From positions 1-61,258 of the forward strand of contig JBFMFP010000001.1 of the NCBI GenBank assembly GCA_040751885.1: a DNA stretch of 61,258 bases. The letters run 5' to 3'. Positions 1 through 61,258 of this stretch are shown here, in pieces. How positions within the stretch are numbered: position 1 is the first letter of the stretch; the number at the start of each line of letters is the position of its first letter. The notes under the pieces were generated by a model. It made no database searches, had not been told where the DNA came from, and saw only the letters and a program-made list of their open reading frames with translations. The stretch is from Nanobdellota archaeon (GTDB lineage Archaea > Nanobdellota > Nanobdellia > Woesearchaeales > GW2011-AR9). Made by a program: the position numbers and the translations under genes.

Positions 1-66
1 AAAATTAAGTTGAGGAGTATTAAGAAAATACTAAAAAAATACTGAGAAAAAAAATAAAAACAAAAA

Positions 67-2583
67 ATGAAAAAGTCATTGTTGTTATGTTCCTTGTTCT
101 TTTTGTTAGTTTTCTTTTTATTTGTTTTTTCTGCATCCGCACAGCTTACAACTTCTTCCAAAATTTTGATAATTGGCGATTCCCATCTTGCCGGGCCTTA
201 CGGGGAGAAATTGTATAACCTGTTAAATGATAGTGGACACGATGTTAATTCTTATGGCTGCGTAGGGGCCAAGGCAAGTAGTTATGCTCAGGGAGGGTTT
301 AACTGTCGAAAAGAATTGGGTTCAACGAGGAATGAAGTACAGCAGGAATATTCTACTCAGCCGATAAGCACCTTAATTTCATCTCATCAGTCAGATATAG
401 TCATTGTTTCTTTGGGCGGTAATTTTATTACTTTTCCCAGAGATCCGGACCAAGCCCAGGCTTTAATCAGCGAGATAAAAAAAACAGGCAAGCCCTGCTA
501 CTGGATAGGCCCGCCCTGGGGTCCTTATGGCGATATAAAGAATCCTGTAAAGAATGAAGAAGTGTTTGAAGATTTTTATACCATTCTTGCCGAAGTTAAT
601 GAAAATCCTGAAGCTGTAGTCAGTGCTGTAAGTTCTTCAAATGAAGGCACTGGTGGTTATTGTAAGATTTTTGATTCTTTAAAATATACCAATCATGATT
701 TTTGTCCGAACGATGACAACCGCCGTTTTTGTGCCAGCGATTGCTCTTCAATAAATACATGCAAGCTGCACTACGATCAGTATGGGGGGATAGGGATACA
801 AATAGCTGAAAAATGGGGAGAAGCAGTTTATTATTGGATTACGCGAGGAGAGGAGCCACAGGTTTCTGGCATTGTTAAGCCGCCGGGAGCAGTTACAGCC
901 GCCCAGCCTTCTGCTGCAAGCGAAAGCAAACCAGTAAAAGGCTCGTCACAGGCTGCTTCTTTGAGTCAAGCGGGGGTAAAAACAGAGCAGCCTGCTAAGG
1001 AAGTAATCAGCTGTAAGAGCCAGCAGAGATGCCGGGAAATTGACGAAGTCTGGGGAACTGTTCTCGGCTTTGCAGTCAGGGGAACAAGGGATATCTGGGA
1101 TACGCTTGCAGGGAAATGGAATGTTTTTGAAAGAGTCTGGGGCAGGATAGTAACGGGTGAAACATCTGCTCAGGGCATTACAGCCCAAAATATTGCTGAT
1201 GAGAAGATCAGGAAAGAGCTGGCCGAAGGGAAGTATGACTCTGCCTTTCTCAATAAAGTAGAGCAGGTTTCTAAACAATTGAAAACTAATCCCCTGTACT
1301 TAATGAGTATAATGAATTTTGAAACAGGAGGCTCTTTTAATCCCTGTGAAAAAGCTCAGGGAACGTCTGCTACTGGTTTAATTCAATTTACAGATGCAGC
1401 TGCAAGCGCATTAGATACGACAACAGAGAAATTATGTAAAATGAGCCAGTTTCAGCAGTTAGATTATGTTAAGAAATATTTTGAGATGCAAGAGAAAGAA
1501 TATACCCAAATGGGCCCAAAAGATTTTGGTGATCTGGCTATGGCTGTTTTTGCGCCGGCTGTAGGCATTGGAAAACCTGACGATACTGTTTTATACAAAA
1601 AGTCTTCGGACGCGTATGAAAAAAATAGACATTTGGATAAAGATAATAATGGTGAAATTACCAAAGCAGAATATGTAACTCCTGCACGTAAAAGAGGCTA
1701 TAATCTTGAGCTGCAGAGTATATTTGGACAAGGCGCGGTTGCGGGAGAAACGCCAACAATGGTTGCGCCAACCACACCAATACCAGCAGTTACCGGGTTT
1801 GCTCACTCAAGTTATCAGGTATCTGGCGAAGGCTGGAAATGTATCGGAGAAGTTCAGAATCCCAATTCCGGATTAAGCGAAGCTCGCGGTGAAAATGGAT
1901 GCAAAAGCGGAATGGTTAAAATAGATAATTTCTGCATCGACCAATATGAAGCTTCCCTCATTGATATCAGCAGCGGGAAACCTTGGTCCCCTTATTGTGA
2001 TCCCACTTATCATGGCAATATTGGGCAGTTAAAAGCTGTTTCCGTTCGGGGAGCAATCCCGCAGAATGATATAAATCAGATTAATGCCGAGAAAGCTTGC
2101 GCAAATGCTGGCAAGAGGCTTTGCACTGGTGAGGAATGGTTAAGAGCCTGCCAAGGTTCAGATAAGTTGATTTATCCTTATGGAAATGAATTATTAAAAG
2201 AACAGTGCAATGATGAGGGTTACACTCCTGAAGAGCATGCAGTAAAAAGGATTACACAGGATTATCCACAACTATTTGCAGGAACTGCTTGCAGTAGTCG
2301 ATGGAATGTCCGCCCTTGCATGCAGCATCCGGCTATTAACCAGCAATCTGGAACCTTGACTAAAACGGGAGAGATGTCAGGCTGCAAAACTGCGGAAGGA
2401 GTTTATGACCTGGTTGGGAATGTAGCCGAATGGACTGCGGATCCGCAAGGCACTTTCAGGGGAGGGTATTATCAATTAACTGAAGGGGAAACAAATAAAG
2501 GATGTACTTACCAAACTACTGCACATGGTACTTCGTACACAGATTACTCCATCGGCTTCCGCTGCTGCGCTGGTACTGATTAA
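67..2583 (+). CDS. Secreted multidomain hydrolase: SGNH/GDSL-like, lytic-transglycosylase/lysozyme-like, EF-hand loop and FGE-sulfatase (SUMF1-like) domains
   Basis: 838-aa ORF with a hydrophobic signal (MKKSLLLCSLFFLLVFFLFVFSASA). IIGDSHLAG matches SGNH block I. NFETGGSFNP...ATGLIQF resembles the SLT catalytic Glu plus GLMQ motif. DKDNNGEITKAE is a canonical EF-hand loop. The C-terminus (FCIDQYEAS...GNVAEWT...GFRCC) is typical of the FGE-sulfatase fold. Confidence 0.75.
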   Translation: MKKSLLLCSLFFLLVFFLFVFSASAQLTTSSKILIIGDSHLAGPYGEKLYNLLNDSGHDVNSYGCVGAKASSYAQGGFNCRKELGSTRNEVQQEYSTQPISTLISSHQSDIVIVSLGGNFITFPRDPDQAQALISEIKKTGKPCYWIGPPWGPYGDIKNPVKNEEVFEDFYTILAEVNENPEAVVSAVSSSNEGTGGYCKIFDSLKYTNHDFCPNDDNRRFCASDCSSINTCKLHYDQYGGIGIQIAEKWGEAVYYWITRGEEPQVSGIVKPPGAVTAAQPSAASESKPVKGSSQAASLSQAGVKTEQPAKEVISCKSQQRCREIDEVWGTVLGFAVRGTRDIWDTLAGKWNVFERVWGRIVTGETSAQGITAQNIADEKIRKELAEGKYDSAFLNKVEQVSKQLKTNPLYLMSIMNFETGGSFNPCEKAQGTSATGLIQFTDAAASALDTTTEKLCKMSQFQQLDYVKKYFEMQEKEYTQMGPKDFGDLAMAVFAPAVGIGKPDDTVLYKKSSDAYEKNRHLDKDNNGEITKAEYVTPARKRGYNLELQSIFGQGAVAGETPTMVAPTTPIPAVTGFAHSSYQVSGEGWKCIGEVQNPNSGLSEARGENGCKSGMVKIDNFCIDQYEASLIDISSGKPWSPYCDPTYHGNIGQLKAVSVRGAIPQNDINQINAEKACANAGKRLCTGEEWLRACQGSDKLIYPYGNELLKEQCNDEGYTPEEHAVKRITQDYPQLFAGTACSSRWNVRPCMQHPAINQQSGTLTKTGEMSGCKTAEGVYDLVGNVAEWTADPQGTFRGGYYQLTEGETNKGCTYQTTAHGTSYTDYSIGFRCCAGTD

Positions 2584-2699
2584 ATATCTGTATGTAAAAA
2601 TTGCATATGAAATATGCATAAGTACACGAAACGTCTAAGGTCCAAGGCGGCGCAAAAATTAACCGTAAAGTTTATAAATATGTATGAGAAACATAATGT

Positions 2700-4085
2700 A
2701 TGGAAAACATAATTTTTTTAAACAGAAAAAGAGAAGCAGACTTAATAACTAAACTGAAGAAAGACAATTTTTTTATAGTTGTTAAAGGCCGAAGAAGAAT
2801 AGGCAAAACGACTTTTCTGAGGAAATTTCTTCCCAAAGGGGTATATCTCTTTATTTGGCCGAATAAATCTCTGGGGTGGGTTATGGAGAATATCTGTACT
2901 GAGCACAGTTTTCCAAAATTTAAGAATTTTAAAGACCTGCTGGCTTATCTGCTTGAGCAAAAGAAAATTGTTATTTTAGACGAATTCCAGAATTTTTTGA
3001 ACGTGGACAAATCCGTTTATGGCGAGATTCAAAAAGTCATTGACGAAAGAAAAGCCAGGAAAGAATTTTACAAGATAGCTGTTGCCGGCTCAAGTTATTC
3101 TCTGATGAATAAAGTTTTTAACGATGTTGCTTCTCCCCTTTATGGAAGGAGAACGGCCGAAATTGTTTTAGACCGCCTGCCTGTAAAAGATCTCTTTTTG
3201 GCGCTGAATACGAGCATGGAAAAATTTGTTAAGTTCTGGGCTGTTTTTGAGGGTGTGCCTTATTATTACGAGCTGATAGACTTAAAATCTTCTCCGGAAG
3301 AAAATTTTAAGAAACTTATTTTGGGAAAAGAAGCCCAGCTGCAGGACGAAGGCAAAGTAGTTCTTTCAGTGGAATTCGGCAGGGATTCCAAGACTTATAT
3401 GACTGTGCTGAGTTCAATTGCTGAAGGCAAAACTAAGCTTAATGAAATTGCCAGCATGTTTGAAAACAAAACCAATGAAGTGGGTAAATATCTTGACATT
3501 CTCAGGAATGAGTTTAAGCTTGTGAGAAGAGTAACCCCTCTTTTAGCTGATCCTCAGAAATCAAAAGAAGGCCACTATGAAGTCATTGATAACTTTCTGG
3601 ATTTTTGGTTTTGCTTTGTTGATAAAAAGAAAAGTTATCTTGAGCAGGAGCGGTTTGAAGAAGTAGAGTCTTTTTTTGGGAATAATTTTAATTCTTTTGT
3701 TGGCAGAAAGTTTGAAAAATTTATTTTATCCCTAGTCAAGTCGGAGATTTTAAAATTGGGGTTCAAAGTGGAAAAAGCCGGCCGGCAGTGGGGATCTCTT
3801 TATTCCACATCTAAAAATAAAAACCAGTACGAGATTGATCTTTGTGGAGTCAATGAGAAGAGCAAAAAAATTTTATTTGGAGAATGTAAGTGGGAAGAAA
3901 AGGCGGATGCTGAGAAATTATTAAAAGAACTTAAGGAAAAGGCAAGAAGCGTGGTCTGGAATAATACCCGCAGGAAAGAATATTACTGCATTTTCGCCAG
4001 ATCTTTTAAAGCCAAAAAACTAAAAGAAAAAAATTTATATCTGTTTGATTTGGGTGATCTGGAAAAGATTTTAAAATGGGGATAA
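2700..4085 (+). CDS. Archaeal ATPase family protein (Arch_ATPase with DUF234-like C-terminus)
   Basis: 461-aa ORF with Walker A KGRRRIGKTTFL and Walker B-like VILDEFQ. The C-terminal region resembles DUF234 (EIDLCG...GECKW). Confidence 0.75.
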   Translation: MENIIFLNRKREADLITKLKKDNFFIVVKGRRRIGKTTFLRKFLPKGVYLFIWPNKSLGWVMENICTEHSFPKFKNFKDLLAYLLEQKKIVILDEFQNFLNVDKSVYGEIQKVIDERKARKEFYKIAVAGSSYSLMNKVFNDVASPLYGRRTAEIVLDRLPVKDLFLALNTSMEKFVKFWAVFEGVPYYYELIDLKSSPEENFKKLILGKEAQLQDEGKVVLSVEFGRDSKTYMTVLSSIAEGKTKLNEIASMFENKTNEVGKYLDILRNEFKLVRRVTPLLADPQKSKEGHYEVIDNFLDFWFCFVDKKKSYLEQERFEEVESFFGNNFNSFVGRKFEKFILSLVKSEILKLGFKVEKAGRQWGSLYSTSKNKNQYEIDLCGVNEKSKKILFGECKWEEKADAEKLLKELKEKARSVVWNNTRRKEYYCIFARSFKAKKLKEKNLYLFDLGDLEKILKWG

Positions 4086-4090
4086 TAGGG

Positions 4091-4170
4091 TTTAAATGCC
4101 AACAATAACTATGAAGTTTAAATGTCAACAATAACCATGGAGCTTAAATGCCAGCCATAACCAAAATCAA
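4091..4170 (+). repeat. Three tandem ~26-nt copies of the enolase 5' end (leader, ATG and first codons)
   Basis: tttaaATGccaacaataact / tttaaATGtcaacaataacc / ttaaATGccagccataacc. The third copy is the real eno start at 4148. Confidence 0.8.
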
Positions 4171-5419
4171 AGCGAGGGAAATCCTAGATAGTAGAGGAAA
4201 CCCGACAGTTGAAGTAGATGTCTTTATAGGCAGCAATAAATATACTGCATCCGTGCCCAGCGGAGCATCTACAGGAAAATACGAAGCTCTGGAGTTAAGA
4301 GATAAAGACAAGCGTTACCTGGGTAAAGGTGTACAAAAAGCTGTCAGTAATGTCAATACAAAAATTGCTCCTTTGCTGGTTGGCAAAGATTGCTGCCGGC
4401 AGAAAGAGATTGATTCTCTGATGATTAAAAAAGACGGCACTAAAAATAAGCAGAAGCTGGGAGCCAATGCTATCTTAGGCGTTTCCTTAGCCTCTGCCCG
4501 TGCTGCTGCAGGTGAGCAGGACAAGCAGTTGTACCAATATATTCATGAGCTATGCAGGCCGGACAAAAAAATGTCCCTCCCCCGGCCTTTCTTTAACGTT
4601 ATCAATGGGGGTAAACATGCCGGGAATGCGCTGGTTTTTCAGGAGTTTATGATTGTGCCAAAAGCTGATTCTTTCTGTGAAGCGCTGAGGATGGGCAGCG
4701 AAGTGTACCATGTGTTAAAATCAATCATTGAACAAAAGTATGGCATAAACGCAGTTAATGTCGGTGATGAAGGGGGTTTTGCTCCGCCGATAAAAACAGC
4801 GGAAGAGGCTTTTGATTTATTGATAGCAGCGATAAAAAAATCTGGTTATGCTGGAAGAATGGATTTAGCGATGGACTGTGCCGCGTCTGAGTTTTATAAA
4901 AAGGGTTATTATCATATTCACAGAAAAATAAAAAAAGATGAATTACTAAACTATTATCTTAAGCTGATTAAAAAATATCCCCTAATTTCCATTGAAGATC
5001 CTTTTGAGCAGGATGATTTTTCCAGTTTTGCAGAATTGAAAAAGAGAAGCGGTATCCAAATTGTAGGTGATGATTTAACAGTCACCAGTATCAAAAGAAT
5101 AGAAAAAGCCAGCAAAGAAAAAAGCTGTAACTGTTTATTGCTGAAAGTAAACCAGATTGGTACTTTAACAGAAGCTCTTCAGGCAGTACAATCAGCTTAC
5201 AAAAACGGCTGGAAAGTGATGGTCAGCCACCGTTCCGGCGAGACGGAAGATGCGTTCATTGCCGACCTGGCTGTAGGCATTGGCTGTGGAATGCTTAAGG
5301 CTGGCGCTCCCTGCCGGGGAGAAAGGACAGCAAAATACAACCGCCTGCTGAGAATTGAAGAATTCATAACCACGTCCCCTAAACATATAACTGCACCTCC
5401 TAAACATTTATATACGTAA
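4148..5419 (+). CDS. eno: Enolase (phosphopyruvate hydratase)
   Basis: 423 aa. N-terminus [22 protein letters not shown] plus SHRSGETED and the other enolase signature blocks. Confidence 0.95.
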
Positions 5420-5436
5420 AATTTTTGGTCTTAACC

Positions 5437-6048
5437 ATGCCCGCAAAACCTATTCCAAAAGATCAGCTTGTTCAAGTTGCATCTTCCAGTGTTAAGTATA
5501 AAGACATCTTTGACATGAAGACTTTTTATGAAGCGCTGCACGAATGGCTGGCCGAATATCAATGGACGGATATTCAGGATAAATCTGATAAATACGAAAC
5601 TTTTTATGGCGAGCGCATTGGCCGGGATGGGGCTAAAGAGTTATGGATACGCTGGCGGATGCACAGGAATCCCGAAGGTGCGCCCATGCTGACCTATTAC
5701 CTTGATTTTGACTACCACTGCCTGCAGCTGATCTCTACTGAAGTTGTCCGCGAAGGGAAAAAGCTAAAGGTAAATAAAGGGGAAGTTGAAATCATTGTCA
5801 AAGCTTTTATTGAAGAGAAATACAAAGAGAAATTTGCCGGGCATTCTCTGCTCAGGCATGTTGGCGGGCTTTTTTCCCGCAGGATCTATGATGTAATAAT
5901 GAATCAAAGGAAAAAAGAGTTATATCAGGAAGTTTACATCCTTCTTAATTTTATAAAACAGTGGTTTAAATTAAAGAGGTACCACCCTTACGAAGAAGTA
6001 AAGCCTTTCCAGACCAGTTATGCCTGGCCGTCGCATTTGGAGAAATGA
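5437..6048 (+). CDS. Hypothetical protein
   Basis: Long ORF with coding-like composition. The ATG at 5437 is preferred over the TTG at 5425. No recognisable motif. Confidence 0.55.
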   Translation: MPAKPIPKDQLVQVASSSVKYKDIFDMKTFYEALHEWLAEYQWTDIQDKSDKYETFYGERIGRDGAKELWIRWRMHRNPEGAPMLTYYLDFDYHCLQLISTEVVREGKKLKVNKGEVEIIVKAFIEEKYKEKFAGHSLLRHVGGLFSRRIYDVIMNQRKKELYQEVYILLNFIKQWFKLKRYHPYEEVKPFQTSYAWPSHLEK

Positions 6049-6116
6049 GCTATTTGGAGAGATGAGTTTATTCTTTTTAGCATTTGCTTACATTAACATC
6101 TACTTACAACACCCAC

Positions 6117-7154
6117 TTACTTTTCATCTTTCTGTGCATCTTCCTGCGCAAAACTCCCGGCTACAAGCAGCGGAAAAGCAATGGTTGCATCACAATGAAT
6201 CTTAACATTGGGAGCATTAGCTTTTACTTTTCCCCAGGTGACTGCTTCGTCCACTCTTGCTCCTGAATCAGAACCGTCGTATTCCTGGGCAGTATTAATA
6301 TACACGGCATAATCCAATCCTTCTTTGAAGATATTGGCGTTGAGCGTGAAATGCTTGCTCGTTCCCCCGCCTAAAATAATTGCGCCTGTTTTTCCGCAGT
6401 TTAAGACTAAATCAATCATATCTTTCATCTCCTTGCTGACGTCAAGAAGAAAATCAGGATGGCTCTGCTTGAAGAAGAAAATTAAATCCCCCAAAGAGCC
6501 ATCTATAATCCCCGGACAGAAGACGGGGATGTTATTTTTTGCTGCCCAATAGAGGATAGAGCCTTCATTATTTTCATTATTGATTTCCTTGCCTAACTCT
6601 TTAATCAGGTCTTTTGGGCAGAATATTTTGTTTTCTTCTTTCTGTATTGCATAAATCCGGGCAAAAAATTTCTGCATGAATTCGTCAAAATAAGCAAAGC
6701 GGTCATTGGGAACAAAAATATTGCCCGTCCTGTTCACTCCGCTGTCAAAAAGAATTCCTCCCGGAGCATCAAAATTTCCCAGCACAAAGGGCTTGAGGCA
6801 TTTGATGATGTCTTCTTCAATGCCTCCTGCTGAAGTTACTAAAACATCAACTTTTTTGTGTTTTACAAGATATTTTATGATTTCCCTGTTTCCCGAGCTG
6901 ACCTGGTTGGAAGTAAAAGCCAGGAAAATTGTTGCCTTCTCCCTGCGCATTGCCTTGACAATTTCAATTCCCCGGGCTAAGTGCGTAGCCTGAAAACCGC
7001 TGTGAGCATAAGCGTTAAGGAATTTTTGGAAGTCAAACTCATTCTCAAAATTGTAGCCTTCTATCTGCGGGTGTCCTTCCAGGGTTATGCATTCCCTGAC
7101 TGCACCGTATTGGAGATGTTTGGATTTTATGTTTTCTTCCCGGATTGATTTCAT
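6117..7154 (-). CDS. dys: Deoxyhypusine synthase
   Basis: 345 aa. GGGTSKHF and DGSDSGARVDEAVTWGK blocks are typical of deoxyhypusine/homospermidine synthase. Confidence 0.9.
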   Translation of the reverse strand: MKSIREENIKSKHLQYGAVRECITLEGHPQIEGYNFENEFDFQKFLNAYAHSGFQATHLARGIEIVKAMRREKATIFLAFTSNQVSSGNREIIKYLVKHKKVDVLVTSAGGIEEDIIKCLKPFVLGNFDAPGGILFDSGVNRTGNIFVPNDRFAYFDEFMQKFFARIYAIQKEENKIFCPKDLIKELGKEINNENNEGSILYWAAKNNIPVFCPGIIDGSLGDLIFFFKQSHPDFLLDVSKEMKDMIDLVLNCGKTGAIILGGGTSKHFTLNANIFKEGLDYAVYINTAQEYDGSDSGARVDEAVTWGKVKANAPNVKIHCDATIAFPLLVAGSFAQEDAQKDEK

Positions 7155-7393
7155 TTTGTAAACCTCTTGATTGTTTAATACAGTTTTGAATTTGTTTTGT
7201 AATAATCTTTTATACGCAAAAACAATAAAATAAACTAAAATAATAAAGACTAATCTGCGAAAAGAATAAGAAATTCTAGCTTCCTGACTTGCGGATGGGA
7301 TCCATTTTTAGTTAAATTTTTTTAATTATTTATAAGTCTTTTTGAATATCTTTCTTTTTTTACTCGCAAGTGATTGCATAAACTTAAATAGAA

Positions 7394-7638
7394 GGGCTTG
7401 TTTTAACATTCTCCCGTTAAACTTCAACAGGGATAGTTCGGTTGTCCTGAAAAGGATGTCCGCATAGCAGCCTCTGTTCAAGCACTCGCCATTAATATGG
7501 TGTCTGGACTATAACTCACCATACGAAACCTGTGCTTCTTACGCTTGCCTATGCAACGAAGGAGATCACCTTTAAAACAGCCCTCAAAGGTTAAGTTGAT
7601 AGTAGCGTTGTTTAAGGCACTCTTTCACCGAGTCCAGA
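7394..7638 (+). ncRNA. Candidate structured ncRNA of unresolved identity (RNase P-like 5' layout, not confirmed)
   Basis: GC-richer island in an AT-rich spacer with no credible ORF. Long-range helices: 7394-7406 gggcttgttttaa with 7572-7583 ttaaaacagccc, 7410-7418 with 7555-7565, and 7503-7510 tctggact with 7631-7638 agtccaga. Hairpin at 7428-7449. GAAAAGGAUGUCCGCAUAGCAG follows the hairpin. Confidence 0.3.
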
Positions 7639-7668
7639 TGGTGGGGTTTAATGTGGTTTGAGGTGAAG

Positions 7669-7869
7669 ATGGCTAAGAGAAAGCATTCCAGAAAGGCAGG
7701 AAAGAAATCTAAAAAATCTGTTAGGAAAGGAGCCGCGAAATCTGCACGAAAGAAAGGCAGAAGCCCCAGCGGGAAGGGCAAGCATTCTAAAGTCAGGAAA
7801 TTAATTAGGCTGGCAAAGGCAGGAAAGTTGGCCGGAAAGTCTAAGCCTAAAAAGAAGAAAAGAAGATAA
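7669..7869 (+). CDS. Very basic small protein, about half Lys/Arg
   Basis: GAGGTG Shine-Dalgarno-like sequence 3 nt upstream of the ATG. MAKRKHSRKAGKKSKKSVRKGAAKSARKKGR...KPKKKKRR. Followed by a GC palindrome. Confidence 0.5.
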   Translation: MAKRKHSRKAGKKSKKSVRKGAAKSARKKGRSPSGKGKHSKVRKLIRLAKAGKLAGKSKPKKKKRR

Positions 7870-7909
7870 TATCTGTTAATATTTTATACATAAATTAATA
7901 ATAGGGCGC

Positions 7910-7928
7910 AAGGGGGAATTCCCCTTGA
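7910..7928 (+). terminator. Perfect palindrome caagggggaattccccttg downstream of the basic-protein gene
   Basis: 9-bp arms read directly, followed by a T-rich stretch. Confidence 0.3.
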
Positions 7929-8253
7929 TTTTCTGCCCGTGATGTCTTTGGTTAGTAAGAGTTCTATAAGTCAACATGGCTTTTTGTCTCACTTTCTATA
8001 GAAAAGTTTTTATTCCTCCCTGCCCTGTTAATATATACTTTGATTTATACGCCACGGAGATAAAATGGGAGAAGGGTTGCATGATACTTATTTCCTTAGG
8101 GAGCACTACTTCAAAACAAAAGAGCCAAAGCAGTACATCCCTCAGACGATTGACGACTATCTCTCCAGAATGGGGCGAAGCGGCTTTTCTGCTCCAAGTG
8201 TTAGCGTATGGAAATTCCTGTTAGTTTCGCCGGCCTACGAGCGAGAACTAGAA

Positions 8254-8769
8254 TTATCGTTGGGGGCGGGCGTTAGTAAGTATTTGTCTGATTTCACTGA
8301 TTTGTTCAGGTGTCACGTTCTCGATCACTTCTTCTATTTTCAGAACAAAGTTTCGTGCTGTCGCTGAATCGGTTTTCAATTTCTCTTTGTCTATTTGTTC
8401 TGTCACGTAGTACTGTGTATCTATCCTCAAGTCTTTAGCCAAGAGCAATTCGGTGTAGAGTTCTTCAGGGATGATATTTTCCTCAACAAAAAGAAAGTGC
8501 ATTAATGAAATGGTGCAATCATGAATTTCTGACTTTATACCACATTTTTGGAGTAAAGCATAAAGAGCAAAATACCGAGAGTAATAGGCTGTTGTTGCTA
8601 TCCAATCAATTTCTTCTTTTTCAATGGCAGAGTCCAACATGTTCAGCGCACTTTTTGCTTTCTCGATGTAGGCATCACATAGATTGTTATTTGGTTCTTC
8701 AAGCTTAATGCCTCGTTTTTGCTGCCAGCACCAAGAAACATGACTTTTGGGATTTTTATCCTCTGACAC
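8254..8769 (-). CDS. HEPN domain protein (toxin of a HEPN/MNT pair)
   Basis: 171 aa. TTAYYSRYFALYALLQKCGIKSEIHDCT is typical of a HEPN helical core. Sits directly downstream of an MNT gene. Confidence 0.7.
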   Translation of the reverse strand: MSEDKNPKSHVSWCWQQKRGIKLEEPNNNLCDAYIEKAKSALNMLDSAIEKEEIDWIATTAYYSRYFALYALLQKCGIKSEIHDCTISLMHFLFVEENIIPEELYTELLLAKDLRIDTQYYVTEQIDKEKLKTDSATARNFVLKIEEVIENVTPEQISEIRQILTNARPQR

Positions 8770-8813
8770 TCAAAACCACCTCATAATTTTGGTGTCTCCT
8801 GAAAACATTGTTT

Positions 8814-9428
8814 TCATGAGATTTCATGGTAATACTTCCACAATCCATTTATGAAATTATCAGGATTTTGCAAGATGATGTGATACTTTAAAATTTCTAT
8901 GATCAAAGCATCTTTTTTTCTTAATGCACTCTCAAAATTCTCACTTGTGGCAGTTTTAAGATTAATGGTTTTTCCATAGGTTTTTCCAATAGATTTTATT
9001 TTTGTGGCTTCGGTTTCTTTTAATTCTGCCAAATAGAAGATGTCAATATCGCTGTCATCTTTAAATGTTTTTTTAGCATAAGAACCGAACAGGACAAACG
9101 AACCTGAAAGTTTAAGCTTGGAAATCTCAGCAGTTATTTTTTTGATGAGAAAGACCTGCTCTTGGAAAGTTATAGATTCAAAGAGTTCGCTGATGGTAAG
9201 GTAATTTTTAGTGAGAATATTATCCAGATTCATGGCGTAAACTTTGTTTTTGCCGATGGTTTTGGCGATGAGAATTTTGTCTTTTTCTAGCGTTTTAAGA
9301 TGAGGAAGTAGGGTAACGTGGCTTTTTTTGGTTAATTTAGCCATTTCTCTAACATGATACTGCGCGAGGTAGTTTGATCTGTAGAGGCTCAAAATTCTCA
9401 GTTTATTATCGGTTGTTTTATCTACCAT
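8814..9428 (-). CDS. Nucleotidyltransferase (MNT) with N-terminal winged-helix domain
   Basis: 204 aa. LFGSYAKKTFKDDSDIDIFY matches the GSx(n)DxD minimal nucleotidyltransferase motif. The N-terminal ~70 aa look like an HTH. Confidence 0.7.
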   Translation of the reverse strand: MVDKTTDNKLRILSLYRSNYLAQYHVREMAKLTKKSHVTLLPHLKTLEKDKILIAKTIGKNKVYAMNLDNILTKNYLTISELFESITFQEQVFLIKKITAEISKLKLSGSFVLFGSYAKKTFKDDSDIDIFYLAELKETEATKIKSIGKTYGKTINLKTATSENFESALRKKDALIIEILKYHIILQNPDNFINGLWKYYHEIS

Positions 9429-9842
9429 GTGGTATAAATAATTACCATTAATATAAAAATGTTTTGGTTATGGTGTAACTACCACGAAAAGACGAAAGCT
9501 TTATATAGCGGTGGCACTTTTGAGAAGCTGTGTGTCGTTGGGCTGATACTGATAAAAACGGAAAAGTCAGTCACAAAGAAGCAAAGGCAATGACTCAAAG
9601 ATGCCCTGAAAGCAACGAATATAATTGTAATTAATTTCTTTTACCGTACAGGTTTGGCAGTAGCGGTTTTAACCAACCAATATACAAAAGAGTAACATTT
9701 ATATACTTAATTGTCTTTTCTTCCTATTCCCCAAAATATTCCCCAATAATTTCATCAGGTTTCAGGTTATATCAGGAGTAAATTAAGTATAAGTACAGCT
9801 TAAAGAACATTGAAAAGCTTAATGTTTTTCGGAGGTATGAAA

Positions 9843-10127
9843 ATGAATGCAGCAAATCAAGGTTATCAACCCCTGGATTATCAACCGGGAGCAGAGATCT
9901 CTTACCAATCTCTTTTACAATCGCCAGGCTTCCCCACTGCGTGTGATGTTACTCAGGCTATTGACAGGCTTTGTTCTCCCTGCGATGGGGAAAGCGACGG
10001 GAGCTTAGACAGAATTCGCGATTTATTACCTTCTCCGGAAGAGATTGCCAGAAAAATAACGCTTATCCAAATAGGGTTTTATCCGTTGGAAAGACTAACC
10101 GGCTGCTATGGGGGAACAGGGACTTGA
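9843..10127 (+). CDS. Hypothetical small protein
   Basis: GGAGGT lies 6 nt upstream of the ATG at 9843. The ORF is GC-richer than its flanks. No motif recognised. Confidence 0.4.
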   Translation: MNAANQGYQPLDYQPGAEISYQSLLQSPGFPTACDVTQAIDRLCSPCDGESDGSLDRIRDLLPSPEEIARKITLIQIGFYPLERLTGCYGGTGT

Positions 10128-10435
10128 TTTTTTTGTTTTTTTTATATTTTGAAATTTATAATAAAATTACTTCGCTGTGTTTAAGAATATCCAACATCTT
10201 TTCGAATTTTACCTCATCTTGAGAACCAGAAGTACTTGATTATAAGACTGTTTTTTTAAAAACCTAATAAACAACAATAAAGAATAGGGTTTTTCTTATT
10301 CATGATAAGCTACAAATCCCTACAAGCATAGGACTTTTGCATAATCTTCTTTTTTATTATTATTTTTTTTATTTAAATAAAGAAATTATTCCATTCCCAA
10401 AACCTTTATATCTTCTTCACCAATTCTTAAAAGAA

Positions 10436-11245
10436 ATGAATCTTGTAGACGTCCACTGCCACCTGAACCATGAGAAGTTTAAAGACGATTTAGGTGAAGT
10501 TATAAGCAGAGCCAAAAAAGCAGGCGTGAAAGCAATCGTTGTTTCTGGTGTGAATCCGCCGGCAAATAAAGATGTTCTGAGATTAGCAGAGAAAGCTGAA
10601 CAGAAAGACAAAATCATTAAAGTCTCTTTGGGCATTTACCCGATAGATGCTTTGGGCCTTGCAGAGGGAGAAAGCGGATTGCCCCGGCAAACAGTTCCTA
10701 TTGACCTGGAAGAGGAATTTAGGTTTATTGAGAAAAACAAAAATAATATCGTTGCTGTCGGGGAAGCAGGGATGGATTTCTTCTGGGACAAAGAGCATCA
10801 CCAGCAGCAGGAAGAAAATTTCAGGAAGATTATCCGTTTTGTCAGGAAAATAAAAAAGCCGCTAGTCGTCCACTCGCGGAAAGCCGAAGAAAAAAGCATT
10901 GACGTTCTTGAAGAAGAGATTAAAGAAAAAGAAGTCCCGGTAATCATGCATTGTTTTTCCGGGAATAAAAAACTAATTCAAAGAGCTGCCGATTTGGGCT
11001 ATTATTTTTCTGTTCCTCCCAATATTGTCAGGTTGCAGCATTTTCAGATTTTAGTTGATATGGTTCGTTTGGAGCAGTTGCTTACCGAAACTGATGCCCC
11101 CTGGCTGAGCCCCTTTCCCGACAGAAAAAATGAGCCTGCTTATGTCGCAGAGACGATAAAGAAAATTGCAGAGATAAAAAAAATTTCTAAGGAAAAAGCC
11201 GCCGGGCAGATTTGGAAGAATTATGGAAAGGTTTTTGGCGGGTGA
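10436..11245 (+). CDS. TatD-family metal-dependent hydrolase
   Basis: Starts MNLVDVHCHLNH (HxH motif), with GEAGMDF and MHCFSG blocks. The upstream 33 codons of the ORF-track call are AT-rich leader. Confidence 0.85.
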   Translation: MNLVDVHCHLNHEKFKDDLGEVISRAKKAGVKAIVVSGVNPPANKDVLRLAEKAEQKDKIIKVSLGIYPIDALGLAEGESGLPRQTVPIDLEEEFRFIEKNKNNIVAVGEAGMDFFWDKEHHQQQEENFRKIIRFVRKIKKPLVVHSRKAEEKSIDVLEEEIKEKEVPVIMHCFSGNKKLIQRAADLGYYFSVPPNIVRLQHFQILVDMVRLEQLLTETDAPWLSPFPDRKNEPAYVAETIKKIAEIKKISKEKAAGQIWKNYGKVFGG

Positions 11246-11262
11246 AGATAAAACTTTTTTTT

Positions 11263-11320
11263 AAGTCTTTAATTTAATTTAAGTCTTTAATTCAAGCCTT
11301 TAATTTAAGTCCTTAATTTT
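11263..11320. repeat. Four tandem ~14-nt units (aagtctttaattt-like)
   Basis: aagtctttaatttaattt / aagtctttaattc / aagcctttaattt / aagtccttaatttt, directly after the tatD stop. Confidence 0.8.
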
Positions 11321-11414
11321 CTTGTACGTTCTTTTTTTTACTTCCATTTTTGCTTTCAATTAGTGGTAATTCATTTTTACCAAAATCTTTATAAACAAAA
11401 CTGAAAAATAGTTG

Positions 11415-11690
11415 ATGAATATGGAATTTAATGTTATAGAGGAAGACAAGGGCAGGCTTCTCTTTGAGCTTAAAGGGGAAACACATACCCTCTGTAATGC
11501 CTTAAAGCACGAATTGCTGGATATCAAAGGTGTTTCTATTGCCACCTACAGAATAGACCACCCCCTTATTGGTGTCCCACGATTTCTCATAGAAACGAAG
11601 GGCCTAGAGCCGAGAAAAGCGCTTAAGGAAGCGCTCAGGAGCTTAAGAAAGAAAGCACAGGATTTCAGGAAAGAAGTTAGCGGCTTGTAA
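11415..11690 (+). CDS. rpoL: DNA-directed RNA polymerase subunit L (Rpo11)
   Basis: FELKGETHTLCNALKHELL...ATYRIDHPL is characteristic of RpoL/Rpb11. Confidence 0.85.
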   Translation: MNMEFNVIEEDKGRLLFELKGETHTLCNALKHELLDIKGVSIATYRIDHPLIGVPRFLIETKGLEPRKALKEALRSLRKKAQDFRKEVSGL

Positions 11691-11701
11691 GTATTCTTAA
11701 A

Positions 11702-11747
11702 AAATAAAGAAATAAAAAGCAAAGAAATAAAGAAATAAAAAGCAAAG
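11702..11747. repeat. Two exact 23-nt tandem units aaataaagaaataaaaagcaaag
   Basis: Read directly; begins 12 nt after the rpoL stop. Confidence 0.85.
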
Positions 11748-11807
11748 AAACAAAAATAAAAAAAATCAAAAGAGAAATATTTTAAATCCGCCTGTTTCTG
11801 AACACTT

Positions 11808-13208
11808 ATGCTTGACAAAGGAGCCTGTTTGAGATTCTATAAAAGGAAGGACATTCAGGAAGCTATAGTTGCGCATGCCCGGAATAAAGAAGTCGGGACG
11901 CGTTACGGAGATACTTTCGGCAAAAGGCCGGATGCGCTTTCTTATCCTCAGGAGATACTTAATTTGGCCATGCAGGGGGTAACTTCCTTTCACTGCAGCG
12001 AAGAGTTGTGGGAGAATCCTCTTTTTCTGGGCAGCAACTCCAGCAGGAAGGAGCTGGATGAGCTGCGCATCGGCTGGGATTTAGTGCTGGATATAGACTG
12101 CGCGATTGTTGATTACAGCAAAATATGTGCGGATTTGATTATTAAATTCCTGAGATACAATGGTGCTGAAGATATCTCCCTGAAATTTTCCGGGAATAAA
12201 GGGTTTCATATAGGGATTCCTTTTGAGGCTTTTCCAAAGCAGGTAGGCAATTCTCTGACCAAAAATCTCTTCCCGGAAGCGTCTAAGAAAATTGCCCTCT
12301 ACATTAAAGAAAACATTAAAAGGGAGCTGGCCAGAAGGATAATGGAATTTGAAAATAACGATTTTACTGCCGTGAGGCAGAAAGTGGGCTTAGACAAAGG
12401 AGGCATCATTTGCTACGAGAAAAATGAGTTTGGCGACAATGTCCCGCTGCTTGACGTAGAGCCGTTCTTAGGAATAGACACTATTTTGCTTTCTTCCCGC
12501 CATTTGTACAGGATGCCCTATTCTTTGCATGAAAAGTCCGGGCTGGTAAGCCTGCCCATAAGCCCGGATAAAGTCATAGATTTCAGCAAAGAGATGGCTA
12601 AGCCGGAAGTAATATTAACACCTATGTTTGAATTTCTCTGCCGGGAGGTGAGCAGGGAAAGTGCACGAGAACTGCTCATCAAAGCCATGGATTTTGAAGT
12701 TAAAGTAAAAGAGGACAAAGCCCGTGAGGAATTCTCTGAGAAGCATAAGCATAATAAAGACAGAAATTTTGAAGAGTTTAAGATTGAGAGTCCAATCAAA
12801 GAAGAGTTTTTTCCGCCATGCATTAAAACAGTTCTCAAGGGCATGGAGGACGGAAGGAAAAGGTCCGTCTTTGTGCTGATGAATTTTCTGGGCAAGCTCG
12901 GCTGGAGCAGGGAAGAAATTGAAGCTTATTTGCATAAATGGAACAAGGAAAAAAACAGGGAATCCTTGCGGGAAGTTTACATCAAAGGACAGATGAGCAA
13001 TTTTAAAGGTGATAAGTTACCGCCCAACTGCAATAATGAAGCTTATTACAAAGGGCTGAGGATATGCACTCCCGACAGTTTATGTACAAAAATAAAAAAT
13101 CCTGTCAATTATACTCTTTTGAAATGGAAAAGGTGGCTGAGGGAGAAGGAAGAAGGGGAAGGGAAAAAGAAAAAAACTTTAAAGACGTCGGTGAGAGCGT
13201 CTTCCTAA
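11808..13208 (+). CDS. Fused archaeo-eukaryotic primase: PriS catalytic domain plus PriL-like 4-Cys C-terminal domain
   Basis: WDLVLDIDC and SGNKGFHIGIPF are primase catalytic motifs. The C-terminal part has FPPCI plus three further Cys (PPNC, RIC, SLC) with PriL Fe-S-like spacing. Confidence 0.8.
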   Translation: MLDKGACLRFYKRKDIQEAIVAHARNKEVGTRYGDTFGKRPDALSYPQEILNLAMQGVTSFHCSEELWENPLFLGSNSSRKELDELRIGWDLVLDIDCAIVDYSKICADLIIKFLRYNGAEDISLKFSGNKGFHIGIPFEAFPKQVGNSLTKNLFPEASKKIALYIKENIKRELARRIMEFENNDFTAVRQKVGLDKGGIICYEKNEFGDNVPLLDVEPFLGIDTILLSSRHLYRMPYSLHEKSGLVSLPISPDKVIDFSKEMAKPEVILTPMFEFLCREVSRESARELLIKAMDFEVKVKEDKAREEFSEKHKHNKDRNFEEFKIESPIKEEFFPPCIKTVLKGMEDGRKRSVFVLMNFLGKLGWSREEIEAYLHKWNKEKNRESLREVYIKGQMSNFKGDKLPPNCNNEAYYKGLRICTPDSLCTKIKNPVNYTLLKWKRWLREKEEGEGKKKKTLKTSVRASS

Positions 13209-13235
13209 AAGTCTTTATCTTCCTGAAAGTCTTTA
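13200..13235. repeat. Two 18-nt tandem copies of the primase stop-codon context
   Basis: tcttccTAAaagtcttta / tcttccTGAaagtcttta. Both copies carry an in-frame stop. Confidence 0.85.
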
Positions 13236-13555
13236 GTAAGATAGTTAAATAAAGTCAAGAAATCCTGCCATGTAAAATTCACACGTAATCTTTATAAACA
13301 AACCACTTCTCCAAACACAAAAGTCCGAGTTAACGCGTATAGGGCTGAAAATTATAAGAATATGTCTGGTGCAAGTTTAGTGCCTTATTATGCTTATATT
13401 GTTCTTGCCTTTCTTGCGCATATTTCCCGGGAAATAAAAGTAAGCAGAATAAAAGAAAAATAGCTCAAAAACGAGAAAATTGAAAAATAATTTTCTCTAG
13501 CTTAAAAGTATTTCATGCTTTATAAGCAATAAAAAAAATCTATACTCTTAGCATT

Positions 13556-14167
13556 ATGGCAGATAAACAGGCAGAAAACAGGCGGGCGGAAAGAGCAAAC
13601 CCTAATAGAGTAAACCCTAATAAAGCAGAAAAGGCTGAAAAAGCTGAAAAGTTTGATTCTAATTTTAAGCATATCGTCAGGGTTGCCAATGTGGATTTGC
13701 CGGGAGAGAAACAAACGCGTTTTGCCCTGACTAAAATAAAAGGCATTGGCATAAATTTTGCTGATGCTGTCTGCGCAGTCGCAGGTATTGACAGGCAAAC
13801 CAAAGCAGGGTATCTGAGTGATGAAAATATTCAGCAGCTGAATAAAGCGGTGTTGGATCCGGCCGGTAACGGGATTCCTTCCTGGTTTTTTAACCGCAAG
13901 AGGGATTATGAAAGCGGCGAGGACAAGCACCTTCTTACAGGAACATTGACTTTTGTCCGTGAAAATGACTTAAAGCGCTTAAAGAAAATAAAGTCTTTCC
14001 GTGGAGTAAGGCATCAGAAGGGCCTGCCTGTGCGCGGGCAGAGGACAAAATCACACTTCAGGAAAAACAAGGGTAAAGTTGTTGGCGTCGCTAAGAAAAA
14101 AGTGCCTGCTGAAGGCGGTAGCGCAGCTAAAGAAAAGCCAAGTAAAGGCGGTAAAGAGAAGAAGTAG
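13556..14167 (+). CDS. rps13: 30S ribosomal protein uS13 with a repeat-built N-terminal extension
   Basis: HIVRVANVDLPGEKQTRFALTKIKGIG core. The first ~35 aa contain NPNRVNPNK and AEKAEKAEK repeats. Confidence 0.9.
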   Translation: MADKQAENRRAERANPNRVNPNKAEKAEKAEKFDSNFKHIVRVANVDLPGEKQTRFALTKIKGIGINFADAVCAVAGIDRQTKAGYLSDENIQQLNKAVLDPAGNGIPSWFFNRKRDYESGEDKHLLTGTLTFVRENDLKRLKKIKSFRGVRHQKGLPVRGQRTKSHFRKNKGKVVGVAKKKVPAEGGSAAKEKPSKGGKEKK

Positions 14168-14198
14168 AGAGGAATAAAGAGAAAAATAAATAGCTAAA

Positions 14199-14227
14199 GT
14201 TGGTTAATTAAAGGTTGGTTAATTAAA
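14199..14227. repeat. Two tandem copies of gttggttaattaaa abutting the rps4 ATG
   Basis: Read directly. Confidence 0.8.
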
Positions 14228-14917
14228 ATGGGCGATCCTAAAAAATTAAAAAAGAAGTATTTTACACCCATGCATCCATGGAGCAGGAGTGCTATTGAAA
14301 ATGAAAGAGTGATTATGAAAGAATATGGCTTAAAAAACAAAAAAGAAATTCTTATCGCCAGCTCATTTTTGAAAAAGTATAAAAATATCGCCAAAAAACT
14401 TATTGCCACAAAAACAAAGCAGGCTGATGTAGAAAAGAAACAGGTGCTGGCGGCACTGGAAAGCCTGGGCCTTTTGCTGCCAAATTCAGAGCTTGATAAC
14501 ATTCTTAGTCTGGAGTTAAAGGATATCATAGAACGGCGCCTGCAAAGCATCGTTTTCAGAAAAGGTTTTGCAAGGAGCATAAAACAAGCCCGGCAATTCA
14601 TTATCCACCGGCATATTATGCTCGGCGATAAGGAAATCCCTACACCTTCTTACCTTGTCTCGTTAAAAGAAGAGGGTTCGGTCGCCTTTAAAAACAAGTC
14701 ATCCCTGGCCAGCGAAGAGCATCCCGAACGTGTAACTCCCCAAAAAAGTGTCCAAGAAGAGGCAGAAGCAATCAGGGAGTACCAGAAGAAAAGCAAAGCC
14801 GGCCGGGTGAAGGGAAAAGGTAAGCAAAGCGGGCAGGTGGAAGAAGTGCCGCTGGCTGAAGAGGCAGCAGCAGGATTAACTGAAGGAATAGAAAACATCA
14901 ACGAGGCAGAACAATGA
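14228..14917 (+). CDS. rps4: 30S ribosomal protein uS4 with an acidic C-terminal extension
   Basis: [18 protein letters not shown] start and an S4 domain ([27 protein letters not shown]). Confidence 0.9.
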
Positions 14918-15351
14918 GAATAGAAATGGGCAGGGAGAGGTTCGCAAGGGGCCCGCCGGAGCAAAAAATCCGTTGGGGCATTGCGCACATTTATTCTTCA
15001 TATAATAATACTATTATTACTGTAACCGATATAACCGGTACGGAAACGATTGCCCGTTCCAGCGGGGGGCAGATGGTTAAATCCGACAGGTTAGAAAGCT
15101 CCCCGACTGCAGCTATGGGTGCAGCAAAGAAAGTTTCTGAAATCTGCCATGAGAAAGGCATCAATGGCCTCTATATTCACGTTCGGGGCAAGGGTGGTCA
15201 TAACGGTCCTATGAATACCGGCCCGGGCGCTCAGGCAGCTATACGTGCTTTGTCCAGAAGCGGGCTAAGGATAGGTAAGATAGAAGAGGTTACACCGGAG
15301 CCGCACAATGGCTGCAGGGCGAAAGGAGGTCGCAGAGGCAGAAGGGTATAA
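14914..15351 (+). CDS. rps11: 30S ribosomal protein uS11
   Basis: [26 protein letters not shown] overlap with rps4. Confidence 0.9.
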
Positions 15352-15387
15352 AGACAGAAAAGTAAAATAAGACTGAAAAGTAAAATC
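15352..15387. repeat. Two 18-nt tandem units directly after the rps11 stop
   Basis: agacagaaaagtaaaata / agactgaaaagtaaaatc. Confidence 0.8.
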
Positions 15388-15402
15388 GGCGGGAGTGTAA
15401 AA

Positions 15403-16179
15403 ATGAAATGCGAAAAAATAAAAGAAGAAAAAAAAACCAAGAAGATGTCCTTTCTGCTTAAGGGCAGCGATGAAGTTTTTGCTAATACCATCCGCAGATT
15501 AATCATTGAAGAAGTTCCCACTCTGGCAATAGAAGAAATAGAAATAAAGGAAAACAGCTCTTCTCTTTATGATGAAATGCTGGCGCTGCGCTTGGGTTTA
15601 ATTCCCATAAAAACCGATCTTAAAAGCTACAGGCTGCCTAAAAACGAAGACGAGGTTAAGGAAAAAAGCGCCCAGTGTACTCTCCAACTCAAGCTGAAAG
15701 CGAGCAAGAAGGGCTACGTTTATGCCGGGGAAGCGGAAAGTTCCGACCCTAAATGCACTTTTGCCTTTGAAAATATGCCTGTAGTTAAACTGCTGGCGAG
15801 ACAAAAAATAGATCTGGTTATGACTGCAGTTCTGGGCCAGGGAAAAGAGCATAGCAAATGGACTCCGGGCCTGGCTTTCTACAAAAAAGAGCCGATAGTT
15901 AAGGTAGGAAAAGTAAAAGATGCGGAAAAGCTTGCTCAAGTATGCACTGACGGCGTGTTTAAAATCAAAGACAGCAGAGTGGAGCTGGTTGATGAAAAAG
16001 TCTATGACAGCAACCTGCTTGAGGTTTATGCAAAGACCGACTCCGGGATTTCGTTGGAATATTCAGACAACATTATTTTCACTTTAGAAAGCTGGGGACA
16101 ATTATCTTGTAAGGAAATCTTGTCTGAATGTGCGGATATTTTGATTGAAAAGACAGAAGAACTGGAAAAATTAATTTGA
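15403..16179 (+). CDS. rpoD: DNA-directed RNA polymerase subunit D (Rpo3)
   Basis: FANTIRRLIIEEVPTLAIEEIEI...LALRLGLIP, and position within the S13-S4-S11-rpoD operon. Confidence 0.85.
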   Translation: MKCEKIKEEKKTKKMSFLLKGSDEVFANTIRRLIIEEVPTLAIEEIEIKENSSSLYDEMLALRLGLIPIKTDLKSYRLPKNEDEVKEKSAQCTLQLKLKASKKGYVYAGEAESSDPKCTFAFENMPVVKLLARQKIDLVMTAVLGQGKEHSKWTPGLAFYKKEPIVKVGKVKDAEKLAQVCTDGVFKIKDSRVELVDEKVYDSNLLEVYAKTDSGISLEYSDNIIFTLESWGQLSCKEILSECADILIEKTEELEKLI

Positions 16180-16193
16180 TGTTGTGATGCTAT

Positions 16194-16553
16194 ATGGTTA
16201 AAAGAACAGGTCCAATGAACTATCAGTTGCAGCAATTACTCGTTCAGCTGGAAGATAAGACAAGGGAAAGCAAGCTCTGGAGAAGGGTTGCAGACGATAT
16301 TAAAAAACCAAGCCGGCAGAGAAGGACTGTTAACGTTTATAAAATTGAGAAATATGCCCGTGAAGGGGAGACTATAGTCGTTCCCGGGAAAGTGTTAAGC
16401 GTCGGTGAATTGACCAAGAAGGTTGACGTTGCGGCAGTAAGCTTTTCCCAGGAAGCACGAAGGAAGATTGAGGATGCCAAGGGAAGGATACTGTCCATCC
16501 AGCAGTTGTTGCATGAAAATCCTGAGGGCAGGAAAGTGAGGATTTTGGGGTAG
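16194..16553 (+). CDS. rpl18e: 50S ribosomal protein eL18 (L18e)
   Basis: PGKVLSVGELTKKVDVAAVSFSQEARRKIEDAKG...NPEGRKVRILG. Confidence 0.8.
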   Translation: MVKRTGPMNYQLQQLLVQLEDKTRESKLWRRVADDIKKPSRQRRTVNVYKIEKYAREGETIVVPGKVLSVGELTKKVDVAAVSFSQEARRKIEDAKGRILSIQQLLHENPEGRKVRILG

Positions 16554-16580
16554 GCGTAATCTCGGATTTGAGGAATTAAG

Positions 16581-17012
16581 ATGAAAATATATAATGGTGA
16601 AGGAATGATTTTAGGAAGGTTGGCAGCCAAAGTAGCCAAAGAAGCTCTGCTTGGTGAGACCGTAGAGGTTGTCAATTGTGAAAAAATTATTATTAGTGGG
16701 AACAAGGTTAATACTTTTGCCCGGGAGAAGGAAAAAATTAGCCGGGGAGGGTATCCTTTAAAAAGCCCTAAATATTCACGCGTTCCTGACAGGTTTGTGC
16801 GCAGGACAATAAGAGGAATGCTTCCCTGGAAGATGGCTAGGGGGAAAGAAGCGTTCAGGCGCGTGATGTGCCACGTGGGAATTCCCGGTGAGTTTAGCGG
16901 AAAGGAATTAATTGCTTTGGAGCAGTTGTTGGCAAAAAAATTGCCTAACTTAAAATATATAACTGTCGGCGAGGTTTGTGATTATCTGAAAGGAAGATGG
17001 CAAAGAAAGTGA
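16581..17012 (+). CDS. rpl13: 50S ribosomal protein uL13
   Basis: ILGRLAAKVAKEALLGETVEVVNCEKIIISG, and operon context. Confidence 0.9.
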   Translation: MKIYNGEGMILGRLAAKVAKEALLGETVEVVNCEKIIISGNKVNTFAREKEKISRGGYPLKSPKYSRVPDRFVRRTIRGMLPWKMARGKEAFRRVMCHVGIPGEFSGKELIALEQLLAKKLPNLKYITVGEVCDYLKGRWQRK

Positions 17013-17395
17013 TTCAGGTGCAAGGGAAGAGAAAGAGGGCTACCGCAAGAGCTATGCTTAGTCCGGGCAGCGGGAAAATTATTATTAACGGCCAGTTTCT
17101 GCATAATTTTGCTGACGAGCTGCAGAGGTTAAGGATAAGCGAGCCGCTGCTGCTGGCGGGAGATATCGCCAAGGGGGTGGATATCACTATAAATGTGGCT
17201 GGCGGGGGAGTTAACGGGCAGTCAGATGCAGCAAGGCTGGCCGTAGCCCGTGCCCTGGTTGAGCACGAGCCGCAGCTGGAGAAAACTTTTGGCGAATACG
17301 ACAGGCTGCTGTTGGTTGCCGACGTGAGAAGGAAAGAAGCACGTAAGCCTAACGACAGCAAGGCAAGGGCAGCACGGCAGAAGTCGTATAGGTAG
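16997..17395 (+). CDS. rps9: 30S ribosomal protein uS9
   Basis: GKRKRATARA...GGGVNGQSDAARLAVARAL...DVRRKEARK...KSYR. Confidence 0.9.
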   Translation: MAKKVIQVQGKRKRATARAMLSPGSGKIIINGQFLHNFADELQRLRISEPLLLAGDIAKGVDITINVAGGGVNGQSDAARLAVARALVEHEPQLEKTFGEYDRLLLVADVRRKEARKPNDSKARAARQKSYR

Positions 17396-17515
17396 AGTTG
17401 TTTTTAGAGTTTCCTGTTCTCTGTTTCCGAGGGTTTATTTTTCTTGATTTCGTTTTGTTTATTATTCTAACAAGCAAAGCTTAATAAATAATTCTTATAA
17501 TCTCCTTTGTCAATC

Positions 17516-17639
17516 GCCCCAGTAGCTCAGTGGCTAGAGCACCTGACTTGTAGGGTGCTTTTATCTGCTATGTTTGCAAAATTTAAAAAAAGCATAGCAA
17601 GATATCAGGAGGTCGTGGGTTCAACTCCCACCTGGGGCT
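17516..17639 (+). tRNA. tRNA-Thr(UGU) with a 51-nt canonical 37/38 intron (17553-17603)
   Basis: GCCCCAG/CTGGGGC acceptor, GCTCAGTGGCTAGAGC D arm, CCTGA-CTTGTA...A-TCAGG anticodon arm, GTGGGTTCAACTCCCAC T arm. The intron contains a gctatg/catagc hairpin. Confidence 0.85.
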
Positions 17640-18064
17640 CTTTCTTTTTTTGGGTAAAATATCGCGTAAATCAACTGCTTAAACGTCAATCCGAAGATAA
17701 TTTTCTCTGGGTATTCCAGTTGCTGCGGGATTTCGTAAGACATGAGAATGAAATAGTTATAAAGAATTGAATACCAAATGATATAAAACAATGAGAATTT
17801 AGTTAATTTATTTCTCTGTAATATATTATTTCTAATTTCATCCCTGTTTTTTTTCTAACCAATCCACAGCGTCATCTAATTCGCCAATTTGGTCAATAAG
17901 TAATAATGTTCTTACTTCTGAGTGGAAATAAACATAAACTTTAAATATAGCAAAGCGCACAAATATTTGAGCATGAACAGTGCGCTTTGCTTATTACGAA
18001 CGAGCATCTATTCGCTCAATTATTTATGCGAGTGAGTATAGTTGGTTGCGAATAACCTAAAAAA

Positions 18065-18954
18065 ATGGTCAATGCCATTACGTTTGAGCAATCGACTTTA
18101 CAATTACTGTTTTCTAGAGAAGAATACAATCAATTTAAAGAAATAATTACAGACTTATGCTTAACTTTTCCAGACATAATAGGTGCTTTTATCACAGGAA
18201 GTTTAACTCAAAAGATAGATCTTCCTGATCCGCCAGCACCAGGTGAAAACTTGGGTAATTTGGCAAAAGCATACGCGAGTATTGTTGGGAGGACGAGAAG
18301 AAAACTATTTCCCATATAGATTCTGATTTAGATTTTTGGATACTTACTGAGGAACAAGAAGGAAATGAAAGAATCCAGAATATCCTTTCTGAAAGAGCTT
18401 TGGAGTTATTACAATGGTATTCATCACAAGATAAAGGTGTTGATTTGGTTGAGTGGATTCATTTAAAGCGTCAGGCTTTCGATGAATTTTATAAAAAGCC
18501 ATTTTTATATTCTAACAGATGGTTAACTACTAGTTCAAATCCAGCACACGCTCTTGGTTTCAAAAAAGCACTCGAAGAGAGAATAGGCGATTCTTTACCA
18601 AAATTAAGAACTAAGATTGATTACTATTTTAGGAAAAGTTTTCCAGGGCAATTCATTGAAGCAAGATCATTTCCTTCCTCTGTATTTAATTTAAAAACTG
18701 AAAGAATACCAGTAATGAACTCGGAAGATAGAACTCCGTTTCCTTTTTATCTAAGAGATTGGGTAGATTTGGAAAGAAATTGTTTAATTTTATACTCTGC
18801 AGGAAACAATCAATCATTAATTTATCCATTCAATCCGAAAGGGATGGTTCCCGGAGAAAAAATTGCAGAGAGCATTAATTGGACACCCCGGCATATAGAC
18901 TTTGTATTATATAAAGAGGGTAAAAAAACAAATGACAACCTCAACCATTTTTAA
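18065..18954 (+). pseudogene. Nucleotidyltransferase-fold gene split by a frameshift near 18296-18320
   Basis: ORF 18065-18319 carries GAFITGSL. The frame feeding ORF 18400-18954 is open from 18259 and reads ...KKTISHIDSDLDFWILTEE. GS...DxD is restored only if the frames are joined at the agaagaaaac run. Confidence 0.5.
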
Positions 18955-19561
18955 TTCAGACACCACCATTATTTTTGAGGGGATAAAAGGGTGTGGTAAA
19001 TCTACACAGGCTAAACTATTAGTAGATTATTTGTCTCGCAGCAGTTCAGTTAGATATTTAGATACGGGAGAGGTATATCCTCTCATAAAACAAATACGGC
19101 CCAAAAATCCGGAAACTGCTTTAGGAATAATACAAGAATCACTTTTTTTCCAGTTTATGAATTGGGTGAGATTTTGTGATCAAGAACATTATGATATTGC
19201 CGTTGTGGATAGATTTCTTTTATCTAATTGTGTTTATACCCTTGAAAAAATGCAGCGATTTGGCATCAAGCACAATCCAGATGCAGTTAGGTCAACAATA
19301 TTAAACCCTTTGGGGTTAGATCCATTACAATATACAATTACATTATATTTAGATTGTCCAGTTGATATTGCTCAAGAACGTACTTTACAGCGTCAAAGGA
19401 ATGCATTTAGTATACCAGAACAGAGCAAGGCCAGAGAACTTTATCAGCAGGAAATTAAACGCTATCCTTATAGTTTGAAAATTACTGGGGGGTCAGCAGA
19501 TCCAAAAGTAGTTCACTCTGAAATTTTGGAGTCATTGGAAGAAGTTCTCACAAATTTATAA
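18932..19561 (+). CDS. Thymidylate-kinase-like P-loop kinase
   Basis: IIFEGIKGCGKSTQAKLL (Tmk-type P-loop) and VVDRFLLSNCVY (DR motif). The ATG at 18932 is preferred over the TTG at 18902. Confidence 0.65.
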   Translation: MTTSTIFNSDTTIIFEGIKGCGKSTQAKLLVDYLSRSSSVRYLDTGEVYPLIKQIRPKNPETALGIIQESLFFQFMNWVRFCDQEHYDIAVVDRFLLSNCVYTLEKMQRFGIKHNPDAVRSTILNPLGLDPLQYTITLYLDCPVDIAQERTLQRQRNAFSIPEQSKARELYQQEIKRYPYSLKITGGSADPKVVHSEILESLEEVLTNL

Positions 19562-19962
19562 ATTTCTTCCAAACAATTGCAAACTTCGGAAAATTTTAGT
19601 AGTTTCTTAGCTTCTTCAAAAGTAAACCAAGCGAATCCCCTATGTTCCGAGGAAATAATAGGGTTCTTATTACACAGACCAACAAATAATACCATTTTTC
19701 GTAAAGAACCAGAAGGAGCTTTATATTCATAGGTAAAACTCTTCAACTGTCTATTTTCTTTTGCAATGGTAATATCTTTATCAACATTAAAGTTCACTTC
19801 TTCAGTCAGTTCCCGCTTAGCGGTATCATAATACGTTTCAGAATGTTCTTGATGTCCTTTTGGGAACTCCCATTCTCCAAGATTGGGATGTTTTAATAAT
19901 AAAAAAAATATTTCTGGTGCTTTTTGGTATAATACAAACCCACACGATACTTCTTTTTGCAT
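19513..19962 (-). CDS. Nudix hydrolase
   Basis: Nudix box GHQEHSETYYDTAKRELTEEVNF. Confidence 0.85.
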   Translation of the reverse strand: MQKEVSCGFVLYQKAPEIFFLLLKHPNLGEWEFPKGHQEHSETYYDTAKRELTEEVNFNVDKDITIAKENRQLKSFTYEYKAPSGSLRKMVLFVGLCNKNPIISSEHRGFAWFTFEEAKKLLKFSEVCNCLEEIYKFVRTSSNDSKISE

Positions 19963-20110
19963 CCTAAGTTAATTTCCTGATTGATTTATATACTTTTCTG
20001 AGGAGACTGCCTCTTTGTCATATTAACGAAACAACTATGCCCGCAAAAACTCTTTCCGCTTCGCTCCAACCCAGCATTGTGTGGCAGCGTCTTACTTAAT
20101 GTATAGTACC

Positions 20111-20214
20111 GATTTTGGTTTACACTAAAAATAAAAAATTCATTTTTAAATGTTTATAAATAAAAACACCACTACCCCGCAGGTTTCTTTTTTTTCAAAA
20201 TGTAAACCAAAATC
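20111..20214. repeat. 13-bp perfect inverted repeat gattttggtttac / gtaaaccaaaatc with a 78-bp spacer
   Basis: Read directly at 20111-20123 and 20202-20214. A third partial copy, aaatgtaaaccgatt, lies at about 20408. Confidence 0.7.
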
Positions 20215-20351
20215 TATTGTTTATACTGTTGCTCTATTTTCCACAGTCCCATTCTACTAATCATCATAGCGCAGGCTATTTCTTTCTTTTCTATTCCTTT
20301 CTTTATTTGCCGAATAATCCATTTTCTTTTTTTTTCATTAAGTTTATACAT
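20214..20351 (-). CDS. 45-aa HTH-like ORF, possibly a transposase or resolvase N-terminal remnant
   Basis: MYKLNEKKRKWIIRQIKKGIEKKEIACAMMISRMGLWKIEQQYKQ. Flanked by aaatgtaaacc direct repeats. Below the ORF-track size cut-off. Confidence 0.3.
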   Translation of the reverse strand: MYKLNEKKRKWIIRQIKKGIEKKEIACAMMISRMGLWKIEQQYKQ

Positions 20352-20546
20352 TGTTCTCAATCCTCCTTTTGGATCATCAACTTTTTTTCTTAATTTATAA
20401 ACCTAAAGAAATGTAAACCGATTATGATACTAAACAATGAAATTTCACAACCAAAACATTTAAAAATAACAACCATTTTCATAAAAAATAAATGATGGGT
20501 GTACGTTAATTAAATGATGGATGTTAATCATTCTGGGTGTTATTAA

Positions 20547-21176
20547 ATGGAAGAAAGATTAAAGACAGGAACCACAACAGTGGGGATAGTGTGTAAGGAC
20601 GGCGTTGTCCTTGCTGCAGATAAAAGGGCTACGGCCGGGAATATGATTGTGGACAAGAGGGCGGAAAAAGTCCATATCCTTTCAGATGATTTTGCTGTGA
20701 CTATCGCTGGAACTGTATCCGATGCCCAGCTGATGATCAAGCTGATCAAAGCTGAGCTTAAGCTTAAGGAAGTGCGCACGTACAAAAGCCCTTCTGTGAA
20801 AGAAGCGGCCAACCTGCTTGGCGGGCTGTTATATTCAAACATTAGAAAAATGAGCATGATTTTTGGCATTGCCCACTTTTTGCTTGCCGGGAAGGACAAT
20901 GAAGGCGTTCATTTATATGATTTATACCCGGATGGAAGCGTTACGGAAGTGCAGGACTTTGTTTCTTCCGGCTCAGGCTCGGTTTTTGCTTACGGTGTTT
21001 TAGAAACACATTATAAAAAAGACATGACTGTCAGCGAAGCTGTCAATTTGGCTGTCAAAGCAGTAAATACAGCATTGCAGAGGGACAGTGCAACTGGCAA
21101 CGGAATAGATGTAGTTACCATAACAGACAGGGAAATCAAGCGGGTGATGAGGAAAGAATTAGTTTGCAGCTTGTAA
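20547..21176 (+). CDS. psmB: Proteasome subunit beta
   Basis: TGTTTVGIVCKDGVVLAADKRAT (Thr1 after a short propeptide). Confidence 0.9.
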   Translation: MEERLKTGTTTVGIVCKDGVVLAADKRATAGNMIVDKRAEKVHILSDDFAVTIAGTVSDAQLMIKLIKAELKLKEVRTYKSPSVKEAANLLGGLLYSNIRKMSMIFGIAHFLLAGKDNEGVHLYDLYPDGSVTEVQDFVSSGSGSVFAYGVLETHYKKDMTVSEAVNLAVKAVNTALQRDSATGNGIDVVTITDREIKRVMRKELVCSL

Positions 21177-21399
21177 TTTTTCTACTAGTTTTAGATAATT
21201 AACCAATTCGTTTAGTGATTGTCAACAGCTAAAATCATAATTGTAACGTTTGCAACATTAGTTTGTAGCATTAAATTTCAAATAATTCAGTTCAATAATT
21301 AAGCAATTCAAATAATTAGGTAATTCAAATAATTAAGCAAATTGAGCATTTATAATAAATAGATAACAATTAAACACGAGGTTAAATACAAAATTAATT

Positions 21400-23289
21400 A
21401 TGGCCGATATACTTAAAGAGATAATTAAACTGCTGCCGGAAGGAAAAATATCTGATGCAGCATTTGAAGGCGCTAACATAGTGCTGTACACAAAGAACAA
21501 AGATTTTTTCATAGATAATGGCGGAACGATCCGCAATGCCGTCAAAGAGTTCAGGAAGAGGATAGAGCTGCGTCCCGATCCTTCTTTATGCATGGAGCTG
21601 GAAGAGGCTAAAAAGTTTATCCAGCAAATTATCCCCGAAGAAGCCTGCGCACAGGAATTTATTTTTGATCCGCCCAGGTCACAGGTGATCATTCATGCTG
21701 AAAAGCCCGGGTTGGTCATCGGGAAGCAGGGAGAGTACCTTAAAGAGATTCGTGAGAAGACCTTCTGGGTGCCATTAATTCAACGCCTGCCTCCGATAAG
21801 GTCCAGGCTGATTGAAGGCATCCGTTCAGTCCTATACGAAAATGCTGCTGAACGGAAAAAATTTCTTGACAAGACCGGGCACAGGATTTATGACGGCTGG
21901 ATCAGGGAAAAGAAACACGAATGGGTTCGCCTATCCTGTTTAGGTGCATCCAGGCAGGTTGGGAGGAGCTGTTTCTTATTGCAGACGCCGGAATCAAGAG
22001 TTCTTTTAGATTGCGGCATAGATCCTGGGCAGGAGGGAGCAGAGTCATATCCATTCCTTGATGCTCCTGAATTTAATATCAGCGAGATAGACGCAGTTGT
22101 GGTTACACATTCGCACTTAGACCATTCCGGGCTGATACCTTACCTGTTTAAATTTGGATATACAGGCCCGGTTTACTGCACTTTACCGACAAGGGATGTC
22201 ATGTCCTTGCTGCAACTGGATATGATTAAGATTCAGCGTTCTGAGGGTAAAGAGCCCATTTACACCAGCGAGGAGGTCAGGCAGATGGTCTTACATACCA
22301 TTTGTCCGGATTATGAAGAAGTTACTGACATTACTCCCGACGTCAGGCTGACTTTCTATAACGCTGGGCATATCTTAGGCAGCTCTATTGTCCATTTGAA
22401 CATAGGCAACGGCTTGCACAATTTTGCTTATACCGGTGATTTGAAATATGCACGCAGCAATGTTCTGGAATCTGCAGACACACAGTTCCCCAGGCTTGAA
22501 ACGCTGATGATTGAGTCCACTTATGGCGGGAAAGAAAATGTAATTATGGAGCGGGAAGCTGACGATTACATGATTGACGTCATCCAGAAAACGTTTGAGC
22601 GCGGCGGGAAAGTTTTAATGCCTGTCTTGGGAGCAGGAAGGGCACAGGAAGTTATGATCATTGTTGAGCGGCTGATGCGCGAGAAGAGAATTCCTGAAGT
22701 ACCTGTTTATCTTGACGGGATGCTCTGGGACGTTACGGCCATACATACGGCTTACCCGGAATTCTTAAACAGGAATATAAGAGAACATATCTTTCACAAA
22801 GAGAACAACCCTTTTCTTTCACCTGTTTTTAAGCAGGTAGGCTTGCCGAAGGAAAGGAAGAAAATCATTCTTGAAGAAGGTCCGTGCCTGATCTTAGCTA
22901 CTTCGGGTATGCTTATCGGTGGGGCTTCAGTTGAATATCTCAAAGAGCTCTGCGAAGGCAAGAAGCACTCCCTCGTTTTTAGCTGCTACCAGCCGCCTGG
23001 GACTTTGGGCCACCGCATCAGGGAAGGCGAGAAAGAGGTAATGTTCCGCGATAACGGAAAGGGACAGGTGTATAACATCAATATGGAAGTGCATAAGGTT
23101 GAGATAACCGGACACTCTGACAGAAAGCAATTGATGAATTTTATCAAACGGTGCAATCCCCAGCCGCGTAAGATCATCATTGTGCACGGTGAAAGTTCAA
23201 GATGCTTGGATTTGGCTTCTTCTGTACACAAGACTTTCAGGATAGAAACAGTAGCTCCAAAGAATTTGGAAGTGATAAGGATAAAGTAA
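21400..23289 (+). CDS. aCPSF1/FttA-type KH, metallo-beta-lactamase and beta-CASP ribonuclease
   Basis: 629 aa. N-terminal KH region, VTHSHLDHSG (HxHxDH), beta-CASP C-terminus. Confidence 0.9.
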   Translation: MADILKEIIKLLPEGKISDAAFEGANIVLYTKNKDFFIDNGGTIRNAVKEFRKRIELRPDPSLCMELEEAKKFIQQIIPEEACAQEFIFDPPRSQVIIHAEKPGLVIGKQGEYLKEIREKTFWVPLIQRLPPIRSRLIEGIRSVLYENAAERKKFLDKTGHRIYDGWIREKKHEWVRLSCLGASRQVGRSCFLLQTPESRVLLDCGIDPGQEGAESYPFLDAPEFNISEIDAVVVTHSHLDHSGLIPYLFKFGYTGPVYCTLPTRDVMSLLQLDMIKIQRSEGKEPIYTSEEVRQMVLHTICPDYEEVTDITPDVRLTFYNAGHILGSSIVHLNIGNGLHNFAYTGDLKYARSNVLESADTQFPRLETLMIESTYGGKENVIMEREADDYMIDVIQKTFERGGKVLMPVLGAGRAQEVMIIVERLMREKRIPEVPVYLDGMLWDVTAIHTAYPEFLNRNIREHIFHKENNPFLSPVFKQVGLPKERKKIILEEGPCLILATSGMLIGGASVEYLKELCEGKKHSLVFSCYQPPGTLGHRIREGEKEVMFRDNGKGQVYNINMEVHKVEITGHSDRKQLMNFIKRCNPQPRKIIIVHGESSRCLDLASSVHKTFRIETVAPKNLEVIRIK

Positions 23290-23299
23290 GACCTAAACG

Positions 23300-23307
23300 T
23301 TTATAAA
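23300..23307 (+). promoter_or_regulatory. TATA-like box tttataaa about 27 nt upstream of the first GCCAGCG copy
   Basis: It is the only TATA-like element upstream of tRNA-Ser. None lies upstream of the second copy. Confidence 0.4.
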
Positions 23308-23333
23308 ATCAAACAGGAATTCTTTCCATTATT

Positions 23334-23561
23334 GCCAGCGTCGCATGCACAGAAATAGATTAAGATTTCTGGTCGCGACTCGGCATTACCATGCCAGCGT
23401 CGCATAATCTGGTACTTTGCGTAAGCAAAGGTTTACGCGAAGCGGAAAATTGCGCAGGTCTTGAAGCAGCTTTAAGAAAGTCGCATCAAAATGGCGGTTA
23501 AAGCCACCTAAAAGTAAACCTGTCCCTTCGGGGATTCTCGGTTCAAATCCGAGCGCTGGCG
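23334..23561 (+). tRNA. tRNA-Ser(UGA), class II, with at least 2 introns and a duplicated 13-nt 5' end
   Basis: After removing about 33 nt (~23417-23449, D-loop/D-stem boundary) and 23466-23516 (37/38), the sequence reads GCCAGCG-TC-GCA-TAATCTGGTAC..-TGC-G-CAGGT-CTTGAAA-ACCTG-TCCCTTCGGGGATT-CTCGG-TTCAAAT-CCGAG-CGCTGGC-G. GCCAGCGTCGCAT occurs at both 23334 and 23393. Confidence 0.7.
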
Positions 23562-23566
23562 TCAAT

Positions 23567-24616
23567 TTAATTCTGCTTGCAAAACTCAAGAGATTGAAGC
23601 GAGTAAAATTTACCGTCTGAGATTCCTGTTCCTTTAATACACAAATAGTAGTGTCCTGCTAAGCTGGAAATGTCTTTGTCCGGTTCAAAACTGTTGCCGT
23701 TATCTGCAGAGAAGCGTGCTTTTTGGCTGTTTTTGTCAATTTCAATAACCACTGAAAAAGGTTCTAATTTATCGCTGATGTTGGAAGTGCTGTATAAAGC
23801 GATAGTGTTGCCATTTCCGTCGGCCAAACCCCAGTCTATTGTAGCAGATTTGGGAACTTTATATTTGCCAGATATACTAAACCTACCGCCGGTATCAAAT
23901 AAATCTGCTGACTGCTGGTTAGCTGAAATTAATTTCCATAGAACGTCGTGGTTAACTCCATAAATGTCTAAATATTGACCTGTGATTACATAAGCTTCAT
24001 TTTCTAAAGTAAGACTGAATTCAGAAACTTTCTGGTTAAATTCACTCCCTTTGTCGGTCTTTAAAGGGGGAATATTGCCGCTGAAATAAGTCTGATAAAT
24101 ACAACCCCCGGCATCGTTTTCTGCGTCACCATCAGCATCTCCGCTTTCTGCGTCGGCTGCACCGGAATCAATCCCGGCTTCACTGATTTTTCCACCATCG
24201 CCGTCTACTCCGCTGTCTTGAGGGTTTTTTCCTGCATCTTTTTCTTTCTTTCCGCCGTCTTTTGGCCCTTCACTGCTTACTTGAACTTGATTTAAGGTAT
24301 CTTGATTCATCTTGTTTGGGTCCAAATAAGGTACATTGTCGGTAGGCTTCCCAACTTGATGATAATTTGCGGGCAAACCAGAATCTACGGATTCAGAATT
24401 AACAGAATGGGAATCAACAGGCAGCCCAATCCAATAACCATCTTTGCTGGGATGGGCATCGCTGCTGCTCTCTGTGCAAATGTCTTCAAGACATCTAATC
24501 TGCTGATCACCTTCGTCAGGGGAAATGTTGTTTTTCTGGCTGCAGGTAGCTATGGCAGAAGGAGCAGCCAGAGCAGCAATGAAGATAGCAACCTTACTTT
24601 GCCTGTTTAGAGCCAT
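23567..24616 (-). CDS. Secreted lipoprotein-like hypothetical protein with an acidic linker
   Basis: Signal plus lipobox-like AIATC, and a D/G/S-rich low-complexity linker. Confidence 0.6.
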   Translation of the reverse strand: MALNRQSKVAIFIAALAAPSAIATCSQKNNISPDEGDQQIRCLEDICTESSSDAHPSKDGYWIGLPVDSHSVNSESVDSGLPANYHQVGKPTDNVPYLDPNKMNQDTLNQVQVSSEGPKDGGKKEKDAGKNPQDSGVDGDGGKISEAGIDSGAADAESGDADGDAENDAGGCIYQTYFSGNIPPLKTDKGSEFNQKVSEFSLTLENEAYVITGQYLDIYGVNHDVLWKLISANQQSADLFDTGGRFSISGKYKVPKSATIDWGLADGNGNTIALYSTSNISDKLEPFSVVIEIDKNSQKARFSADNGNSFEPDKDISSLAGHYYLCIKGTGISDGKFYSLQSLEFCKQN

Positions 24617-24701
24617 GCAAGGGAAGAAATAAGTGAATTATATAAACTTTTATCTCATTTTTTTTAATTTTATCAAATTAGCTTTTTTAAAAAAACAGTT
24701 T

Positions 24702-25799
24702 TTATCTCTTCCCTTTCCCGACTGCTTCAGAAATGTTGGTAAATCCGTCTCTTTGCAGCAGCACAACCAGCCCTTTGTTGATGTGTTTGATGACTGCAGG
24801 CCCTTCGTAAATCATCCCCGTAACCAGCTGCAGGAGTGAAGCACCGCGCCTGATTTTTTCATAAGCGTCTTCTGCTGTAAATATCCCTCCACAGCCAATG
24901 ATTGTATAACGGCCCTTTGTCTTCTTATAAATGTAAGAAATCAAGTCGTCAGAAAATTTCTGGACCACTTTTCCACTTAATCCTCCTTTCCCGATTTTAA
25001 GGAATGATTCGCTGGGTATGCCCGTCTTCTCCCTGTTTTTTACGAGATTAGAAATAATAAAACCCTGAATGTTATGCTTGTTGCAGACACTGATAATTTT
25101 GTTTATTTCCGCAAAGGACAGATCTGGGGAGATTTTAAGGAAGACGGGCTTTTTTGTTTTGATTAAATCGATCCGTGCAAGCAGCTTCTCAAGAAGTTCC
25201 GGGTTTGAAAAAGGCTGCCCTCCGTAAGCGTTTGGGCAGCTGATGTTGATAGTAAGATAGTCTGCAAAAGGTTCCAGGGTTGAAAATCCTTCTATGTAAT
25301 CAGCAATGCCTTTCTCCGGGTCAGCAGTTTCCTCGCAGTTGGTCTTTGCTATGCTTATGCCTAAAGGAAAAGCAAATTTCTTCCCGCTAAGTTTACTGGC
25401 AAGTTTACTGGCGATAGCTTTGCAGCCTTTGCTTTTCAGGCCGTAATTAACTACGATGGATTTGTGTTTGGGAAGCCGCCAGAGCCGGGGTTTTGCGTTG
25501 CCTGAGCATGGCTTTGCGGTAACGGAGCCTATTTCTTCATATCCAAAACCGATTGAGGGCAGGATATTCATTAAATTAGCGTCTTTATCGAATCCTGCTC
25601 CTAACCCAATTGGATTTTTGAATTTGATTCCGTGAATTGTCTGCTCAAGCAGAGGGTGTTCATAATAGAATGCGCTCTTCAGGGCTTTTCTGGCCAGAAA
25701 AAATCTACCTAAAACCCGGCCATAAAATAAAATAATATTGTGGACTCTTTCCGGGTCTATTTTGAAAAGTATTGGTCGGATAATTTTTTTGTAGAGCAT
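24702..25799 (-). CDS. pyrD: Dihydroorotate dehydrogenase, class 2 (quinone-type)
   Basis: N-terminal membrane-association helix region (PILFKIDPERVH), GLGAGFDKDA, and a GGIFTAEDAYEKIRRGASLLQ tail. Confidence 0.9.
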   Translation of the reverse strand: MLYKKIIRPILFKIDPERVHNIILFYGRVLGRFFLARKALKSAFYYEHPLLEQTIHGIKFKNPIGLGAGFDKDANLMNILPSIGFGYEEIGSVTAKPCSGNAKPRLWRLPKHKSIVVNYGLKSKGCKAIASKLASKLSGKKFAFPLGISIAKTNCEETADPEKGIADYIEGFSTLEPFADYLTINISCPNAYGGQPFSNPELLEKLLARIDLIKTKKPVFLKISPDLSFAEINKIISVCNKHNIQGFIISNLVKNREKTGIPSESFLKIGKGGLSGKVVQKFSDDLISYIYKKTKGRYTIIGCGGIFTAEDAYEKIRRGASLLQLVTGMIYEGPAVIKHINKGLVVLLQRDGFTNISEAVGKGKR

Positions 25800-25904
25800 T
25801 TTTTGTCAAAGAAGTGAATTATTTAAAAAGCTTATTCATTAATTATTCATTTCGTCTCTTTTTTCTTCTTAATTTAATCTTGTTTATTTTTTTCTTATTT
25901 TCTC

Positions 25905-27206
25905 TTACTTCTTTTTATCGACTAGCATTTTATCCACCAGCACAAACAATTTGTCGTTTTCACGGATTTTTTCAGCAACGGGAACAGTAACCCTTGCTCC
26001 CTTTTTTGCGCTTTGGACACTTTCACTTTTTGCATCTTTTCCGTCAACAAATATTGTTTTCACAGTTTGCTTAACTATTCCTGTGGTTGGTCCGGTGATA
26101 AGAATTTCATCGCCCACATTCAGTCCTCCTGCTTCCAGGCGAAATTCGCCGATTTTAACCCTGGAGAAATAGTTCTTTACGGTTCCAAGGTATTTCTTTT
26201 CCTGTGCTGCTTTTGAGCCATAAATCCCGCTCCAGTCGCCTAATTTTTTTCCAAGGTAATAACCACCATGCCAAAAGCCGCGGTTGAATACCTTCTCTAA
26301 TTCTTTGATCCAGGCATCCACTTTCTCTTTGGTGTACGCTCCTGCAAAATAGCTCTCTGCAGCTTCGCGGTAAGCTTTAACTGTTGTGTAAACGTATTCC
26401 GGAGATCTCCCCCGGCCTTCAATTTTAAGCACGGAAACGCCCGTGTTAAGTATTTCACCCATAAAAGCAATTGTACATAAATCTTTAGGGGACATGACAT
26501 ACCTGTTTTCTATTTTTAGCTCATCTCCTGTTTCTTCGTCTATAACCAGGTAAGCCCGTCTGCAGTTTTGCAGGCATACTCCCCTGTTTGCAGAAAGATT
26601 GTAAGTTGCCAGACTCATGTAACATTTGCCGGAAATGGATACACACAAAGCTCCATGAATAAACAATTCTACCCGGATTAAGTTTCCGCTTGGCCCGGTA
26701 ATGTTCTGTTTTTTTATCTCGTCTACAATTTTTTTAATCTGTTTTAACGTCAGTTCTCTAGCTAAGACAACAACGTCGGCAAACTGTGCATAAAACCTGA
26801 CCGCTTCAATATTGCTGATGTTGGCTTGCGTGGACATATGCGCTTCTAGCCCTATAGAGTGGGCGTAAGACAGTGCAGCGATATCCATGCAGATCATTGC
26901 GGTTATTCCAACCTTTTTTGCCGTATCGCATATTTCCTTCATCAGTTGCAAATCTTCGTCGTAAATGATTGTGTTTAAAGTCAGGTAGGATTTTTTGTTG
27001 TACTTCCGGCAGATTTTAGCTATTTTTTTTAAATCGCTGAGAGCGAAGTTATTTGCCGAGCGGGCGCGCATATTCAACTGCCCAATGCCAAAGTACACAG
27101 AATCAGCGCCGGCTTTGATAGCGGCCATAAGCGATTCATACGAGCCGGCTGGAGCCATGATTTCTACGTTTTTTTTATTTCCCATTTTCTGCTGTGTTTT
27201 TTTCAT
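25905..27206 (-). CDS. Peptidase U32 family protein
   Basis: VEIMAPAGSYESLMAAIKAGADSVYFG is a typical U32 N-terminus. Confidence 0.85.
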   Translation of the reverse strand: MKKTQQKMGNKKNVEIMAPAGSYESLMAAIKAGADSVYFGIGQLNMRARSANNFALSDLKKIAKICRKYNKKSYLTLNTIIYDEDLQLMKEICDTAKKVGITAMICMDIAALSYAHSIGLEAHMSTQANISNIEAVRFYAQFADVVVLARELTLKQIKKIVDEIKKQNITGPSGNLIRVELFIHGALCVSISGKCYMSLATYNLSANRGVCLQNCRRAYLVIDEETGDELKIENRYVMSPKDLCTIAFMGEILNTGVSVLKIEGRGRSPEYVYTTVKAYREAAESYFAGAYTKEKVDAWIKELEKVFNRGFWHGGYYLGKKLGDWSGIYGSKAAQEKKYLGTVKNYFSRVKIGEFRLEAGGLNVGDEILITGPTTGIVKQTVKTIFVDGKDAKSESVQSAKKGARVTVPVAEKIRENDKLFVLVDKMLVDKKK

Positions 27207-27240
27207 CTCTCTGTTTTTTCATCTCCCTGTTTTTTTTATC

Positions 27241-28365
27241 TTATTCCTCATCTGCGTCAATTGGATGCCCAAAATTCTTTAAATAAAGAGGTATTTTCTC
27301 TTTCATGTCCTGCCTGTGTTTCTGTTCTAGGGGCAGGCTGCTGATTTCTTTATCCCAGTCAATTTCAGGAAGGGTAGTTAAGTTGCTGATGAACTGCCTC
27401 TGCTCGTTTTTTATCAGTTGCTCAACCAGCTTTGCTTTTTCCGTGCCAAACTGTTTTGTCGCCGGGAATTTAGTAATGGCGTTTGCTCCCGCTTTCATTA
27501 AGTAGCCTGCTTCCTCGCACCTTCTTAAATTAGTTCCGGCAATGATTTCTAATTTTGGGAAACGAATTCTTAAATGGGCCAGCCACTGCACGAACTCTTC
27601 CAATGAAGGGCCATTTGCGTATTCAGTTCCCTTAACCGGCTTGAGCGCATAAACGGTTATTCTGTTTAGTTTATATTTTTCAATGAAATCAAAGAGATAC
27701 TTAATGTCTTCAATTTTGTCTCCCAATCCGACAATGATAGCTACACTTTTCTTAAACCACCTGAGCTGGGAGAGCATCTGTGCATAAGGTTCAATAGGCT
27801 TGCTCGGGCAGACGTATTCATGGACTTTAGGAGTTAACGTTTCCATGGATGCACAGATGCCTTTGACGTAAGGCCTGACTCTTTCCAGGTGCTCCGGGCC
27901 CATAACGCCTAAATTGAGCCAGATCTTTTCTCCATAAACTAAGCTGACGTTCTTAATGATTTCCAATATCTCTTCAAAGGGCATGATTCCATAACCGCCG
28001 GTAAGAAATTCTATTCTCCAGTTAAACTTCTTGCAGAACAAGGCTTCCAGAAGCACTGAAGCCATCGTTCGTCTGGAGTCAGCAGGATGTTTTATTTTAT
28101 GTTTGACTGTCGTGCGGAAGCAGAACCTGCAATCACCTACAGAGCAGTACCAGCTCAGGAAAATACAGCGGCCGTACCATGTTCTGCCGTCAAAATTGTC
28201 GTGATAAGTTTTTTCAGCTTTTTTTAAGAGGGAAAGGGTTTCTTTGCTAAGAGAAGCATTTTCAATACTTAAAGTAGGAGTTTCTTTACTCAAAGAGAGA
28301 GTTTCTTTGCTTAATGGAGATGTTTCTTTTAGTGGAGCTTGTTTTGCCGTGTCCATGGTGTCCAT
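27241..28365 (-). CDS. Radical-SAM-like (BioB/ThiH-like TIM barrel) protein with a repeat-rich N-terminus
   Basis: Cys cluster CIFLSWYCSVGDCRFC (CX6CX4CX2C). The N-terminus has about four SKETLSL-like repeats. Confidence 0.6.
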   Translation of the reverse strand: MDTMDTAKQAPLKETSPLSKETLSLSKETPTLSIENASLSKETLSLLKKAEKTYHDNFDGRTWYGRCIFLSWYCSVGDCRFCFRTTVKHKIKHPADSRRTMASVLLEALFCKKFNWRIEFLTGGYGIMPFEEILEIIKNVSLVYGEKIWLNLGVMGPEHLERVRPYVKGICASMETLTPKVHEYVCPSKPIEPYAQMLSQLRWFKKSVAIIVGLGDKIEDIKYLFDFIEKYKLNRITVYALKPVKGTEYANGPSLEEFVQWLAHLRIRFPKLEIIAGTNLRRCEEAGYLMKAGANAITKFPATKQFGTEKAKLVEQLIKNEQRQFISNLTTLPEIDWDKEISSLPLEQKHRQDMKEKIPLYLKNFGHPIDADEE

Positions 28366-28488
28366 GTTTAGCCTTAATTTGCTGGGTTTTTTATAAAGAT
28401 TTTAGTAGAAACAAGAGAAGAAACCAATTAAAATAATTCCGGTTAAATCTTTTTGAGATTACTTATTGATGACGGAAATGGAAATTAC

Positions 28489-28836
28489 TTAATCTAAGCC
28501 CAAACTTACTTTTATTGCCAAATTGATTCTGCTTATTAAATGATTATCCAAAGAGCCAATTCTTTTTGTAATTCTCGATTTGTCAATGGTTCTTATTTGA
28601 TTTAATAAAATTGTTGAATCCATATTTAAGCCCGATTCTTTTTTTAGAATTGTAACATTGGTGGGAAATTCTTTGGTAAATATTTTTGAAGTGATAGGAG
28701 CAATTACCGTTGTAGGAGAATATTCATTCCCAAAATCATTTTGAAGAACAACCGCAGGCCTTGTTCTGCCCTGCTCACTGCCTATTACAGGGCCTAAATT
28801 TACTAAAATTATATCTCCTCTTTTTATTTTAATCAA
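28489..28836 (-). CDS. mazF: MazF/PemK-family endoribonuclease toxin
   Basis: IKRGDIILVNLGPVIGSEQGRTRPAVVLQND. Confidence 0.85.
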   Translation of the reverse strand: MIKIKRGDIILVNLGPVIGSEQGRTRPAVVLQNDFGNEYSPTTVIAPITSKIFTKEFPTNVTILKKESGLNMDSTILLNQIRTIDKSRITKRIGSLDNHLISRINLAIKVSLGLD

Positions 28837-28848
28837 TTTTAATCAATT

Positions 28849-29070
28849 TTAATCCCAGCTTTTATCTGCTGTTTCCCATTCTTTATTTACAGCCAATGTT
28901 TCAGAAGCCATTTCTTTATAGCCCTCAATTAAGAGCTTTTGTTCGCGTCTCTTTTGTTGCTCAGCAAATTTCATAAGATTTACAATAACTTCTTCGTATG
29001 TTTCTTTGTTAGTTTTTAACTTTTCAAGCTCACTCTTTACATCTTCTCCTATTTGAATTGTTGTTACCAT
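28849..29070 (-). CDS. Putative cognate antitoxin
   Basis: 73-aa ORF 12 nt upstream of mazF on the same strand. No motif recognised beyond its position. Confidence 0.5.
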   Translation of the reverse strand: MVTTIQIGEDVKSELEKLKTNKETYEEVIVNLMKFAEQQKRREQKLLIEGYKEMASETLAVNKEWETADKSWD

Positions 29071-29159
29071 CTGTACTATAGAATAACTATAGTTTATAAA
29101 TCTTCTTGTTTTTTAGATAGAACGAGGGCATTATTATAAAACATTAAGAATAAAAAAAC

Positions 29160-29421
29160 TGCCCCGGCCGGGAATTTCACAGATGTCACGCAAATGTCAC
29201 GCCATTTGACAGGCGGAGCCTACGCTTCGCTTCGGCACAGATGTCACGCCGTTGGAGAGGCGAGGGCATGCATCTGCTTTGAACCCGGGTCACTGCCTTT
29301 CCTTGGATTTCTCTCTCGAAAGGGCAGTATGATAGTTTATCCTCCGGTAAACCCCAGAGATATGGGATTTCACGCGGTTTGTCCCTGATTTAACAATCAG
29401 ACCGGACTACACCACCGGGGC
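29160..29421 (-). tRNA. tRNA-Glu(UUC) with three introns (D-loop, 37/38 and T-loop 59/60)
   Basis: Minus-strand read: GCCCCGG-TG-GTGTAGTCCGGTC[~65 nt]TATCAT-A-CTGCC-CTTTCG[18 nt]A-GGCAG-TGAC-CCGGG-TTCAAA[104 nt]T-CCCGG-CCGGGGC-A. Confidence 0.8.
29174..29277 (-). other. T-loop (59/60) intron, family 1, in tRNA-Glu
   Basis: The junctions form CCGGG/UUCA/AAG/CAGAUG...CAUCUG/UGAA/AUU/CCCGG, a canonical bulge-helix-bulge. The core is homologous to 44804-44917 and 33298-33427. Confidence 0.75.
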
Positions 29422-29499
29422 GTTATTATCCCTGAAAAAGGATTGGTTTAAAAAAGTTTCCACAAATCTTATAAAATTAGGGTATGAATTATAATAACT

Positions 29500-29856
29500 A
29501 TGGCTGAAAAAGTAATTCTTGGTCTGACTGAACCGGTGAAAATAAAAGGGCGTGAAGGAAGAAATGCAGATATTATCGCCAGAATAGATACCGGGGCAAC
29601 TTCTTCATCAATTGACATGCGGCTGGCTGAAGAGCTTGGGCTGAAACAAATACCGCGCTCAAAAGTTGTAAAATCAGCTTCCGGTGTTAAAAAAAGGTCG
29701 TTGGCGAGGGCAAGAATAATTATCAAGGGAATGGAGATAGAAGAAGAGTTTACTTTAGCTGACCGCAGCCAGATGACTTACAAGATGCTTATTGGCCAGA
29801 ATATCCTCAGAAAAGGAAGCGTCCTTATTGACCCCTCTCTTAATGTAATAAAATAA
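29500..29856 (+). CDS. Retropepsin-like aspartic protease (RimK-associated, DUF785-type)
   Basis: ARIDTGATSSSID motif, directly upstream of a rimK-like gene. Confidence 0.7.
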   Translation: MAEKVILGLTEPVKIKGREGRNADIIARIDTGATSSSIDMRLAEELGLKQIPRSKVVKSASGVKKRSLARARIIIKGMEIEEEFTLADRSQMTYKMLIGQNILRKGSVLIDPSLNVIK

Positions 29857-29951
29857 TGAGTGCAGGGAATCGTGAATGCGGATAAATTAAGAATATAGAT
29901 TAAATCAAGAATATAGGTCAAATTAAGAATATAGACTAATGTAGACAATTG

Positions 29952-31058
29952 ATGCTTGATACCATGAGAAATCTGAGCGCAGCTTTAATTTCACAGGGAA
30001 GCAAAAGTTCCCTCATGACGGCTGAAGCTATGAGGAAGTATTTTAGCCGTGTGGACATGCTCCAGCTAAAGAATGTTAAAGTCAGTCTGGGCAAGGAAAG
30101 CGGGGTATATTACGAGGGCAAACCCCTGGATTATTACGATTGTGTTTATATCAAAGGCTCATTCCGTTATGCGAATCTGCAGCGTTCAATTGCTCTCATG
30201 CTGGAAGGCAAAGTTCCCTATATGCCCTTTCCTGCAAACAGTTTTACTGTCGTCCATAACAAGCTCTTGACCCATTTAATTTTGCAGCAGCATAATATTC
30301 CCATGCCAAAAACGTTTATTTCTCCGACGACGGATGCGGCGAAAGAGCTTCTTGGGATGATAAAATATCCCCTCGTCATGAAATTTCCGCAGGGAACGCA
30401 GGGAAAGGGGGTAATGTTTGCGGATACGTTCAGCTCAGCATCTTCCTTATTGGATGCTTTAGGAGTATTAAACCAGCCGTTTATCGTTCAGGAGTATGTG
30501 GAAACCGGTGGGACGGACGTTCGAGCCCTGGTTGTAGGGGATAAAGTTGTGGCGGCAATGCGCAGGAGGGCGCAACGGGAAGAAAAAAGGGCTAATATTC
30601 ATGCCGGCGGCAATGGTGAATTGGCTGTTTTAGACAGGGAAGCAGTTGCTCTGGCTTTAAAGACGGCAAGAATTCTTGAGGTAGATATCTGTGGTGTGGA
30701 TATGTTGGAAGGCTCTTTTGGTCCCGTGGTCATAGAAGCTAACCTTTCCCCCGGGGTGCAAGGCATAAATGAAGGTGCGCTCCTGGACCTTCCCGATGAA
30801 ATCGCTAAATTTCTCTTTAAAAAGACAGAAGAAGCTTTATACAAAAAAAACAAGCAGGCGGCAGATGAAGTAATGAAGGGCCTTACTTTGGAGTCCAAAA
30901 CTCCGCCTGGCCAGAAAATAATCACCGATCTTAAGTTCCGCGGGGAGAGAATTATTCTGCCGGAATGGATTACTAAAATTACCGGATTTAATGAGCAAAA
31001 AGAGTATATAATAAAAGCTGGCAAAGGCAGGTTGGAGGTGGAAGAGAATTGGGAGTAA
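29952..31058 (+). CDS. rimK: RimK-family ATP-grasp alpha-L-glutamate ligase
   Basis: ATP-grasp blocks (PLVMKFPQGTQGKGV, VQEYVETGGTDVRALVVG, CGVDMLE). Confidence 0.8.
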   Translation: MLDTMRNLSAALISQGSKSSLMTAEAMRKYFSRVDMLQLKNVKVSLGKESGVYYEGKPLDYYDCVYIKGSFRYANLQRSIALMLEGKVPYMPFPANSFTVVHNKLLTHLILQQHNIPMPKTFISPTTDAAKELLGMIKYPLVMKFPQGTQGKGVMFADTFSSASSLLDALGVLNQPFIVQEYVETGGTDVRALVVGDKVVAAMRRRAQREEKRANIHAGGNGELAVLDREAVALALKTARILEVDICGVDMLEGSFGPVVIEANLSPGVQGINEGALLDLPDEIAKFLFKKTEEALYKKNKQAADEVMKGLTLESKTPPGQKIITDLKFRGERIILPEWITKITGFNEQKEYIIKAGKGRLEVEENWE

Positions 31059-31172
31059 GGGCTGATTTTTTAAAAAATTATAGAAGACAGCTTAATACTT
31101 GCTTATGATAATACTTGCTTATGATAAAAAATATATTTAAAAAAAGATTCTAAAAAATAAATTGATATAAAA

Positions 31173-31399
31173 GTAATACTTCAGTAACCTGAAGTTCAGC
31201 AAAGTCGTTAGGGTCACTTTGTTCCCAAGTTGCCTGACGGCAACCTAGTCTGTGAGCCACGACGATTTCCTTTACAGTTTATCGTAGGTATAACCAAAGT
31301 ATTTTCGCAGGAAATCGTACTTGTACTTCCGTAAATGGCCCTTCGTGGCTCACCTCTTGGCCAAGACGACGACTTTGCTTCACAAAGCTGAAGTATTAC
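31173..31399. mobile_element. TIR-bounded structured element, copy 1 (MITE-like or novel ncRNA)
   Basis: Perfect 12-bp termini gtaatacttcag / ctgaagtattac. Identical 8-bp atataaaa on both flanks (31165-31172 and 31400-31407). Nested internal helices such as gtgagccacga/tcgtggctcac. Homologous to 34496-34833. Confidence 0.6.
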
Positions 31400-31439
31400 A
31401 TATAAAAAATAAATTAATAAAGCATTAAACAACAAAAAA

Positions 31440-31796
31440 TTATTTCTTTTTTTTCTTTGTTACCTTTGCGGCTTTCTTTTCTTTAGCACTTTCTTCTTCA
31501 ATCACTTCTTCAGCAGGCTCTTCTTCTTCACTTTCCTGCTTTCTTTCTTGCTTTTCTTCGTCTTCTTTGTCTCTCTTCTTCCTGAACCAGATCAGGTAAA
31601 TAATCGGCAGCAAACCCAGTGTATTCAAGATTAAGATAGCTATAAACCAGCCTTTCTGCCCATTTTTTGCAGAGAACCACAGCCCAAGGCCATTCCAGAC
31701 GATGCTCCAGACGAACACTATTGCCAGCCCGAGCAGTACCTGAACAGGCAGCGTCTGAAAAGGCTGCTGGTATAAATCATAGAGTGCATTGAACAT
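31440..31796 (-). CDS. Small membrane protein with a charged C-terminal tail
   Basis: Two predicted TM helices followed by a KRDKEDEEKQERKQESEEEE tail. Confidence 0.6.
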   Translation of the reverse strand: MFNALYDLYQQPFQTLPVQVLLGLAIVFVWSIVWNGLGLWFSAKNGQKGWFIAILILNTLGLLPIIYLIWFRKKRDKEDEEKQERKQESEEEEPAEEVIEEESAKEKKAAKVTKKKKK

Positions 31797-31862
31797 AGTC
31801 TGCTTAATTTCACTTCTTCTTTTTAAATTTTTGTATAGAGAAAACTATCTTTTTGTATGTTT

Positions 31863-32798
31863 CTATTTTCTTACTTCCTTTTCTCTTTTTACTTCCCTTT
31901 TCTGTGTTTTTTTTCTTTGTTTTTTCTTTGTTTTTCTTTTAGAAGATTTAAGCGGATTGATTTTCTCCAAGTCCTCTAGAATGTCAGAGGCAATGAAGGA
32001 ATAGCCCTTTCTCTTTTTGAGCAATAAATCCCCTACATAACCGTTTATATAAGCAGCGGCTAGCGCACTCTTAAACAAATCCCCCGTTTTGGCTAAAAAG
32101 CCGACAGCCAGCCCAGCCAGAATATCCCCTGTTCCGCCTTTGGTCATGCCCTGGTTTCCTGTTCTGTTGTAAGCTATTTTATTGTTGGAAATGATGATGT
32201 CCGTAGGGCCTTTAAGCAGAAGAACGTTGTTGTTCTGCAGGAAGTAACGCAGGTTGCCTTGCAGTATTTCTGCCTTTTCCTTGGCATTGGACAGCTTTAA
32301 TTTGGGAAGAAGAAATTCCTTGCCGCTGTTAACAAGCATCATTTCCAGCTCAGTTTCATGGGGAGTAACTATACTGTTGTTAAATTCTTTAAATGAAAGC
32401 GATTTTAACGCATCGGCATCAACAACTTTAGGCTTTTGTGATTTCCTGACAAAATGCTGGCAGAACTTATCGGCTTTTCTGGTAATGCCATTGCCAATAA
32501 GCACGGCGTCAAATTTCTCCGCATATTTGATGATTTCTTTGGCGTTTTTAATATTAAATATTTTTCCTTTTACTTTGTAGGTTATTAAGTCTGGTGAGTA
32601 TTGATGCACGGCCCAGGCTACTTTTTCCGGTGCAGCTATCGTAACTAAGTCACATCCTGCCCTCAGTGCAGCCAGCCCGGCCAGAACTATTGCCCCTACA
32701 TACTCTTCAGAGCCGCCGATAATCAGAGCATGGCCATTCTCCCCCTTATGGGAAGTTTTCTTCCGCTCCATGAGGTTTTTAACGTGGTTTAAGTTCAT
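31863..32798 (-). CDS. ADP/ATP-dependent NAD(P)H-hydrate dehydratase (YjeF C-terminal type) with a Lys-rich tail
   Basis: HKGENGHALIIGGSEEYVGA and GGTGDILAGL motifs. Confidence 0.85.
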   Translation of the reverse strand: MNLNHVKNLMERKKTSHKGENGHALIIGGSEEYVGAIVLAGLAALRAGCDLVTIAAPEKVAWAVHQYSPDLITYKVKGKIFNIKNAKEIIKYAEKFDAVLIGNGITRKADKFCQHFVRKSQKPKVVDADALKSLSFKEFNNSIVTPHETELEMMLVNSGKEFLLPKLKLSNAKEKAEILQGNLRYFLQNNNVLLLKGPTDIIISNNKIAYNRTGNQGMTKGGTGDILAGLAVGFLAKTGDLFKSALAAAYINGYVGDLLLKKRKGYSFIASDILEDLEKINPLKSSKRKTKKKQRKKTQKREVKREKEVRK

Positions 32799-33206
32799 CT
32801 TTGTTGTGCCGCTTATTGTTCTTTTATTTGTTCTTTTATTATTCCTTCCTAATGACGTATTCTATTGTAATGATGTATTCACGTATTCTATTTCTATTGT
32901 AATGACATATTTCTATTGTATTCTAAGCTATTCTAAGGCATAATCTTCGACTTATGCTTTTTTTTAGCTTTATATATGTTTGTTGTAATTATCAAGTAGA
33001 AAATAAGAAAAAGAGAGTTTATTTTTAAATAAGAAGGTTCTAAATTGCTTCCTTTTTAAATAAGGGCATTTTTAATACACCTTTAATGAATTGTTTTTTG
33101 GAGAGTTTTGTAGGTTTTTTGCAAGTGTTTTTCTGTTGAACGGGCTTTGCTGATATTTTTCCGTTGAGAAAACCTTTTTAAAGAGCGCCTCTTCTTCCCC
33201 AGCTAT

Positions 33207-33441
33207 GGCCCCGTAGCTTAGCCTGGTAGAGCGCTGCTCTTATATGGGAGTGTTCTAAACAAAATCCTCCAAGCAAAGCAGAGGTCCCGAGTTCAAAGCA
33301 GATGCTACGCAGATGTCACGTCATCTGAGAGGCGAACCCTCGCTTCGCTCGGGGAAGACAAACATCCCCCTTGAGAGGCGAAGCCTACGCTGCGCTTCGG
33401 CAAGATAATAGCGTTCATCTACGAAAGTCTCGGCGGGGCCA
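33207..33441 (+). tRNA. tRNA-Ile(UAU) with a 37/38 intron and a 130-nt T-loop intron
   Basis: GGCCCCG-TA-GCTTAGCCTGGTAGAGC-G-CTGCT-CTTATA[~31 nt]A-AGCAG-AGGTC-CCGAG-TTCAAA[130 nt]T-CTCGG-CGGGGCC-A. Confidence 0.8.
33298..33427 (+). other. T-loop (59/60) intron, family 1, in tRNA-Ile (core inverted relative to the host tRNA)
   Basis: Plus-strand 33308-33354 is collinear with plus-strand 44808-44853, although the two host tRNAs are on opposite strands. Confidence 0.75.
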
Positions 33442-33518
33442 GTTTTTGTATTGTAACCGTTGTTTTAGAAAATTTATTCATTAAGAGTGCTTGAAATTCA
33501 TCTCTTTTCTTACATCTT

Positions 33519-34148
33519 TCAACACGTCTCCACAACATCCATCAGCGCAGCTGTAAACTGGACCTTCTTTACAATCGGGTGGGTGATGACATCACTGGTT
33601 TCGCCCTTGTGCAAGGTAATTACCTGCTCGGCAAGTATCTTTCCCGTGCTTTTCTTTATTATTTTAATTGGGATGAGAGGTTTGTCCCCCTTACAGTAGG
33701 CAGGCGTAGTCATTAATTTCCATTCTAATGCTCCGGCATAACTGTAACTGCCTTCTCCGAGCTTTAGGGAGTATTCTTCCCCGTCGCTGGTCTTAACAGT
33801 TACACTTGTAATTGTGCATTTCACTTCACAGTTTGTGTTATACAAATCGTTTATTTTGCCGCATTTGCCGTCAATGCATAGTAACTCGCCTGTACAATTG
33901 CTGTTGGCTTCGCATTTCAAAGGCTCGGCTGGCTTTACCGGCTCAGGAGCAGCGGATTTATTCTCTTCTGCTGTCGGTATTTTCTCCGGGGGCATTTCTT
34001 CAGCGGTTGTCGTCTTTTCTATTTCAGAAATTTTTGCGAGCTCCTCTCTTTTTTCTCCGCAGGAAACAAGAAAAATTAAGCAGGCTAAAACCAGGCAGAA
34101 CATTGCTGATGAGAAAACATTTTTTTTGGAGATATTAATTTTAATCAC
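33519..34148 (-). CDS. Secreted lipoprotein-like hypothetical protein
   Basis: Signal plus lipobox LVSC, a Pro/Glu-rich linker, and a Cys-rich module. Confidence 0.6.
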   Translation of the reverse strand: MIKINISKKNVFSSAMFCLVLACLIFLVSCGEKREELAKISEIEKTTTAEEMPPEKIPTAEENKSAAPEPVKPAEPLKCEANSNCTGELLCIDGKCGKINDLYNTNCEVKCTITSVTVKTSDGEEYSLKLGEGSYSYAGALEWKLMTTPAYCKGDKPLIPIKIIKKSTGKILAEQVITLHKGETSDVITHPIVKKVQFTAALMDVVETC

Positions 34149-34185
34149 CTTCTTTTTTTACGTCGTAATCTTAATCTGAATCAAA

Positions 34186-34370
34186 TGCGGCTGCCGGGAC
34201 TTCCAAGCTGCAACTATTTAGCTCGGTGGGCTTTATGCCCGCCATACTCGCCTAGATTGCTGGCTTTTGAACCCGGGTCACAGCCTCTCTGCGTAAGCAG
34301 AAAATAAAGCTTATCAATATTCTTTCTGCTCTTGGCAAGGCCGCATCTTGGACCACTGGACTACAGCCGC
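34186..34370 (-). tRNA. tRNA-Gly(GCC) with a 37/38 intron and a 66-nt T-loop intron
   Basis: GCGGCTG-TA-GTCCAGTGGTCCAAGAT-G-CGGCC-TTGCCA[~46 nt]A-GGCTG-TGAC-CCGGG-TTCAAA[66 nt]T-CCCGG-CAGCCGC-A. Confidence 0.8.
34200..34265 (-). other. T-loop (59/60) intron, family 2, in tRNA-Gly
   Basis: AGCCAGCAATCT..AGGCGAGTATGGCGGGCATAAAGCCCACCGAG..TTGCAGCTTGGAAG, homologous to 44577-44698. Confidence 0.75.
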
Positions 34371-34495
34371 ATAGATCAGTCCAAAATGTAGCTGATTAAT
34401 AAATTTTGTTGTGATTTGGCACAGGCCATCACTCACTTTTTGGATTGTGCCTGTGATTTCAAAATTGTTTAGGAAATGAAATCTATCTGCACCAA

Positions 34496-34833
34496 CGTAA
34501 TTATTCAGCTTCCTGAATCAAGTCATTTCATTCGTGCAGAGTCACTCTGTTCCTAGTTTGCTTACCAGCAAAAGTCAAAATGCTTAACGCATTTCGACGT
34601 TCAGCAAAGTCGTCTTGGTCGTGAATTTGGCAAAATCCTTGCAATGATTATCGTCAGTCAATCCGACGTTGTCATGGAAGGGATTTTGACATTAATTTTC
34701 AGTATATGGCTCTACCAAATTCACTTATTGACCCTGACGCAAGAAATACGAAAACTATCGTATTTCTGCGCAGAAAATAAGTCGTTGCTTATTTTCTTGC
34801 GACGACTTTGCTTCACAAAGCTGAATAATTACG
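34496..34833. mobile_element. TIR-bounded structured element, copy 2
   Basis: 14-bp termini cgtaattattcagc / gctgaataattacg. Shares a 5' module of about 70 nt and the 3' module gacgactttgcttcacaaagctgaa with copy 1. Stem covariation at 34557-34572. Confidence 0.6.
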
Positions 34834-34877
34834 CGCCAACAAAAACTTAATAAACAAACTTGGAATTTTACATTTAT

Positions 34878-35043
34878 CCCCCCTTAGTTTAGCGGCTAGA
34901 ACACTCGGCTGTAGAAATCCTTTAGAGTTGTCTGCTGACTGATATGAAAAAGGATCAGCCGTTACCGAGGGATCCCCGGTTCAAATATTGACGCTCGAGG
35001 CGACAATGCTTCGAACGGCAGTGAGAATGTCCGGGAGGGGGGA
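34878..35043 (+). tRNA. tRNA-Tyr(GUA) (C1-G72) with a 37/38 intron and a 44-nt T-loop insert
   Basis: CCCCCCT-TA-GTTTAGCGGCTAGAAC-A-CTCGG-CTGTAG[~49 nt]A-CCGAG-GGATC-CCCGG-TTCAAA[44 nt]T-CCGGG-AGGGGGG-A. Confidence 0.75.
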
Positions 35044-35140
35044 TTTAAAGGAAGGATGGTTTTCTATCCTTCTTTTTTCTTTGTCTATAAGACAATATTC
35101 TATAAGACAAAATTCTATAAGACAAACAAGTTATTATAAA

Positions 35141-35386
35141 TCACCTGTTCAACCTCACCAAAAATACTGCTGCAACTGCAATAAGTATTACAGCTACGAC
35201 CGCCGCAACAGCCGTGAACCAAGAGGCGTCTGTATCAAAAGTATCAAAACCGGAACTTGAAGCTGCCGTTGCTCCGGTAATCCCGCTGCCCTGTGTAGAA
35301 ACAACTATGCCTAAAACAGCTACGCCCAGAATAATAAACAAAATTATTAACGTCCTCTTCAGGTCTTTTTTGCTTTCTTCTTCCAT
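35141..35386 (-). CDS. Small two-TM membrane protein
   Basis: 81 aa with two hydrophobic helices flanking a Ser/Thr/Gly-rich loop. Confidence 0.5.
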   Translation of the reverse strand: MEEESKKDLKRTLIILFIILGVAVLGIVVSTQGSGITGATAASSSGFDTFDTDASWFTAVAAVVAVILIAVAAVFLVRLNR

Positions 35387-35546
35387 CTTTTCTGCACAGA
35401 CTTAATTAAGATAAATTGGCAGAAAAATAAGGAAATATAAAAACATTGTTCTTTTTTTTTGCGTGTTTTCTTTTTTTATATTCGTTTTGTATTTAACTAT
35501 TTACTATTTATTTACTTAGGAATTATGGACACCCCTCTGTATTTAA

Positions 35547-35960
35547 CTAAACAACTCTCACTTCTTTATTAAAAAACCTGCTTACTGCTCGGTTAATCAT
35601 CTTCAGATTTTTCCCGCCACGGCCAATTAAAATACTTTTGGTTTTCCTGCTGCTGTCTTTGATAACAATCCCGTTGTTCTCTTCAACAATCTCTTCAACA
35701 CTTGCCGGGTAAATCACATTCCTTACAAAGTCAACTGCATTATCGCGGTATTCAATAATCTTAACCCTTTTTCCTAGCTCGTTCTGCACCCTTCTGATAT
35801 TTATCCCGCCCTTGCCTATGGCTCTGCCCAATTCTCCTACACGGACAACAAAATAAATTGTCTCCTCGTCTTTAAAGCAGTCTTTGACATGGGCGCCAGT
35901 GATTCTTTCCATTATAGAAGACAATGCAAATGCTTCCTGATCAAGTATAAGTCGTTTCAT
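35547..35960 (-). CDS. nusA: Archaeal NusA-like KH-domain protein
   Basis: Two KH GxxG motifs (GKGGINIRR, GRGGKNLKM). Start MKRLIL overlaps the L30e stop (ATGA). Confidence 0.8.
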   Translation of the reverse strand: MKRLILDQEAFALSSIMERITGAHVKDCFKDEETIYFVVRVGELGRAIGKGGINIRRVQNELGKRVKIIEYRDNAVDFVRNVIYPASVEEIVEENNGIVIKDSSRKTKSILIGRGGKNLKMINRAVSRFFNKEVRVV

Positions 35961-36328
35961 TCCTTCGTCCCTAAGGCAAGAATAAGAAAGCCTTTCTTGC
36001 AAAGCAAGCCGAGTTCTTCGCTGTTTAAGGCCAGCTCAGCCAAAGGTATGCCGGCAAGAGCAGAATAACGTTTGAAATTATCTTTCTCTTTCACAGGACA
36101 GTTGCTGGCGAGGAACACCCGCTGCAGGGATTTGTTTCTTATTGCTTTAAGTACCATTTTAGAGCCGATGATGAGCTTCCCGGCCTGAATTTTATCTTTA
36201 AGTTCTTTTACCTCTTTTGTATCTTCTGCTCCTTTGGCAGTTTCCCTTCTCTTGACTTTTTCCTTCTTTTTTGAATATTCTATCTCCTTCATATCTCCCG
36301 TTTCTTTTTGTTCACTTTCCTTTGCCAT
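35957..36328 (-). CDS. rpl30e: 50S ribosomal protein eL30 (L30e) with a charged N-terminal extension
   Basis: GKLIIGSKMVLKAIRNKSLQRVFLASNCP, and position after rpoA''. Confidence 0.8.
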   Translation of the reverse strand: MAKESEQKETGDMKEIEYSKKKEKVKRRETAKGAEDTKEVKELKDKIQAGKLIIGSKMVLKAIRNKSLQRVFLASNCPVKEKDNFKRYSALAGIPLAELALNSEELGLLCKKGFLILALGTKE

Positions 36329-36433
36329 TTGCTATCTCTTGTTTTTACTTTCCTATTCGTCTTATTCGTTCTATTTATTTACTATTTATTCCACCTATTT
36401 ACAAATTCATTCTTACTTATTTAATTATTTATT

Positions 36434-37576
36434 CTATTTCATTTTTGTGACTAATCCGGGCAGCCCGGTCCCCAAAGGCACAGGCTGATTAATCATTACA
36501 TTCTCTACTACAGATGTCAGATGATCTACTTCACCTTCCAGAGCTGCATTGATTAAGTGCCTTATTGGAGTTTCAAATGAAGCCCTGGCCAGGACGCTGG
36601 CTTTCTCTTTAACCACTCCATAACGGGTTATCCCTTTTACTTCACCGCTTGCACACATTACGTCCGCAACCAGCATAACGTGACGGATGTCAATGTTCAA
36701 TCCCTGCATTTCAATAACACGATAAACTTCATTGATGATAGCCTGTCTTGCCGCTTCTATTCCCAGCAGGTTGTAAATCTCATAAATGTCATTGCAGAAT
36801 GTTCTTGAGGAATCAACTTCAGGCAAGGAAAGAACTTCTTTTAGGTTGCTTCCCGAAGTTAAGATGATGTACTCTTCGCCTCTTTTAACCGGCAGAACCT
36901 GCTTTATGCCTTTAATGCCGAATACCCTTACTTCTTTTATCTTTTCTTTGAGATTGTAAAGCTCTTTAATCTCTTCAGGCTTGCCCTTCTGAATAAATTC
37001 TATTTCGTCTTCTGAACTTTGTATCATAAACTCCTTTGCTTTTGACTTTATTACCCTAGCTAAATCCTTAGCGGATGTGCCGTAACTTTCCAGCAGCAGT
37101 TTGTTAAGCTTAACCTTAAGGGTCTGCTCAAATATATTCAAAGAGTATTCTGAAGCAAGCTCACCAAAATTAGTTTCTTTTATCTGAGTGGCAAATTTAC
37201 GCACCTGCTCCAGCTTATTGCAAGAACTCTTAAGAAAGATTTCCATCATCGGTGTTTTTAAGTCCTTCCGCGCATCAAAAATTTCAATTATCCGCGGCAG
37301 ACCAGTTGTAACATTCATTTCGGCAACGCCGGCAAAGTGGAATGTGTTCAGCGTCATCTGCGTTCCCGGCTCGCCAATGCTTTCAGCTCCAACCAAGCCT
37401 ACACATTCGCCGGGATTGATTTTTCCGGCATTGTAAGTCTTTAAAATTTCTTCCATTACTTCTGTAAGCGCTGATTTTGAAATAGAGCCGGGAAGATTAT
37501 TTTTCACTTCGTTGAGTATGGAAGGAGGCAGCCTGTCTGCGTAACTGTCAATGAATTCTTCATGCTCTGCTTTCAT
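36434..37576 (-). CDS. rpoA2: DNA-directed RNA polymerase subunit A''
   Basis: [28 protein letters not shown]. Confidence 0.95.
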
Positions 37577-40149
37577 TTTCGTTCACCGGTAATATTTAAG
37601 ATAATTCCTTTTACATCAATCAAGCCGTTTTTGGTTTTAGTCACGTCTAAAGCATCCTCTCCGTAAGCAAACTGAACTATTCTTTCGCTGGCATCACGCA
37701 CAGAGCCATCATAAGATACTTTTAAATCCTGCATGGCATTGGACAGCCTTCTGTAAAGGTACCCTGATTTAGGCGTTCTGAGCGCTGTGTCCATGAGCGC
37801 GTCCCTTCCCGTCATGGCTCCAAAGAAAAATTCTGCAGGGGTCAGCCCGGTTTTAAAATTGTTAGTGATAAAGCCCCTTGCTTTTGGGCTTAGATCCCCT
37901 TCTTTGAAATAGGAAAGTGTCCTGCCGGTGAAACCAGTTTCAATTCTCTTCCCACGCAGGGCCTGCTGCCCAACCAAAGCAGTCATTTGGGCAATGTTTA
38001 AGGGATTTCCACGGGAGCCGCATTTAGCCATAGTTAAAGCTGTACTTTCACGGCTCTGGCGTATGGCTACATCCCCACTTTTGTTACGCGCCCGATTGAG
38101 CACTTCCAAAATCCGCAACTCTAATGTCTCTGCAGTAGTCCTCCCGGGCAGGGCTTCTAACTTACCAGAATAGAAGTGCTCTATAAACTCAAGAGCTTCC
38201 TGCTCAGATTTCCTGATGATATTATTGATCTCCTGTTTCGTTTCGGGAAGCAGATCCAAATCTCCTGTCCCTATGGAAAACCCGCGCCTGGCCAAAACAG
38301 CTATTCCCAGCTTGGAGATCTTGCCCAAAACGTCAACTGTATATGCCGGACCATACTTCTCGTAAATGTTTCTGAGCATTAACCCGCTTTCCTGTCCCAG
38401 GTTAGCTTTATCCATCAAACCTGACTTCAGCATCCCATTGACTATTCTGACTTCATTGTCACTTTTGTCTTTACCAACAAAGTTGAAATCCTTTGGCAGC
38501 AATACTGAAAAAACCTCCTTCCCGTCAATCTTTTCTTTGTGCGGCAGGGCGGAGAAGTCTTCAATCCCACAGGTATATAACAGGTCTATAGCTTCTTCAC
38601 GCGTTAATACCAGCTCCTTTGTCAGCAAATAGTTTCCGGTGATAGCATCGTGAATGCATCCAACTACGCTTAGTCCATACCTTGGGCTGATGATTTGTGT
38701 TTCTACAAGCATAAGAATCCTTGCTTCTGCACGCGCTTCTTCATTTTGGGGAATGTGCAGGTTCATTTCGTCCCCGTCAAAGTCAGCATTGTAAGGGTTA
38801 CATACAGCAGGATTCAGACGGAAGGTCCTTCCCGGAAGAACTTTTACCAGGTGGCACATCATGCTCATTCTGTGCAGGGAAGGCTGCCTGTTGAACAAAG
38901 CAATATCTCCATCCACCAAATGCCTTTCTACAATGTACTCTTCCTTCAGCTCTTCAAGAATCTCCTCTTTAGTTTCTTCAGTAATTGTTTTTCTCCTTCT
39001 GTCAGGCTTAATGATGTAATTTGCACCAGGATATTTTTTGGGCCCGTTTTCCACCAGTTTGCGCAAGTATTCTTTATTCCATTCGGTAATTCTTTCAGGT
39101 ATGGTCAAATGCATTGCCATGCTCCGGGGCACGCCAACCTCGTTAAGTGCTATCAAAGGATCGGGGCTGATTACTGTACGCGCGGAAAAATCAGTCCTTT
39201 TACCGGCAAGGTTATGCCTTATTCTTCCTTCCTTGCTCTTAATCCGCTCAGTTAAGGTTTTCAGCGGCTGGCCCCCCCTGTGACGTGCAGGCGGCAGCTG
39301 GGGCACTTCATTGTCAAAGAAGGTAGTAATATGATACTGAAGCAAATCCCATAAATCCTCAATAATGACTTCCGGCGCTCCGGCATTAATGTTCTCAAAA
39401 AGGCGCTGGTTGATACGCACAATGTCTCCTAATTTATGTGTCAAATCATCTTCGCTTCTCTCCCCTGATTCCAGGGTTATGCTCGGCCTCATTGTTACCG
39501 GAGGTATCTGCATTGTAGTTATGACCATCCATTCCGGCCTAAATCCGGAGCCATAACCAAAGGCAGCTAAATCATTATCCTGAATTTTTTCTAAACGGGC
39601 CCTTACTTCAATCGGGCTTAACCTGGTTTCATTCTCATAAAAATTGTAAGGCTTCTCCATCTTTATTTTATCCTGGCTGACATTGCAGTGAGGACATTTC
39701 TCCTTAGCTTTCAGCTTGGAAGTAACGGCCTTAACGGTCTTTATCGCTCCTTTTTTAGCTGCGGACTCCCCTTCTTCAGACTTGTCGGCAGCAGCAATAT
39801 AACGTTTCAATTTTTCTTCGGGAACAAGAATTCTTCCGCAGGACTTGCATGTGGATTTGAGAAGCTCAAAAATCTGGCGGACAAACTTGATGTGGATTAC
39901 CGGCCTGGCCAGCTCAATGTAGCCAAAATGCCCTGGACATTCTTTCAGTTTTTGGTTGCAGGTCTTGCATCTTAGCCCGGGATCAATTACCCCCAGGCGC
40001 AAATCCATTAATCCCCCGTCAACCGGATAACCTTCGCGGTCGTACAATTCCGGCGTGACTATTTTTGCTGCGGAAGCTTCGGAAACCAGTTTCGGAGAGA
40101 AGACACTAAAAGAAATGCAGGCAATTTTTTTATGAACACTGCGAACCAT
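37573..40149 (-). CDS. rpoA1: DNA-directed RNA polymerase subunit A'
   Basis: [12 protein letters not shown] catalytic motif and Zn-binding CKTC...CPGH N-terminus. Confidence 0.95.
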
Positions 40150-40398
40150 TTGTTAAACCCTTATTGTTTTTGTATAGTTTTAGTCTAATTGTTTTTGGTA
40201 TAATTTTAGTCTAATTGTTTTTTGATAGTTTTAGTATAATTTTAGTATAATGATTACTAAGTTTAATTCTCATCTGTGTTTAATTTTCGTCTATGTCTAA
40301 TTTTCACCTGTGTTTAATTTTTGTCTATGTCTAACTTTCATCTAAGTTTAATTTTCATCTAAGTTTAATTTTTATTTATGTCTAACTTTCACCTGTGT
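40150..40398. repeat. 249-bp spacer between rpoB' and rpoA' made of two degenerate tandem-repeat families
   Basis: attgttttt(g)gtata(a/g)ttttagtcta x3, then gtttaattttcatctaa / gtctatgtctaa(c/t)tttcacctgt units. The last unit runs into the rpoB' stop codon (40399-40401). Confidence 0.85.
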
Positions 40399-42204
40399 TT
40401 AATACTTGCTTTTCAAATTTAATTTGGCATACACTCCTAAAGTCCTGATTTCATCAAGCAGCAGCTTAAAGGCATAACTCATTTCAATGTTGGACATTTC
40501 TGAATTCTCACCATATAAAGGAGATAAGGAACGCTCATTTTTGCGGGCGTCATAAAAGCCCATTAATCCTGACTTCTCACATACCGGCACAACTATCTTA
40601 TCCGAGTCAAACCTTTCTTTCAGGAGAAGCGAAGCTCCATGGGCGATAAACGTGTCTTTTTCCATCTCCCCCAGACGCAGGCCCCCTTCTTTGGCTTTAC
40701 CTTCCGTAGGCTGCCTTGTTAGCAATTGTATCGGACCTCTTGCTCTGGACTGCATTTTATTTGCAACCATGTGCCTTAGACGGAGGTAATACATGTTTCC
40801 AACGTAAATTCTCGCCAGCATCCGCTTGCCGCTCCGCCCATCATAAAACGCTTCAGTTCCGTCTTCGTTAAAGCCGAGGCTGAGCAGCTCCTTCCTCAGC
40901 GCTTCTTCCTTCTCGCCTTCAAACAAAGTTCCGTCTACAAATCTTGCGGCCATTGCTCCGACCTTGCCGCTGATTAACTCATTAAGATGGGAAACAGTCA
41001 TTCTTGAAGAAACACCGTGGGGAGTGAAGATCAGATCTGGAACTATCCCTGATTCAGAGAAAGGCATATCCTGCGCCGGAACCAATATTCCCGTTACTCC
41101 TTTTTGCCCGTGCCTGCTGGTGAACTTATCCCCTATCTCAGGCACGCGCTCTTCACGCAACCTGACCTGTACTAATTTATTTCCCTCCTCATTTTCGGTA
41201 AGAAGGACGAAGTCAGCTATTCCTTTCTCGCCATGCCTTAAGATAACAGAACTTTCCCTGCGCACAGCCGCAGAGAGGTTATATTCGTCCATGCTGCTTA
41301 AGAAACGCGGCGGGCTTGTCCTGCCAATAACAACATCCCCTTCGTCAACCGTTGCTTCCGGATAAATGATGCCATCTTCCTCCAGGAAACGGTAATCATG
41401 CTCGCTCCTGTAGCCTTTAATTTCTTTGTCAGGAATTGCCACTTCGTCCATTAATCCACCTGAATATCTTAGTTCATGGGCTTCAACCGGGCGGAAGTAA
41501 GTGCTTCGTGCCAGTCCCCTTTCTACAGAACCCTTCCCAAGGATAACTCCATCTTCCATGTTGTAACCATCATAACACATTACGGCTACAACCATGTTCT
41601 GCCCGGAAGGATGCTGGTCATAATCTGTGATATCGTGCACTTTTGTTTTCAATATAGGATACTGGGGATAATGGAGGATATTGGAATCCATATCCATACG
41701 CAGATGAAAATTAGCTGCGTAAAAGCCCAAGGCCTGTTTCTGGTTTTTACTGCCAATAATCAAGCGGGAAGATTGGTTGTAATTGCCAAAGGGAACCAAA
41801 GCAGTGGTAATGCCGACAATAGCTCCGGGAGTGATTTCCAGATGAGTGTGCTCAGGAGTAAGGCCCTCCTCGGTGTAGGCAATCAAAGTATTCTCCTCTT
41901 CGGCAGCGTCCAAATACTCCACAACCCCCTGCCTGATCAAATCCATCCAGGATATTTCTCCTTCGTTAAGCTGCTTAAGGTGCTTGTCAGTAAGCAAAGG
42001 CTTTCCTTCTTTAACAACTATTAAAGGCCTTCTCGCCCTGCCTTCATCGCTGAGGAGATGAACTTCGTCGGTAGCAGCAAGGTAATGCACATTAACCAGC
42101 TCAGAAACGGCACCTTTTCTGCGCAGGTCTTTAAACTCGCTGACAAACTGCTGGGCATCGTCAACGCTGCCGATAAATTTTGAATTCAAATAGACGTCAG
42201 CCAT
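40399..42204 (-). CDS. rpoB1: DNA-directed RNA polymerase subunit B' (C-terminal half of Rpo2)
   Basis: 601 aa with a GDKFTSRHGQKGV block. Confidence 0.95.
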   Translation of the reverse strand: MADVYLNSKFIGSVDDAQQFVSEFKDLRRKGAVSELVNVHYLAATDEVHLLSDEGRARRPLIVVKEGKPLLTDKHLKQLNEGEISWMDLIRQGVVEYLDAAEEENTLIAYTEEGLTPEHTHLEITPGAIVGITTALVPFGNYNQSSRLIIGSKNQKQALGFYAANFHLRMDMDSNILHYPQYPILKTKVHDITDYDQHPSGQNMVVAVMCYDGYNMEDGVILGKGSVERGLARSTYFRPVEAHELRYSGGLMDEVAIPDKEIKGYRSEHDYRFLEEDGIIYPEATVDEGDVVIGRTSPPRFLSSMDEYNLSAAVRRESSVILRHGEKGIADFVLLTENEEGNKLVQVRLREERVPEIGDKFTSRHGQKGVTGILVPAQDMPFSESGIVPDLIFTPHGVSSRMTVSHLNELISGKVGAMAARFVDGTLFEGEKEEALRKELLSLGFNEDGTEAFYDGRSGKRMLARIYVGNMYYLRLRHMVANKMQSRARGPIQLLTRQPTEGKAKEGGLRLGEMEKDTFIAHGASLLLKERFDSDKIVVPVCEKSGLMGFYDARKNERSLSPLYGENSEMSNIEMSYAFKLLLDEIRTLGVYAKLNLKSKY

Positions 42205-42298
42205 TTTACTTTTGTGTTTTTAGGTTTGTGTTTTTAAGTTTATGCATTTTTAAGTTCATGCTTTTGTTTTTCTTCTTTGATTTTTCATGAAATCGTTA

Positions 42299-42337
42299 GG
42301 CTCGGATACCCACGTTTTCAAACGTGGGAGGAGAGCC
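42299..42337 (-). promoter_or_regulatory. Strong nested hairpin between the rpoB halves
   Basis: ggctc..cccacgtt-ttca-aacgtggg..gagcc: an 8-bp inner stem inside a 5-bp outer stem. Confidence 0.4.
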
Positions 42338-42354
42338 ATTTCCTTCATTAATGT

Positions 42355-42522
42355 TTATTTCTCTACAACAACCAATATTGCTTCATAAAACAAAGCAAAT
42401 AAAGATAATGATACTGAAAATTTGTCTAAACATTCTGTTCCTATTGTTATCAAATATGAATAAACTATCACCATAAACACAAATATCAGTAATCCGATTT
42501 TAAGCGATTTCAACTCTTGCAT
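42355..42522 (-). CDS. 55-aa two-TM small membrane protein inserted between rpoB'' and rpoB'
   Basis: MQELKSLKIGLLIFVFMVIVYSYLITIGTECLDKFSVSLSLFALFYEAILVVVEK. Same strand as the operon and below the ORF-track cut-off. Confidence 0.35.
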   Translation of the reverse strand: MQELKSLKIGLLIFVFMVIVYSYLITIGTECLDKFSVSLSLFALFYEAILVVVEK

Positions 42523-42528
42523 CTTCTA

Positions 42529-42609
42529 TATCACTCCTAATACCTTCAATATCATTAAAATGGCAAGCACGACTAATACTCCCCATCCTAAAATTTCATA
42601 CCACTCCAT
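42529..42609 (-). CDS. 26-aa single-TM micropeptide candidate
   Basis: MEWYEILGWGVLVVLAILMILKVLGV, ending 6 nt upstream of the 55-aa ORF. Confidence 0.2.
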
Positions 42610-42781
42610 TGTTCTCGTCCTCCATTTAGTTTGTAATATTTTCTTTAGGTTTATATTCAAATTTCTTATAATCTGTAACTAAATCGTCTGCTCATTTTAT
42701 CGTCTTTTTTGCACATCATATAACCAATATAACTTGTACATCATATAACCGATACATACACACCGTATAACCGATACAACT

Positions 42782-44254
42782 TCATACGGCTTCTTTCAGT
42801 CCGATATTTTTCAGCTTTTCAACAATTTCCTCTTCATCAACACTTCGTGAAATTGAGCAGAGCATAGCTAAATTTTTTCTCAGCCCGATGTTTGTACCTT
42901 CAGGAGTTTCTATCGGGCATAAGCGCCCAATATGAGTGCAATGCAGTGCGCGGGCTTCAAAATTCTCCTGCGAAGTTGATAAAGGACTGACTACTCTCTG
43001 CAGGTGTGAAACCATGTCTAAATAATTAGTACGGCTCATCCTCTGGGCGATTCCCTGCCTTCCTCCTACCCATTCCCCCGTTGCCATCGAGGAATACAAA
43101 CGGGAAGTAAGCAGTTTGCCGCGGATGATTACCCTTATTGAAGGCAGCTTTCCCCTCTTGATTATCCTCTGGAAGTTGTAAAGTATGTCTCCGACCAGAA
43201 CCTTAAAATTAACCCTGAACAGATCAATAAGAAGATCGCCGCTCATATGCAAACGCTTGTTCATGTAATGGTCTTTGTTGTCTGCAGGCCTTAAGCCATT
43301 GCCGACGTCAATGAATTTTTTTAGCATTTTGCAGAGGTTCTTTGCCTTGGCCAAACGGCTGGAAGAATCAATGCCAACATTTGGCAGAAGGAATTTGTCA
43401 ATGATTTCCTTGGTGCGCTCAACACGTACCTCTTTAGGCTGCGCCACTCCTGTTTTCCTGGCAATGAAATCTATTGCCTCCTCCTGAGTCTTGACATCAA
43501 CAAACTCAAAGAGGTTAAGCAGAGCTTCTTCATAATTCCTCTCCATAGAAATAGCCTTCATGATATTTTCATCTTTAACAATACCCAAAGCTTTGATAAT
43601 CACGATAAGAGGGACTGCTTTCACACGGGTAAAAGTAAGGTAATAAAGGCCATCTTTTTTCCTTTCAAAAGTATGGGGAATCTTATAAGAGCCTTTTACT
43701 GCAAAAAAGCGACCGCTGATCTCAGAACCGTCTTTCTCAACCATGAAATTATTTCCGGCCAGATCTTCCACCGTAACCAATAATTTTTCTGTCCCGTTGA
43801 TAATGAAATATCCCCCGGGGTCGGTAACATCCTCACCGTGCTTAATCAACTCTTCCTGGCTTAAGCCATGCAGATGGCAGTATTTACTCCTCAGCATGAT
43901 GGGGATTTTCCCAATCTCGGCGACAAAATTTTCTCTTTGGATGTCATTGACATAAGTACTGATTTCAAGCTGGATGGGGGCAGAGTAAGAAATCTTCCTT
44001 AAACGAGCTTCCATAGGGAAAATGGGCCTTTTGCTCCCGTCAGCTTCGGTAATTTCCGGCTTGCCTACGGTGACCCGGCCAAAACGAATCTTGAATTTTT
44101 CAATATTATGGGGGATTATTGCCGGCTCGGCTTCCTTGTTTTCTTCTATAACTTCCTGCAGGCCTTTTTCAATCAAATTATTAAATGACTGAATATTGCT
44201 TTCCACAAACTTTTTTTCTTCAAAATATTTTTTGACAAGTATTGACCTATCCAA
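42782..44254 (-). CDS. rpoB2: DNA-directed RNA polymerase subunit B'' (N-terminal half of Rpo2)
   Basis: 490 aa, with an N-terminal Rpo2 protrusion/lobe-like sequence ending in the ...GRLCPIETPEGTNIGL region. Confidence 0.95.
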   Translation of the reverse strand: MDRSILVKKYFEEKKFVESNIQSFNNLIEKGLQEVIEENKEAEPAIIPHNIEKFKIRFGRVTVGKPEITEADGSKRPIFPMEARLRKISYSAPIQLEISTYVNDIQRENFVAEIGKIPIMLRSKYCHLHGLSQEELIKHGEDVTDPGGYFIINGTEKLLVTVEDLAGNNFMVEKDGSEISGRFFAVKGSYKIPHTFERKKDGLYYLTFTRVKAVPLIVIIKALGIVKDENIMKAISMERNYEEALLNLFEFVDVKTQEEAIDFIARKTGVAQPKEVRVERTKEIIDKFLLPNVGIDSSSRLAKAKNLCKMLKKFIDVGNGLRPADNKDHYMNKRLHMSGDLLIDLFRVNFKVLVGDILYNFQRIIKRGKLPSIRVIIRGKLLTSRLYSSMATGEWVGGRQGIAQRMSRTNYLDMVSHLQRVVSPLSTSQENFEARALHCTHIGRLCPIETPEGTNIGLRKNLAMLCSISRSVDEEEIVEKLKNIGLKEAV

Positions 44255-44273
44255 TTTGTCCTCCTTTCCAGCT

Positions 44274-44510
44274 TCATCCTCCTATGACCAGCCTATAGTA
44301 ATAAGTAACGCCGGCAGTTTTGCTGACTCTTTCAATCTTAATAACATCCCCTGCTTTTACACTCAGATGAGCTATAGCTGGATCGTCTTTAAGAATTTTT
44401 GGCAGGGCCTGACCGTTAATATTATACTTTTCAAACAAAGCCTTTTTCTCAGAATCGTTTGCCTTTGTATGCTTGCTTACAAGTTGGTGCTTGGTAATGT
44501 TAAAAGTCAT
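44274..44510 (-). CDS. rpoH: DNA-directed RNA polymerase subunit H (Rpo5)
   Basis: LPKILKDDPAIAHLSVKAGDVIKIERVSKTAG, and position upstream of rpoB''. Confidence 0.85.
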   Translation of the reverse strand: MTFNITKHQLVSKHTKANDSEKKALFEKYNINGQALPKILKDDPAIAHLSVKAGDVIKIERVSKTAGVTYYYRLVIGG

Positions 44511-44562
44511 TTTAAGATAACCATCTAATCTTTCTGATGCCTATTCTTTTCGTAAAGTAAAG

Positions 44563-44786
44563 CGGGCCGGAAGGGACTTTCAAGCTGCAATTCTAATTTA
44601 CGCGGCGGGCTTCATGCCCGCCCTACTCGCCTATCCTCAGAAATACTACGCATTTCTGGGATGTTACAAATCTGATGATTTGAAACAGATTGCTGGCTTT
44701 TGAACCCTCGACCGCTTGATTGCTTTCCTTAAGTTACTTTTTTCAGTTAAAAGTCAAGCGCTCCAGCCAAGCTGAGCTACCGGCCC
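44563..44786 (-). tRNA. tRNA-Lys(UUU) with a 37/38 intron and a 122-nt T-loop intron
   Basis: GGGCCGG-TA-GCTCAGCTTGGCTGGAGC-G-CTTGA-CTTTTA[~27 nt]A-TCAAG-CGGTC-GAGGG-TTCAAA[122 nt]T-CCCTT-CCGGCCC-G. Confidence 0.8.
44577..44698 (-). other. T-loop (59/60) intron, family 2, in tRNA-Lys
   Basis: Same ends and core as 34200-34265, with an extra ~55-nt internal insertion. Confidence 0.75.
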
Positions 44787-44789
44787 AAA

Positions 44790-45004
44790 CGCCCTGGCCG
44801 GGAATTTCACAGATGTCACGCCATCTGAGAGGCGAACCTTCGCTTCGCTCAGGAAGACCGAAACGTGTCTTCTAAGAGGCGAGGCGACTACGCTTCGTCG
44901 CAAGGGCGTGCACTTGCTTTGAACCCGGGTCGAAGCCTTTCTCTAAACCCTCTTCCCACGGGCCTGCGACAGGGCTTCATGCTAGGCCACTACACCACCA
45001 GGGC
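44790..45004 (-). tRNA. tRNA-Asp(GUC) with an anticodon-loop intron and a 114-nt T-loop intron
   Basis: GCCCTGG-TG-GTGTAGTGGCCTAGCAT-G-AAGCC-CTGTCG[~29 nt]-GGCTT-CGAC-CCGGG-TTCAAA[114 nt]T-CCCGG-CCAGGGC-G. Lies 3 nt from tRNA-Lys. Confidence 0.8.
44804..44917 (-). other. T-loop (59/60) intron, family 1, in tRNA-Asp
   Basis: Contains two direct gagaggcga..cgcttcg units. Its ends resemble imperfect inverted repeats (GCAAGTGCACGCC / GGCGTGACATCTGTG). Confidence 0.75.
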
Positions 45005-45378
45005 ATGACAGAGCTTTGCCTACATCCTATTCTTATTTTAAGAGCATTAGATGTAGAAGATTACCTGCCATTTCTCAGCTAAAACTGTGGTCTATTTATA
45101 AACGTTTTGGTGGATTTTTATGAAATGAGCGGAAATTTCTGGGGAAACATTTAAATAAAACAAGAATATTCATACTTGAAAATATTCATACTTAATTCAT
45201 ACTTGAAATCATATTCAGTACTAATTCAGTACTAAAATTTTATTTCGGTATTAAAATCATTTCAGTATTAAAATCTTATAATACCTAGACTTTTGCGCTT
45301 TCCTCACAAAAGCAGAATATCGGTAAGCTTAAAACGCAAAAGTTCAGAATACCCCACAACTATAACGAGGTGTGCAAA

Positions 45379-45630
45379 ATGCCCGAGAAAAAAATCGGAA
45401 AAATAACCCATTTCTTTGACAAAATAAGTGTAGCTGTAGTCAGCCTTTCTGCTGGTCTGAGCGTCGGTGATAAAATCAGAATTGAAGCCGCAGAACCATT
45501 TGAGCAGGTAGTTTCCTCAATGCAGGTAGAGCACAAGCCAATCAAAAAAGCAAAAGCTGGCGATGACGTCGGCTTAAAGACTACAAACCCATGCAAAGAA
45601 GGGGATATTGTTGTTAAATTAGCAGCTTAA
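45379..45630 (+). CDS. Small EF-Tu-domain-2-like beta-barrel protein
   Basis: GKITHFFDKISVAVVSLSAGLSVGDKIRI...KAKAGDDVGLK. GAGGTG lies 6 nt upstream of the ATG at 45379. Confidence 0.6.
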   Translation: MPEKKIGKITHFFDKISVAVVSLSAGLSVGDKIRIEAAEPFEQVVSSMQVEHKPIKKAKAGDDVGLKTTNPCKEGDIVVKLAA

Positions 45631-45983
45631 AAACAGTTTATAATTTCCTAAATTCCCAGAGTTTTAGGGATTAGTATGTCAAAAATGGCTGAAATCTGTT
45701 TTTGCTGTTTGGTCATTTCTTGTGTCACAAGTTCTGTATCGTAGACTTTGCATTTGAGGTTTCTCATTGGTAACGACTGTAAAAATTTTCGGGTGTCTAA
45801 CGGCTTGGCTTAAAAAGAAAGCCAAGAATGTTGTAGAACTAGCTGAGATACTCAATAAACAGGTGTTTGTTAAAAACGCAAAAGCTTAAAATTAAGAAAC
45901 TTTTAAATAAGAGGCTTAATAAACAACACAAAGGTAAACAACACACAACACAAAGGTAAACAACACAAAGTAGGGGAGTGCAT

Positions 45984-48980
45984 ATGAACGAAGAACAAAG
46001 CGAACAGCGGATTGGACCTCCAGCCGAATTAAAAAAAATTAATGATACTACCTGGGAGCTACCTGCTTCTTATAAGAAAGGCATGCGTGTTCCTGCGCGG
46101 ATTATTGCTACTGAAGAGCTAATTAAAGCTATGGATAATGGCGTGTTTAACCAGATCAGCAACGTAGCAACTCTTCCAGGCATTCAAAAGTATGCTTTCT
46201 GCATGCCCGACGGGCACTGGGGCTATGGGTTCCCAATAGGTGGAGTGGCGGCATTTGACCCGGAGGAGCAGGGGATAATCTCTCCGGGAGGAATAGGTTT
46301 TGACATAAATTGTTTAGTTAAAGGCTCAAAGATTTTAACGGATTTCGGTTATTTAAAACCCGTTGAAGATTTTGAAACGGAGTTTGTAGATGTTGATATC
46401 CCCTATTCTTTTTACTCTTTGAAATTACAAAAGTGTATGCAATCCCTTCTTTCTTTTGATACCAATAAAAAATCCTTCTCTTCTAAAAGCATAGGTTATT
46501 TTATGAAAAAAAAACAGGCTGGTTCAATTCTCCAAATTAAAAGCAATTTAGGATACGTTATTGAAGTCACTGAAGACCACCCTATCTTAACTAAAGAAGG
46601 AATGGTGGAAGCAGGGAGGTTATCTAAAAGCCAGGAAATTGCAATTTATCCTTACGAAGGAGTTTCCTACGAATGTTTAGATGAAGTTATGTTAGTTGAT
46701 GACCAAACCCTTTTTACAAAACAGGAAAAAGAGGAATTAGTGAAAAGGAATCTTTTTCCGTTGAGTATTAAAAATGAAAAACTACCCATATTAACAAAGC
46801 TGTTTGGTTACCTGCTCGGTGATGGTCAAATATATTTCTCCGGGAAGAAAGGGTTTGTTTGTGCTTATGGGGCAGAGGAGGATTTAAAAGAGATACAAAA
46901 AGACATAAATAAGTTGGGTTTTTCAGCAAATATTTATGGGCGTGAAAGAGAACATTCAATTCCAACAAAATATGGACTAGTCAGATTTTCTAACAAGAAC
47001 TTTGAATTGCATACTTCCTCAAAATCCTTGGTTAAGTTATTTTTTGCTTTAGGCTACCCAAATGGCGTAAAAACAAATGTTCCTTTTGTTGTTCCCGAGT
47101 GGATAATGAATTCACCATTATGGATTAAGCGGCTTTTTTTATCAGGATTGTTTGGGGCTGAGTTATCAAAGCCGAGAACCCATACTAAAACCGGGTTTGA
47201 CTGTCCAACCTTTTCCCAGAATAAGAACACCCTCCTCTTGGAAAATGCTAGGTATTATTGCATTCAAATCATGAAATTGCTTGAAGAATTTGGTGTTAAC
47301 ACCCATAAACTTCTTGTAAGAGATGATTATTCGAATCGCTACAGAAAAACTAGCCGGTTAAAGCTACAAATCTCTTCAGAAGAAGAAAATTTGTTAAAAT
47401 TGTGGAGTAAAATAGGGTTTAGTTACAATCAAAAAAGGGAATTATTATCGCATATTGGTATAATTTACATCAAAGAAAAAAAGATTCTAACACAAAAACG
47501 TAAAGAAGTTGCTCAGAAAATTGAAGAATACAGAAAGAAAGGATTGAAATTAACCGAAATTCAAAAGTTATTGCTGTCGCCAATTACTAATGAAAGGTTT
47601 ATTACAAGGCATTTTTATGAGCAAGCTGATTATAGGATTCATTTAGATTTTCTTTCATTTAATTCTTTTGTAAAGTTAAAAAAGGAGCAATACGATGAAT
47701 ACGGTTGTTTTTTTGATGCCGTAGAAGCAGTCACTAAGAAAGAATATGATGATTATGTTTATGATTTTAATATTCCAGAAACTCATAATTTCATTGCGGG
47801 AAATGTAATTGTTTCCAATTGCGGCATGCGCTTAATTACCACCAATTTAACGGTCAATGAAGTTAAGCCAAAGATAAAAGAACTGGTTGATGCTCTTTAT
47901 CAGCAGGTTCCCGCCGGGGTGGGCTGCAAGGGTTTTGTAAAACTGAGCAGGCAGGAGTTTAGGGAAGTGATGAAAGAAGGGGCGCAATGGTGCTTTAACT
48001 ACGGCTATGCTACGCAATCGGATATAGAGCATATAGAAAGCCGGGGCAAAATTCCCGGAGCTGACCCTTCCAAAGTTTCTGACAAGGCAGTTAAAAGAGG
48101 GTTTGACCAGCTGGGCACTTTGGGAAGCGGGAACCATTACTTAGAAATTCAGGAAGTCAAAAAAGAAAATATCTTCAATAGGGAATGGGCAAAAGTAATG
48201 GGCATAACTAAGTCCGGGCAGATAGTCATTATGGTCCATTGCGGCTCCCGGGGCTTTGGGCATCAGATAGGAACAGACTATTTACGGACATTTTTAGACG
48301 TGATGCCCAAGTATGGTATTGAGATTCTTGATAAAGAGCTTGCCTGTGCGCCATTTAATTCTGCAGAAGGGCAAGCGTATTATGCGGCCATGGCCTGTGC
48401 AGCAAACATGGCTTTTGCCAACAGGCAGGTGATACATCAGAGGATAAAAGAAGTGTTCAGCAAAGTATTTGCAAAGACAGCTGAAGAGATGGAAATAAAC
48501 CTTGTTTACGACGTAGCCCACAACATCGCCAAGCTGGAAAAGCACATTATTAACGGCAGGGAAAAAGAATTATTAGTGCACAGAAAAGGGGCCACCCGTG
48601 CCTTTGGTCCGAAAAGGGCAGCTGAGCTTCCTAAGAAATATGCTCAGATTGGGCAGCCGGTGATTTTAGGCGGAAGCATGGAAACTGGCTCGTATCTTTT
48701 GCTGGGAACAGATGGAGCTGATGACACTTTTGCCTCTACTGCCCATGGCGCAGGAAGGACGATGAGCCGGGCAGCAGCAAAGAGGACAGTAAGAGGGGAG
48801 CAGCTACAGAAAGAGATGGAAAAACAGGGGATATATGTGCATAGTGTAACCATGTCTGGATTAGCAGAAGAAGCCGGAAAAGCGTATAAAGATATTGAAG
48901 CGGTAGTGGATTCGTTGGAAATTGCAGGGATTACCAAAAGAGTTGTCGCTTTGAAGCCGATAGGGAATGTGAAAGGGTAA
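45984..48980 (+). CDS. rtcB: RtcB tRNA-splicing ligase interrupted by an intein
   Basis: The PGGIGFDIN / CGMRLITTN halves of the RtcB metal-binding motif are separated by 503 aa. The C-terminal RtcB blocks (GSRGFGHQ, HRKGATRA, STAHGAGR) are intact. Confidence 0.95.
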   Translation: MNEEQSEQRIGPPAELKKINDTTWELPASYKKGMRVPARIIATEELIKAMDNGVFNQISNVATLPGIQKYAFCMPDGHWGYGFPIGGVAAFDPEEQGIISPGGIGFDINCLVKGSKILTDFGYLKPVEDFETEFVDVDIPYSFYSLKLQKCMQSLLSFDTNKKSFSSKSIGYFMKKKQAGSILQIKSNLGYVIEVTEDHPILTKEGMVEAGRLSKSQEIAIYPYEGVSYECLDEVMLVDDQTLFTKQEKEELVKRNLFPLSIKNEKLPILTKLFGYLLGDGQIYFSGKKGFVCAYGAEEDLKEIQKDINKLGFSANIYGREREHSIPTKYGLVRFSNKNFELHTSSKSLVKLFFALGYPNGVKTNVPFVVPEWIMNSPLWIKRLFLSGLFGAELSKPRTHTKTGFDCPTFSQNKNTLLLENARYYCIQIMKLLEEFGVNTHKLLVRDDYSNRYRKTSRLKLQISSEEENLLKLWSKIGFSYNQKRELLSHIGIIYIKEKKILTQKRKEVAQKIEEYRKKGLKLTEIQKLLLSPITNERFITRHFYEQADYRIHLDFLSFNSFVKLKKEQYDEYGCFFDAVEAVTKKEYDDYVYDFNIPETHNFIAGNVIVSNCGMRLITTNLTVNEVKPKIKELVDALYQQVPAGVGCKGFVKLSRQEFREVMKEGAQWCFNYGYATQSDIEHIESRGKIPGADPSKVSDKAVKRGFDQLGTLGSGNHYLEIQEVKKENIFNREWAKVMGITKSGQIVIMVHCGSRGFGHQIGTDYLRTFLDVMPKYGIEILDKELACAPFNSAEGQAYYAAMACAANMAFANRQVIHQRIKEVFSKVFAKTAEEMEINLVYDVAHNIAKLEKHIINGREKELLVHRKGATRAFGPKRAAELPKKYAQIGQPVILGGSMETGSYLLLGTDGADDTFASTAHGAGRTMSRAAAKRTVRGEQLQKEMEKQGIYVHSVTMSGLAEEAGKAYKDIEAVVDSLEIAGITKRVVALKPIGNVKG
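46311..47819 (+). mobile_element. Intein with a LAGLIDADG homing-endonuclease domain (503 aa)
   Basis: Starts with Cys (CLVKGSKIL) and ends ...HNFIAGNVIVSN, followed by the extein +1 Cys. Two LAGLIDADG-like motifs (LFGYLLGDGQ, FLSGLFGAE). Confidence 0.9.
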
Positions 48981-49043
48981 ACCCGTTGATGAAAGGATAA
49001 ATTCTTTGAAAAAAAAACGATTCAGAAAAGAGGCCTTTAAATA

Positions 49044-49871
49044 ATGTTCAAAAAATTTTTTAACTGTTCTTTGCCCTGCTCCTGCCAGTTTTTGTTTTTT
49101 TTGCTGATTTTTTTGTTAATGGTTGTTTTATTGGTTTCTTCTTGCACAGGTGCTGAAAAAAGTTATGGTTTAAAAAATGAAACTATTGGGGCTATTTCTG
49201 AAAAAGATGGTTCTGTTCAAGGAAACGAAACCGCTGAAGGAATTGTCAAAGGTGAGGAAACAAAAGAAAATGAACAAGCCTCTTTATGTGTTGCCGGATG
49301 GAAATGCATCAGTTCCAGTGCGCGTGCATACCAGTCGGGGAATTGCAGCTGGAGCAAGAAAGAAGAGTGTTCTTTGAGATGTAAAGAAGGAAATTGCACC
49401 TGTTCCCCCGGCTTTGCCTGCAAAAACGGCAGCATTCGCGGTTACCAAACTGAAGAATGCGCATGGCTCCATGAGCAGTATTGCTCTTTTGGATGCGTGG
49501 AAAGTGCGTGCTTGTCATTCCCACAGAAAAAGCAGACTAACGAGCCTGCCGGAGAAGGTACAGAAAGTATATCCACAGCTCCTACAAATGTAACTCCCGC
49601 CGTTCTGGCAACGGAAGTCGTAGAGGGAGTTAATTATCTGCTGGCAATGGGAGAAAAGAAAAAGATTTCTTTCAAAGGAAAAGAGCATGAAATCTGGCTC
49701 TACAACATTGAAGAGGGCCGCGTGAAGATAAATCTTGACCAGTGGGAAAGTGACTGGCTCAGTGACAAGGGAAATTATACATTTGGCGGGGAAGTGCAGC
49801 TCTTTATTGACGAAATTTTATTCCAGCCGTATCAAGGCGGGAAGAAAAGTGTGAGTTATAATTTGAGGTAA
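49044..49871 (+). CDS. Secreted Cys-rich lipoprotein-like hypothetical protein
   Basis: Signal plus lipobox LVSSC, and repeated C...W...C modules. Confidence 0.6.
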   Translation: MFKKFFNCSLPCSCQFLFFLLIFLLMVVLLVSSCTGAEKSYGLKNETIGAISEKDGSVQGNETAEGIVKGEETKENEQASLCVAGWKCISSSARAYQSGNCSWSKKEECSLRCKEGNCTCSPGFACKNGSIRGYQTEECAWLHEQYCSFGCVESACLSFPQKKQTNEPAGEGTESISTAPTNVTPAVLATEVVEGVNYLLAMGEKKKISFKGKEHEIWLYNIEEGRVKINLDQWESDWLSDKGNYTFGGEVQLFIDEILFQPYQGGKKSVSYNLR

Positions 49872-49910
49872 TTGAAAAAAATTAATTGAAAAAAAGTTAA
49901 TTGAAAAAAT
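49869..49910. repeat. Three tandem copies of the stop-codon context TAAttgaaaaaa
   Basis: taattgaaaaaaat / taattgaaaaaaagt / taattgaaaaaat. The first TAA is the real stop. Confidence 0.85.
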
Positions 49911-49919
49911 CCATCAACC

Positions 49920-50092
49920 GGCACAGGATATTTCGTGAGTGATTGCTGGAGTCAGACCAACCGAAAACTCGCTGTTCTTTAAAATGTATATTAACTGTAT
50001 TTTTGGAGCGTTTTCGGACCTTAATCTTCAGTATATTGTCCCCTTTGTCGGACATTCTTGGCCTTGCCATCACTCACTTTTTGGACTGTGCC
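49920..50092 (+). ncRNA. Candidate structured RNA or inserted element in the 5' region of the M50 protease gene
   Basis: ggcacag (49920) pairs with ctgtgcc (50086). gtgagtgat (49935) pairs with atcactcac (50069). Inner stem ccgaaaac/gttttcgg. The 3' 27-mer recurs at 34425-34451. Confidence 0.25.
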
Positions 50093-50137
50093 CATCAACC
50101 GCACCTTTTAAATACCAGTAATTGTTTTCCTGAGGTG

Positions 50138-51331
50138 ATGGATGGCTCTACGAAATTATTTAAAATATTTGGGATAGACGTTCAGCTGCATTTTTCCTGG
50201 TGGCTGATTTTTGTGTTATTGGCTTGGAGCCTGTCCAGCGCATTCTTTCCCCAGAGCTTTCCCGGGCTGAGTGTTAAGATGTACTGGCTGATGGGAATCG
50301 TTGCTTCACTGCTGCTGTTTGTTTCTGTCCTCCTTCATGAATTAAGCCATTCTTTGGTTGCCAAGGCCAGAAAGATAAAAGTAGAAAGTATAACTCTTTT
50401 TTTCTTTGGCGGAGTTGCCGGAATAGATGATGAAGATATGAAAGCAGGCTCAGAGTTTCTTATGGCTATTGCCGGCCCGTTATTTTCCTTGTTTTTGGCG
50501 TTAGTGTTTTTCCTGATTTACAAGTTTAATGGCAACGTTTTCTGGGCGGCTATAACGATGTACCTTTACCAGCTGAATTTTATCCTCGCTATTTTTAATT
50601 TAATTCCGGGATTCCCGTTGGATGGGGGAAGAGCGTTTAGGGCAATTTTGCATGCTTATTACCATGACTTAAAGAAAGCGACGAAGATTGCTGCCAGCAG
50701 CGGGCGCATTTTTGCCATTTTTTTAATCGTCTTGGGAATTTTTGGATTGCTCAGTGGCGCTGCCCAGGGATTATGGTTAATTTTCCTGGGCGGATTTCTT
50801 TATTTCATCGCCGGGTTAAGTTATGAGCAGGTTGTTTTGAAAGATGCTCTCAGCAGGATTAAAGTTAAGGAATTGCTGAAAGCAAAATATCCTGAAGTTA
50901 GTTCAGAGACGTATTTTTCTGATTTGCTGAAAGAATTTGCCAACAGGGGAGAAGATATGTTTGTGGTGGAAGGGTTGAAAAGGAAGGGTTCTGCAATGAA
51001 AGGCAAGAGCTTTATCGGTATGCTCGATTTGAAAGCGTTAGATAAAATGCCTCCGCAGCTGCAGAAGACGGTTAAATTGAAGCAGCTGGCTACGCCTGCA
51101 GATAAAGTAGCTTCTGTCAATAAAGAAGACACCGCTTATGCTGCTTTCAAAAGCATTACAAAACAAAAAAGCGATTTCGTTGCCGTTATGGACAAAAAGA
51201 AATTCTTAGGTTTTGTAACAAAGAAAGTGCTTATGAACAGCCTGATTTGGTCATTGAAGTATGGGGCTGATAAAGAGAACGACGTTGTGGTTAAGAACAG
51301 AAAAAAATTGGGAACAAAAAAAAACGGTTAA
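50138..51331 (+). CDS. Site-2 protease family (M50) metalloprotease with CBS domains
   Basis: HELSHSLVA (HExxH) and NLIPGFPLDGGR. The start at MDGSTKLF follows GAGGTG. The upstream 65 codons of the ORF-track call are non-coding-like. Confidence 0.85.
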   Translation: MDGSTKLFKIFGIDVQLHFSWWLIFVLLAWSLSSAFFPQSFPGLSVKMYWLMGIVASLLLFVSVLLHELSHSLVAKARKIKVESITLFFFGGVAGIDDEDMKAGSEFLMAIAGPLFSLFLALVFFLIYKFNGNVFWAAITMYLYQLNFILAIFNLIPGFPLDGGRAFRAILHAYYHDLKKATKIAASSGRIFAIFLIVLGIFGLLSGAAQGLWLIFLGGFLYFIAGLSYEQVVLKDALSRIKVKELLKAKYPEVSSETYFSDLLKEFANRGEDMFVVEGLKRKGSAMKGKSFIGMLDLKALDKMPPQLQKTVKLKQLATPADKVASVNKEDTAYAAFKSITKQKSDFVAVMDKKKFLGFVTKKVLMNSLIWSLKYGADKENDVVVKNRKKLGTKKNG

Positions 51332-51372
51332 ACAGCAAAAGGATTAAAAAGAGGTCTTTTTCTCAGAATTGG

Positions 51373-52329
51373 ATGGATGAAGAAAGAGAATTAACCGAAC
51401 AGGAAGTAGAGCAGAAAATAATCTCTTTTTTAAAAAAACTTACTAATCACAAACATATAGATATCACCTCAAGAGGGAACACGGCTATCAAAGCTGCTTT
51501 TTCTTTAGTCCCGATTATTTCGGAAGGAAAAGAAAGTAAAAAAATTAAAGAAATTCTCGTCCCTGAAGAGGGCGGCTGGCTGACGTATAAAGATTTGCCG
51601 CAGAGAATGGGGATTTCTTTTGCAGAAGTGAAGTGTGATGACGCAAAAATAAGCTTGCAGGATTTGCAGCAGAAATTGCAGACTAAAAAGTATGCTCTTT
51701 TTCTTTATCAGAACCCGGGCGGGTATTTTGCCCAGCAGCCGATGAAAGAGATTTATGCTCTTTGCAGGCGATTTGCATGCCTTGTCGTTGTTGACGTTTC
51801 CGGCTCAATAGGGACAAAGCTGTGTGACGGCAATTATGCAGATCTTTTCGTCGGCAGTTTTGGAAAATGGAAATTGGTGGAAGCGCATGCCGGCGGATTT
51901 ATTTCCTGTAGAGACGAGCAGTTGTTTGACCTGATGATTACTCAGGGAAAAATTGAAAAATTAAATGATGAATTAAATGATGAATTAAATGATGAATTAA
52001 ATGATGAATTAAATGATAGGAGCAAGTTAAAAATTATTCTGGAGAAATTAAATGGTCTTGGGGAGAGAATACAATTTTTGCTGGAAAAAAGAAAAAAAAT
52101 AATTGCAGATTTGCTGGGGTTGAATATTGTCCCCCCTATTGTCTCTCAGGAAGCTCTCGTCCATAAGAATTCTTTAGGTTTTGTTGTCGTGATAAAATTT
52201 GTTACTGGGCAAGAAAAGGAAAAGATTATAAATTACTGCAAGGAGAACAACCTCGAATGGACGGAATGCCCGCGCTATATCCGCCTGAATAAAAAAGCAA
52301 TTTCAATTGAAGTGAAGAGGCTTAACTGA
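51373..52329 (+). CDS. Putative fold-type-I PLP-dependent enzyme-like protein with an LNDE repeat insert
   Basis: SRGNTAIKAAF, DVSGSIG and SFGKWK (possible Schiff-base Lys) resemble DegT/class-V-like enzymes. Weak assignment. Confidence 0.5.
   Translation: MDEERELTEQEVEQKIISFLKKLTNHKHIDITSRGNTAIKAAFSLVPIISEGKESKKIKEILVPEEGGWLTYKDLPQRMGISFAEVKCDDAKISLQDLQQKLQTKKYALFLYQNPGGYFAQQPMKEIYALCRRFACLVVVDVSGSIGTKLCDGNYADLFVGSFGKWKLVEAHAGGFISCRDEQLFDLMITQGKIEKLNDELNDELNDELNDELNDRSKLKIILEKLNGLGERIQFLLEKRKKIIADLLGLNIVPPIVSQEALVHKNSLGFVVVIKFVTGQEKEKIINYCKENNLEWTECPRYIRLNKKAISIEVKRLN
51961..52017 (+). repeat. Perfect in-frame 12-nt tandem repeat ttaaatgatgaa x4.75 (LNDE)n
   Basis: Read directly, with no mismatches. 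Confidence 0.95.
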
Positions 52330-52360
52330 ATTGGCTTAATTGAATTGGCTTAATTGAATT
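52319..52360. repeat. Three tandem 14-nt copies of the stop-codon context
   Basis: ggcttaacTGAatt / ggcttaattgaatt / ggcttaattgaatt. Confidence 0.85.
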
Positions 52361-52375
52361 AAGTAAATTGTAAAA

Positions 52376-52810
52376 ATGTCTCTAAAAGAACCGCAATCTA
52401 TGGACGAATGCTTATATTTTACAAACAGATCTATAGGCAACGGGCAGGTCATGGCCTGGGTTTACAGGAAGCTATGTCCTAAGTGCAAAAAGGCAGAAAT
52501 GGGCAAGCCGGTGGAAAAAGGAAAAGTTAAAATGCGTGCGGATGAATATGTCTGCCCTTCCTGCGGGTTTACAGAAAATAAAAAAGAGCATGAGGAATCA
52601 TTGATTTTGGAAGCAAAATATACCTGCCCTAGGTGTGGTAAGGAAGGAGAATATTCAGGGGAATACAAAAGGAAAAATTACCAAGGAGTTCCCAGTTATA
52701 TTATTATCTGCGAGCATTGTCAGGAAAAGATGCCCCTGACCAAAAAGTTAAAAGACGTGAAGGACATGAAGAAAAAGGGCGGTGAAGAGCTGCTTGACGA
52801 AGAACTTTAA
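52376..52810 (+). CDS. Zinc-ribbon protein with four CxxC pairs
   Basis: CPKC, CPSC, CPRC and CEHC. Confidence 0.6.
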   Translation: MSLKEPQSMDECLYFTNRSIGNGQVMAWVYRKLCPKCKKAEMGKPVEKGKVKMRADEYVCPSCGFTENKKEHEESLILEAKYTCPRCGKEGEYSGEYKRKNYQGVPSYIIICEHCQEKMPLTKKLKDVKDMKKKGGEELLDEEL

Positions 52811-52897
52811 GAGAATTAGTATATTTACTTTAAGAGAAGTAGTGTATTTTATAGACAAATCGCTATAGGTAATTTGTTCTAATTGTTATTTTAGTCG

Positions 52898-54205
52898 TTA
52901 TTTTATCTTTATTTCAATTTTTAACACTTCTTTAATCTTCTCTGCTAATTGCTCTTTGGTTTTTTCCAGATTTATTTTTTCAAGATGGTTCTCCGTTGCA
53001 GAAATTTCTTCTTTGATTGTTTCAATTTTATTTTCAGATCCAAGAATTTCTTTTTTTGTTTCTTCAATATCGTCTGCGGTTTTATTTTCGTGGATATTTT
53101 TAGAGATTACCTCTTTCTCTTTCATTATATTTTTTCCGTCTGCAGCCAGATTCTGTAAATAACCGCTTTCACTTAATTCGGTTAACTCCAGGAATTTTTT
53201 CTTCTGCTTATCATCAAACTGCAGGCTTCTAAGGTTTTTCTTTATGCTGTTTAATGTTGAAATTATTTTGAGCTCCGAATCCCTCCAAAATGCCTCGGTG
53301 CTGTTGCTTAAATACTCTTTAACCAGTTTGCTCTCTCCGCTCTCCAAAGCTATTTTCTCATACTTCTTGAGGGCTTTGTCCAGTTTGGAAAAAAATGAAA
53401 AGGTCTTGTATTCAATATCTTTGAATTGCTGCTCCAGCCGGGATAATTTTTCTTTAAGTTTCAGATATTCTTGGTATTCGCTGCTTTCAGTTAATTTTTT
53501 GAGCTTTTCTTCGTTTTTTCTTTTTTTGTTTTCTTCTGCTGCCAATTCCTCCTTTTTAAGTTTTAGCTCTTCTTCCAATCTCTCTTTTTTTCCCAGTTCT
53601 CCATTTAGCAGGTTAATCATGCCATCTATGTTTTTCAATTCGGCAATTTTGTTTTCAGCCGCATACTCATTAAATCTTTTGACTTCTCTATTCAGCTCTC
53701 TAAGGAGCTTAAACAATTCTTCCACCGGCTCAAAGAACAAATGCTGCGCGGCCTGATAGCTTTTGGCAGTCCTTTTTGCCAGCAGGTCAAGCTCTCCGTT
53801 TAACTTTTCATTGAATAAAAGTGCTTCTTCGTAATCGCTTATTGTGGAGAATCTTATTGTGGGGAATTTTTCTTTTGGTAGAATTTTGGATGCAAGATTT
53901 TGCGCAAAGCGCTCAATTTCTGCAGCATAATGATCCTTATGCCCTATAACTATATTCTTTATTCTCTCCTGGACGTTGCGGTGCTCTTTGGACATTTCTG
54001 CTTCTTTCAGCTGTGATGCTTTTTCTTCCATTTGGAAGTTTAATTCTTCAATCTGCCGGAAGTATTCAAGGATAAAGCTGCTAGAATTTAAGCGGGTCGC
54101 CTGTTCGTTTAGCCATTGTTTCATGTCTTTTGGGAGGAGTTCAACTAAAGCGGGCTTTTGCTCAGCGAATAATTTAGCAGACAGTTTTTTTAAAAAATTA
54201 ATCAT
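52898..54205 (-). CDS. Long coiled-coil protein (hypothetical)
   Basis: 435 aa, K/E/L-rich with heptad-like composition throughout. Confidence 0.6.
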   Translation of the reverse strand: MINFLKKLSAKLFAEQKPALVELLPKDMKQWLNEQATRLNSSSFILEYFRQIEELNFQMEEKASQLKEAEMSKEHRNVQERIKNIVIGHKDHYAAEIERFAQNLASKILPKEKFPTIRFSTISDYEEALLFNEKLNGELDLLAKRTAKSYQAAQHLFFEPVEELFKLLRELNREVKRFNEYAAENKIAELKNIDGMINLLNGELGKKERLEEELKLKKEELAAEENKKRKNEEKLKKLTESSEYQEYLKLKEKLSRLEQQFKDIEYKTFSFFSKLDKALKKYEKIALESGESKLVKEYLSNSTEAFWRDSELKIISTLNSIKKNLRSLQFDDKQKKKFLELTELSESGYLQNLAADGKNIMKEKEVISKNIHENKTADDIEETKKEILGSENKIETIKEEISATENHLEKINLEKTKEQLAEKIKEVLKIEIKIK

Positions 54206-54305
54206 AAGCTGTTTTTGGGAGGATTTTATTTAAAAGTTTCTGGAGAAAACAACGGAAACATTTATAGCAGAAATGTTTATATAACTTTAGTCCTATCTGG
54301 TCTGT

Positions 54306-54731
54306 ATGAACCTGAAAAATAGGGAGAAAGATTTAGACTTAAGAAAAGTTAAAGAAAAACTACTTAAGCTGGATAAACAGCTAAATAAGCATCAAAAAAT
54401 AAAGTTTATCTTCTTGTACGGCAGCAAAGCTGAATTAAGAGATACTCCACTTTCTGATATTGATATAGCGGTGTATTATGAAGGAAATGAGGAAGAGCGT
54501 TTTCAATTCCGTATGAAAGCTTTGGGTGAACTTCCGAATAAAGCAGACCTGCAAATTTTTCAGGATTTGCCTTTGATTGTTAAAAAAGAAATCATAGGCG
54601 GCAAAGTACTTTATTACCTCAATTACCGGTTTTTGTTTGAACAATGCATGAAGGAAATAAAAGAATTTAACACTTTTGAAAAATATTATAATGAATATCT
54701 TAATGAATTAAAAAAAGAAATTGAAGCGTGA
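54306..54731 (+). CDS. Minimal nucleotidyltransferase (MNT) domain protein with no adjacent HEPN partner
   Basis: FLYGSKAELRDTPLSDIDIAVYY. Confidence 0.7.
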   Translation: MNLKNREKDLDLRKVKEKLLKLDKQLNKHQKIKFIFLYGSKAELRDTPLSDIDIAVYYEGNEEERFQFRMKALGELPNKADLQIFQDLPLIVKKEIIGGKVLYYLNYRFLFEQCMKEIKEFNTFEKYYNEYLNELKKEIEA

Positions 54732-54732
54732 A

Positions 54733-57087
54733 ATGAAGAAGAAAAAAAAGTTCAAAGTAAAACAGCCTAATAAAAGACAGCAAGGCAAAAAACAACCTGG
54801 CAGAAAACAATTTGATAGAATAAAGCAACACGGCAAAATAGTTGTCACTGCAGCCCTGCCTTATGCCAATGGCGATATTCACATCGGCCATCTTCTGGAA
54901 TACATCCAGACAGATATTTATGTCCGTTTTTTAAAATCTGTCGGAAAGGACGCTTTGTATATCTGTGCTTCAGACATGCATGGCACCCCTGTAGAAGTTA
55001 ATGCCCATAAAGCCGGAAAAGAGCCGGAGGAATTTGCCCTGCAGTTCTGGAAGGAGCACCAGAAGGATTTTGCCCGCTATTTTATCCGTTTTGACAACTA
55101 TTATAAGACTCATTCTCCGGAAAACAGGGAATTGTCAGAATATTTTTTTGCCGGGCTGAAGAAACAAAAATTAATTTATAAGAAGAAGATTGAGGTTATT
55201 TACTGCAATAACTGCCAGAGATCCCTTCCCGACAGATATGTAAGGGGAACGTGCCACCTCTGCGGGGAAGCAGACCAGTACGGAGACGTCTGTGAAGGCT
55301 GCGGCTCGGCATTAAAAGGGACGGATTTGCTTAATCCAAAATGCTCCATCTGTGGCCAAACGCCGGTGGTTAAAGAGAGCGAGCATTATTTCTTTAAATT
55401 AGGCTCCTTCGCTTCAAAACTTAAAAAATGGATCAATTCAAAGAAGTCCAACTTACAGCCTGAAGTTAAGAATTGGCTTAAAGAGTGGCTGGATAAAGGG
55501 CTGGAAGACTGGTGTATCTCCAGAGACAAGCCTTATTTTGGGTTTGAGATTCCCGGCAGCGAGAAAGAATGCGGGGAGAAAAAGTATTTTTACGTCTGGA
55601 TGGATGCGCCCATAGGTTACATCTCTTCAACCAAGAATTATTGTAGCAATTGCAGCAGGACTAAAAAATGCTCTTGGGAAGATTACTGGAAAAAGGGGAA
55701 AGTCCAGCATTTCATCGGTAAAGACATATCTTATTTTCATTTCCTGTTCTGGCCGGCGATGCTCATGGCGATGAAGATTCCCCTGCCGACGTTGACTGTC
55801 CATGGCTTTGTTACTGTAAATGGGGAGAAGATGAGCAAATCGCGGGGGACTTTTTTTACGGCCAAGGATTTCCTTAAGCTTTATCCTGCGGAATCGCTGC
55901 GTTTTTATTACGCTACTCATTTAGACAGGAGAGTTGTGGATATAGACATTAATTTTGAGGATTTTAAAGCTGTGAACAATAATGTCCTTGTCGGCAATTT
56001 AGGCAATTTCTGCTACCGCGTGCTGACTTTTGCTCACGTTAATTATGGGAAAGTGGAAGGGTTTGATGGAAAACGGGAAAGGTTTGCCAAAGAGAAAGCC
56101 AAAGGGAGTGCCAAAGAGAATGCCGAAGAGAAAGATGTTAAAGAAACTGCAGCAGTCACCAGGGAAGTGCAGGCTTCAATAGAAAAAATCAAAGAGAGCT
56201 ATCAAAAGCAGGATTTTAAGTCCGCGGTTAAAGACATTTTACATATAGCTGATTTAGGTAATGCTTATTTCCAGAAAGCGGAAGCATGGAAGAATAAAGA
56301 AGCTGAGCAGTCCAAAAGAGCAGTTGCTTACTGTGTCAATCTGGCCAGAAATTTGGCTATTGTAGTTAATCCCATCCTTCCGGAGTTCAGCAGGAAAGTA
56401 TATGGTGCTCTTTCAGATAATCTTTCAGGGAAAGGAGTAAAGAAAAGAGTAAAAGGAGTAAGGAAAAGAGTAATTGGGAATGAGTTAAGCATTGGGAATG
56501 AGTTAAGCTGGGATAGGATAACGTTTGCCTGGAAAGGAAAAGTAAACAAGATAGATTTCCTGGCGGAGAAAATTGAAAAGATGCCTGCAGGAAATAAGTT
56601 CCCTTTGAGGCTAGTTGTTGGGCAGATTAAAGAAGTGAAAGAGCATCCCCATGCAGATACGCTCTATGTTATGAAAGTTGATTTTGGGAATGTTGATTCT
56701 GGCGCAAAAGTAGGTAAAGCAGGTATTAAGCAGGTCGTTGCCGGACTGAAAAAGTATTTCTCCAAAGAGCAGCTTGTTGGACTGAAAGTGGTTTTCTGTG
56801 CAAATCTCAAGCCGGCTAAATTAAGAGGAGAAATCAGTGAAGCGATGATTTTAGCAGCGGATGACGGCGCAAGAGTAGCTTTGCTTAACGCAGGTAAAAC
56901 TGACGTCGGAGAAGAAGTGCATTTTGAAGGTCTGGAAAATTCGCATGCGGAAATAACTTTTGAAGAATTTACGAAGCTGAAGATGGAAGTGCGTAGCGGG
57001 AATGTTTTTTATGAAGAGAAGAAGTTGGTCTCGCCTGTAGAAGCTGTTTCTGTGGTAGGGGTTAAGGACGGGGCATTAGTCCGGTGA
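54733..57087 (+). CDS. metG: Methionine--tRNA ligase with a C-terminal tRNA-binding (Trbp111/EMAP-like) domain
   Basis: PYANGDIHIGHLLEY (HIGH), KMSKS, a Zn knuckle (CHLCG...CEGCG...CSICG), and C-terminal VGQIKEVKEHPHADTLYVMKVDFG. Confidence 0.95.
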   Translation: MKKKKKFKVKQPNKRQQGKKQPGRKQFDRIKQHGKIVVTAALPYANGDIHIGHLLEYIQTDIYVRFLKSVGKDALYICASDMHGTPVEVNAHKAGKEPEEFALQFWKEHQKDFARYFIRFDNYYKTHSPENRELSEYFFAGLKKQKLIYKKKIEVIYCNNCQRSLPDRYVRGTCHLCGEADQYGDVCEGCGSALKGTDLLNPKCSICGQTPVVKESEHYFFKLGSFASKLKKWINSKKSNLQPEVKNWLKEWLDKGLEDWCISRDKPYFGFEIPGSEKECGEKKYFYVWMDAPIGYISSTKNYCSNCSRTKKCSWEDYWKKGKVQHFIGKDISYFHFLFWPAMLMAMKIPLPTLTVHGFVTVNGEKMSKSRGTFFTAKDFLKLYPAESLRFYYATHLDRRVVDIDINFEDFKAVNNNVLVGNLGNFCYRVLTFAHVNYGKVEGFDGKRERFAKEKAKGSAKENAEEKDVKETAAVTREVQASIEKIKESYQKQDFKSAVKDILHIADLGNAYFQKAEAWKNKEAEQSKRAVAYCVNLARNLAIVVNPILPEFSRKVYGALSDNLSGKGVKKRVKGVRKRVIGNELSIGNELSWDRITFAWKGKVNKIDFLAEKIEKMPAGNKFPLRLVVGQIKEVKEHPHADTLYVMKVDFGNVDSGAKVGKAGIKQVVAGLKKYFSKEQLVGLKVVFCANLKPAKLRGEISEAMILAADDGARVALLNAGKTDVGEEVHFEGLENSHAEITFEEFTKLKMEVRSGNVFYEEKKLVSPVEAVSVVGVKDGALVR
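56431..56508 (+). repeat. Two in-frame tandem duplications inside metG (21 nt x2, then 18 nt x2)
   Basis: aaaggagtaaagaaaagagta / aaaggagtaaggaaaagagta, then attgggaatgagttaagc x2 (GVKKRVKGVRKRV IGNELSIGNELS). Confidence 0.9.
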
Positions 57088-57275
57088 TTGAAGAGAATAT
57101 TATAAATTATTCTTTTTATATTCTTTTTAAGTTATGCAGAATTTTGTCTAAGAGCTTATGATTTCAAAACCAGAACTATCTTCCAGAAAACAAAACATTT
57201 AAATACCTCTTCAGTTTTACCCTGACATAAGTAATTTAATCCTATTAAAAATTACGAAAAAGAGGTTGGTGGAAG

Positions 57276-60200
57276 ATGGATAATAAGAGATGTAAAAGAT
57301 TATTTTCTATGTTGTTTATAGTAGGTATTTTGGCAATATTTGCCTGGATGGTTTTGGCATCAACGATAGATTTTGATGTTAGCAATACACAATTAATTTC
57401 GCCGATAGGCCGCCAAAATATCAGCGCCAGTTTTTTGCTTAACATCACGGCGGCGGGGAGAGGAACGCCAACGGAAGGTAACTTCAGCTATGTAAACGCG
57501 AGTTTTATTAATGGTTCTTTGAGCTGGGTTTATAATGTCACCGTAAATGATTCTGATCTTAATGTTAACCAGACATTTAACGTTACTATAAATACGGCTA
57601 CTCCGACAGTAGGCCAAGGTTTGCGGGACGCAGCAGGTGCACTTCCCGAAGGAGTATATAACATTTCTATGTATGCAAAAAACACTTCTGACGGGGTTAC
57701 TTTAACAAACTTGTCTGCTTTCAAAGGCGATGCTTCTCAATTTATTGTGATAGACAGAACGGCTCCGACAGTAATCTTAGGTGATACACCCAGTGATCTT
57801 AGCGGAGGACTGGTTTTTGCCGCTAATGGCTCTTTTATTGGAAGTAATAAAGCCTTCCTGTTTAATGTAACAATTACGAATGATACTGAGCTGACTGCAG
57901 TGCATTATGTTAATTTAAGCAATTATACGACGGCTGGTTTCGCCCGATCTAACCGGGTTTTGGATAAGGATGTGGTTGATGATGGTGGTCGTTTTAACTT
58001 TACCTGGAACCAGACTGAGTTAACAGAAGGGGAAAATTATTTAGCCGTGGGGGTTAACGACACTGCCGGCAATTTAAATAACTCTTTTTATATCAGGGTT
58101 TATGTGGATACGGTGACCGCAGCAGTGAACATATCCACTCCCGGGCATATAACTTGGACAACAGACACCACCCCAGATTTTGTCTTTAACTTTGTAGATC
58201 TGACTTCACCTAATGCTTCCTGTAGCGTAATTGTGAATGATACGGCCCGGGGAGTCTTAGCAACTAATGTCAGCGCAAGAAATAATACAGTAACAACTTT
58301 GACCCCGAGCAGTGCTTTAAGCCTAGGGGTATATACGTGGGGTGTTAATTGTACTGATTTGGGAGGCAACCACAATAGGTCAAGAGTTAATTATACACTT
58401 GATATTGTCGAAAGACCAACCTTAACTGCTCCTGCTAACACAACCTTTATCGGAGCAACGGGATCGACTAATAATACAATTGATGGAACTGCCTTTACCT
58501 TCAACTTTACTTCCGGGTTAATCAATACAACAAGGGACCAAGGGAATATCTCTTGCGAATTGTTTATACAGAATGCCAGCGGCGGTTATAATGCCAGCGG
58601 GGTAAATACCACAGTCTTAAATGCGACCGCTACAACCATTAGAAACAACCAAACGATTACTGATGGAACCAAAGGCTGGTTTATCAATTGTACCTATAAT
58701 AGCACGATTATAACTTCAGATACTTGGACAATTTATGTAGATACCACGGCTCCAACGGTGAATCTGGAAAAAGGCCAGAACCATAACAACTGGACTTGGG
58801 CAACGGACACAACACCAACTTTGTATTATAATTTTACCGATAATACTTCGCCCAATGCTTCCTGTGAATTGTTTATGAATGGAGTCAGCCGGGGAGTAAA
58901 CAGCTCGGTGAGGAATAATACCCAAACGGAATTTACAAATAGCACAGCTTTAGATTATGGAACCTATACTTGGTATGTTAACTGCACTGATCTAGGAAGC
59001 AATTTAGCTACTTCAGGAACAGGCAACGCAAACCTCTTTTACTTGGATGTGGTCAGGCCGATAAACGTTTCTACGCCCCTGAATAACAGCTGGACCAGCG
59101 AAACAAGGGCAGATAACATCTCGTTTACTTTTAACTTTGTGAGCGGGTTTGTCAACACAACAAGCGAGAATAATGTTACTTGTGAATTGTTTATAACAAA
59201 TCATAGTGGGGTTTACTTAAAAAGCGGAGTTAATTCTACAGCCTTAAACAACACGCCAATGACTATACGAAACAACAATACAATATTAGATAGTACAGCC
59301 AGTCCAAACGGAGTGGCAATCAACTGGACTGTCAATTGTACTTATAACGGAACCATAATCCAGATAGAAACAGGGAGATACCAGCTAAACATAGATAATG
59401 TTACTACTTCGGTGACCGCCAGCTCTTCCAGCGTAGCGGAAACAACCGCAACTTTAACGGCAACGACTTCGGAAACTGCAACTTGCAGGTATTCTTCAAG
59501 CAATGTGGGATACAGCTCGATGACGGAGTTTGGAACTACTGGGAGCACTTCCCATAGTACTTCTTTAGTAAGCTTGTCTTCAGCGACAGGCTACACTTAT
59601 TATGTAAAGTGTCAGGATAATGCTGCTAATGAAGGCTCTGGCTCAACTATATTTACTACCACTGCATCTTCAGGCGGCAGCGGAACTGGCGGAGCAGGCG
59701 GAGGAGTTTCCAGTGGGGCAACAGGGGAGTTTACGCAGGAAACCTGGGCTTCCATTAATGCAGGAGAAACTGCCACAGTGGGAGTAACCAATGGAGAAAT
59801 AGGGGTAACAGAAGTAAGCTTTACTGTTGATGCAACTACTTATGGTGCCTGGCTGAAAGTTGAGAAAGAAGATGCTCTTCCGTCTTCAGTAGGTTCTTAC
59901 TCAGGAACGTCTTACAAAACCATTAAGATAACTGAAAGCAACATAGAGAAGGCTTTGAAAGATACAGCGACAATTAACTTTAAAGTTGCCAAAACTTGGC
60001 TGAGTGAGAAAGGTGTAACTAAGGAAAGTATAGCCCTGTTCAGGTACGACAATAATGCTTGGGAAGAGTTGCCAACTACAGTAGGGGAGGATGACGGAAC
60101 TTACGTCCATTACTCGGCTAAGACGGCTGGATTCAGCTACTTTGTCATTGGCGTGAAAGGCGGAGTAGCAGCTCCAGCAGCTGAAGCAACACCAACAGAA

Positions 60201-60389
60201 GAAGCTGCTGCCGGTGAAGTGGCAGGAGAAGCAGGAGTTGCAGCAGGAGCAGAAGCCGCAGCTGGAGAAGTTTCAACTGTTTCAACTACAGGAGCTAAGA
60301 AGACCAGCAAGTTGGTCTGGCTGGTTCCTTTGGTAGCTTTGATAATCTTAGTTGCAGGAGTGCTTTATTACTTCAAGAGAAAGAAATAA
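57276..60389 (+). CDS. S-layer-type surface glycoprotein candidate (repeated beta-sandwich modules, PGF-pre-PGF-like domain, C-terminal TM anchor)
   Basis: 1037 aa with a signal/TM, dozens of N-x-S/T sequons, internally repeated ~200-aa modules, the block ALFRYDNNAWEELPTT...GFSYFVIGV, and a TM plus KRKK tail. Confidence 0.7.
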   Translation: MDNKRCKRLFSMLFIVGILAIFAWMVLASTIDFDVSNTQLISPIGRQNISASFLLNITAAGRGTPTEGNFSYVNASFINGSLSWVYNVTVNDSDLNVNQTFNVTINTATPTVGQGLRDAAGALPEGVYNISMYAKNTSDGVTLTNLSAFKGDASQFIVIDRTAPTVILGDTPSDLSGGLVFAANGSFIGSNKAFLFNVTITNDTELTAVHYVNLSNYTTAGFARSNRVLDKDVVDDGGRFNFTWNQTELTEGENYLAVGVNDTAGNLNNSFYIRVYVDTVTAAVNISTPGHITWTTDTTPDFVFNFVDLTSPNASCSVIVNDTARGVLATNVSARNNTVTTLTPSSALSLGVYTWGVNCTDLGGNHNRSRVNYTLDIVERPTLTAPANTTFIGATGSTNNTIDGTAFTFNFTSGLINTTRDQGNISCELFIQNASGGYNASGVNTTVLNATATTIRNNQTITDGTKGWFINCTYNSTIITSDTWTIYVDTTAPTVNLEKGQNHNNWTWATDTTPTLYYNFTDNTSPNASCELFMNGVSRGVNSSVRNNTQTEFTNSTALDYGTYTWYVNCTDLGSNLATSGTGNANLFYLDVVRPINVSTPLNNSWTSETRADNISFTFNFVSGFVNTTSENNVTCELFITNHSGVYLKSGVNSTALNNTPMTIRNNNTILDSTASPNGVAINWTVNCTYNGTIIQIETGRYQLNIDNVTTSVTASSSSVAETTATLTATTSETATCRYSSSNVGYSSMTEFGTTGSTSHSTSLVSLSSATGYTYYVKCQDNAANEGSGSTIFTTTASSGGSGTGGAGGGVSSGATGEFTQETWASINAGETATVGVTNGEIGVTEVSFTVDATTYGAWLKVEKEDALPSSVGSYSGTSYKTIKITESNIEKALKDTATINFKVAKTWLSEKGVTKESIALFRYDNNAWEELPTTVGEDDGTYVHYSAKTAGFSYFVIGVKGGVAAPAAEATPTEEAAAGEVAGEAGVAAGAEAAAGEVSTVSTTGAKKTSKLVWLVPLVALIILVAGVLYYFKRKK

Positions 60390-60472
60390 AGAAGAGAAGT
60401 AAGGAAGAATAAGGAAGAAAGGAGTAAAAAAATCTTTTTTATTTTTTATTATTTTTTAATATCAAAAAGAAG

Positions 60473-61258
60473 GTGAGGGTCACGGTAAATATAAAGAAGA
60501 AGTTGTTTTTCTATTTTGTTATAAGTTTATTCTTAATGCTTGTTTTTGCAGGTCTTGCTGCGGCAACGAACTGTCCGTCTATAACCACGCAGGCAACGTG
60601 TGATGCTGCTTCCGACTGCAAGTGGCATTCTGATCCCTGGGGCAGCTGGTGTGAGCAGAAGGGATGTTACAATTTGTTCAGTTCAGATACCTGTACTCAG
60701 GGAGGAAATGCTTCTTCTACTTCTTTTGTGGGGAAAAATTGCTCCTGGAGTGCTACGCAAACCACGGGCTGGTGCCAGGAAGTTGATTGTTATTCCCTCT
60801 CCAATACCACGGCTACCGAAAGCAGCTGTGAAAGCAATCCCTTTAACCTTCAGTGTACCTGGAGAGGGACTTATAGTGAAGCCAGTTATTGGTATCCTTG
60901 CCAAGGCCCGCCGGAAAAAAATTGCTGGAGCAAGCAAACGGAAGCTACCTGTGAGAATGTAACTGGCTGCTGGTGGGGAATGTGCGAGCCGAAAAGCTGC
61001 TGGGACTACACTTCTTCCGCGACCTGCACCGCTTCGGGAAGTGTTGGCTATAGCGGCAATGCCTGCAAATGGAATTCCCAGTATAATTATTGCTATGAAT
61101 CCGGCTGTTGGGATTACACAGATAGTGCTTCCTGTACCGCGGCTAACTGTAAATGGGAAGGGGGCTATTGCTACAAACCTTCCTGTTATGAGTACAGTTA
61201 CACTAATGAAACTTATTGTGAATCTAATCCCCTGGAATTAAACTGCAACTGGAACAAT
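60473..61258 (+). CDS. Secreted Cys-rich repeat protein (partial; runs off the window)
   Basis: Open frame from the GTG at 60473 to the window end. Signal-like NIKKKLFFYFVISLFLMLVFAGLAAA, then repeated ~30-aa C..C.W...C modules (ATCDAASDCKWHSDPWGSWCEQKGCY...). Confidence 0.55.
   Translation, partial: MRVTVNIKKKLFFYFVISLFLMLVFAGLAAATNCPSITTQATCDAASDCKWHSDPWGSWCEQKGCYNLFSSDTCTQGGNASSTSFVGKNCSWSATQTTGWCQEVDCYSLSNTTATESSCESNPFNLQCTWRGTYSEASYWYPCQGPPEKNCWSKQTEATCENVTGCWWGMCEPKSCWDYTSSATCTASGSVGYSGNACKWNSQYNYCYESGCWDYTDSASCTAANCKWEGGYCYKPSCYEYSYTNETYCESNPLELNCNWNN

Follow-up and report, generated by a model that had tools for sequence, protein, structure and literature searches.

Element A, the 227-bp segment at positions 31173-31399 (plus strand), is very probably a transposon-type insertion, a non-autonomous DNA transposon (MITE) in a woesearchaeal (DPANN) chromosome; we put the probability of this reading at roughly 80%. 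It is one of four independent insertions that make up a family, here called family 1, in two genomes: two copies lie in the 61-kb window (the whole stretch of 61,258 nucleotides analysed here), and two lie in a 7.5-kb metagenomic locus, L025. At seven of seven insertions, drawn from three families and three genomes, a TATA box starts 6 nt beyond one copy of a duplicated 8-mer. MITEs are ordinary; the new part, in the literature that we searched, is the fixed insertion point at an archaeal core promoter.

Structure and genomic setting of element A

The window carries an rpoA'-rpoA''-L30e-NusA gene cluster with rpoB' and rpoB'' upstream, a DUF5652 gene, and tRNA genes with multiple introns. Its nearest relatives are 78% identical or less in RpoA''. 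The neighbours of element A are convergent: a RimK-like gene ends at 31058 on one side, and the DUF5652 gene (31440-31796) ends at 31440 on the other. The tips of the element, GTAATACTTCAG (31173-31184) and CTGAAGTATTAC (31388-31399), are exact reverse complements of one another, and the same 8-mer, ATATAAAA, abuts each of them on the outside, at 31165-31172 and 31400-31407. The perfect 12-bp termini and identical 8-bp flanks described in an earlier, first-pass annotation of this DNA are thus borne out by direct reading of the sequence. Element A also has inner boxes, TTCAGCAAAGTCGT (31195-31208) and CGACGACTTTGCTTCACAAAGCTGAA (31367-31392), and a sub-terminal hairpin at its left end, CTTCAG-TAAC-CTGAAG.

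As the same annotation had noted, the segment is richer in GC than its surroundings, with a GC fraction of 0.45-0.46 against 0.28-0.34 in flanking windows that partly overlap the element. It had also seen no credible ORF inside, and we agree. Element A contains only a 73-aa ORF with a TTG start on the minus strand, and its longer relative in the window, element B, contains only a 68-aa ORF on the plus strand; both are short, and neither is common to the two copies.

A second copy in the window

Element B (336 bp, plus strand) occupies 34497-34832, between two divergent tRNA genes. The first-pass annotation had correctly recognised a second, longer copy here but placed it at 34496-34833, one base off at each end. 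Its account included neither the duplicated flanks of element B nor a fixed insertion position relative to promoters. The tips of element B form a perfect 15-bp inverted repeat (GTAATTATTCAGCTT/AAGCTGAATAATTAC), and the direct repeats that flank it, GCACCAAC at 34489-34496 and GCGCCAAC at 34833-34840, match at 7 of 8 positions. At tip positions 6-7, element B differs from element A on both arms. The right ends of the two copies share a 26-mer without a mismatch, and a 15-mer near the left ends is likewise identical. Between their ends, the sequences have diverged and the helices have been kept: the helix plan of element B is that of element A, with additional hairpins.

Further copies of family 1

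Further copies, for which the first-pass annotation had proposed a search, do exist. We scanned metagenomes with a pattern that combines the tip and the inner box, and 12 loci matched. Ten of these were rejected as chance matches in apparent coding DNA. The other two, L025 and L032, carry a genuine 190-bp homologue in the opposite orientation, flanked by GATGGGCT/GATAGGCT (7 of 8 positions identical); this copy is present in three metagenome samples and represents one locus (L025, L032 and L043). L025 carries a second copy of 165 bp at 3357-3521, with GCAAAACA on both sides (8 of 8). Since L025 and L032 encode GatE, they are archaeal. They have no genes in common with the window. Element A is nevertheless closer to the 190-bp copy (64 bits with nhmmer) than to element B (20 bits).

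Family-1 elements range from 165 to 336 bp. All four copies have perfect terminal inverted repeats of 12-16 bp, which continue imperfectly to about 35 bp and include the conserved inner box, and the tip starts with GTAAT in every copy. Family 1 is represented by few copies, all of them old and diverged, in contrast to a recent MITE burst.

A scan of one genome per species returned 23 matches, about the number estimated for chance, and the sole archaeal match among them lies, judged by eye, inside an apparent DNA ligase gene. Scans of viral contigs gave no matches or chance matches only, and relatives fetched through RpoA'' contained no family-1 copies. A 330-bp candidate in L054 was rejected as merely a tRNA gene region.

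Sister families and evidence for insertion

Two sister families have the same geometry as family 1. Family 2 is represented by a 118-bp element in another archaeal locus, L036 (12736-12853), with GTATGTGCATAG tips and ACGTTTCC flanks that match at 8 of 8 positions. Family 3 is represented in the window by a 173-bp element on the plus strand (49920-50092, or 49912-50100 with its duplicates), flanked by CATCAACC on both sides (8 of 8). It has a bipartite terminal repeat, GGCACAG-N8-GTGAGTGATkGC, and a predicted fold with z = -5.0. A 34-bp mini-element at 34418-34451 (34410-34459 with its duplicates) reads GGCACAGG...TTGTGCC between TGTGATTT flanks (8 of 8). Its right part is the right end of the 173-bp element, and the mini-element is a deletion derivative of family 3, almost without structure. 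The elements of family 2 start with GTAT and those of family 3 with GGCA, as against GTAA in family 1.

We searched 363 kb (the window and fetched archaeal loci) in a family-blind manner for perfect 8-bp terminal seeds within a terminal inverted repeat matching at 10 or more of 12 positions, with termini 60-900 nt apart and flanks that form direct repeats at 7 or more of 8 positions. The output consisted of these elements and one unrelated element of like architecture, with no false positives; hence, the combination of termini and flanks is far beyond chance. The duplicates are 8 bp long at every insertion and variable in sequence. The two copies are identical or nearly so in family 1 (8/8, 7/8, 7/8 and 8/8) and identical throughout the sister families (8/8).

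An insert-free counterpart was found for family 2. In L039, a relative of L036, the promoter of the ribosomal protein S12 gene lacks an insert and reads ...TTTCC GTTATC TTTATAAA TAA.... When the element and one copy of ACGTTTCC are removed from L036 in silico, the product matches the L039 S12 promoter at 21 of 22 positions (TTTCCGwTATCTTTATAAATAA). By this comparison, the L039 S12 promoter is an empty site for family 2. The empty-site search proposed in the first-pass annotation thus succeeded for family 2 only; for family 1, the searchable data yielded no sufficiently close genome, whether for element A, whose host's nearest relatives are about 78% identical in RpoA'', for element B or for the L025 copies. 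The interpretation offered in that annotation, a MITE-like insertion with a target-site duplication, is upheld by the 8-bp repeats that flank all four members of family 1 and by the copies in another genome. It is also backed by the lack of coding capacity and by the empty orthologous site of the sister family.

A fixed position beside promoters

The distance from the end of each element to the TATA box is exactly 14 bp, so that the insertion borders the TFB-recognition element (BRE) on its upstream side. The TATA-type 8-mers are TTAATAAA, TTTATAAA, TTTAAATA or TTTATTAA, and the 6-mers between the duplicate and the box are mostly A-rich. In six of the seven cases, the box lies about 31-33 nt before the 5' end of a tRNA or an ATG, and the gene is transcribed away from the element. 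Element A is the remaining case: the 6-mer AATAAA and TTAATAAA follow its right duplicate (31408-31421, plus strand) with no gene downstream, and transcription from this TATA-like box would be antisense to the DUF5652 gene at 31440-31796.

Two of the boxes belong to tRNA genes. To the right of element B, AAAAAC and the TATA box TTAATAAA (34841-34854, plus strand) precede the adjacent tRNA gene, with the box at 34847, 31 nt before tRNA position 1 (34878). This gene (34878-35043, plus strand) points away from element B, has the acceptor stem CCCCCCT/AGGGGGG, and contains introns in the anticodon region and in the T-loop. It was identified by hand, having been missed by ARAGORN and Rfam; ARAGORN found no tRNAs at all, because all tRNA genes here contain introns. 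On the left side of the 34-bp family-3 element, ACAAAA and TTTATTAA (34396-34409, minus strand) abut the duplication, and the box lies 33 nt before position 1 of a minus-strand tRNA gene (about 34186-34370). At other tRNA genes of the window, a TATA box stands 32-33 nt before position 1.

The other boxes serve protein-coding genes. Next to the 190-bp copy in L025, the 6-mer AAAACA leads to the 8-mer TTTATAAA, a palindromic TATA box that serves a divergent gene of 181 aa. Next to the 165-bp copy, GCAATA leads to TTTAAATA; this box, at 3537, precedes the leaderless ATG at 3567 by 30-31 nt. The family-2 element in L036 is followed by GATATC and TTTATAAA, which are the promoter of the ribosomal protein S12 gene. 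The 173-bp family-3 element is followed by GCACCT and TTTAAATA (50101-50114, plus strand), the promoter of an M50 peptidase gene whose leaderless ATG at 50138 is at position +31 relative to the TATA box.

The first three cases supplied the TATA motif and its offset, and four more were found after the rule had been stated. A TTWAWWWA box occurs at this offset, on either side, at a fraction of 0.0095 of intergenic positions, giving p ~ 8e-9 for the four later cases, in a sample of only seven insertions from three genomes. Relaxed scans yielded only low-quality chance pairs, none of which obeyed the spacing rule. In family 1, all four copies have the same orientation with respect to the TATA box (p = 0.125). 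We claim no orientation bias, since family 3 is mixed, with one element each way.

These data suggest that the elements either seek out a safe site beside promoters or are retained there. If insertion were random and selection then retained only elements at promoter edges, the same positions could result. This explanation fits less well: it accounts poorly for an exact 6-nt spacing across three families, and poorly for the presence of that spacing at the nearly structure-less 34-bp derivative.

We envisage a transposase, encoded elsewhere, that would recognise the GTAAT...ATTAC tips together with the sub-terminal boxes. Mobilisation would occur in trans by such a DDE transposase, whose cuts in the target strands, staggered by 8 bp, would let the element in and give rise to the 8-bp duplication. 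The fixed position would reflect target choice, with the transposase reading either the A-rich sequence of the BRE and TATA box or DNA bent by TBP and TFB. Insertions may then persist because the landing site would harm neither promoter nor gene in a genome that has almost no spare DNA. It is possible, and we propose it only tentatively, that woesearchaeal (DPANN) transposases of at least three MITE families read the assembled promoter, on which TBP and TFB are bound and have bent the DNA. In this version of the model, which we advance with equal caution, the element would be placed exactly where the BRE begins on its upstream side, and 6 nt would separate the end of the 8-bp duplication from the TATA box.

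Folding and compensatory change

The plus strand of element A is predicted to fold at -78.6 kcal/mol (z = -6.1), and 0 of 200 shuffled sequences were as stable; the minus strand is predicted to fold at -81.7 kcal/mol (z = -5.8). All five internal helices named in the first-pass annotation are present, and each of them is part of the minimum-free-energy fold. The fold of element B is more extreme (z = -11.5). For every copy, the two strands have about equal folding energies and similar numbers of G-U pairs, with no consistent asymmetry. Since the fold is equally good on either strand, it more likely serves DNA than a dedicated RNA. Its role in DNA may lie in terminal or sub-terminal recognition, or in a hairpin or cruciform intermediate.

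Comparison of element A with the 190-bp copy in L025 gave 49 shared predicted pairs, in which ten paired columns differ. The changes amount to two wobble changes plus four double compensations, and no pair is broken, the helices having been predicted from the same sequences in which compensations were then counted. Identity is 90% in paired columns and 57% in unpaired columns. When ten substitutions were placed at random, none of 200,000 trials preserved all pairs. In the 165-bp copy, both arms of the inner box have changed: GTTA has replaced AAAG on one, and TAAC has replaced CTTT on the other.

Matched changes in the terminal ~35 bp are also expected if the two ends co-evolve with one transposase. 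Helices that lie farther in, at 50-90 nt from the tips, are harder to account for by co-evolution with a transposase. From these predicted structures, we infer that a rod-like, branched fold is under selection.

Alternative explanations

Selection on the fold is also what one would expect if the elements had arrived by transposition and then been domesticated or put to dual use. The conserved fold would now serve the host beside the promoter, for example as a barrier or terminator that keeps transcription of the neighbouring gene from running into the promoter, or as a platform of structured RNA or DNA for binding, and the spacing would be kept by selection. Purifying selection on pairing while the loops drift is consistent with such a role, as are the age and intactness of the copies, the location of every copy in intergenic DNA at a promoter edge, and the greater similarity of element A to a copy from another genome than to element B from the same one. 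We nevertheless consider domestication unlikely. The spacing is common to three unrelated sequence families, for which an insertion mechanism is an easier explanation than three separate domestications, and the 34-bp derivative has the same spacing with almost no structure. The absence of strand preference in the fold and the inconsistent occurrence of T runs after the element also argue against a host function.

We considered next a stand-alone family of structured non-coding RNA genes, with a closing helix and variable hairpins, in which the flanking 8-mers would be incidental or processing signals; a novel structured RNA had been the other suggestion of the first-pass annotation. The very stable folds (z = -6 to -12), the covarying base pairs, and a GC content above that of the surrounding AT-rich intergenic DNA would all suit an RNA gene. 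We judge it improbable. Rfam 15 gave no match at the gathering score across the whole window and none overlapping the elements at E <= 10 (30800-35300); this check, which had been proposed as a way to refute the MITE reading, leaves that reading intact. Neither strand is favoured by its folding stability or its number of G-U pairs. The sole conserved TATA box lies 22 nt from the end of the element, and a start ~31 nt away from it would fall about 9-10 nt inside the closing stem. We therefore rejected this TTWATAAA box, which is outside the duplication, as the element's own promoter; it is at the correct distance for the outward neighbour at element B, both L025 copies, the L036 element and the family-3 elements, and in six of the seven cases it is the promoter of that outward-facing gene. 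An RNA gene also offers no explanation for variable 8-bp direct repeats on both sides or for the insert-free orthologous promoter of a sister family. RNase P RNA, SRP RNA, C/D or H/ACA RNA and retron RNA were each rejected on the absence of their defining motifs and of Rfam matches.

We give very little credence to an intron-like or recombinase-inserted cassette (a bulge-helix-bulge intron or the insert of a site-specific integrase), even though many tRNA introns of the host are large and unusually placed and hairpin modules of element B recur within tRNA introns of relatives: the termini form an uninterrupted helix of 12-16 bp lacking 3-nt bulges, of which a bulge-helix-bulge needs two with a 4-bp helix between them, the flanks cannot pair because they are direct repeats, the elements lie in untranscribed DNA upstream of promoters, and the duplicated 8-mer differs at each site, unlike the core site of an integrase. 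The defining motifs of attC or dif sites, of IS200/IS605-type hairpin ends and of bulge-helix-bulge introns are likewise absent.

A possible link to IS66

The first-pass annotation had raised the idea of an autonomous partner IS with matching terminal repeats. We found no such element and no transposase gene for it in the 61-kb window, among the 12 metagenome matches, or among the matches listed in scans of public DNA. The terminal repeats of IS66 elements start with GTAAGCG, and their insertion gives 8-bp direct repeats (PMC11946415). In the ISBst12 group, whose members have a single ORF, the terminal repeat of ISDge4 reads GTAACTGCTCAGCA and its direct repeat is 8 bp long (PMC12898284). Family 1 has in common with the IS66/ISBst12 group both a tip that starts with GTAA and an 8-bp target duplication, and 9 of the 14 positions of its tip GTAATACTTCAGCT, GTAA and TCAGC among them, agree with GTAACTGCTCAGCA of ISDge4. 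The sister families differ from this group, starting with GTAT and GGCA in spite of having the same geometry as family 1. Judged by the GTAA tip and the 8-bp duplication, the mobilising DDE enzyme is possibly IS66/ISBst12-like. The assignment is tentative, because families 2 and 3 share the geometry but not the GTAA tip. We know of no IS66 elements that insert at a fixed distance from promoters.

Comparison with known mobile elements

Like family 1, the Correia/NEMIS elements of Neisseria, ERIC, RUP and the QMITEs of Coxiella are short, non-coding and intergenic, and have terminal inverted repeats. Correia elements duplicate TA. Structured bacterial MITEs form long stable stem-loops and often affect neighbouring promoters, and the duplications of QMITE2 are 7-9 bp long (PMC10969869). 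These bacterial elements differ from those described here in having many near-identical copies and no reported fixed spacing to the promoter core. The archaeal MITEs of Sulfolobus (SM1-SM4), Halobacterium and Haloquadratum are likewise non-autonomous and chromosomal, with terminal inverted repeats, and a high density of MITEs has been described in a Woesearchaea genome (PMC11602168). Family 1, compensatory helix evolution and a promoter-edge position do not appear in PMC10969869, in PMC11602168 or in the other literature that we searched.

If the transposase sets the position, targeting of mobile DNA to promoters of the TBP/TFB type exists outside eukaryotes, and this would explain how transposons persist in DPANN genomes with almost no non-essential DNA. 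The closest functional analogy is to retrotransposons, Ty3 of yeast and TRE of Dictyostelium, which are targeted to RNA polymerase III promoters through TFIIIB/TFIIIC. In both situations, insertion occurs close to a promoter and at a set distance from it, the promoter is one to which TBP and a TFB/TFIIB-like factor bind, tRNA genes are among the targets, and the element gains a safe haven in a compact genome. The likeness is one of function only. Ty3 and TRE are eukaryotic LTR or non-LTR retroelements with an integrase or reverse transcriptase, and they insert at the start site; the elements described here are archaeal and DNA transposon-like, they insert upstream of the BRE, and guidance by a protein is only putative. 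If true, promoter-directed insertion in these archaea would be a prokaryotic DNA-transposon counterpart of Ty3/TRE targeting and a safe-haven strategy in ultra-compact genomes.

The elements also mark promoters and transcription starts in uncultivated archaea, and they enabled us to correct the start of the M50 peptidase gene. They reveal that the TATA box stands a constant ~31-33 nt ahead of tRNA 5' ends and leaderless ATGs alike. With helices that evolve by strict compensation, family 1 offers a clean system in which to ask what a transposon needs its fold for, and the promoter-edge rule defines a set that is worth a systematic survey.

Element B also contains a nested two-hairpin module of 62 nt (34739-34800) that is not found in element A. 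Its loops are AAAACTAT and TCGTTG, and its ends are GCAAGAAA...TTTCTTGC. Homologues of this module occur in a hairpin array in L036 and, in both orientations, in the T-loop introns of tRNA genes in L045.

Insertions of a third MITE family and promoter spacing

A third MITE family is represented in the window by a copy of 173 bp (49920-50092) and by a 34-bp deletion derivative (34418-34451). The terminal repeat of this family is bipartite, GGCACAG-N8-GTGAGTGATkGC. At both insertions the 8-bp duplication is perfect, and a TATA box follows it at the 6-nt distance seen for the other MITEs. The mechanical ORF of the M50 peptidase (49943-51331) has a TTG start at 49943 and crosses the family-3 element; translation probably begins at the ATG codon at 50138 instead, with a TATA box 31 nt before it.

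The distance from the start of the TATA box to the mature tRNA 5' end or the ATG is constant, at 31-33 nt. For tRNA genes in the window, the paired positions are 33175 and 33207, 34403 and 34370, and 34847 and 34878; for ATGs, they are 50107 and 50138 in the window, and 3537 and 3567 in L025, a locus from another contig. This constancy suggests that mRNAs with these ATGs are leaderless and that the tRNAs are possibly transcribed without a 5' leader. Transcription of tRNAs without a 5' leader is on record for Nanoarchaeum.

Gene order downstream of NusA and intron-bearing tRNA genes

We compared positions 34100-35600 of the window with the fetched loci L036, L039, L040 and L044-L065. In all fetched relatives whose locus includes DNA downstream of NusA, the genes for ribosomal proteins S12 and S7 are the next forward-strand genes after NusA. 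The window instead has, after NusA, three tRNA genes rich in introns, along with two MITEs and an uncharacterised 209-aa ORF. Intron-bearing tRNA genes were located at 17516-17639, 33207-33445, about 34186-34370 (minus strand) and 34878-35043. All tRNA genes seen in the window have introns, some longer than 100 nt and some in the T-loop; ARAGORN detected none of the window's intron-bearing tRNA genes, and Rfam at gathering score detected only one of its tRNA genes.

A two-hairpin module within and outside MITEs

Nested in element B, a family-1 MITE, is a 62-nt module (34739-34800) made up of two hairpins that pair perfectly; their loops, AAAACTAT and TCGTTG, are conserved, and their stems covary. 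Other copies lie in a five-hairpin intergenic array of a relative (L036 12476-12553) and, with both orientations represented, in the T-loop introns of two tRNA genes of another relative (L045 2723-2800 and 895-975). This module seems to be a small palindromic mobile unit in its own right. The L036 stretch that holds this array (12421-12690; fold z = -11.7) comprises a 177-nt unit of five adjoining perfect hairpins with a 17-bp closing stem, followed by a long hairpin of 83-93 nt, both a short way upstream of the family-2 MITE.

Other ORFs and short repeats

One 466-aa ORF (11808-13208) matches both the small and large subunit families of archaeal/eukaryotic DNA primase, and is an apparent fused primase. 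Two minus-strand ORFs, of 435 aa (52898-54205) and 349 aa (23567-24616), had no match in Pfam or NCBIfam, and no inverted repeats flank the former. Short tandem direct repeats occur in intergenic DNA of the window at 31094-31125, about 32850-32930 and about 35083-35126. These are two copies of aatacttgcttatgat immediately left of element A (a second family-1 MITE), units resembling gtattctattgtaatga, and three copies of tctataagacaa. Unrelated to the MITE finding, the IMG/VR contig L042 contains a regular array (9717-10141) in which GCGGGCG...CATTGCTG repeats recur about every 72 nt, and which has the appearance of a CRISPR array.

Follow-up and report, generated by a model that had tools for sequence, protein, structure and literature searches.

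The core of the intron that interrupts the T-loop of a tRNA-Ile gene is inverted, relative to its host tRNA, in the tRNA-Asp and tRNA-Glu genes of the same contig; this inversion is real and needs a DNA-level event. All of these genes lie in the window, the whole stretch of 61,258 nucleotides analysed here, from a MAG (Woesearchaeota-like Nanoarchaeota, DPANN) in which most tRNAs have an intron at T-loop position 59/60. The explanation that we favour, with moderate confidence in its parts taken together, is that the tRNA-Ile insert (33298–33427) would be an ordinary archaeal tRNA intron at 59/60, spliced by proteins at a BHB, that it carries a mobile module representing a dispersed repeat of the Woesearchaeota/Nanoarchaeota clade, and that this module was inverted by DNA recombination, with no transposase of the element involved.

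The tRNA genes of the window were rebuilt by hand (Table 1). On the raw window, ARAGORN identified none of the seven tRNA genes present there and Rfam only one, that with a single canonical intron. A practical consequence is that tRNA finders miss the intron-rich tRNAs of the window, and the missed calls fit the incomplete tRNA sets reported for DPANN genomes (PMC5829648). The tRNA-Ile gene holds two introns, a canonical one at 37/38 (about 33245–33275) and the T-loop intron at 59/60; its orthologues in three related loci (L104–L106) were recognised by synteny with a neighbouring Carb_kinase gene. Synteny of tRNA-Glu with RimK matches the same three loci, and the order Asp–Lys–rpoH–rpoB'' around tRNA-Asp is as in relatives.

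Table 1 Features of the window discussed in the text.
Feature	Position	Strand	Basis
tRNA-Glu(UUC) gene, three introns (D-loop, 37/38, T-loop 59/60)	29160–29421	−	strand and anticodon by hand parsing; strand also by synteny with orthologues
tRNA-Glu T-loop intron, 104 nt, tandem module copies antisense to tRNA	29174–29277	−	
tRNA-Ile(UAU) gene	33207–33441	+	hand parsing; ARAGORN call after T-loop intron removal
tRNA-Ile T-loop (59/60) intron, 130 nt, module in tRNA sense, predicted relaxed BHB	33298–33427	+	
Inner 54-nt unit (E2) in tRNA-Ile intron	33310–33363	+	
tRNA-Gly(GCC) gene, T-loop intron 34200–34265	34186–34370	−	
tRNA-Tyr(GUA) gene	34878–35043	+	
tRNA-Lys(UUU) gene, T-loop intron 44577–44698	44562–44786	−	
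tRNA-Asp(GUC) gene, 37/38 and T-loop 59/60 introns	44790–45004	−	
tRNA-Asp T-loop intron, 114 nt, module antisense to tRNA	44804–44917	−	
RtcB tRNA-splicing ligase gene, intein-interrupted	45978–48980	+	Pfam RtcB 2e-166, Intein_splicing, LAGLIDADG_3

The initial annotation had described each junction as a T-stem followed by a UUCA:UGAA helix between two 3-nt bulges and an inner helix, a description that suits tRNA-Asp and tRNA-Glu and does not suit tRNA-Ile or tRNA-Tyr. In tRNA-Asp the BHB is canonical, with UUCA:UGAA and bulges AAG and AUU, and the 3′ junction of tRNA-Glu is the same over 31 nt with one mismatch; canonical BHBs also occur in three loci elsewhere (L080, L034 and L038). As folded, the tRNA-Ile junction is a relaxed BHB, composed of UUCA:CGAA (three Watson–Crick pairs and an A·C) and an inner helix AGAUG:CAUCU with one extra unpaired base, and the tRNA-Tyr junction (UUCA:AGAA) is likewise relaxed. 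The BHB-constrained folds lie 0–3.6 kcal/mol from the MFE structure. The CGAA arm of tRNA-Ile mismatches its own UUCA both in the window and in the orthologue in L106, as expected if the intron came with its arm from a UUCG T-loop. Cuts placed 2 nt into each bulge do restore UUCAAAU on removal of the introns, as had been claimed, and with the introns gone ARAGORN recognises tRNA-Ile, tRNA-Tyr, tRNA-Asp and tRNA-Gly, each on its expected strand; tRNA-Glu gave no call because its D-loop intron was left in. The window encodes RtcB, the enzyme expected to join exons after BHB cleavage, and no EndA gene was found among 30 scanned ORFs of at least 150 aa.

The module is composed of a CAGATG-TCACGC-CATCTG hairpin, the sequence GARAGGCG, a variable hairpin and sometimes an A-rich tail. 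It occurs in other Woesearchaeota/Nanoarchaeota MAGs and in metagenomes, usually at the intron 5′ end and nearly always in the tRNA sense, within tRNAs read as Ile, Thr, Gly(UCC), a GCCAGC-acceptor tRNA and one of unassigned isotype; one copy (L083) lies at the canonical position 37/38, preceded by the same TCGAA flank. The loop of the module hairpin is invariant and its stem covaries, with 97% of cells paired and two pairs changed on both sides. A 25-nt motif is identical across genomes of 33–47% GC, with the intron sequence around it turning over fast, and this invariance implies constraint, by RNA function or protein recognition, beyond what 'neutral cargo' would have.

Within the tRNA-Ile intron, an outer unit, referred to here as E1, is interrupted 11 nt from its start by the inner unit E2, comprising a CAGATG-TCACGT-CATCTG hairpin, GAGAGGCG, one hairpin and the tail AAGACAAAC. 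E2 is identical to a free-standing copy in L056 at 51 of 57 positions and to the copy in the tRNA-Asp intron at 51 of 58, and E1 (the tRNA-Ile intron minus E2) matches the intron of L080 at 53 of 68. Besides this nested arrangement, tandem modules are found in tRNA-Glu, L096 and L100. The tRNA-Ile T-loop introns of L106 and L091 belong to the same family as that of the window, that of L106 having a covarying hairpin and 3′ end; those of L104 and L105 have other contents. A second intron family is common to the T-loops of tRNA-Gly and tRNA-Lys: that in tRNA-Gly has a basal hairpin AGCCAGCAAT...TTGCAGCTTGGAAG, and in both the cargo, an AGGCGAG-hairpin in tRNA-Gly, lies in the tRNA sense.

A search for copies outside tRNA introns, suggested with the initial annotation, found them in intergenic DNA and beside 5S rRNA genes and tRNA ends, some of them behind TATA boxes. 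Direct duplications flank several of these copies (13 bp in L093, 17–20 bp in L102, 31 bp in L092 and L074). The duplicated sequence is the end of a 5S rRNA or tRNA gene, and in L092 it extends beyond the part present in the RNA to take in the terminator and DNA downstream of it. In two further loci (L011 and L041) the module lies within an intergenic element of ~330 nt closed by a covarying helix of 11–14 bp. Most of the 87 genome matches to a looser pattern were rejected as chance matches in bacteria; those of Clostridia-type loci (L009, L039 and L069) fall in a repeated unit resembling a CRISPR array.

The inversion is evident from direct alignment. On the + strand, 33310–33350 in tRNA-Ile matches 44810–44850 in tRNA-Asp at 95% over 41 nt (E = 1e-13), and 33371–33402 is collinear with 29206–29237 in tRNA-Glu at 91%, both bearing out what had been noticed at first. 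Local alignment of the Ile intron with that of Asp scores 91 in the antisense direction (z = 33) and 19 in the sense direction (z = 2); the corresponding scores with Glu are 58 (z = 19) and 22 (z = 3.5). Global alignment of the Ile and Asp introns is collinear across the whole intron, with 91 of 134 columns identical, so the similarity is not confined to the palindromic ends and spans the asymmetric interior. The motif lies at 44810–44834 of the + strand in tRNA-Asp and at + strand positions 29180, 29191 and 29238 in tRNA-Glu. A 22-nt motif pattern matches four times in the window, always on the + strand, with none expected by chance; a strand-specific DNA mechanism would predict such one-sidedness, for which the chance is 0.25 with three loci. 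tRNA-Tyr had been grouped with tRNA-Ile, as bearing a short derivative of the Ile intron. Its 44-nt T-loop intron (34986–35029), which contains GAGGCGA plus a hairpin, shows no significant similarity to that of tRNA-Ile, whichever orientation is compared (p about 0.13). The tRNA-borne copies found in other genomes, from at least five different host tRNAs, are all in the tRNA sense.

We agree with the earlier argument that reverse splicing cannot invert an intron; no RNA-level splicing reaction yields an inversion, and an event on DNA is therefore required. The flipped unit extends only from inverted repeat to inverted repeat. The 3′ arm of the intron (UGAAAU), the partner of the T-loop UUCA, remains at the 3′ side of the tRNA whichever way the unit lies, so the intron as a whole did not insert backwards. 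A rearrangement of ~10 kb in the RNA polymerase block was rejected as the cause of the inversion, as it flips tRNA-Asp together with its intron.

Comparison with orthologous tRNAs in relatives, also proposed at the outset, showed different or empty sites. In seven relatives with RpoB'' 82–85% identical, tRNA-Asp has a short unrelated intron at the same 59/60 position; here, therefore, intron content was replaced and an intact T-loop was not hit. One closer relative (94%) is represented by a contig of 1.8 kb. In L104, L105 and L106 the T-loop of the tRNA-Glu orthologue runs without interruption as TTCGAAT, where the window has TTCAAA/intron/T, and T-loop introns are absent from the tRNA-Lys orthologues of L104–L106, L108 and L109.

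In the history that we propose, the first 11–13 nt of the module would pair with a degenerate complement at the other intron end to form the inner BHB helix, and a separate 6-nt 3′ arm (YGAAAK) would pair with the T-loop UUCR to form the central 4-bp helix. The predicted fold would have the splicing endonuclease cut 2 nt into each bulge and RtcB rejoin UUCAAA and U. Such an intron would normally move between tRNAs in the sense orientation, carrying its own 3′ arm, in the manner of the intron transposition described for Thermoproteales. In tRNA-Asp the short ancestral intron would have been replaced by a composite module, now antisense, the segment between the terminal inverted repeats having been inverted or copied backwards by DNA recombination on short repeats; in-situ inversion, repeat-guided gene conversion and template switching are candidate routes. 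The BHB would survive inversion because the splice-junction arm stayed in place. Ectopic gene conversion, made possible by T-stem and acceptor sequence identical in the two genes, then probably gave tRNA-Glu its Asp-type junctions and would also have changed G57 to A57. This history would have no need of an element-encoded transposase. How the steps followed one another, which recombination route they took and that Asp converted Glu are inferred; no tRNA-Asp carrying the module in sense, the expected intermediate, was found, and the two-step history is accordingly a conjecture. As the Asp and Glu introns have unlike interiors, being different assortments of units, the antisense core of tRNA-Glu may instead be an independent event.

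The copies flanked by duplications of 13–31 bp point to active insertion, for which plain homologous recombination gives no account. A more radical reading, which we hold to be possible though doubtful, is that the module is a new type of small mobile element of DPANN archaea that copies itself at the DNA level into or beside stable-RNA genes and makes or remodels BHB introns, as one of the two inner-helix strands comes from its own hairpin arm. Were this so, the element would leave gene ends duplicated over varying lengths and would thereby generate non-canonical introns directly, perhaps split tRNA genes as well; stages of the process would be seen in the inverted copies of Asp and Glu and in those copies at 5S rRNA and tRNA ends that have flanking duplications, and would give a first mechanistic handle on archaeal tRNA intron gain.

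Somewhat less likely is a miniature non-autonomous DNA transposon (MITE-, REP- or IS200-like), with an unseen enzyme recognising the terminal hairpin or inverted repeats and inserting the element either way round, in T-arm DNA and elsewhere, introns being the places where it is tolerated. The intergenic copies and those beside 5S rRNA and tRNA ends, three or four of them flanked by direct target duplications, would fit such a transposon, as would the nested and tandem arrangements, the presence of all four window copies on one DNA strand, and the combination of invariant loop and covarying stem, which recalls hairpins recognised on single-stranded DNA. But only one end is conserved: no second end within two mismatches of CAGATGTCACGCC was detected in the window or in 25 archaeal loci, nor were pairs of conserved long-range ends found. 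The other intron end is a degenerate complement of the motif-bearing end, and their pairing includes G·U, suggesting RNA-level selection for the inner BHB helix and not a transposase site. The T-loop copies lack a target-site duplication of fixed length, duplications elsewhere vary from 13 to 31 bp, and no transposase, autonomous or long element was seen in ~250 kb of loci (1–21 kb around each match). Nor did 2.9 million viral contigs contain a match to the module, and there is thus no sign of virus or plasmid origin. The tRNA-borne copies are strongly sense-biased, the 3′ splice arm is not flipped with the element, and the left flanks outside tRNA loops share no target sequence, on which ground IS200/IS605-like targeting of a fixed 5′ flank was rejected. 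What stands of the mobile DNA element initially proposed is the DNA-level event, the copies outside introns and the variability of orthologous sites; its mechanism, insertion of a TIR-bounded transposon in either orientation into near-palindromic T-arm DNA, is not supported, the supposed TIRs being conserved on one side only.

Equally unlikely is a module whose main role is in the cell, as the gene of a small RNA or as a signal acting in cis in RNA or DNA, with introns having captured copies of it; sense bias would then reflect selection on the RNA, and the antisense copies in Asp and Glu would be non-functional accidents. Six non-intron loci (L028, L056, L088, L090, L096 and L100) have a TATA-like box ending 22–24 nt upstream of the A of ATCTGA (the 24-nt spacing in L100 was read by eye), which equals the spacing between TATA box and tRNA 5′ end in the window, and the second copy in L056 begins exactly at ATCTGA. 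Selection on an RNA would also account for hairpin covariation and for a 25-nt motif that is invariant across GC contents in fast-changing introns. The start predicted from these boxes, however, lies inside the conserved hairpin and would leave the most conserved part half untranscribed, and the boxes of L096 and L088 are equally assignable to divergent neighbouring genes. Over the 48 nt from ATCTGA, the two strands do not differ in folding energy (Wilcoxon p = 0.21), so folding gives no indication of which strand is transcribed. Rfam, searched with the window and the free-standing copies at E up to 10, gave no match to the module; C/D, H/ACA, hammerhead and k-turn readings of the motif were rejected on inspection, CUGA occurring without partner boxes and with no C box, as a guide RNA would have. 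Function alone, moreover, leaves the inversion unexplained.

It is very improbable that the similarity is an artefact, either of chance matches between palindromic BHB ends or of a mis-assembly flip between short inverted repeats: although BHB introns need self-complementary ends, the T-arm is nearly palindromic and the contig is metagenome-assembled, the alignment extends through the asymmetric interior, the motif is expected zero times by chance, the inverted repeats (12–13 bp) are probably shorter than assembly k-mers, Asp and Glu are separate loci with the same orientation and different interiors, and independent NCBI, JGI and ENA assemblies contain the module as well.

Since intron transposition was described in 2010, it has been an open question by what means the introns of archaeal tRNAs move and multiply. 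The same repeat standing forwards in one tRNA and backwards in two means that archaeal tRNA introns can rearrange on DNA, and, as the inverted core is beyond reverse splicing, part of intron evolution here took place at that level. The module family offers a marker for this process, with an asymmetric core found in both orientations, nested and tandem copies, duplication-flanked copies outside introns, and dated gains and replacements at syntenic tRNA genes.

Among known systems, MITEs and the bacterial REP/REPIN elements (associated with RAYT, IS200-like transposases) are short non-coding hairpin repeats that lie singly or in tandem, in both orientations, at harmless sites. The module resembles them in combining conserved sequence with a covarying stem; unlike them it has no conserved pair of ends, no target duplication of consistent length and no transposase seen in its loci, and it resides mainly in spliced tRNA introns with a strong orientation bias. 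In Euryarchaeota the tRNA-Trp intron carries a C/D box sRNA, a structured RNA cargo freed by BHB splicing. The module, in contrast, has no evident C, D, C' or D' boxes or k-turn and no Rfam match, and is found in many different tRNAs and in antisense.

Closer to the present case is the tRNA-Thr of Caldiarchaeum subterraneum, in which intron gain and duplication of a tRNA fragment were attributed to integration of a mobile element (Sugahara et al. 2012, PMC3293823). There, as here, duplicated tRNA pieces flank the insert and the duplication boundaries coincide with intron positions, in our loci T-loop 58/59 and the D-loop (L102 and L093). The Caldiarchaeum insert is a 1.8-kb recombinase-encoding element, whereas those described here are of 52–63 nt, contain no gene and occur also at the 5S rRNA 3′ end.

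The transposable BHB tRNA introns of Thermoproteales (Fujishima, Sugahara, Tomita and Kanai 2010), as summarised in PMC4090602 and PMC10714607, differ in presence between close relatives, and the BHB motif is thought to define their possible targets; the mechanism of their transposition is given in these reviews as unknown, with a DNA-level process suggested. The window shares the principal traits of such introns: one module is common to Ile, Asp and Glu and a second family to Gly and Lys, and the orthologous introns of Asp, Glu, Lys and Ile differ between relatives. Orientation relative to the host tRNA, kept in transposable introns of the known type, is not kept here, the core being antisense in Asp and Glu, and the summaries of the Thermoproteales introns in these two sources make no mention of a module so inverted. 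The present introns differ further in belonging to a DPANN lineage, Nanoarchaeota/Woesearchaeota, and in carrying a discrete conserved module that is also found outside introns and in nested and tandem arrangements.

Sequestered in the 61,258-bp contig, which is complete in the window and belongs to a MAG labelled Nanoarchaeota archaeon by NCBI, are tRNA genes that standard searches largely miss. ARAGORN found no tRNA in the window, and Rfam only one, a tRNA-Thr with a single canonical intron. Six further tRNA genes were reconstructed by hand, all six with a T-loop intron (see table). Without that intron, the Ile, Tyr, Asp and Gly genes are recognised by ARAGORN as tRNAs on the expected strand; tRNA-Glu was identified by hand parsing, because its D-loop intron remained in the ARAGORN input, and tRNA-Lys by hand reading and comparison with orthologues. 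The anticodon of tRNA-Ile is UAU, not a modified CAU, as it also is in the syntenic relatives L104–L106 and in L091, a locus of another genome; among archaea a tRNA-Ile(UAU) is rare, with reports from Nanoarchaeum and Korarchaeum. Three introns interrupt tRNA-Glu (D-loop, 37/38 and T-loop); the D-loop intron of the orthologue in relative L105 is at another position, and the L104 orthologue has the canonical intron only.

Features of the window and their positions
Feature	Position	Strand	T-loop intron
HEPN-domain and nucleotidyltransferase-domain ORFs	8254-9428	-	
466-aa ORF	11808-13208		
tRNA-Glu(UUC)	29160-29421	-	29174-29277
tRNA-Ile(UAU)	33207-33441	+	33298-33427
tRNA-Gly(GCC)	34186-34370	-	34200-34265
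tRNA-Tyr(GUA)	34878-35043	+	34986-35029
Rearranged block	35547-45004		
tRNA-Lys(UUU)	44562-44786	-	44577-44698
tRNA-Asp(GUC)	44790-45004	-	44804-44917
RtcB tRNA ligase gene	45978-48980		

The interval first singled out in tRNA-Ile coincides exactly with a 130-nt intron that separates positions 59 and 60, and its reported + strand collinearity with the Asp and Glu introns is borne out by BLAST (33310–33350 with 44810–44850, 95% identical, E = 1e-13; 33371–33402 with 29206–29237, 91% identical). In whole-intron alignments scored against shuffled sequence (z), the Ile intron scores 91 (z = 33) with the Asp intron when the latter is reverse-complemented and 19 (z = 2) when both are in tRNA sense; with the Glu intron it scores 58 (z = 19) and 22 (z = 3.5), respectively. 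As the Ile/Asp global alignment is also collinear over its full length, with 91/134 columns identical, the shared sequence is asymmetric and inverted relative to the host tRNA, as the initial annotation had proposed. Chance would predict no match to a 22-nt motif pattern in the window; there are four, all of them on the + strand. The idea that the Tyr intron is a derivative of the Ile intron fails, their similarity not being significant (p about 0.13).

The repeat, or module, comprises a hairpin CAGATG-TCACGC-CATCTG, then GARAGGCG and a hairpin of variable sequence, followed in some copies by an A-rich tail; it has no Rfam match. When 185,579 species genomes and JGI metagenomes were scanned for the exact pattern, it turned up in Woesearchaeota/Nanoarchaeota MAGs and several sediment/groundwater-type metagenome contigs, with no match in viral contigs. 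The loop and GA.AGGCG do not vary among 13 distinct copies, and the stem changes in a compensatory manner (CAGATG/CATCTG, CAAATG/CATTTG, CAAGTG/CACTTG), with 97% of cells paired and two pairs altered on both sides. Looser-pattern matches in three Clostridia-type loci (L009, L039 and L069) consist of a repeated unit, ATGTCACGCCTCGCGAGAGGCGTGTGAGTAGAAAT, with CRISPR-array-like spacing, a resemblance judged to be chance.

T-loop introns of other genomes carry the module at their extreme 5' end, in tRNA sense. Its hosts are Ile(UAU) (L091, L106), Thr(UGU) (L034), Gly(UCC) (L038, L079), a GCCAGC-acceptor tRNA (L089, L094) and one of unassigned isotype (L080); except in L091 and L034, isotypes were read from anticodon loops because ARAGORN isotypes are unreliable on multi-intron genes. 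The L083 copy (about 5949–5976, − strand) is at the canonical 37/38 site, in a tRNA with the anticodon loop CTCGAA; its TCGAA flank is the same as at T-loop TTCGAA copies, which hints that TCGAA/YGAA flank pairing defines usable sites. Few independent events are being compared: the module is in sense in five or more host tRNAs, and antisense events number one or two. The antisense module in window Asp and Glu is the exception, because in other tRNAs the module is sense, as is cargo lacking the first hairpin (AGGCGAG and a hairpin) in the window Gly and Lys introns and the Tyr intron of relative L108. Folding energies gave no indication of the functional strand. The window Ile intron is composite: a 54-nt unit, matching a free-standing copy (L056) at 51/57 positions and the Asp copy at 51/58, breaks a unit like that of L080 (53/68 identical) after its first 11 nt.

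Folding of the T-arm and intron at each junction predicts that Asp and Glu each form a canonical bulge–helix–bulge (BHB) motif of T-stem, UUCA:UGAA, a pair of 3-nt bulges and inner helix, in which cutting two bases into each bulge regains UUCAAAU. The canonical BHB also claimed for Ile does not extend to that junction, which is relaxed owing to an A·C mismatch in UUCA:CGAA and an extra unpaired base. In sense introns of other genomes, the first 11–13 nt of the module are predicted to pair, G·U pairs included, with a degenerate complement at the intron 3' end, forming the inner BHB helix, and a separate arm, YGAAAK, with the T-loop UUCR. No second well-conserved end was found in any module copy.

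The + strand reads ...AAT TTCA [CAGATG...CACTTG] C TTTGAA... at the Asp locus and ...TTCA AAG [CAGATG...CATCTA] CGAA AGT... at the Ile locus. The bracketed segments have the same + strand orientation, and the T-loop-pairing arm is on the tRNA 3' side in both. A reverse-complemented BHB is not a BHB, because its bulges would land 5' of the central helix, and a whole intron inserted backward would therefore be unspliceable; the unit flipped between Asp and Ile is the segment between short inverted repeats, not the whole intron. Reverse splicing is incapable of flipping such a segment, so the event took place on DNA, as initially argued. Candidate routes would be in-situ inversion between the 12–13 bp repeats, repeat-guided gene conversion from another copy (for example, that of Ile), a template switch, or insertion of the bounded segment into a pre-existing intron, any of which could account equally well for the data. 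Our best reading, to which we assign an even chance, is recombination acting on an ordinary but mobile BHB intron.

Orthologous sites were compared in relatives whose RpoB'' is 82–85% identical to that of the window and which keep the neighbourhoods (RimK by Glu, Carb_kinase by Ile, and Asp-Lys-rpoH-rpoB''). The tRNA-Asp of seven relatives has a short, unrelated 59/60 intron (GGTTG...CAATC...AAGAAAA), and the content of the window Asp intron, 3' arm included, has therefore been replaced. The Glu T-loop is empty in three relatives, reading TTCGAAT against TTCAAA-intron-T in the window. Window Glu and Asp have the 5' junction in common and, but for one mismatch, a 3' junction of 31 nt, and their interiors differ; derivation of the Glu intron from Asp by gene conversion via the identical T-stem and acceptor, with G57 co-converted to A57, would fit these sequences, the alternative being an independent antisense event in Glu. 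The tRNA-Ile of relative L106 holds a sense intron of the window Ile family; its hairpin and 3' end covary, and its CGAAAG arm has the mismatch seen in the window, so the Ile copy is older; it probably came with its arm from a tRNA having a UUCG T-loop.

Copies also occur outside tRNA introns, beside 5S rRNA and tRNA ends and at free-standing loci. In L092 (1427–1546) and L074 (2794–2910), a 58-nt insert just 3' of the 5S rRNA gene lies between 31-bp direct duplications that span the 5S rRNA 3' end, terminator and downstream DNA, each locus having its own sequence variant in both duplication copies. L102 (699–795) has a 63-nt insert after tRNA-Thr between 17–20 bp duplications that run from position 59 of the T-loop to the tRNA 3' end, and L093 (1687–1764) a 52-nt insert between duplicated tRNA positions 1–13 (13 bp, 5' end). 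The first ~20 nt of the same L102 tRNA-Thr, with 4 upstream bases, are duplicated about 115 nt upstream (about 860–990), the copies being separated by an unrelated insert with a TATA box; this gene thus has duplications at both ends. At six loci (L028, L056, L088, L090, L096 and L100, the last read by eye) a TATA-like box ends 22–24 nt upstream of the A of ATCTGA, the TATA-to-tRNA 5' end spacing of the window, which suggests that free-standing copies are transcribed. Tandem copies occur in L096 and L100, and a 72-nt unit three times in L088; the gene downstream in L056 and L096 is, as we judge from its translation, presumably membrane glycosyltransferase-like.

Copies between direct duplications or behind TATA-like boxes are what a true transposon bounded by terminal inverted repeats and inserting in T-arm DNA, the mechanism first put forward, might leave. 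We regard it as unlikely, because the module has only one conserved end, duplications vary in length and are absent at T-loop copies, targets have no sequence in common, no transposase was seen in the loci examined, and orientation is heavily sense-biased. Rearrangement of a contig block accounts for the − strand position of Asp, not for the inversion of the intron relative to its tRNA.

That rearranged block (tRNA-Asp, tRNA-Lys, rpoH, rpoB'', rpoB', rpoA', rpoA'' and NusA-KH) is inverted relative to the Carb_kinase/tRNA-Ile/tRNA-Gly/tRNA-Tyr block when compared with four relatives (L103–L106), and its breakpoints adjoin intron-rich tRNA genes. RtcB instead of S12/S7 follows Asp, so the change exceeds a simple inversion. 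Roughly 1 kb separates the intron-bearing tRNA-Asp from the RtcB gene, which contains an intein with a LAGLIDADG-like domain. DPANN hallmarks in the window are this intein-containing RtcB, a split RpoB and a fused PriS-PriL primase; the last is a single 466-aa ORF with matches to the small-subunit (PriS) as well as the large-subunit (PriL) family, and so looks like a fusion, which is typical of Nanoarchaeota-like DPANN. The adjacent HEPN and nucleotidyltransferase ORFs form a pairing that we take to be typical of a HEPN/MNT toxin–antitoxin module.

A second T-loop intron family is found in tRNA-Lys and tRNA-Gly. Its basal hairpin, AGCCAGCAAT...TTGCAGCTTGRAAG, resembles the short introns of relatives, and the hairpin loop holds an inserted AGGCGAG-GGCGGGCAT[AG]AAGCCC cargo in tRNA sense, resembling what follows the motif in L011 and L041. 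In those two loci (about 4800–5150 and about 3521–3852) the module lies within a roughly 330-nt intergenic element, closed by a covarying 11–14 bp helix (GCGTTACCATC/GATGGTAACGC versus GCGTTACCGTC/GACGGTAACGC) with an additional outer 13-bp helix. As it has no Rfam match, the element may be a novel structured RNA or a BHB-type insert.

Transposition of introns from tRNA to tRNA, site 59/60 included, is known from Thermoproteales, where the mechanism is called unknown and presumed to act at the DNA level (PMC4090602; PMC10714607). For Caldiarchaeum, integration of a recombinase-bearing element duplicating tRNA fragments has been proposed (PMC3293823); in DPANN, endonuclease variants are linked to more disrupted tRNA genes, and predicted tRNA sets are incomplete (PMC5829648). 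The literature examined, which did not include the original 2010 transposition paper, makes no mention of inverted introns, of a module shared with non-intron sites or of this family. Mobile tRNA introns are thus already known; the inverted core, and a module present also at non-intron sites, would be new.

Follow-up and report, generated by a model that had tools for sequence, protein, structure and literature searches.

A low-copy family of probable MITEs with IS66-type ends in a Woesearchaeota-like DPANN archaeon

The window, by which we mean the whole stretch of 61,258 nucleotides (61 kb) that was analyzed, is a whole contig of a MAG labelled Nanoarchaeota archaeon and comes from a Woesearchaeota-like DPANN archaeon whose close relatives are labelled Woesearchaeota. 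It carries core genes for RNA polymerase, ribosomal proteins, and an intein-containing RtcB. The last of these, a tRNA-splicing ligase of 1000 aa in total (45978-48980, plus strand), is split by an intein with a LAGLIDADG-like domain. Two intergenic spacers are of concern here. One separates a RimK-like gene from the convergent DUF5652 gene, and the other, as was originally predicted, lies between genes for tRNA-Gly and tRNA-Tyr (Table 1). Neither of these two tRNAs was called by ARAGORN or Rfam on the unspliced sequence, because each has two introns. When the introns are spliced out manually, ARAGORN calls both, as tRNA-Gly(GCC) and tRNA-Tyr(GTA).

Other tRNA genes of the window have two introns each as well. 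In all of these genes, tRNA-Gly and tRNA-Tyr included, one intron interrupts the anticodon loop and the other, which is large (65-135 nt), the T-loop. ARAGORN recovered none of the window's tRNAs and Rfam one alone. A repeat search showed that a 44-nt repeat beginning CAGATGTCACGYCATCTGAGAGGCGAACC is common to several T-loop introns (at 29191, 29238, 33310, and 44810), a distribution suggestive of an intron family that is spreading. In L021, a relative's locus, the orthologue of tRNA-Tyr (about 8025-8160) contains one more insert, its third, within the D-loop. Adjoining an intron-bearing tRNA region is a gene for a MazF/PemK toxin, accompanied by one for a VapB-like antitoxin (28489-29070, minus strand). 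Repeats of other kinds also occur. Where the RNA polymerase B' gene region ends, a 17-nt unit is present eight times in tandem (40240-40425), adjoined by four copies of a repeat of ~26 nt (40167-40254), and in the AT-rich spacer just upstream of the first element described below, AATACTTGCTTATGAT occurs twice as a short tandem duplication (31092-31127).

Architecture of the two elements

Each of the two spacers contains one copy of a short element delimited by inverted repeats. The termini of copy 1 (GTAATACTTCAG and CTGAAGTATTAC) are perfectly inverted over 12/12 positions and those of copy 2 (GTAATTATTCAGCTT and AAGCTGAATAATTAC) over 15/15, and all four start with GTAAT. Copy 2 had been predicted to span 34496-34833. 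The element is real, but these bounds are off by 1 nt per side, the true ones being 34497-34832, and the extra C/G pair at 34496/34833 is part of the flanking 8-bp duplication. The open reading frames that overlap the elements (68 and 73 aa) match no Pfam family.

Table 1. Coordinates of the two elements, their parts, and the neighboring genes
Feature	Position	Strand	Remark
tRNA gene	roughly 29150-29310		two introns
RimK-like gene	29949-31058	+	left neighbor of copy 1
Copy 1 left target-site duplication, ATATAAAA	31165-31172	.	8/8 vs 31400-31407
MITE copy 1	31173-31399	+	227 bp; in RimK-like/DUF5652 spacer
Copy 1 left terminal inverted repeat, GTAATACTTCAG	31173-31184	+	
Copy 1 block B left arm, TTCAGCAAAGTCGT	31195-31208	+	inverted partner of 3' block
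Copy 1 conserved box GTCACTTTGTTCC with hairpin GTTGCC-tgac-GGCAAC	31213-31244	+	stem 2 of the original prediction
Copy 1 3' subterminal block, CGACGACTTTGCTTCACAAAGCTGAA	31367-31392	+	26 nt; holds block B right arm
Copy 1 right terminal inverted repeat	31388-31399	-	GTAATACTTCAG on minus strand
Copy 1 right target-site duplication, ATATAAAA	31400-31407	.	
DUF5652 gene	31440-31796	-	right neighbor of copy 1, convergent with RimK-like gene
tRNA gene	33207-33440	+	two introns
tRNA-Gly(GCC)	34186-34370	-	two introns; left neighbor of copy 2
Copy 2 left target-site duplication, GCACCAAC	34489-34496	.	7/8 vs 34833-34840
MITE copy 2	34497-34832	+	336 bp; in tRNA-Gly/tRNA-Tyr spacer; ends 45 nt upstream of tRNA-Tyr
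Copy 2 left terminal inverted repeat, GTAATTATTCAGCTT	34497-34511	+	
Copy 2 conserved box GTCACTCTGTTCC with hairpin TTTGCT-tacc-AGCAAA	34541-34572	+	
Copy 2 block B left arm, TTCAGCAAAGTCGT	34600-34613	+	~80 nt further in than in copy 1
Copy 2 cargo, two hairpins	34742-34797	+	10-bp stem, 6-nt loop (AAACTA; TCGTTG)
Copy 2 3' subterminal block	34800-34825	+	26 nt; identical to that of copy 1
Copy 2 right terminal inverted repeat	34818-34832	-	
Copy 2 right target-site duplication, GCGCCAAC	34833-34840	.	BLAST homology of relatives starts inside (34838-34840)
tRNA-Tyr(GTA)	34878-35043	+	two introns; right neighbor of copy 2
tRNA gene	roughly 44790-44950		two introns

What do the two copies have in common? 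Besides their ends, they share the 26-nt 3' block, the GTCACTYTGTTCC box, a hairpin, block B (TTCAGCAAAGTCGT), and, for the 5' terminus, a local hairpin partner. A 22-nt 3' motif has exactly two occurrences in the window, where 0 are expected. In copy 2, a degenerate remnant of block B (TCAAGTCATT) occupies the position used in copy 1, and the inward shift of the intact arm looks like an internal rearrangement. Together, the left arm of copy 2 and the right arm of copy 1 rebuild a longer ancestral inverted repeat, CAGCAAAGTCGTCGTCTTGG. The central parts are unrelated, in line with the original prediction: their local alignment scores 19, compared to 15.6 +/- 2.4 for shuffled sequences, and 53 of 500 shuffles reach 19.

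Where the copies correspond, several of their differences are compensated. Stem 2 was correctly placed at 31229-31244 and 34557-34572, and it does contain two double substitutions, G:C to T:A and C:G to T:A, each compensated on both sides; the flanking box GTCACT(T/C)TGTTCC is present at 31213-31225 in copy 1 and 34541-34553 in copy 2. The termini differ between the copies at positions 6 and 7, and the differences are mirrored at both ends. It had further been proposed that the 5' terminus, its local hairpin partner (CTGAAGT in copy 1, CTGAAT in copy 2), and the 3' terminus change together, which is so at position 7 but not at position 6, where the local partner does not follow. Copies 1 and 2 therefore differ at four compensated positions, of which the terminal repeats hold two and a single 6-bp hairpin the other two. 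For the hairpin, the rough odds that four changes would fall as two complementary pairs are ~0.3%, independence assumed. It alone among the features hints at a hairpin maintained as such, a hint that, from two sequences, is suggestive only. Selection on structure, as claimed at the outset, is only weakly supported by four compensated positions in two sequences, but not at the level of RNA, as argued below.

Insertion sites and further copies

Exactly outside the perfect inverted repeats sit 8-bp direct repeats, ATATAAAA on both sides of copy 1 and GCACCAAC and GCGCCAAC to the left and right of copy 2. Calculated over all window positions at these spacings, the chance of such a flank match is 5e-5 for 8/8 and ~1e-3 for at least 7/8; in AT-rich DNA, the corresponding values are 5e-4 and 3e-3. 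Inverted repeats combined with target-site duplications are the signature of insertion by a DDE transposase. Are the elements present at the same sites in relatives? Syntenic loci were retrieved via the NnrD and lipoprotein genes, about 165 kb in total. Copy 1 was not found at the orthologous spacer in five related lineages. The RimK-DUF5652 spacer is 381 bp in the window, compared to 74 bp in the closest relatives (L029 and L030, whose NnrD is 93-96% identical), 49 bp in L032 and L033, 41 bp in L031, and 3 bp in L037. At the site of copy 2, BLAST alignments with four relatives start 3-5 nt ahead of the end of the right duplication, and the conserved tRNA-Tyr promoter block AAAAAYTTAATAAAC directly follows that duplication. 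Since the relatives are without the element and the homology starts in the duplication, both copies are lineage-specific insertions. No base-perfect empty site was recovered among these relatives; the flanks have diverged.

In a lineage of 86% identity, a different insert of ~175 bp occupies this RimK-DUF5652 spacer (L022, 11570-11760; also in L021 and L023-L025). Its ends are imperfect 14-bp inverted sequences (GACTCGGTAGAAAA and GGTTCTGTAGAAAA) with an inner repeat, AAGTCGCC...GGCGACTT, and on either side stands a 9-bp direct repeat, GGATTTAGT, of which the RimK stop codon is part. This insert may represent a further MITE in the same place. It was considered as a member of the present family and not counted: it aligns poorly, its fold is unremarkable (z = -1.8), and homology is doubtful.

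How widespread is the family? Three copies are known, the two in the 61 kb and a partial one in another archaeal MAG (L002). An exact-motif scan of species-representative genomes, one per species, gave 6 hits, of which only that in L002 is real. One such scan of JGI metagenomes gave 14 hits, all judged to be chance matches because the upstream GACTTTGC is absent from them. There were 0 hits in viral contigs, plasmids and phages yielded no BLAST match, and BLAST against the ~165 kb of relatives' syntenic loci found no further copies. As the scans found one outside relative, the family is either rare or fast-evolving. The L002 copy (5270-5619, minus strand) has an intact 3' end, GACGACTTTGCTTCACAAAGCTGAACTATTAC, which also shows GTAAT and has yet another dinucleotide at positions 6-7. 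No 5' inverted repeat is recognizable within the ~320 nt before the contig ends, and the copy is either longer or truncated. A surface-protein-like gene (1007 aa) lies ~150 nt downstream of it. The MAG is labelled Methanosarcinales, a bin label that may differ from the true host.

Folding, cargo hairpins, and the RNA alternative

The cargo of copy 2 includes two hairpins, at 34742-34767 and 34772-34797. Four related hairpins are found in the 86%-identity relative, in an intergenic region of L021 (15534-15715), all of the form WGAAA....-loop-....TTTCW. They are arranged as inverted pairs in L021, and copy 2 holds one pair. When the six are compared, 6/10 stem pairs change on both sides and 0 on one side only, and 98% of the cells pair. 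Judged from these six sequences, the covariation is real, and it is purely Watson-Crick, as in REP-like DNA palindromes. REP/BIME repeats are indeed similar in several respects, namely, the paired 10-bp hairpins, the covarying stems, and the inverted pairs in the relative. The differences from REP/BIME are that the hairpins here are contained in an element that has inverted repeats and target duplications and that their copy number is very low. We know of no RAYT-type transposase for the cargo hairpins.

Do the elements encode structured RNAs? The original prediction left the choice between a modular RNA and a MITE, and of the two it is the MITE that has held up. As modular structured noncoding RNA genes, they would have a closing scaffold, made up of the terminal helix and a CAGCAAAGUCGU/ACGACUUUGCU helix, around variable inner domains, and the compensated changes would reflect selection on RNA structure. 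Both copies do fold far more stably than shuffled sequences (z = -6.2 and -11.3), two helices hold the four compensated positions, and in the cargo of copy 2 the loops are kept while the stems covary with the relative's hairpins. However, the opposite strands of both copies fold as well or better, and G-U accounts for only 5-7 of the 72-114 predicted pairs, a similar number on each strand, and all helices are Watson-Crick almost throughout. With both strands folding equally and G-U pairs rare, palindromy at the level of DNA rather than a strand-specific RNA is indicated, and the lack of one-sided changes among the six cargo hairpins likewise points to DNA palindromes. Rfam matched neither element (whole window at the gathering threshold; 30900-35200 at E <= 10), and in the flanks, read by eye, no T-run follows either copy on the plus strand and no dedicated promoter is evident. 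The elements are also absent from the orthologous sites in all relatives sampled, and an RNA gene would leave the flanking 8-bp direct repeats unexplained. RNA genes are therefore, in our estimation, an improbable account of these elements. The subterminal hairpins at both ends (ACTTCAG-taac-CTGAAGT and CTTTG-cttca-CAAAG) and the REP-like hairpin pairs in the cargo might also bring to mind relics of hairpin-dependent single-strand transposons, either REP-like or of the palindrome-associated IS200/IS605 type. However, elements of the IS200/IS605 type are not known to have terminal inverted repeats or target-site duplications. The present elements have both, and such an origin seems extremely unlikely.

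Two more specific candidates were rejected. A bulge-helix-bulge processing or circular-RNA element, a candidate prompted by the intron-rich tRNAs, would have a 3-nt bulge, a 4-bp helix, and a 3-nt bulge, an arrangement not seen on reading the junction that joins the two closing helices. A conserved housekeeping RNA (such as SRP RNA or RNase P RNA) was set aside on the absence from relatives' orthologous sites and the lack of an Rfam match.

Family affinity, mobilization, and significance

To which transposon family do the elements belong? Duplications of 8 bp are made by several families, including IS6, ISL3, IS256, and IS1595, according to the ISfinder family tables. The elements could be MITEs of one of these other DDE families, with termini that resemble IS66 by coincidence, and neither the window nor the ~165 kb of related loci yielded a transposase that would settle the family. 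Pfam identified none among the window's large ORFs, and tblastn with the IS66 transposase of pHTA426 (described next) matched neither the window nor the related loci. To our knowledge, however, the typical ends of these families (GG..., GGCTCTT...) do not start with GTAA, and over the pattern GTAA-Y-N-N-Y-TCAGC the termini here agree with those of two real IS66-family elements, each with a single ORF. Coincidence therefore has little to recommend it.

The first of the two matching elements resides on Geobacillus kaustophilus pHTA426 (L039, 14107-15741). Its single ORF encodes a 485-aa protein with the Pfam domains DDE_Tnp_IS66 (1.9e-64) and zf-IS66, it terminates in GTATCTATTCAGCCC and GTAACTATTCAGCCC, and the 8-bp duplication around it reads GACGAGTT. 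The copy 2 terminus is identical to the second of these ends at 12/15 positions. The other is ISDge4 of Deinococcus geothermalis, a member of the ISBst12 group of IS66 with the ends GTAACTGCTCAGCA and an 8-bp direct repeat (PMC12898284), to which the copy 2 terminus is identical at 10/14 positions. The pattern also fits copy 1 and the L002 copy (GTAATAGTTCAGCTT). More generally, GTAA termini and 8-bp duplications are the hallmark of IS66, for which inverted repeats starting with GTAAGCG and accompanied by 8-bp direct repeats have been described (PMC11946415). The likeness to the single-ORF ISBst12 group lies in the GTAA..TTCAGC ends, the 8-bp duplication, and perfect or near-perfect inverted repeats of 12-15 bp. 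There are differences too. The two ISBst12-group examples are ~1.6 kb long with a DDE_Tnp_IS66 protein of 449-485 aa, whereas those described here are 227 and 336 bp long with no transposase gene; the ISBst12 examples come from bacteria, whereas the host here is a DPANN archaeon; and, unlike those examples, the present elements hold unrelated cargo and, near their ends, one more conserved block in inverted orientation, GCAAAGTCGTCG. On balance, the elements probably belong to the IS66 family.

Several features support the MITE interpretation: (i) perfect inverted repeats, (ii) 8-bp duplications, (iii) absence in relatives, (iv) no coding capacity, and (v) IS66-type termini. That the elements are non-autonomous DDE transposons is very likely, and we are similarly confident that they are MITEs. 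Mobilization would be in trans, most plausibly by a DDE transposase of the IS66 family (single ORF, ISBst12 type) whose gene lies in another part of the genome. How would mobilization proceed? A transposase, presumably of the IS66 type, would recognize the GTAAT...TTCAGC termini and probably also the block GCAAAGTCGTCG, which is inverted at both ends. The element would then be excised or copied and inserted through an 8-bp staggered cut, the repair of which would leave the 8-bp direct repeats. The elements may still be active in this way. Being the substrate of the transposase, the ends would be kept; the interior would be free cargo, and this accounts for the unrelated cores. Mirrored changes at positions 6-7 are expected since both ends of one element must fit the same transposase; alternatively, they could stem from hairpin-templated correction between the arms of a foldback. 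The compensated hairpin near the left end and the very stable folds would represent DNA-level palindromy of the kind common in MITEs. Besides the missing transposase in the window and related loci, the low number of known copies, and the failure to recover a base-perfect empty site, two observations fit less well with MITEs. The left arm of block B in copy 2 is displaced, which is unexpected if spacing matters for transposase binding, and the compensated hairpin lies outside the inverted repeats, where transposase symmetry alone does not explain it.

Other prokaryotic MITEs include SM1-4 of Sulfolobus, the Correia elements of Neisseria, RUP of pneumococci, and ERIC of enterobacteria. The present elements resemble prokaryotic MITEs in being small, noncoding, and intergenic, in their inverted repeats and duplications, in their strong palindromic folds, and in their reliance on a transposase acting in trans. 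Unlike uniform, high-copy MITE families, the copies described here share only their ends, have wholly different interiors, and are apparently low in number, which places them closer to the idea of a "mobile insertion cassette." For a survey of prokaryotic MITEs, see PMC11602168.

Overall, the elements make up a new MITE family of low copy number, with ends of the IS66/ISBst12 type and a DPANN archaeon as host. This is an ordinary kind of mobile DNA, and none of the results favors a new gene for a structured RNA. For annotation, both regions should be labelled IS66-type MITEs and not candidate structured RNAs. As the elements show, stem changes that are compensated between two copies of such palindromic mobile DNA do not count as evidence for RNA. 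The elements also attest to recent activity of transposons in a small DPANN (Woesearchaeota-like) genome and thereby imply a transposase of the IS66 family, and one of the insertions, copy 2, is located just upstream of a tRNA promoter. A more speculative idea, which we regard as unlikely, is that an IS66-type MITE serves as a vehicle that spreads protein-binding or regulatory RNA/DNA hairpins, REP-like or terminator-like, in DPANN genomes. It rests on the kept 6-nt loops and fully compensated stems of the cargo hairpins, on their recurrence in an unrelated intergenic region of another Woesearchaeal lineage, and on the left-end hairpin, whose pairing is kept through two double changes. If the cargo hairpins are indeed functional, the elements would be mobile regulatory cassettes in archaea and not inert junk.

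Follow-up and report, generated by a model that had tools for sequence, protein, structure and literature searches.

Related T-Loop Introns in tRNA-Lys and tRNA-Gly of a Woesearchaeales Archaeon and Their Probable Spread by Copying Between tRNA Genes

Results

The tRNA-Lys and tRNA-Gly Genes of the Window

The window, i.e., the whole stretch of 61,258 nt that was analyzed, is contig C1 of the Woesearchaeales MAG under study (G000), an assembly of 1.42 Mb in 142 contigs that is 94% complete and has a GC content of about 40%. Among the proteins of the window are a split RpoB, RpoA', a primase with PriS and PriL fused, FttA and an RtcB with an intein, and it carries genes for tRNA-Lys(UUU) and tRNA-Gly(GCC) that are each interrupted by two introns. 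The features concerned are as follows.

44563..44786, minus strand: tRNA-Lys(UUU) gene, 224 nt, two introns (assigned from ARAGORN after T-loop intron removal and from its orthologs)
44577..44698, minus strand: family-2 T-loop intron of tRNA-Lys, 122 nt, between A59 and U60
44604..44622, minus strand: central hairpin of this intron, GGCGGGC-AUGAA-GCCCGCC
44633..44686, minus strand: nested 54-nt insert of this intron, two hairpins, GUUUCAAAUC-AUCA-GAUUUGUAAC and CCAGAAAUGCGUAGUAUUUCUGAGG
44721..44747, minus strand: canonical 37/38 intron of tRNA-Lys, 27 nt, boundary ambiguous by one A
45978..48980, plus strand: RtcB tRNA-splicing ligase with intein, 1.2 kb from tRNA-Lys
34186..34370, minus strand: tRNA-Gly(GCC) gene, 185 nt, two introns (assigned from ARAGORN after T-loop intron removal)
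34200..34265, minus strand: family-2 T-loop intron of tRNA-Gly, 66 nt, between A59 and U60
34225..34243, minus strand: central hairpin of this intron, GGCGGGC-AUAAA-GCCCACC, with the conserved C.A of the family
34287..34332, minus strand: canonical 37/38 intron of tRNA-Gly, 46 nt

ARAGORN reported zero tRNAs in the unmodified window and the Rfam tRNA model one, with only five above cut-off in the entire genome, which indicates that almost every tRNA gene of this organism is interrupted beyond the reach of standard tools. Because of this poor yield in the window a custom T-arm/acceptor scan was written, and with it about 27 tRNA genes were recovered in the genome. A 59/60 insert is present in 18 of them, i.e., six inserts of family 2, about eight of family 1 (see below) and four to five singletons of 20–86 nt. 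Intron-filled T-loops explain the near-absence of tRNA calls by standard tools in such genomes. When the T-loop insert was excised in silico ARAGORN called Lys(ttt) and Gly(gcc) and placed a 37/38 intron in both, so that removal of the family-2 intron restores a canonical tRNA. A second gene for either the Lys(UUU) or the Gly(GCC) anticodon was not found in the assembly.

A Family of Six T-Loop Introns

The original prediction, that the inserts at 44577-44698 and 34200-34265 belong to one intron family, was confirmed to the base. Read in tRNA sense both start with AGCCAGCAATCT and finish with TTGCAGCTTG(A/G)AAG, and they have AGGCGAGTA(G/T)GGCGGGCAT(G/A)AAGCCC(G/A)CC in common. The Lys insert corresponds to the Gly insert with an additional block (44686..44633) between AGCCAGCAATCT and AGGCGAGT; this internal insertion had been estimated at about 55 nt and is 54 nt by alignment. 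Without the block 60 of 68 positions (88%) are identical between the two inserts, and a family-2 profile searched with nhmmer against the whole genome returned the Gly copy at E = 5e-19 and the Lys copy at E = 3e-9, a similarity far above chance. Identity is lower in the mature exons (67%) and in the 37/38 introns (46%), the latter being unrelated to each other. These values rule out a segmental duplication of whole tRNA genes, including the larger one with flanking exons that had already been dismissed from the sequence.

The genome-wide search upheld the shared family and enlarged it from the two members first seen to six, when full members are counted with the nhmmer profile and the covariance model R1. 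Apart from Lys(UUU) and Gly(GCC) in the window the hosts are Phe(GAA; C122), Met/Ile2(CAU; C126), Thr(CGU; C121), and Arg(UCG; C72). All six full copies, of which the Gly copy scores 98.7 bits with R1, reside at 59/60 in a single orientation and none occupies a different intron position; copies outside tRNA genes were not found anywhere in the genome by nhmmer or R1. The introns are 78–88% identical to their listed best matches, among which are other copies of the same genome. Like introns are thus found in six tRNA types and are far closer to each other than the exons are, as expected for a paralogous family.

Hairpins resembling that of family 2 were also seen at other intron positions. A second tRNA on C126 has the hairpin alone within an intron at about 53/54, and a shorter version is found in the 37/38 intron of tRNA-Ser(UGA) in the window.

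The Fold of the Intron and Its Conserved Core

When species-representative genomes were scanned with a sequence pattern, family 2 gained about 60 more copies from about 25 Woesearchaeales MAGs, where the genomes found in this way are biased towards the CAAUCU variant of helix P2. The same scan gave 10 matches outside this group (nine bacterial and one in Nitrososphaera), and none of these was confirmed by R1. Overall, the family-2 host tRNAs represent at least 15 different anticodons. Stand-alone and tandem family-2 cores, devoid of a T-arm or a 3' half, were found in intergenic DNA of other Woesearchaeales MAGs. For a possible split tRNA in the MAG JACPIL (L077) the assembly yielded no 3' half.

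In 70 distinct copies aligned to R1 90.9% of the cells are paired and two-sided changes are seen in 19 of 23 pairs; the alignment (A3) was fitted to R1 and leans towards its structure, and slid controls of the intron pairing gave 30–50%. P2 covaries as whole variants, i.e., CAAUCU/AGAUUG, UUACAC/GUGUAA, UAACCU/AGGUUA, and UAUCCU/AGGAUA. The folding z-score was -5.7 for the Lys T-arm plus intron and -3.95 for Gly. Whether the central hairpin covaries, as had been suggested for checking, has a divided answer. The top pairs do covary, e.g., C-G is replaced by U-A in 23 copies, and tips between 5 nt and more than 30 nt in length occur. The lower stem (GG-C-GGG / CCC-A-CC), on the other hand, is conserved in sequence, with the C.A mismatch present in 56 of 69 copies; the Lys intron has a C-G pair in place of the usual mismatch.

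This pattern of conservation raises the question of whether the core of the intron (a single-stranded AGGCRAGU and the GGCGGG/CCCACC hairpin with C.A) is a functional RNA or a protein-binding element, for which tRNA introns are only one vehicle. Such a role would fit a lower stem that keeps its sequence while P2 and the tip covary or change in length, the cores found in intergenic DNA of other MAGs, and the similar hairpins at other intron positions in the second C126 tRNA and in tRNA-Ser(UGA). Scans of both loci with Rfam at gathering thresholds and by E-value, however, gave only a chance-level snoRNA at E = 0.67, a C/D snoRNA match of 17 bits against a cut-off of 40 and on the opposite strand, and no k-turn, C/D boxes or H/ACA boxes were recognized by eye in the introns. 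In the genome studied here the core is confined to tRNA introns, orthologous tRNAs do well without it, and a function of the core leaves the origin of the copies unexplained. A functional core is therefore considered improbable as the main explanation. Group I and group II introns and an intron-encoded C/D box sRNA were rejected as candidates as there was no match above chance level to an Rfam covariance model.

A Strict Splice Motif Built on the T-Loop

The family-2 inserts can be read as bulge-helix-bulge (BHB) motifs in which the T-stem is helix h and T54-A57 (UUCR) together with intron bases -6 to -3 (YGRA) is helix H, separated by 3-nt bulges, A58-A59/i1 and NN/U60 (the slash denotes the intron border). 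In both the Lys and the Gly intron the bulges are AA/A and AG/U, with H formed by UUCA paired with UGAA in Lys and with UGGA in Gly. The inner flanking helix h' consists of GC(C)/(G)GC, followed by GCAA/UUGC and P2, and helices are thus present on either side of the motif. The 5-bp T-stem is 98% paired. Over 65 copies a mean of 3.57 of the 4 positions of H are paired, with 45 copies fully paired, compared to 1.2–2.3 positions when the register is shifted in the same copies. Position 57 covaries with the intron (A57:U in 27 copies, G57:C in 17, G.U in 5, and A.C in 1; Fisher p = 4e-8, calculated over related copies that are not independent), changes of U55 to C are matched by A to G in the intron, and UCCG/CGGA variants exist. 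Judged by these pairings the motif of the family-2 inserts is a strict 3-4-3 hBHBh'. In the canonical motif the cut is made after the second base of each bulge. An inner helix AAGC/GCUU, which is preferred by RNAalifold and by minimum free energy, was rejected as the splice motif because it allows no 7-nt T-loop, whereas UUCA/UGRA does give a 7-nt T-loop and covaries.

In the pre-tRNA, the T-stem would serve as the outer helix h, and UUCR at 54-57 would form the 4-bp helix H with YGRA, the strand of which would sit two bases before the 3' end of the intron. The two ends of the intron would come together as h' (P1), which P2 and the central hairpin extend, and these three elements would make the intron a rod that holds both splice sites together. 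EndA, as a single alpha-type subunit, would cut after A59 and before U60, and RtcB would join the exons. The genome encodes both enzymes; RtcB is located in the window as given above, and the position of EndA is

G000:C70, matches spanning 12723-13208, outside the window: EndA, sole gene, 259 aa

This EndA has one N-terminal and one catalytic domain, ahead of which there are about 85 extra residues with many Lys and Glu. A second EndA subunit was not found in the genome, and the enzyme is therefore presumed to be of the alpha4 type. We infer from the motif and the enzyme genes that the family-2 introns would indeed be excised from the RNA. The alpha4-type EndAs are classically held to cut only introns at canonical positions, and this limit speaks against the main explanation given below, yet the motif encountered here is strict. 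In DPANN, alpha4 EndAs have been linked to heavily disrupted sets of tRNAs (PMC5829648).

It is also conceivable that the genes are pseudogenes or products of mis-assembly, with inserts that are not removed. The assembly is a MAG of 142 contigs and standard tRNA finders fail on it, but each of the two is the sole gene for its anticodon in a genome that is 94% complete, a cloverleaf can be folded from the intact exons, and compensatory changes keep the BHB in about 70 copies from about 25 independent assemblies. We attach next to no probability to such an explanation.

A Nested Repeat Fragment in the Lys Intron

The 54-nt block is missing from the other five family-2 copies of the genome, and no other copies of it were found there. 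In the predicted fold it adds two hairpins at the P2 junction without disturbing P1, P2, or the central hairpin, and as it folds apart from the splice motif it would be tolerated. Matches to the block were found in intergenic DNA in other families of the order (80–87% over 40–60 nt), namely in G263, at three places in G115, and in G370, with E down to 3e-8 per genome. The second hairpin of the block (CCAGAAAUGC-GUA-GCAUUUCUGAGG) recurs in more than 20 genomes, in one case within the 37/38 intron of a tRNA-Ile(GAU), and in metagenome contigs the first hairpin is the center of a hairpin-rich repeat of about 200–250 nt that is present in many copies. This MITE-like repeat is bounded by the TIRs GTCAA(A/G)AACCACC ... 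GGTGGTT(T/C)TTGAC. The match to a dispersed repeat identifies the block as a captured fragment of a MITE-like repeat that occurs in other Woesearchaeales, i.e., the Lys copy of family 2 would at a later stage have taken up 54 nt of a hairpin-rich element, which is a DNA-level event. A scan of metagenomes for the Lys T-arm/intron junction, intended to detect alleles without the block, gave no matches.

Orthologous Sites: Gain or Inheritance

Within the same GTDB family, 14 of 36 sister genera contain family 2 according to R1; no match was obtained in the 24 other families sampled from the order, with the strict filters of Infernal in force. For tRNA-Lys(UUU) a set of 38 genes was compared, 34 from sister genera, mostly beside the rpo operon, and four from other MAGs; since the gene adjoins the rpo operon in most genomes the compared genes are orthologs. 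An intact T-loop was found in 26 of the 38. The intronless genes typically read GAGGGTTCAAATCCCTT, which is equal to the flanks of the gene studied here joined together, and they include those of CAZKNU and JBBSWB, the MAGs with the family-2 copies closest to the ones in the present genome. In the remaining Lys orthologs the 59/60 site holds inserts of at least seven mutually unrelated kinds or, in G003, G007, G017, and G020, short introns that resemble family 2. For tRNA-Gly(GCC) the T-loop is uninterrupted in 13 of 15 orthologs, including that of G019, the closest relative examined; of the other two, one has an unrelated 20-nt 59/60 intron and one an insert at another position of the T-arm.

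These states were mapped on a species tree of one protein, RpoA', with one genome per genus and MAGs as the source of the data. The genome studied here groups with G019 and G011 (support 100/99), and the three differ at 59/60 of tRNA-Lys, which carries family 2 with the block, an unrelated 45-nt intron, or no intron in G000, G019, and G011, respectively. As most Lys and Gly T-loops of the sister genera are uninterrupted and even the closest relatives are unlike the present genome, both copies are best read as recent, lineage-specific gains, probably from a paralogous donor. Genome-specific P2 variants that are common to different tRNAs (all UUACAC in G020 and mostly UAACCU in G017) point in the same direction, i.e., towards gain by copying within a genome. 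The Gly and Phe introns of the present genome are each other's best match at 88%.

The opposite view would be that family 2 is ancient and vertically inherited, having been present in most T-loops of an ancestor, followed by many losses and replacements and by concerted evolution through gene conversion. The scatter of the positive sister genera, 14 of 36, across the RpoA' tree and the short family-2-like introns in tRNA-Lys(UUU) of four genera are in line with this, and so is the Met(CAU) intron, whose best match (87%) is the orthologous Met intron of CAZKNU, a match that is mutual and extends to the same UUUUCAA loop of the hairpin. At least this copy, among those other than Lys and Gly, looks vertically inherited. 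For the family as a whole, losses would have to be assumed in 26 of 38 Lys and 13 of 15 Gly genes, nearest relatives included, each time leaving a perfect T-loop. Unrelated sequences occupy the same site of the same gene in other genera, and the family is not detected by R1 in the 24 other sampled families. General vertical descent is accordingly judged unlikely.

A Second Family at the Same Site

The 59/60 site is shared with a second family. Family 1 of the genome is the CAGATGTCACGCCATCTGAGAGGCGAA repeat (CAGATGTCACGCC...), which is found in 59/60 introns in about eight tRNA copies and is present in both orientations. That two families unrelated in sequence use the identical site had been part of the original prediction and holds, as the family-2 nhmmer profile gave no match to the family-1 copies even at E <= 10. 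The two families are alike in that they reside at 59/60 in several tRNAs of the same genome and end with YGRA plus two bases before U60. They differ in that there is no detectable similarity between their internal sequences, and that family 2 has one orientation and a defined rod-like fold.

Geometrically, 59/60 is the T-arm counterpart of the canonical 37/38 position, since in both cases a 7-nt loop on a 5-bp stem is interrupted after its sixth base. In our opinion this geometric equivalence may be why unrelated introns recur at exactly this position. Since the near-universal T-loop provides the exon side of the motif, one and the same intron could work in any tRNA. The suggestion that the site has been targeted repeatedly, rather than the introns being inherited vertically, is supported with some reservations. 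Repeated occupation is evident from Lys and Gly orthologs that are mostly empty and from the unrelated inserts at the site. Exclusion of vertical descent does not extend to at least the Met(CAU) copy, and targeting in the sense of active homing is not needed, as 59/60 may simply be the T-arm site where a strict BHB forms with any tRNA.

Discussion

We consider it likely that family 2 is a paralogous family of protein-spliced BHB introns that is specialized for 59/60 and has spread by copying between tRNA genes. This explanation builds on the sequence family itself, the BHB geometry, the covariation, the filled and empty orthologous sites and the enzyme genes, all of which are observed directly. 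The copying may have taken place at the DNA level, through ectopic recombination or gene conversion from an intron-bearing T-arm. A DNA-level route is favored because of the repeat fragment in the Lys copy, the two orientations of family 1, and the stand-alone intergenic cores elsewhere; what counts against it is that gene conversion would have had only about 10 and 5 nt of flanking homology to work with.

Machinery for copying was searched for in the genome, and neither TnpB nor a free-standing LAGLIDADG or GIY-YIG endonuclease was found. IS200 TnpA is present only as a C-terminal relic at the end of contig C90, and beside the tRNA genes there are no mobility genes but ordinary neighbors. An origin as a transposon, PATE or MITE within this genome was rejected, as TnpB is missing, TnpA is a relic and there are no copies outside tRNAs. 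Spread driven by a homing endonuclease is likewise unsupported, as the LAGLIDADG matches all lie inside ORFs of 735–1006 aa; one of the three is the RtcB intein and the other two are probably inteins as well.

The introns could alternatively be mobile at the RNA level, whereby an excised and probably circular intron would re-enter a T-loop through reversal of the endonuclease and ligase reactions and would then be fixed in the DNA via reverse transcription and recombination. We know of no report of such a reversal of the EndA/RtcB reaction. The UGAA of the intron does pair with UUCA, an exon sequence present in every tRNA, the six copies share orientation and exact site, and the genome encodes two RVT_1 reverse-transcriptase domains (C120:3001-3855 and C111:245-862). 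Reverse transcriptases of diversity-generating retroelements (DGRs) are common in DPANN, however, and the two found here may be of the DGR type. The occurrence of family 1 in both orientations, the MITE-derived fragment in the Lys copy and the stand-alone cores all suggest DNA-level events, and RNA-level mobility finds no support in Asgard archaea (2026 preprint, 10.64898/2026.10.13.758758). We therefore regard RNA-level mobility as very improbable, and copying of DNA between tRNA genes remains the preferred reading.

One may further speculate, with a low probability of being right, that the core (GCCAGCAATCT-AGGCRAGT-GGCGGG..CCCACC) is an independent element which also exists outside tRNA genes and seeds introns wherever a BHB can form. 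If this is true, the core together with the MITE-derived block of the Lys copy would be the first traceable donor sequences for archaeal tRNA introns.

How archaeal tRNA introns are acquired is unresolved, and the only well-known case of copying is that of the Thermoproteales. The route of intron arrival is described as unknown in a review from 2014 (PMC4090602) and as open in the 2026 preprint, the Asgard survey of which did not find a general route by which introns are gained (10.64898/2026.10.13.758758). Both BHB introns at 59/60 and intron families that extend across tRNA types are already known, and the Woesearchaeales are a new lineage for them; a literature search found no paper that describes such intron families in this order.

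The 59/60 position, a recognized non-canonical site, has a precedent in ARMAN-2 (Candidatus Micrarchaeum), where pre-tRNA-Cys(GCA) and pre-tRNA-Pro(GGG) have BHB introns at this site (Fujishima et al., 2011, PMC3239211). With the tRNA-Cys of ARMAN-2 it was shown in vitro that an archaeal splicing endonuclease cuts at 59/60, and a pair of introns at 53/54 and 59/60 of one T-loop was described in the same study (PMC3239211). The likeness concerns the T-loop site, the kind of motif and a DPANN host. The ARMAN-2 introns are short, i.e., 13 nt with a relaxed hBH in tRNA-Cys, and are served by an epsilon2 enzyme, whereas the introns described here are 66–122 nt in length, have a strict 3-4-3 motif, belong to a multi-copy family and coincide with a single alpha-type unit.

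Intron families that cross tRNA types are a hallmark of the Thermoproteales (Fujishima, Sugahara, Tomita, Kanai, 2010, Mol Biol Evol 27:2233, as presented in PMC4090602), where introns of shared families account for 28% of the intervening sequences compared to 1.5% in Asgard archaea (bioRxiv 10.64898/2026.10.13.758758). The spread of these families, too, is presumed to occur at the DNA level, with the need for a BHB limiting where copies persist. Near-identical introns in different tRNA types of one genome and a patchy distribution among relatives are common to the Thermoproteales and the present case. The differences are that the host is a DPANN archaeon of the Woesearchaeales with a genome of about 1.4 Mb and 40% GC, that the six copies occupy one site with ends matched to the T-loop, that the family can be traced through about 25 MAGs with covariation, and that one copy carries a nested repeat fragment.

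With respect to the enzyme, Kaneta et al. (2018) associated alpha4-type EndAs with an L3 loop in DPANN with a larger number of disrupted tRNA genes (PMC5829648). A presumed alpha4 EndA together with a disrupted set of tRNA genes is exactly the picture obtained for the present genome; the passages of that study that were searched do not describe intron families or a predominance of 59/60.

Compared to these systems the Woesearchaeales family is a cleaner one in which to study intron gain, as the site is fixed, the motif is strict and placed on the universal T-loop, about 70 copies covary, exact filled and empty sites exist in syntenic genes of sister genera, and a single alpha-type endonuclease is present. 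It also shows the uptake of part of a dispersed DNA repeat by an intron, and core pieces occur outside tRNA genes in relatives. Repeat capture and extragenic core pieces are leads to the donors and to a DNA-level mechanism.

Family 2 cores outside tRNA T-loops

Outside tRNA T-loops, the core of family 2, i.e., the intron family found at T-loop site 59/60 of tRNA-Lys(UUU) and tRNA-Gly(GCC) among others, was present as its 5' half plus hairpin at four loci from other Woesearchaeales MAGs and at one locus in the sister-genus genome G017, in the following settings:

L049: two 99-nt units in tandem
L063: between direct repeats of ~38 nt
L095 and L103: small NAC/UBA-like gene immediately upstream
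L037 (G017:C12): ~40 nt past tRNA-Leu

The 3' half of the core was absent from all of these copies, which could have acted as donors for the intron family or be its debris.

Other repeats and mobile element genes

The MITE-like repeat, the centre of which matches the 54-nt block nested in the Lys intron, is ~200–250 nt long, rich in hairpins and multicopy, being found on metagenome contigs (L237, L238, L239, L241, L244, L245, L248, and L249) and in G115, a genome from another family of the order (L188 and L194). It is bounded by the terminal inverted repeats GTCAA(A/G)AACCACC..GGTGGTT(T/C)TTGAC and contains a perfect palindrome, CAGAAATGC-GTA-GCATTTCTG, that is kept in several families of the order. 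The G000 assembly, to which the window belongs, encodes two RVT_1 reverse-transcriptase domains (C120:3001-3855 and C111:245-862), one of them enclosed in a 1768-aa open frame. No intact TnpA or TnpB was found in this assembly, and the IS200-type Y1 transposases are represented by one relic:

G000:C90:9647-9739, end of contig: C-terminal relic (..FWSAGYFHRTAG..), followed by a hairpin

Intron helix and splicing endonuclease

In G000 (C126:1233-1424) and in MAG CAZKNU (L100) alike, position 54 in the T-loop of the Met/Ile2(CAU) tRNA is a C (CTCAAA), and the H helix of its 59/60 intron, in which T54-A57 pairs with the intron near its 3' end, therefore carries a C.A mismatch. EndA is encoded by a single gene (G000:C70, Pfam matches 12723-13208), and its usual two domains are preceded by an N-terminal extension of ~85 residues that is of low complexity and rich in Lys and Glu. 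In the window, tRNA-Glu(UUC) is interrupted three times; a MazF/PemK-type toxin gene (28489-28836) is located ~300 bp from it.

Incomplete and duplicated tRNA gene pieces

One tRNA gene of MAG JACPIL ends after the 5' half and hairpin of family 2:

L077, bases 55-270: tRNA gene, acceptor GGACCCA, three inserts

The expected 3' part (..TCCGGGTGGGTCC) is not nearby and was not detected elsewhere in the 0.9-Mb JACPIL assembly, and the gene is either a truncated or a split tRNA. In G000, the first 8–15 bases of several tRNA genes, comprising the acceptor and sometimes the start of the D-arm, are duplicated 46–170 nt upstream:

window 23334-23405
window ~29410-29597
G000:C121 ~25113-25234
G000:C88 ~1314-1388

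On C121 the interval between gene and duplicate contains a repeat of family 1, the intron family that is unrelated in sequence to family 2. At G000:C137:3524-3758 it is the tRNA 3' end (CCGGGCAGGCCCA) that recurs, ~140 nt downstream of the gene, an arrangement that resembles an attachment-site duplication.
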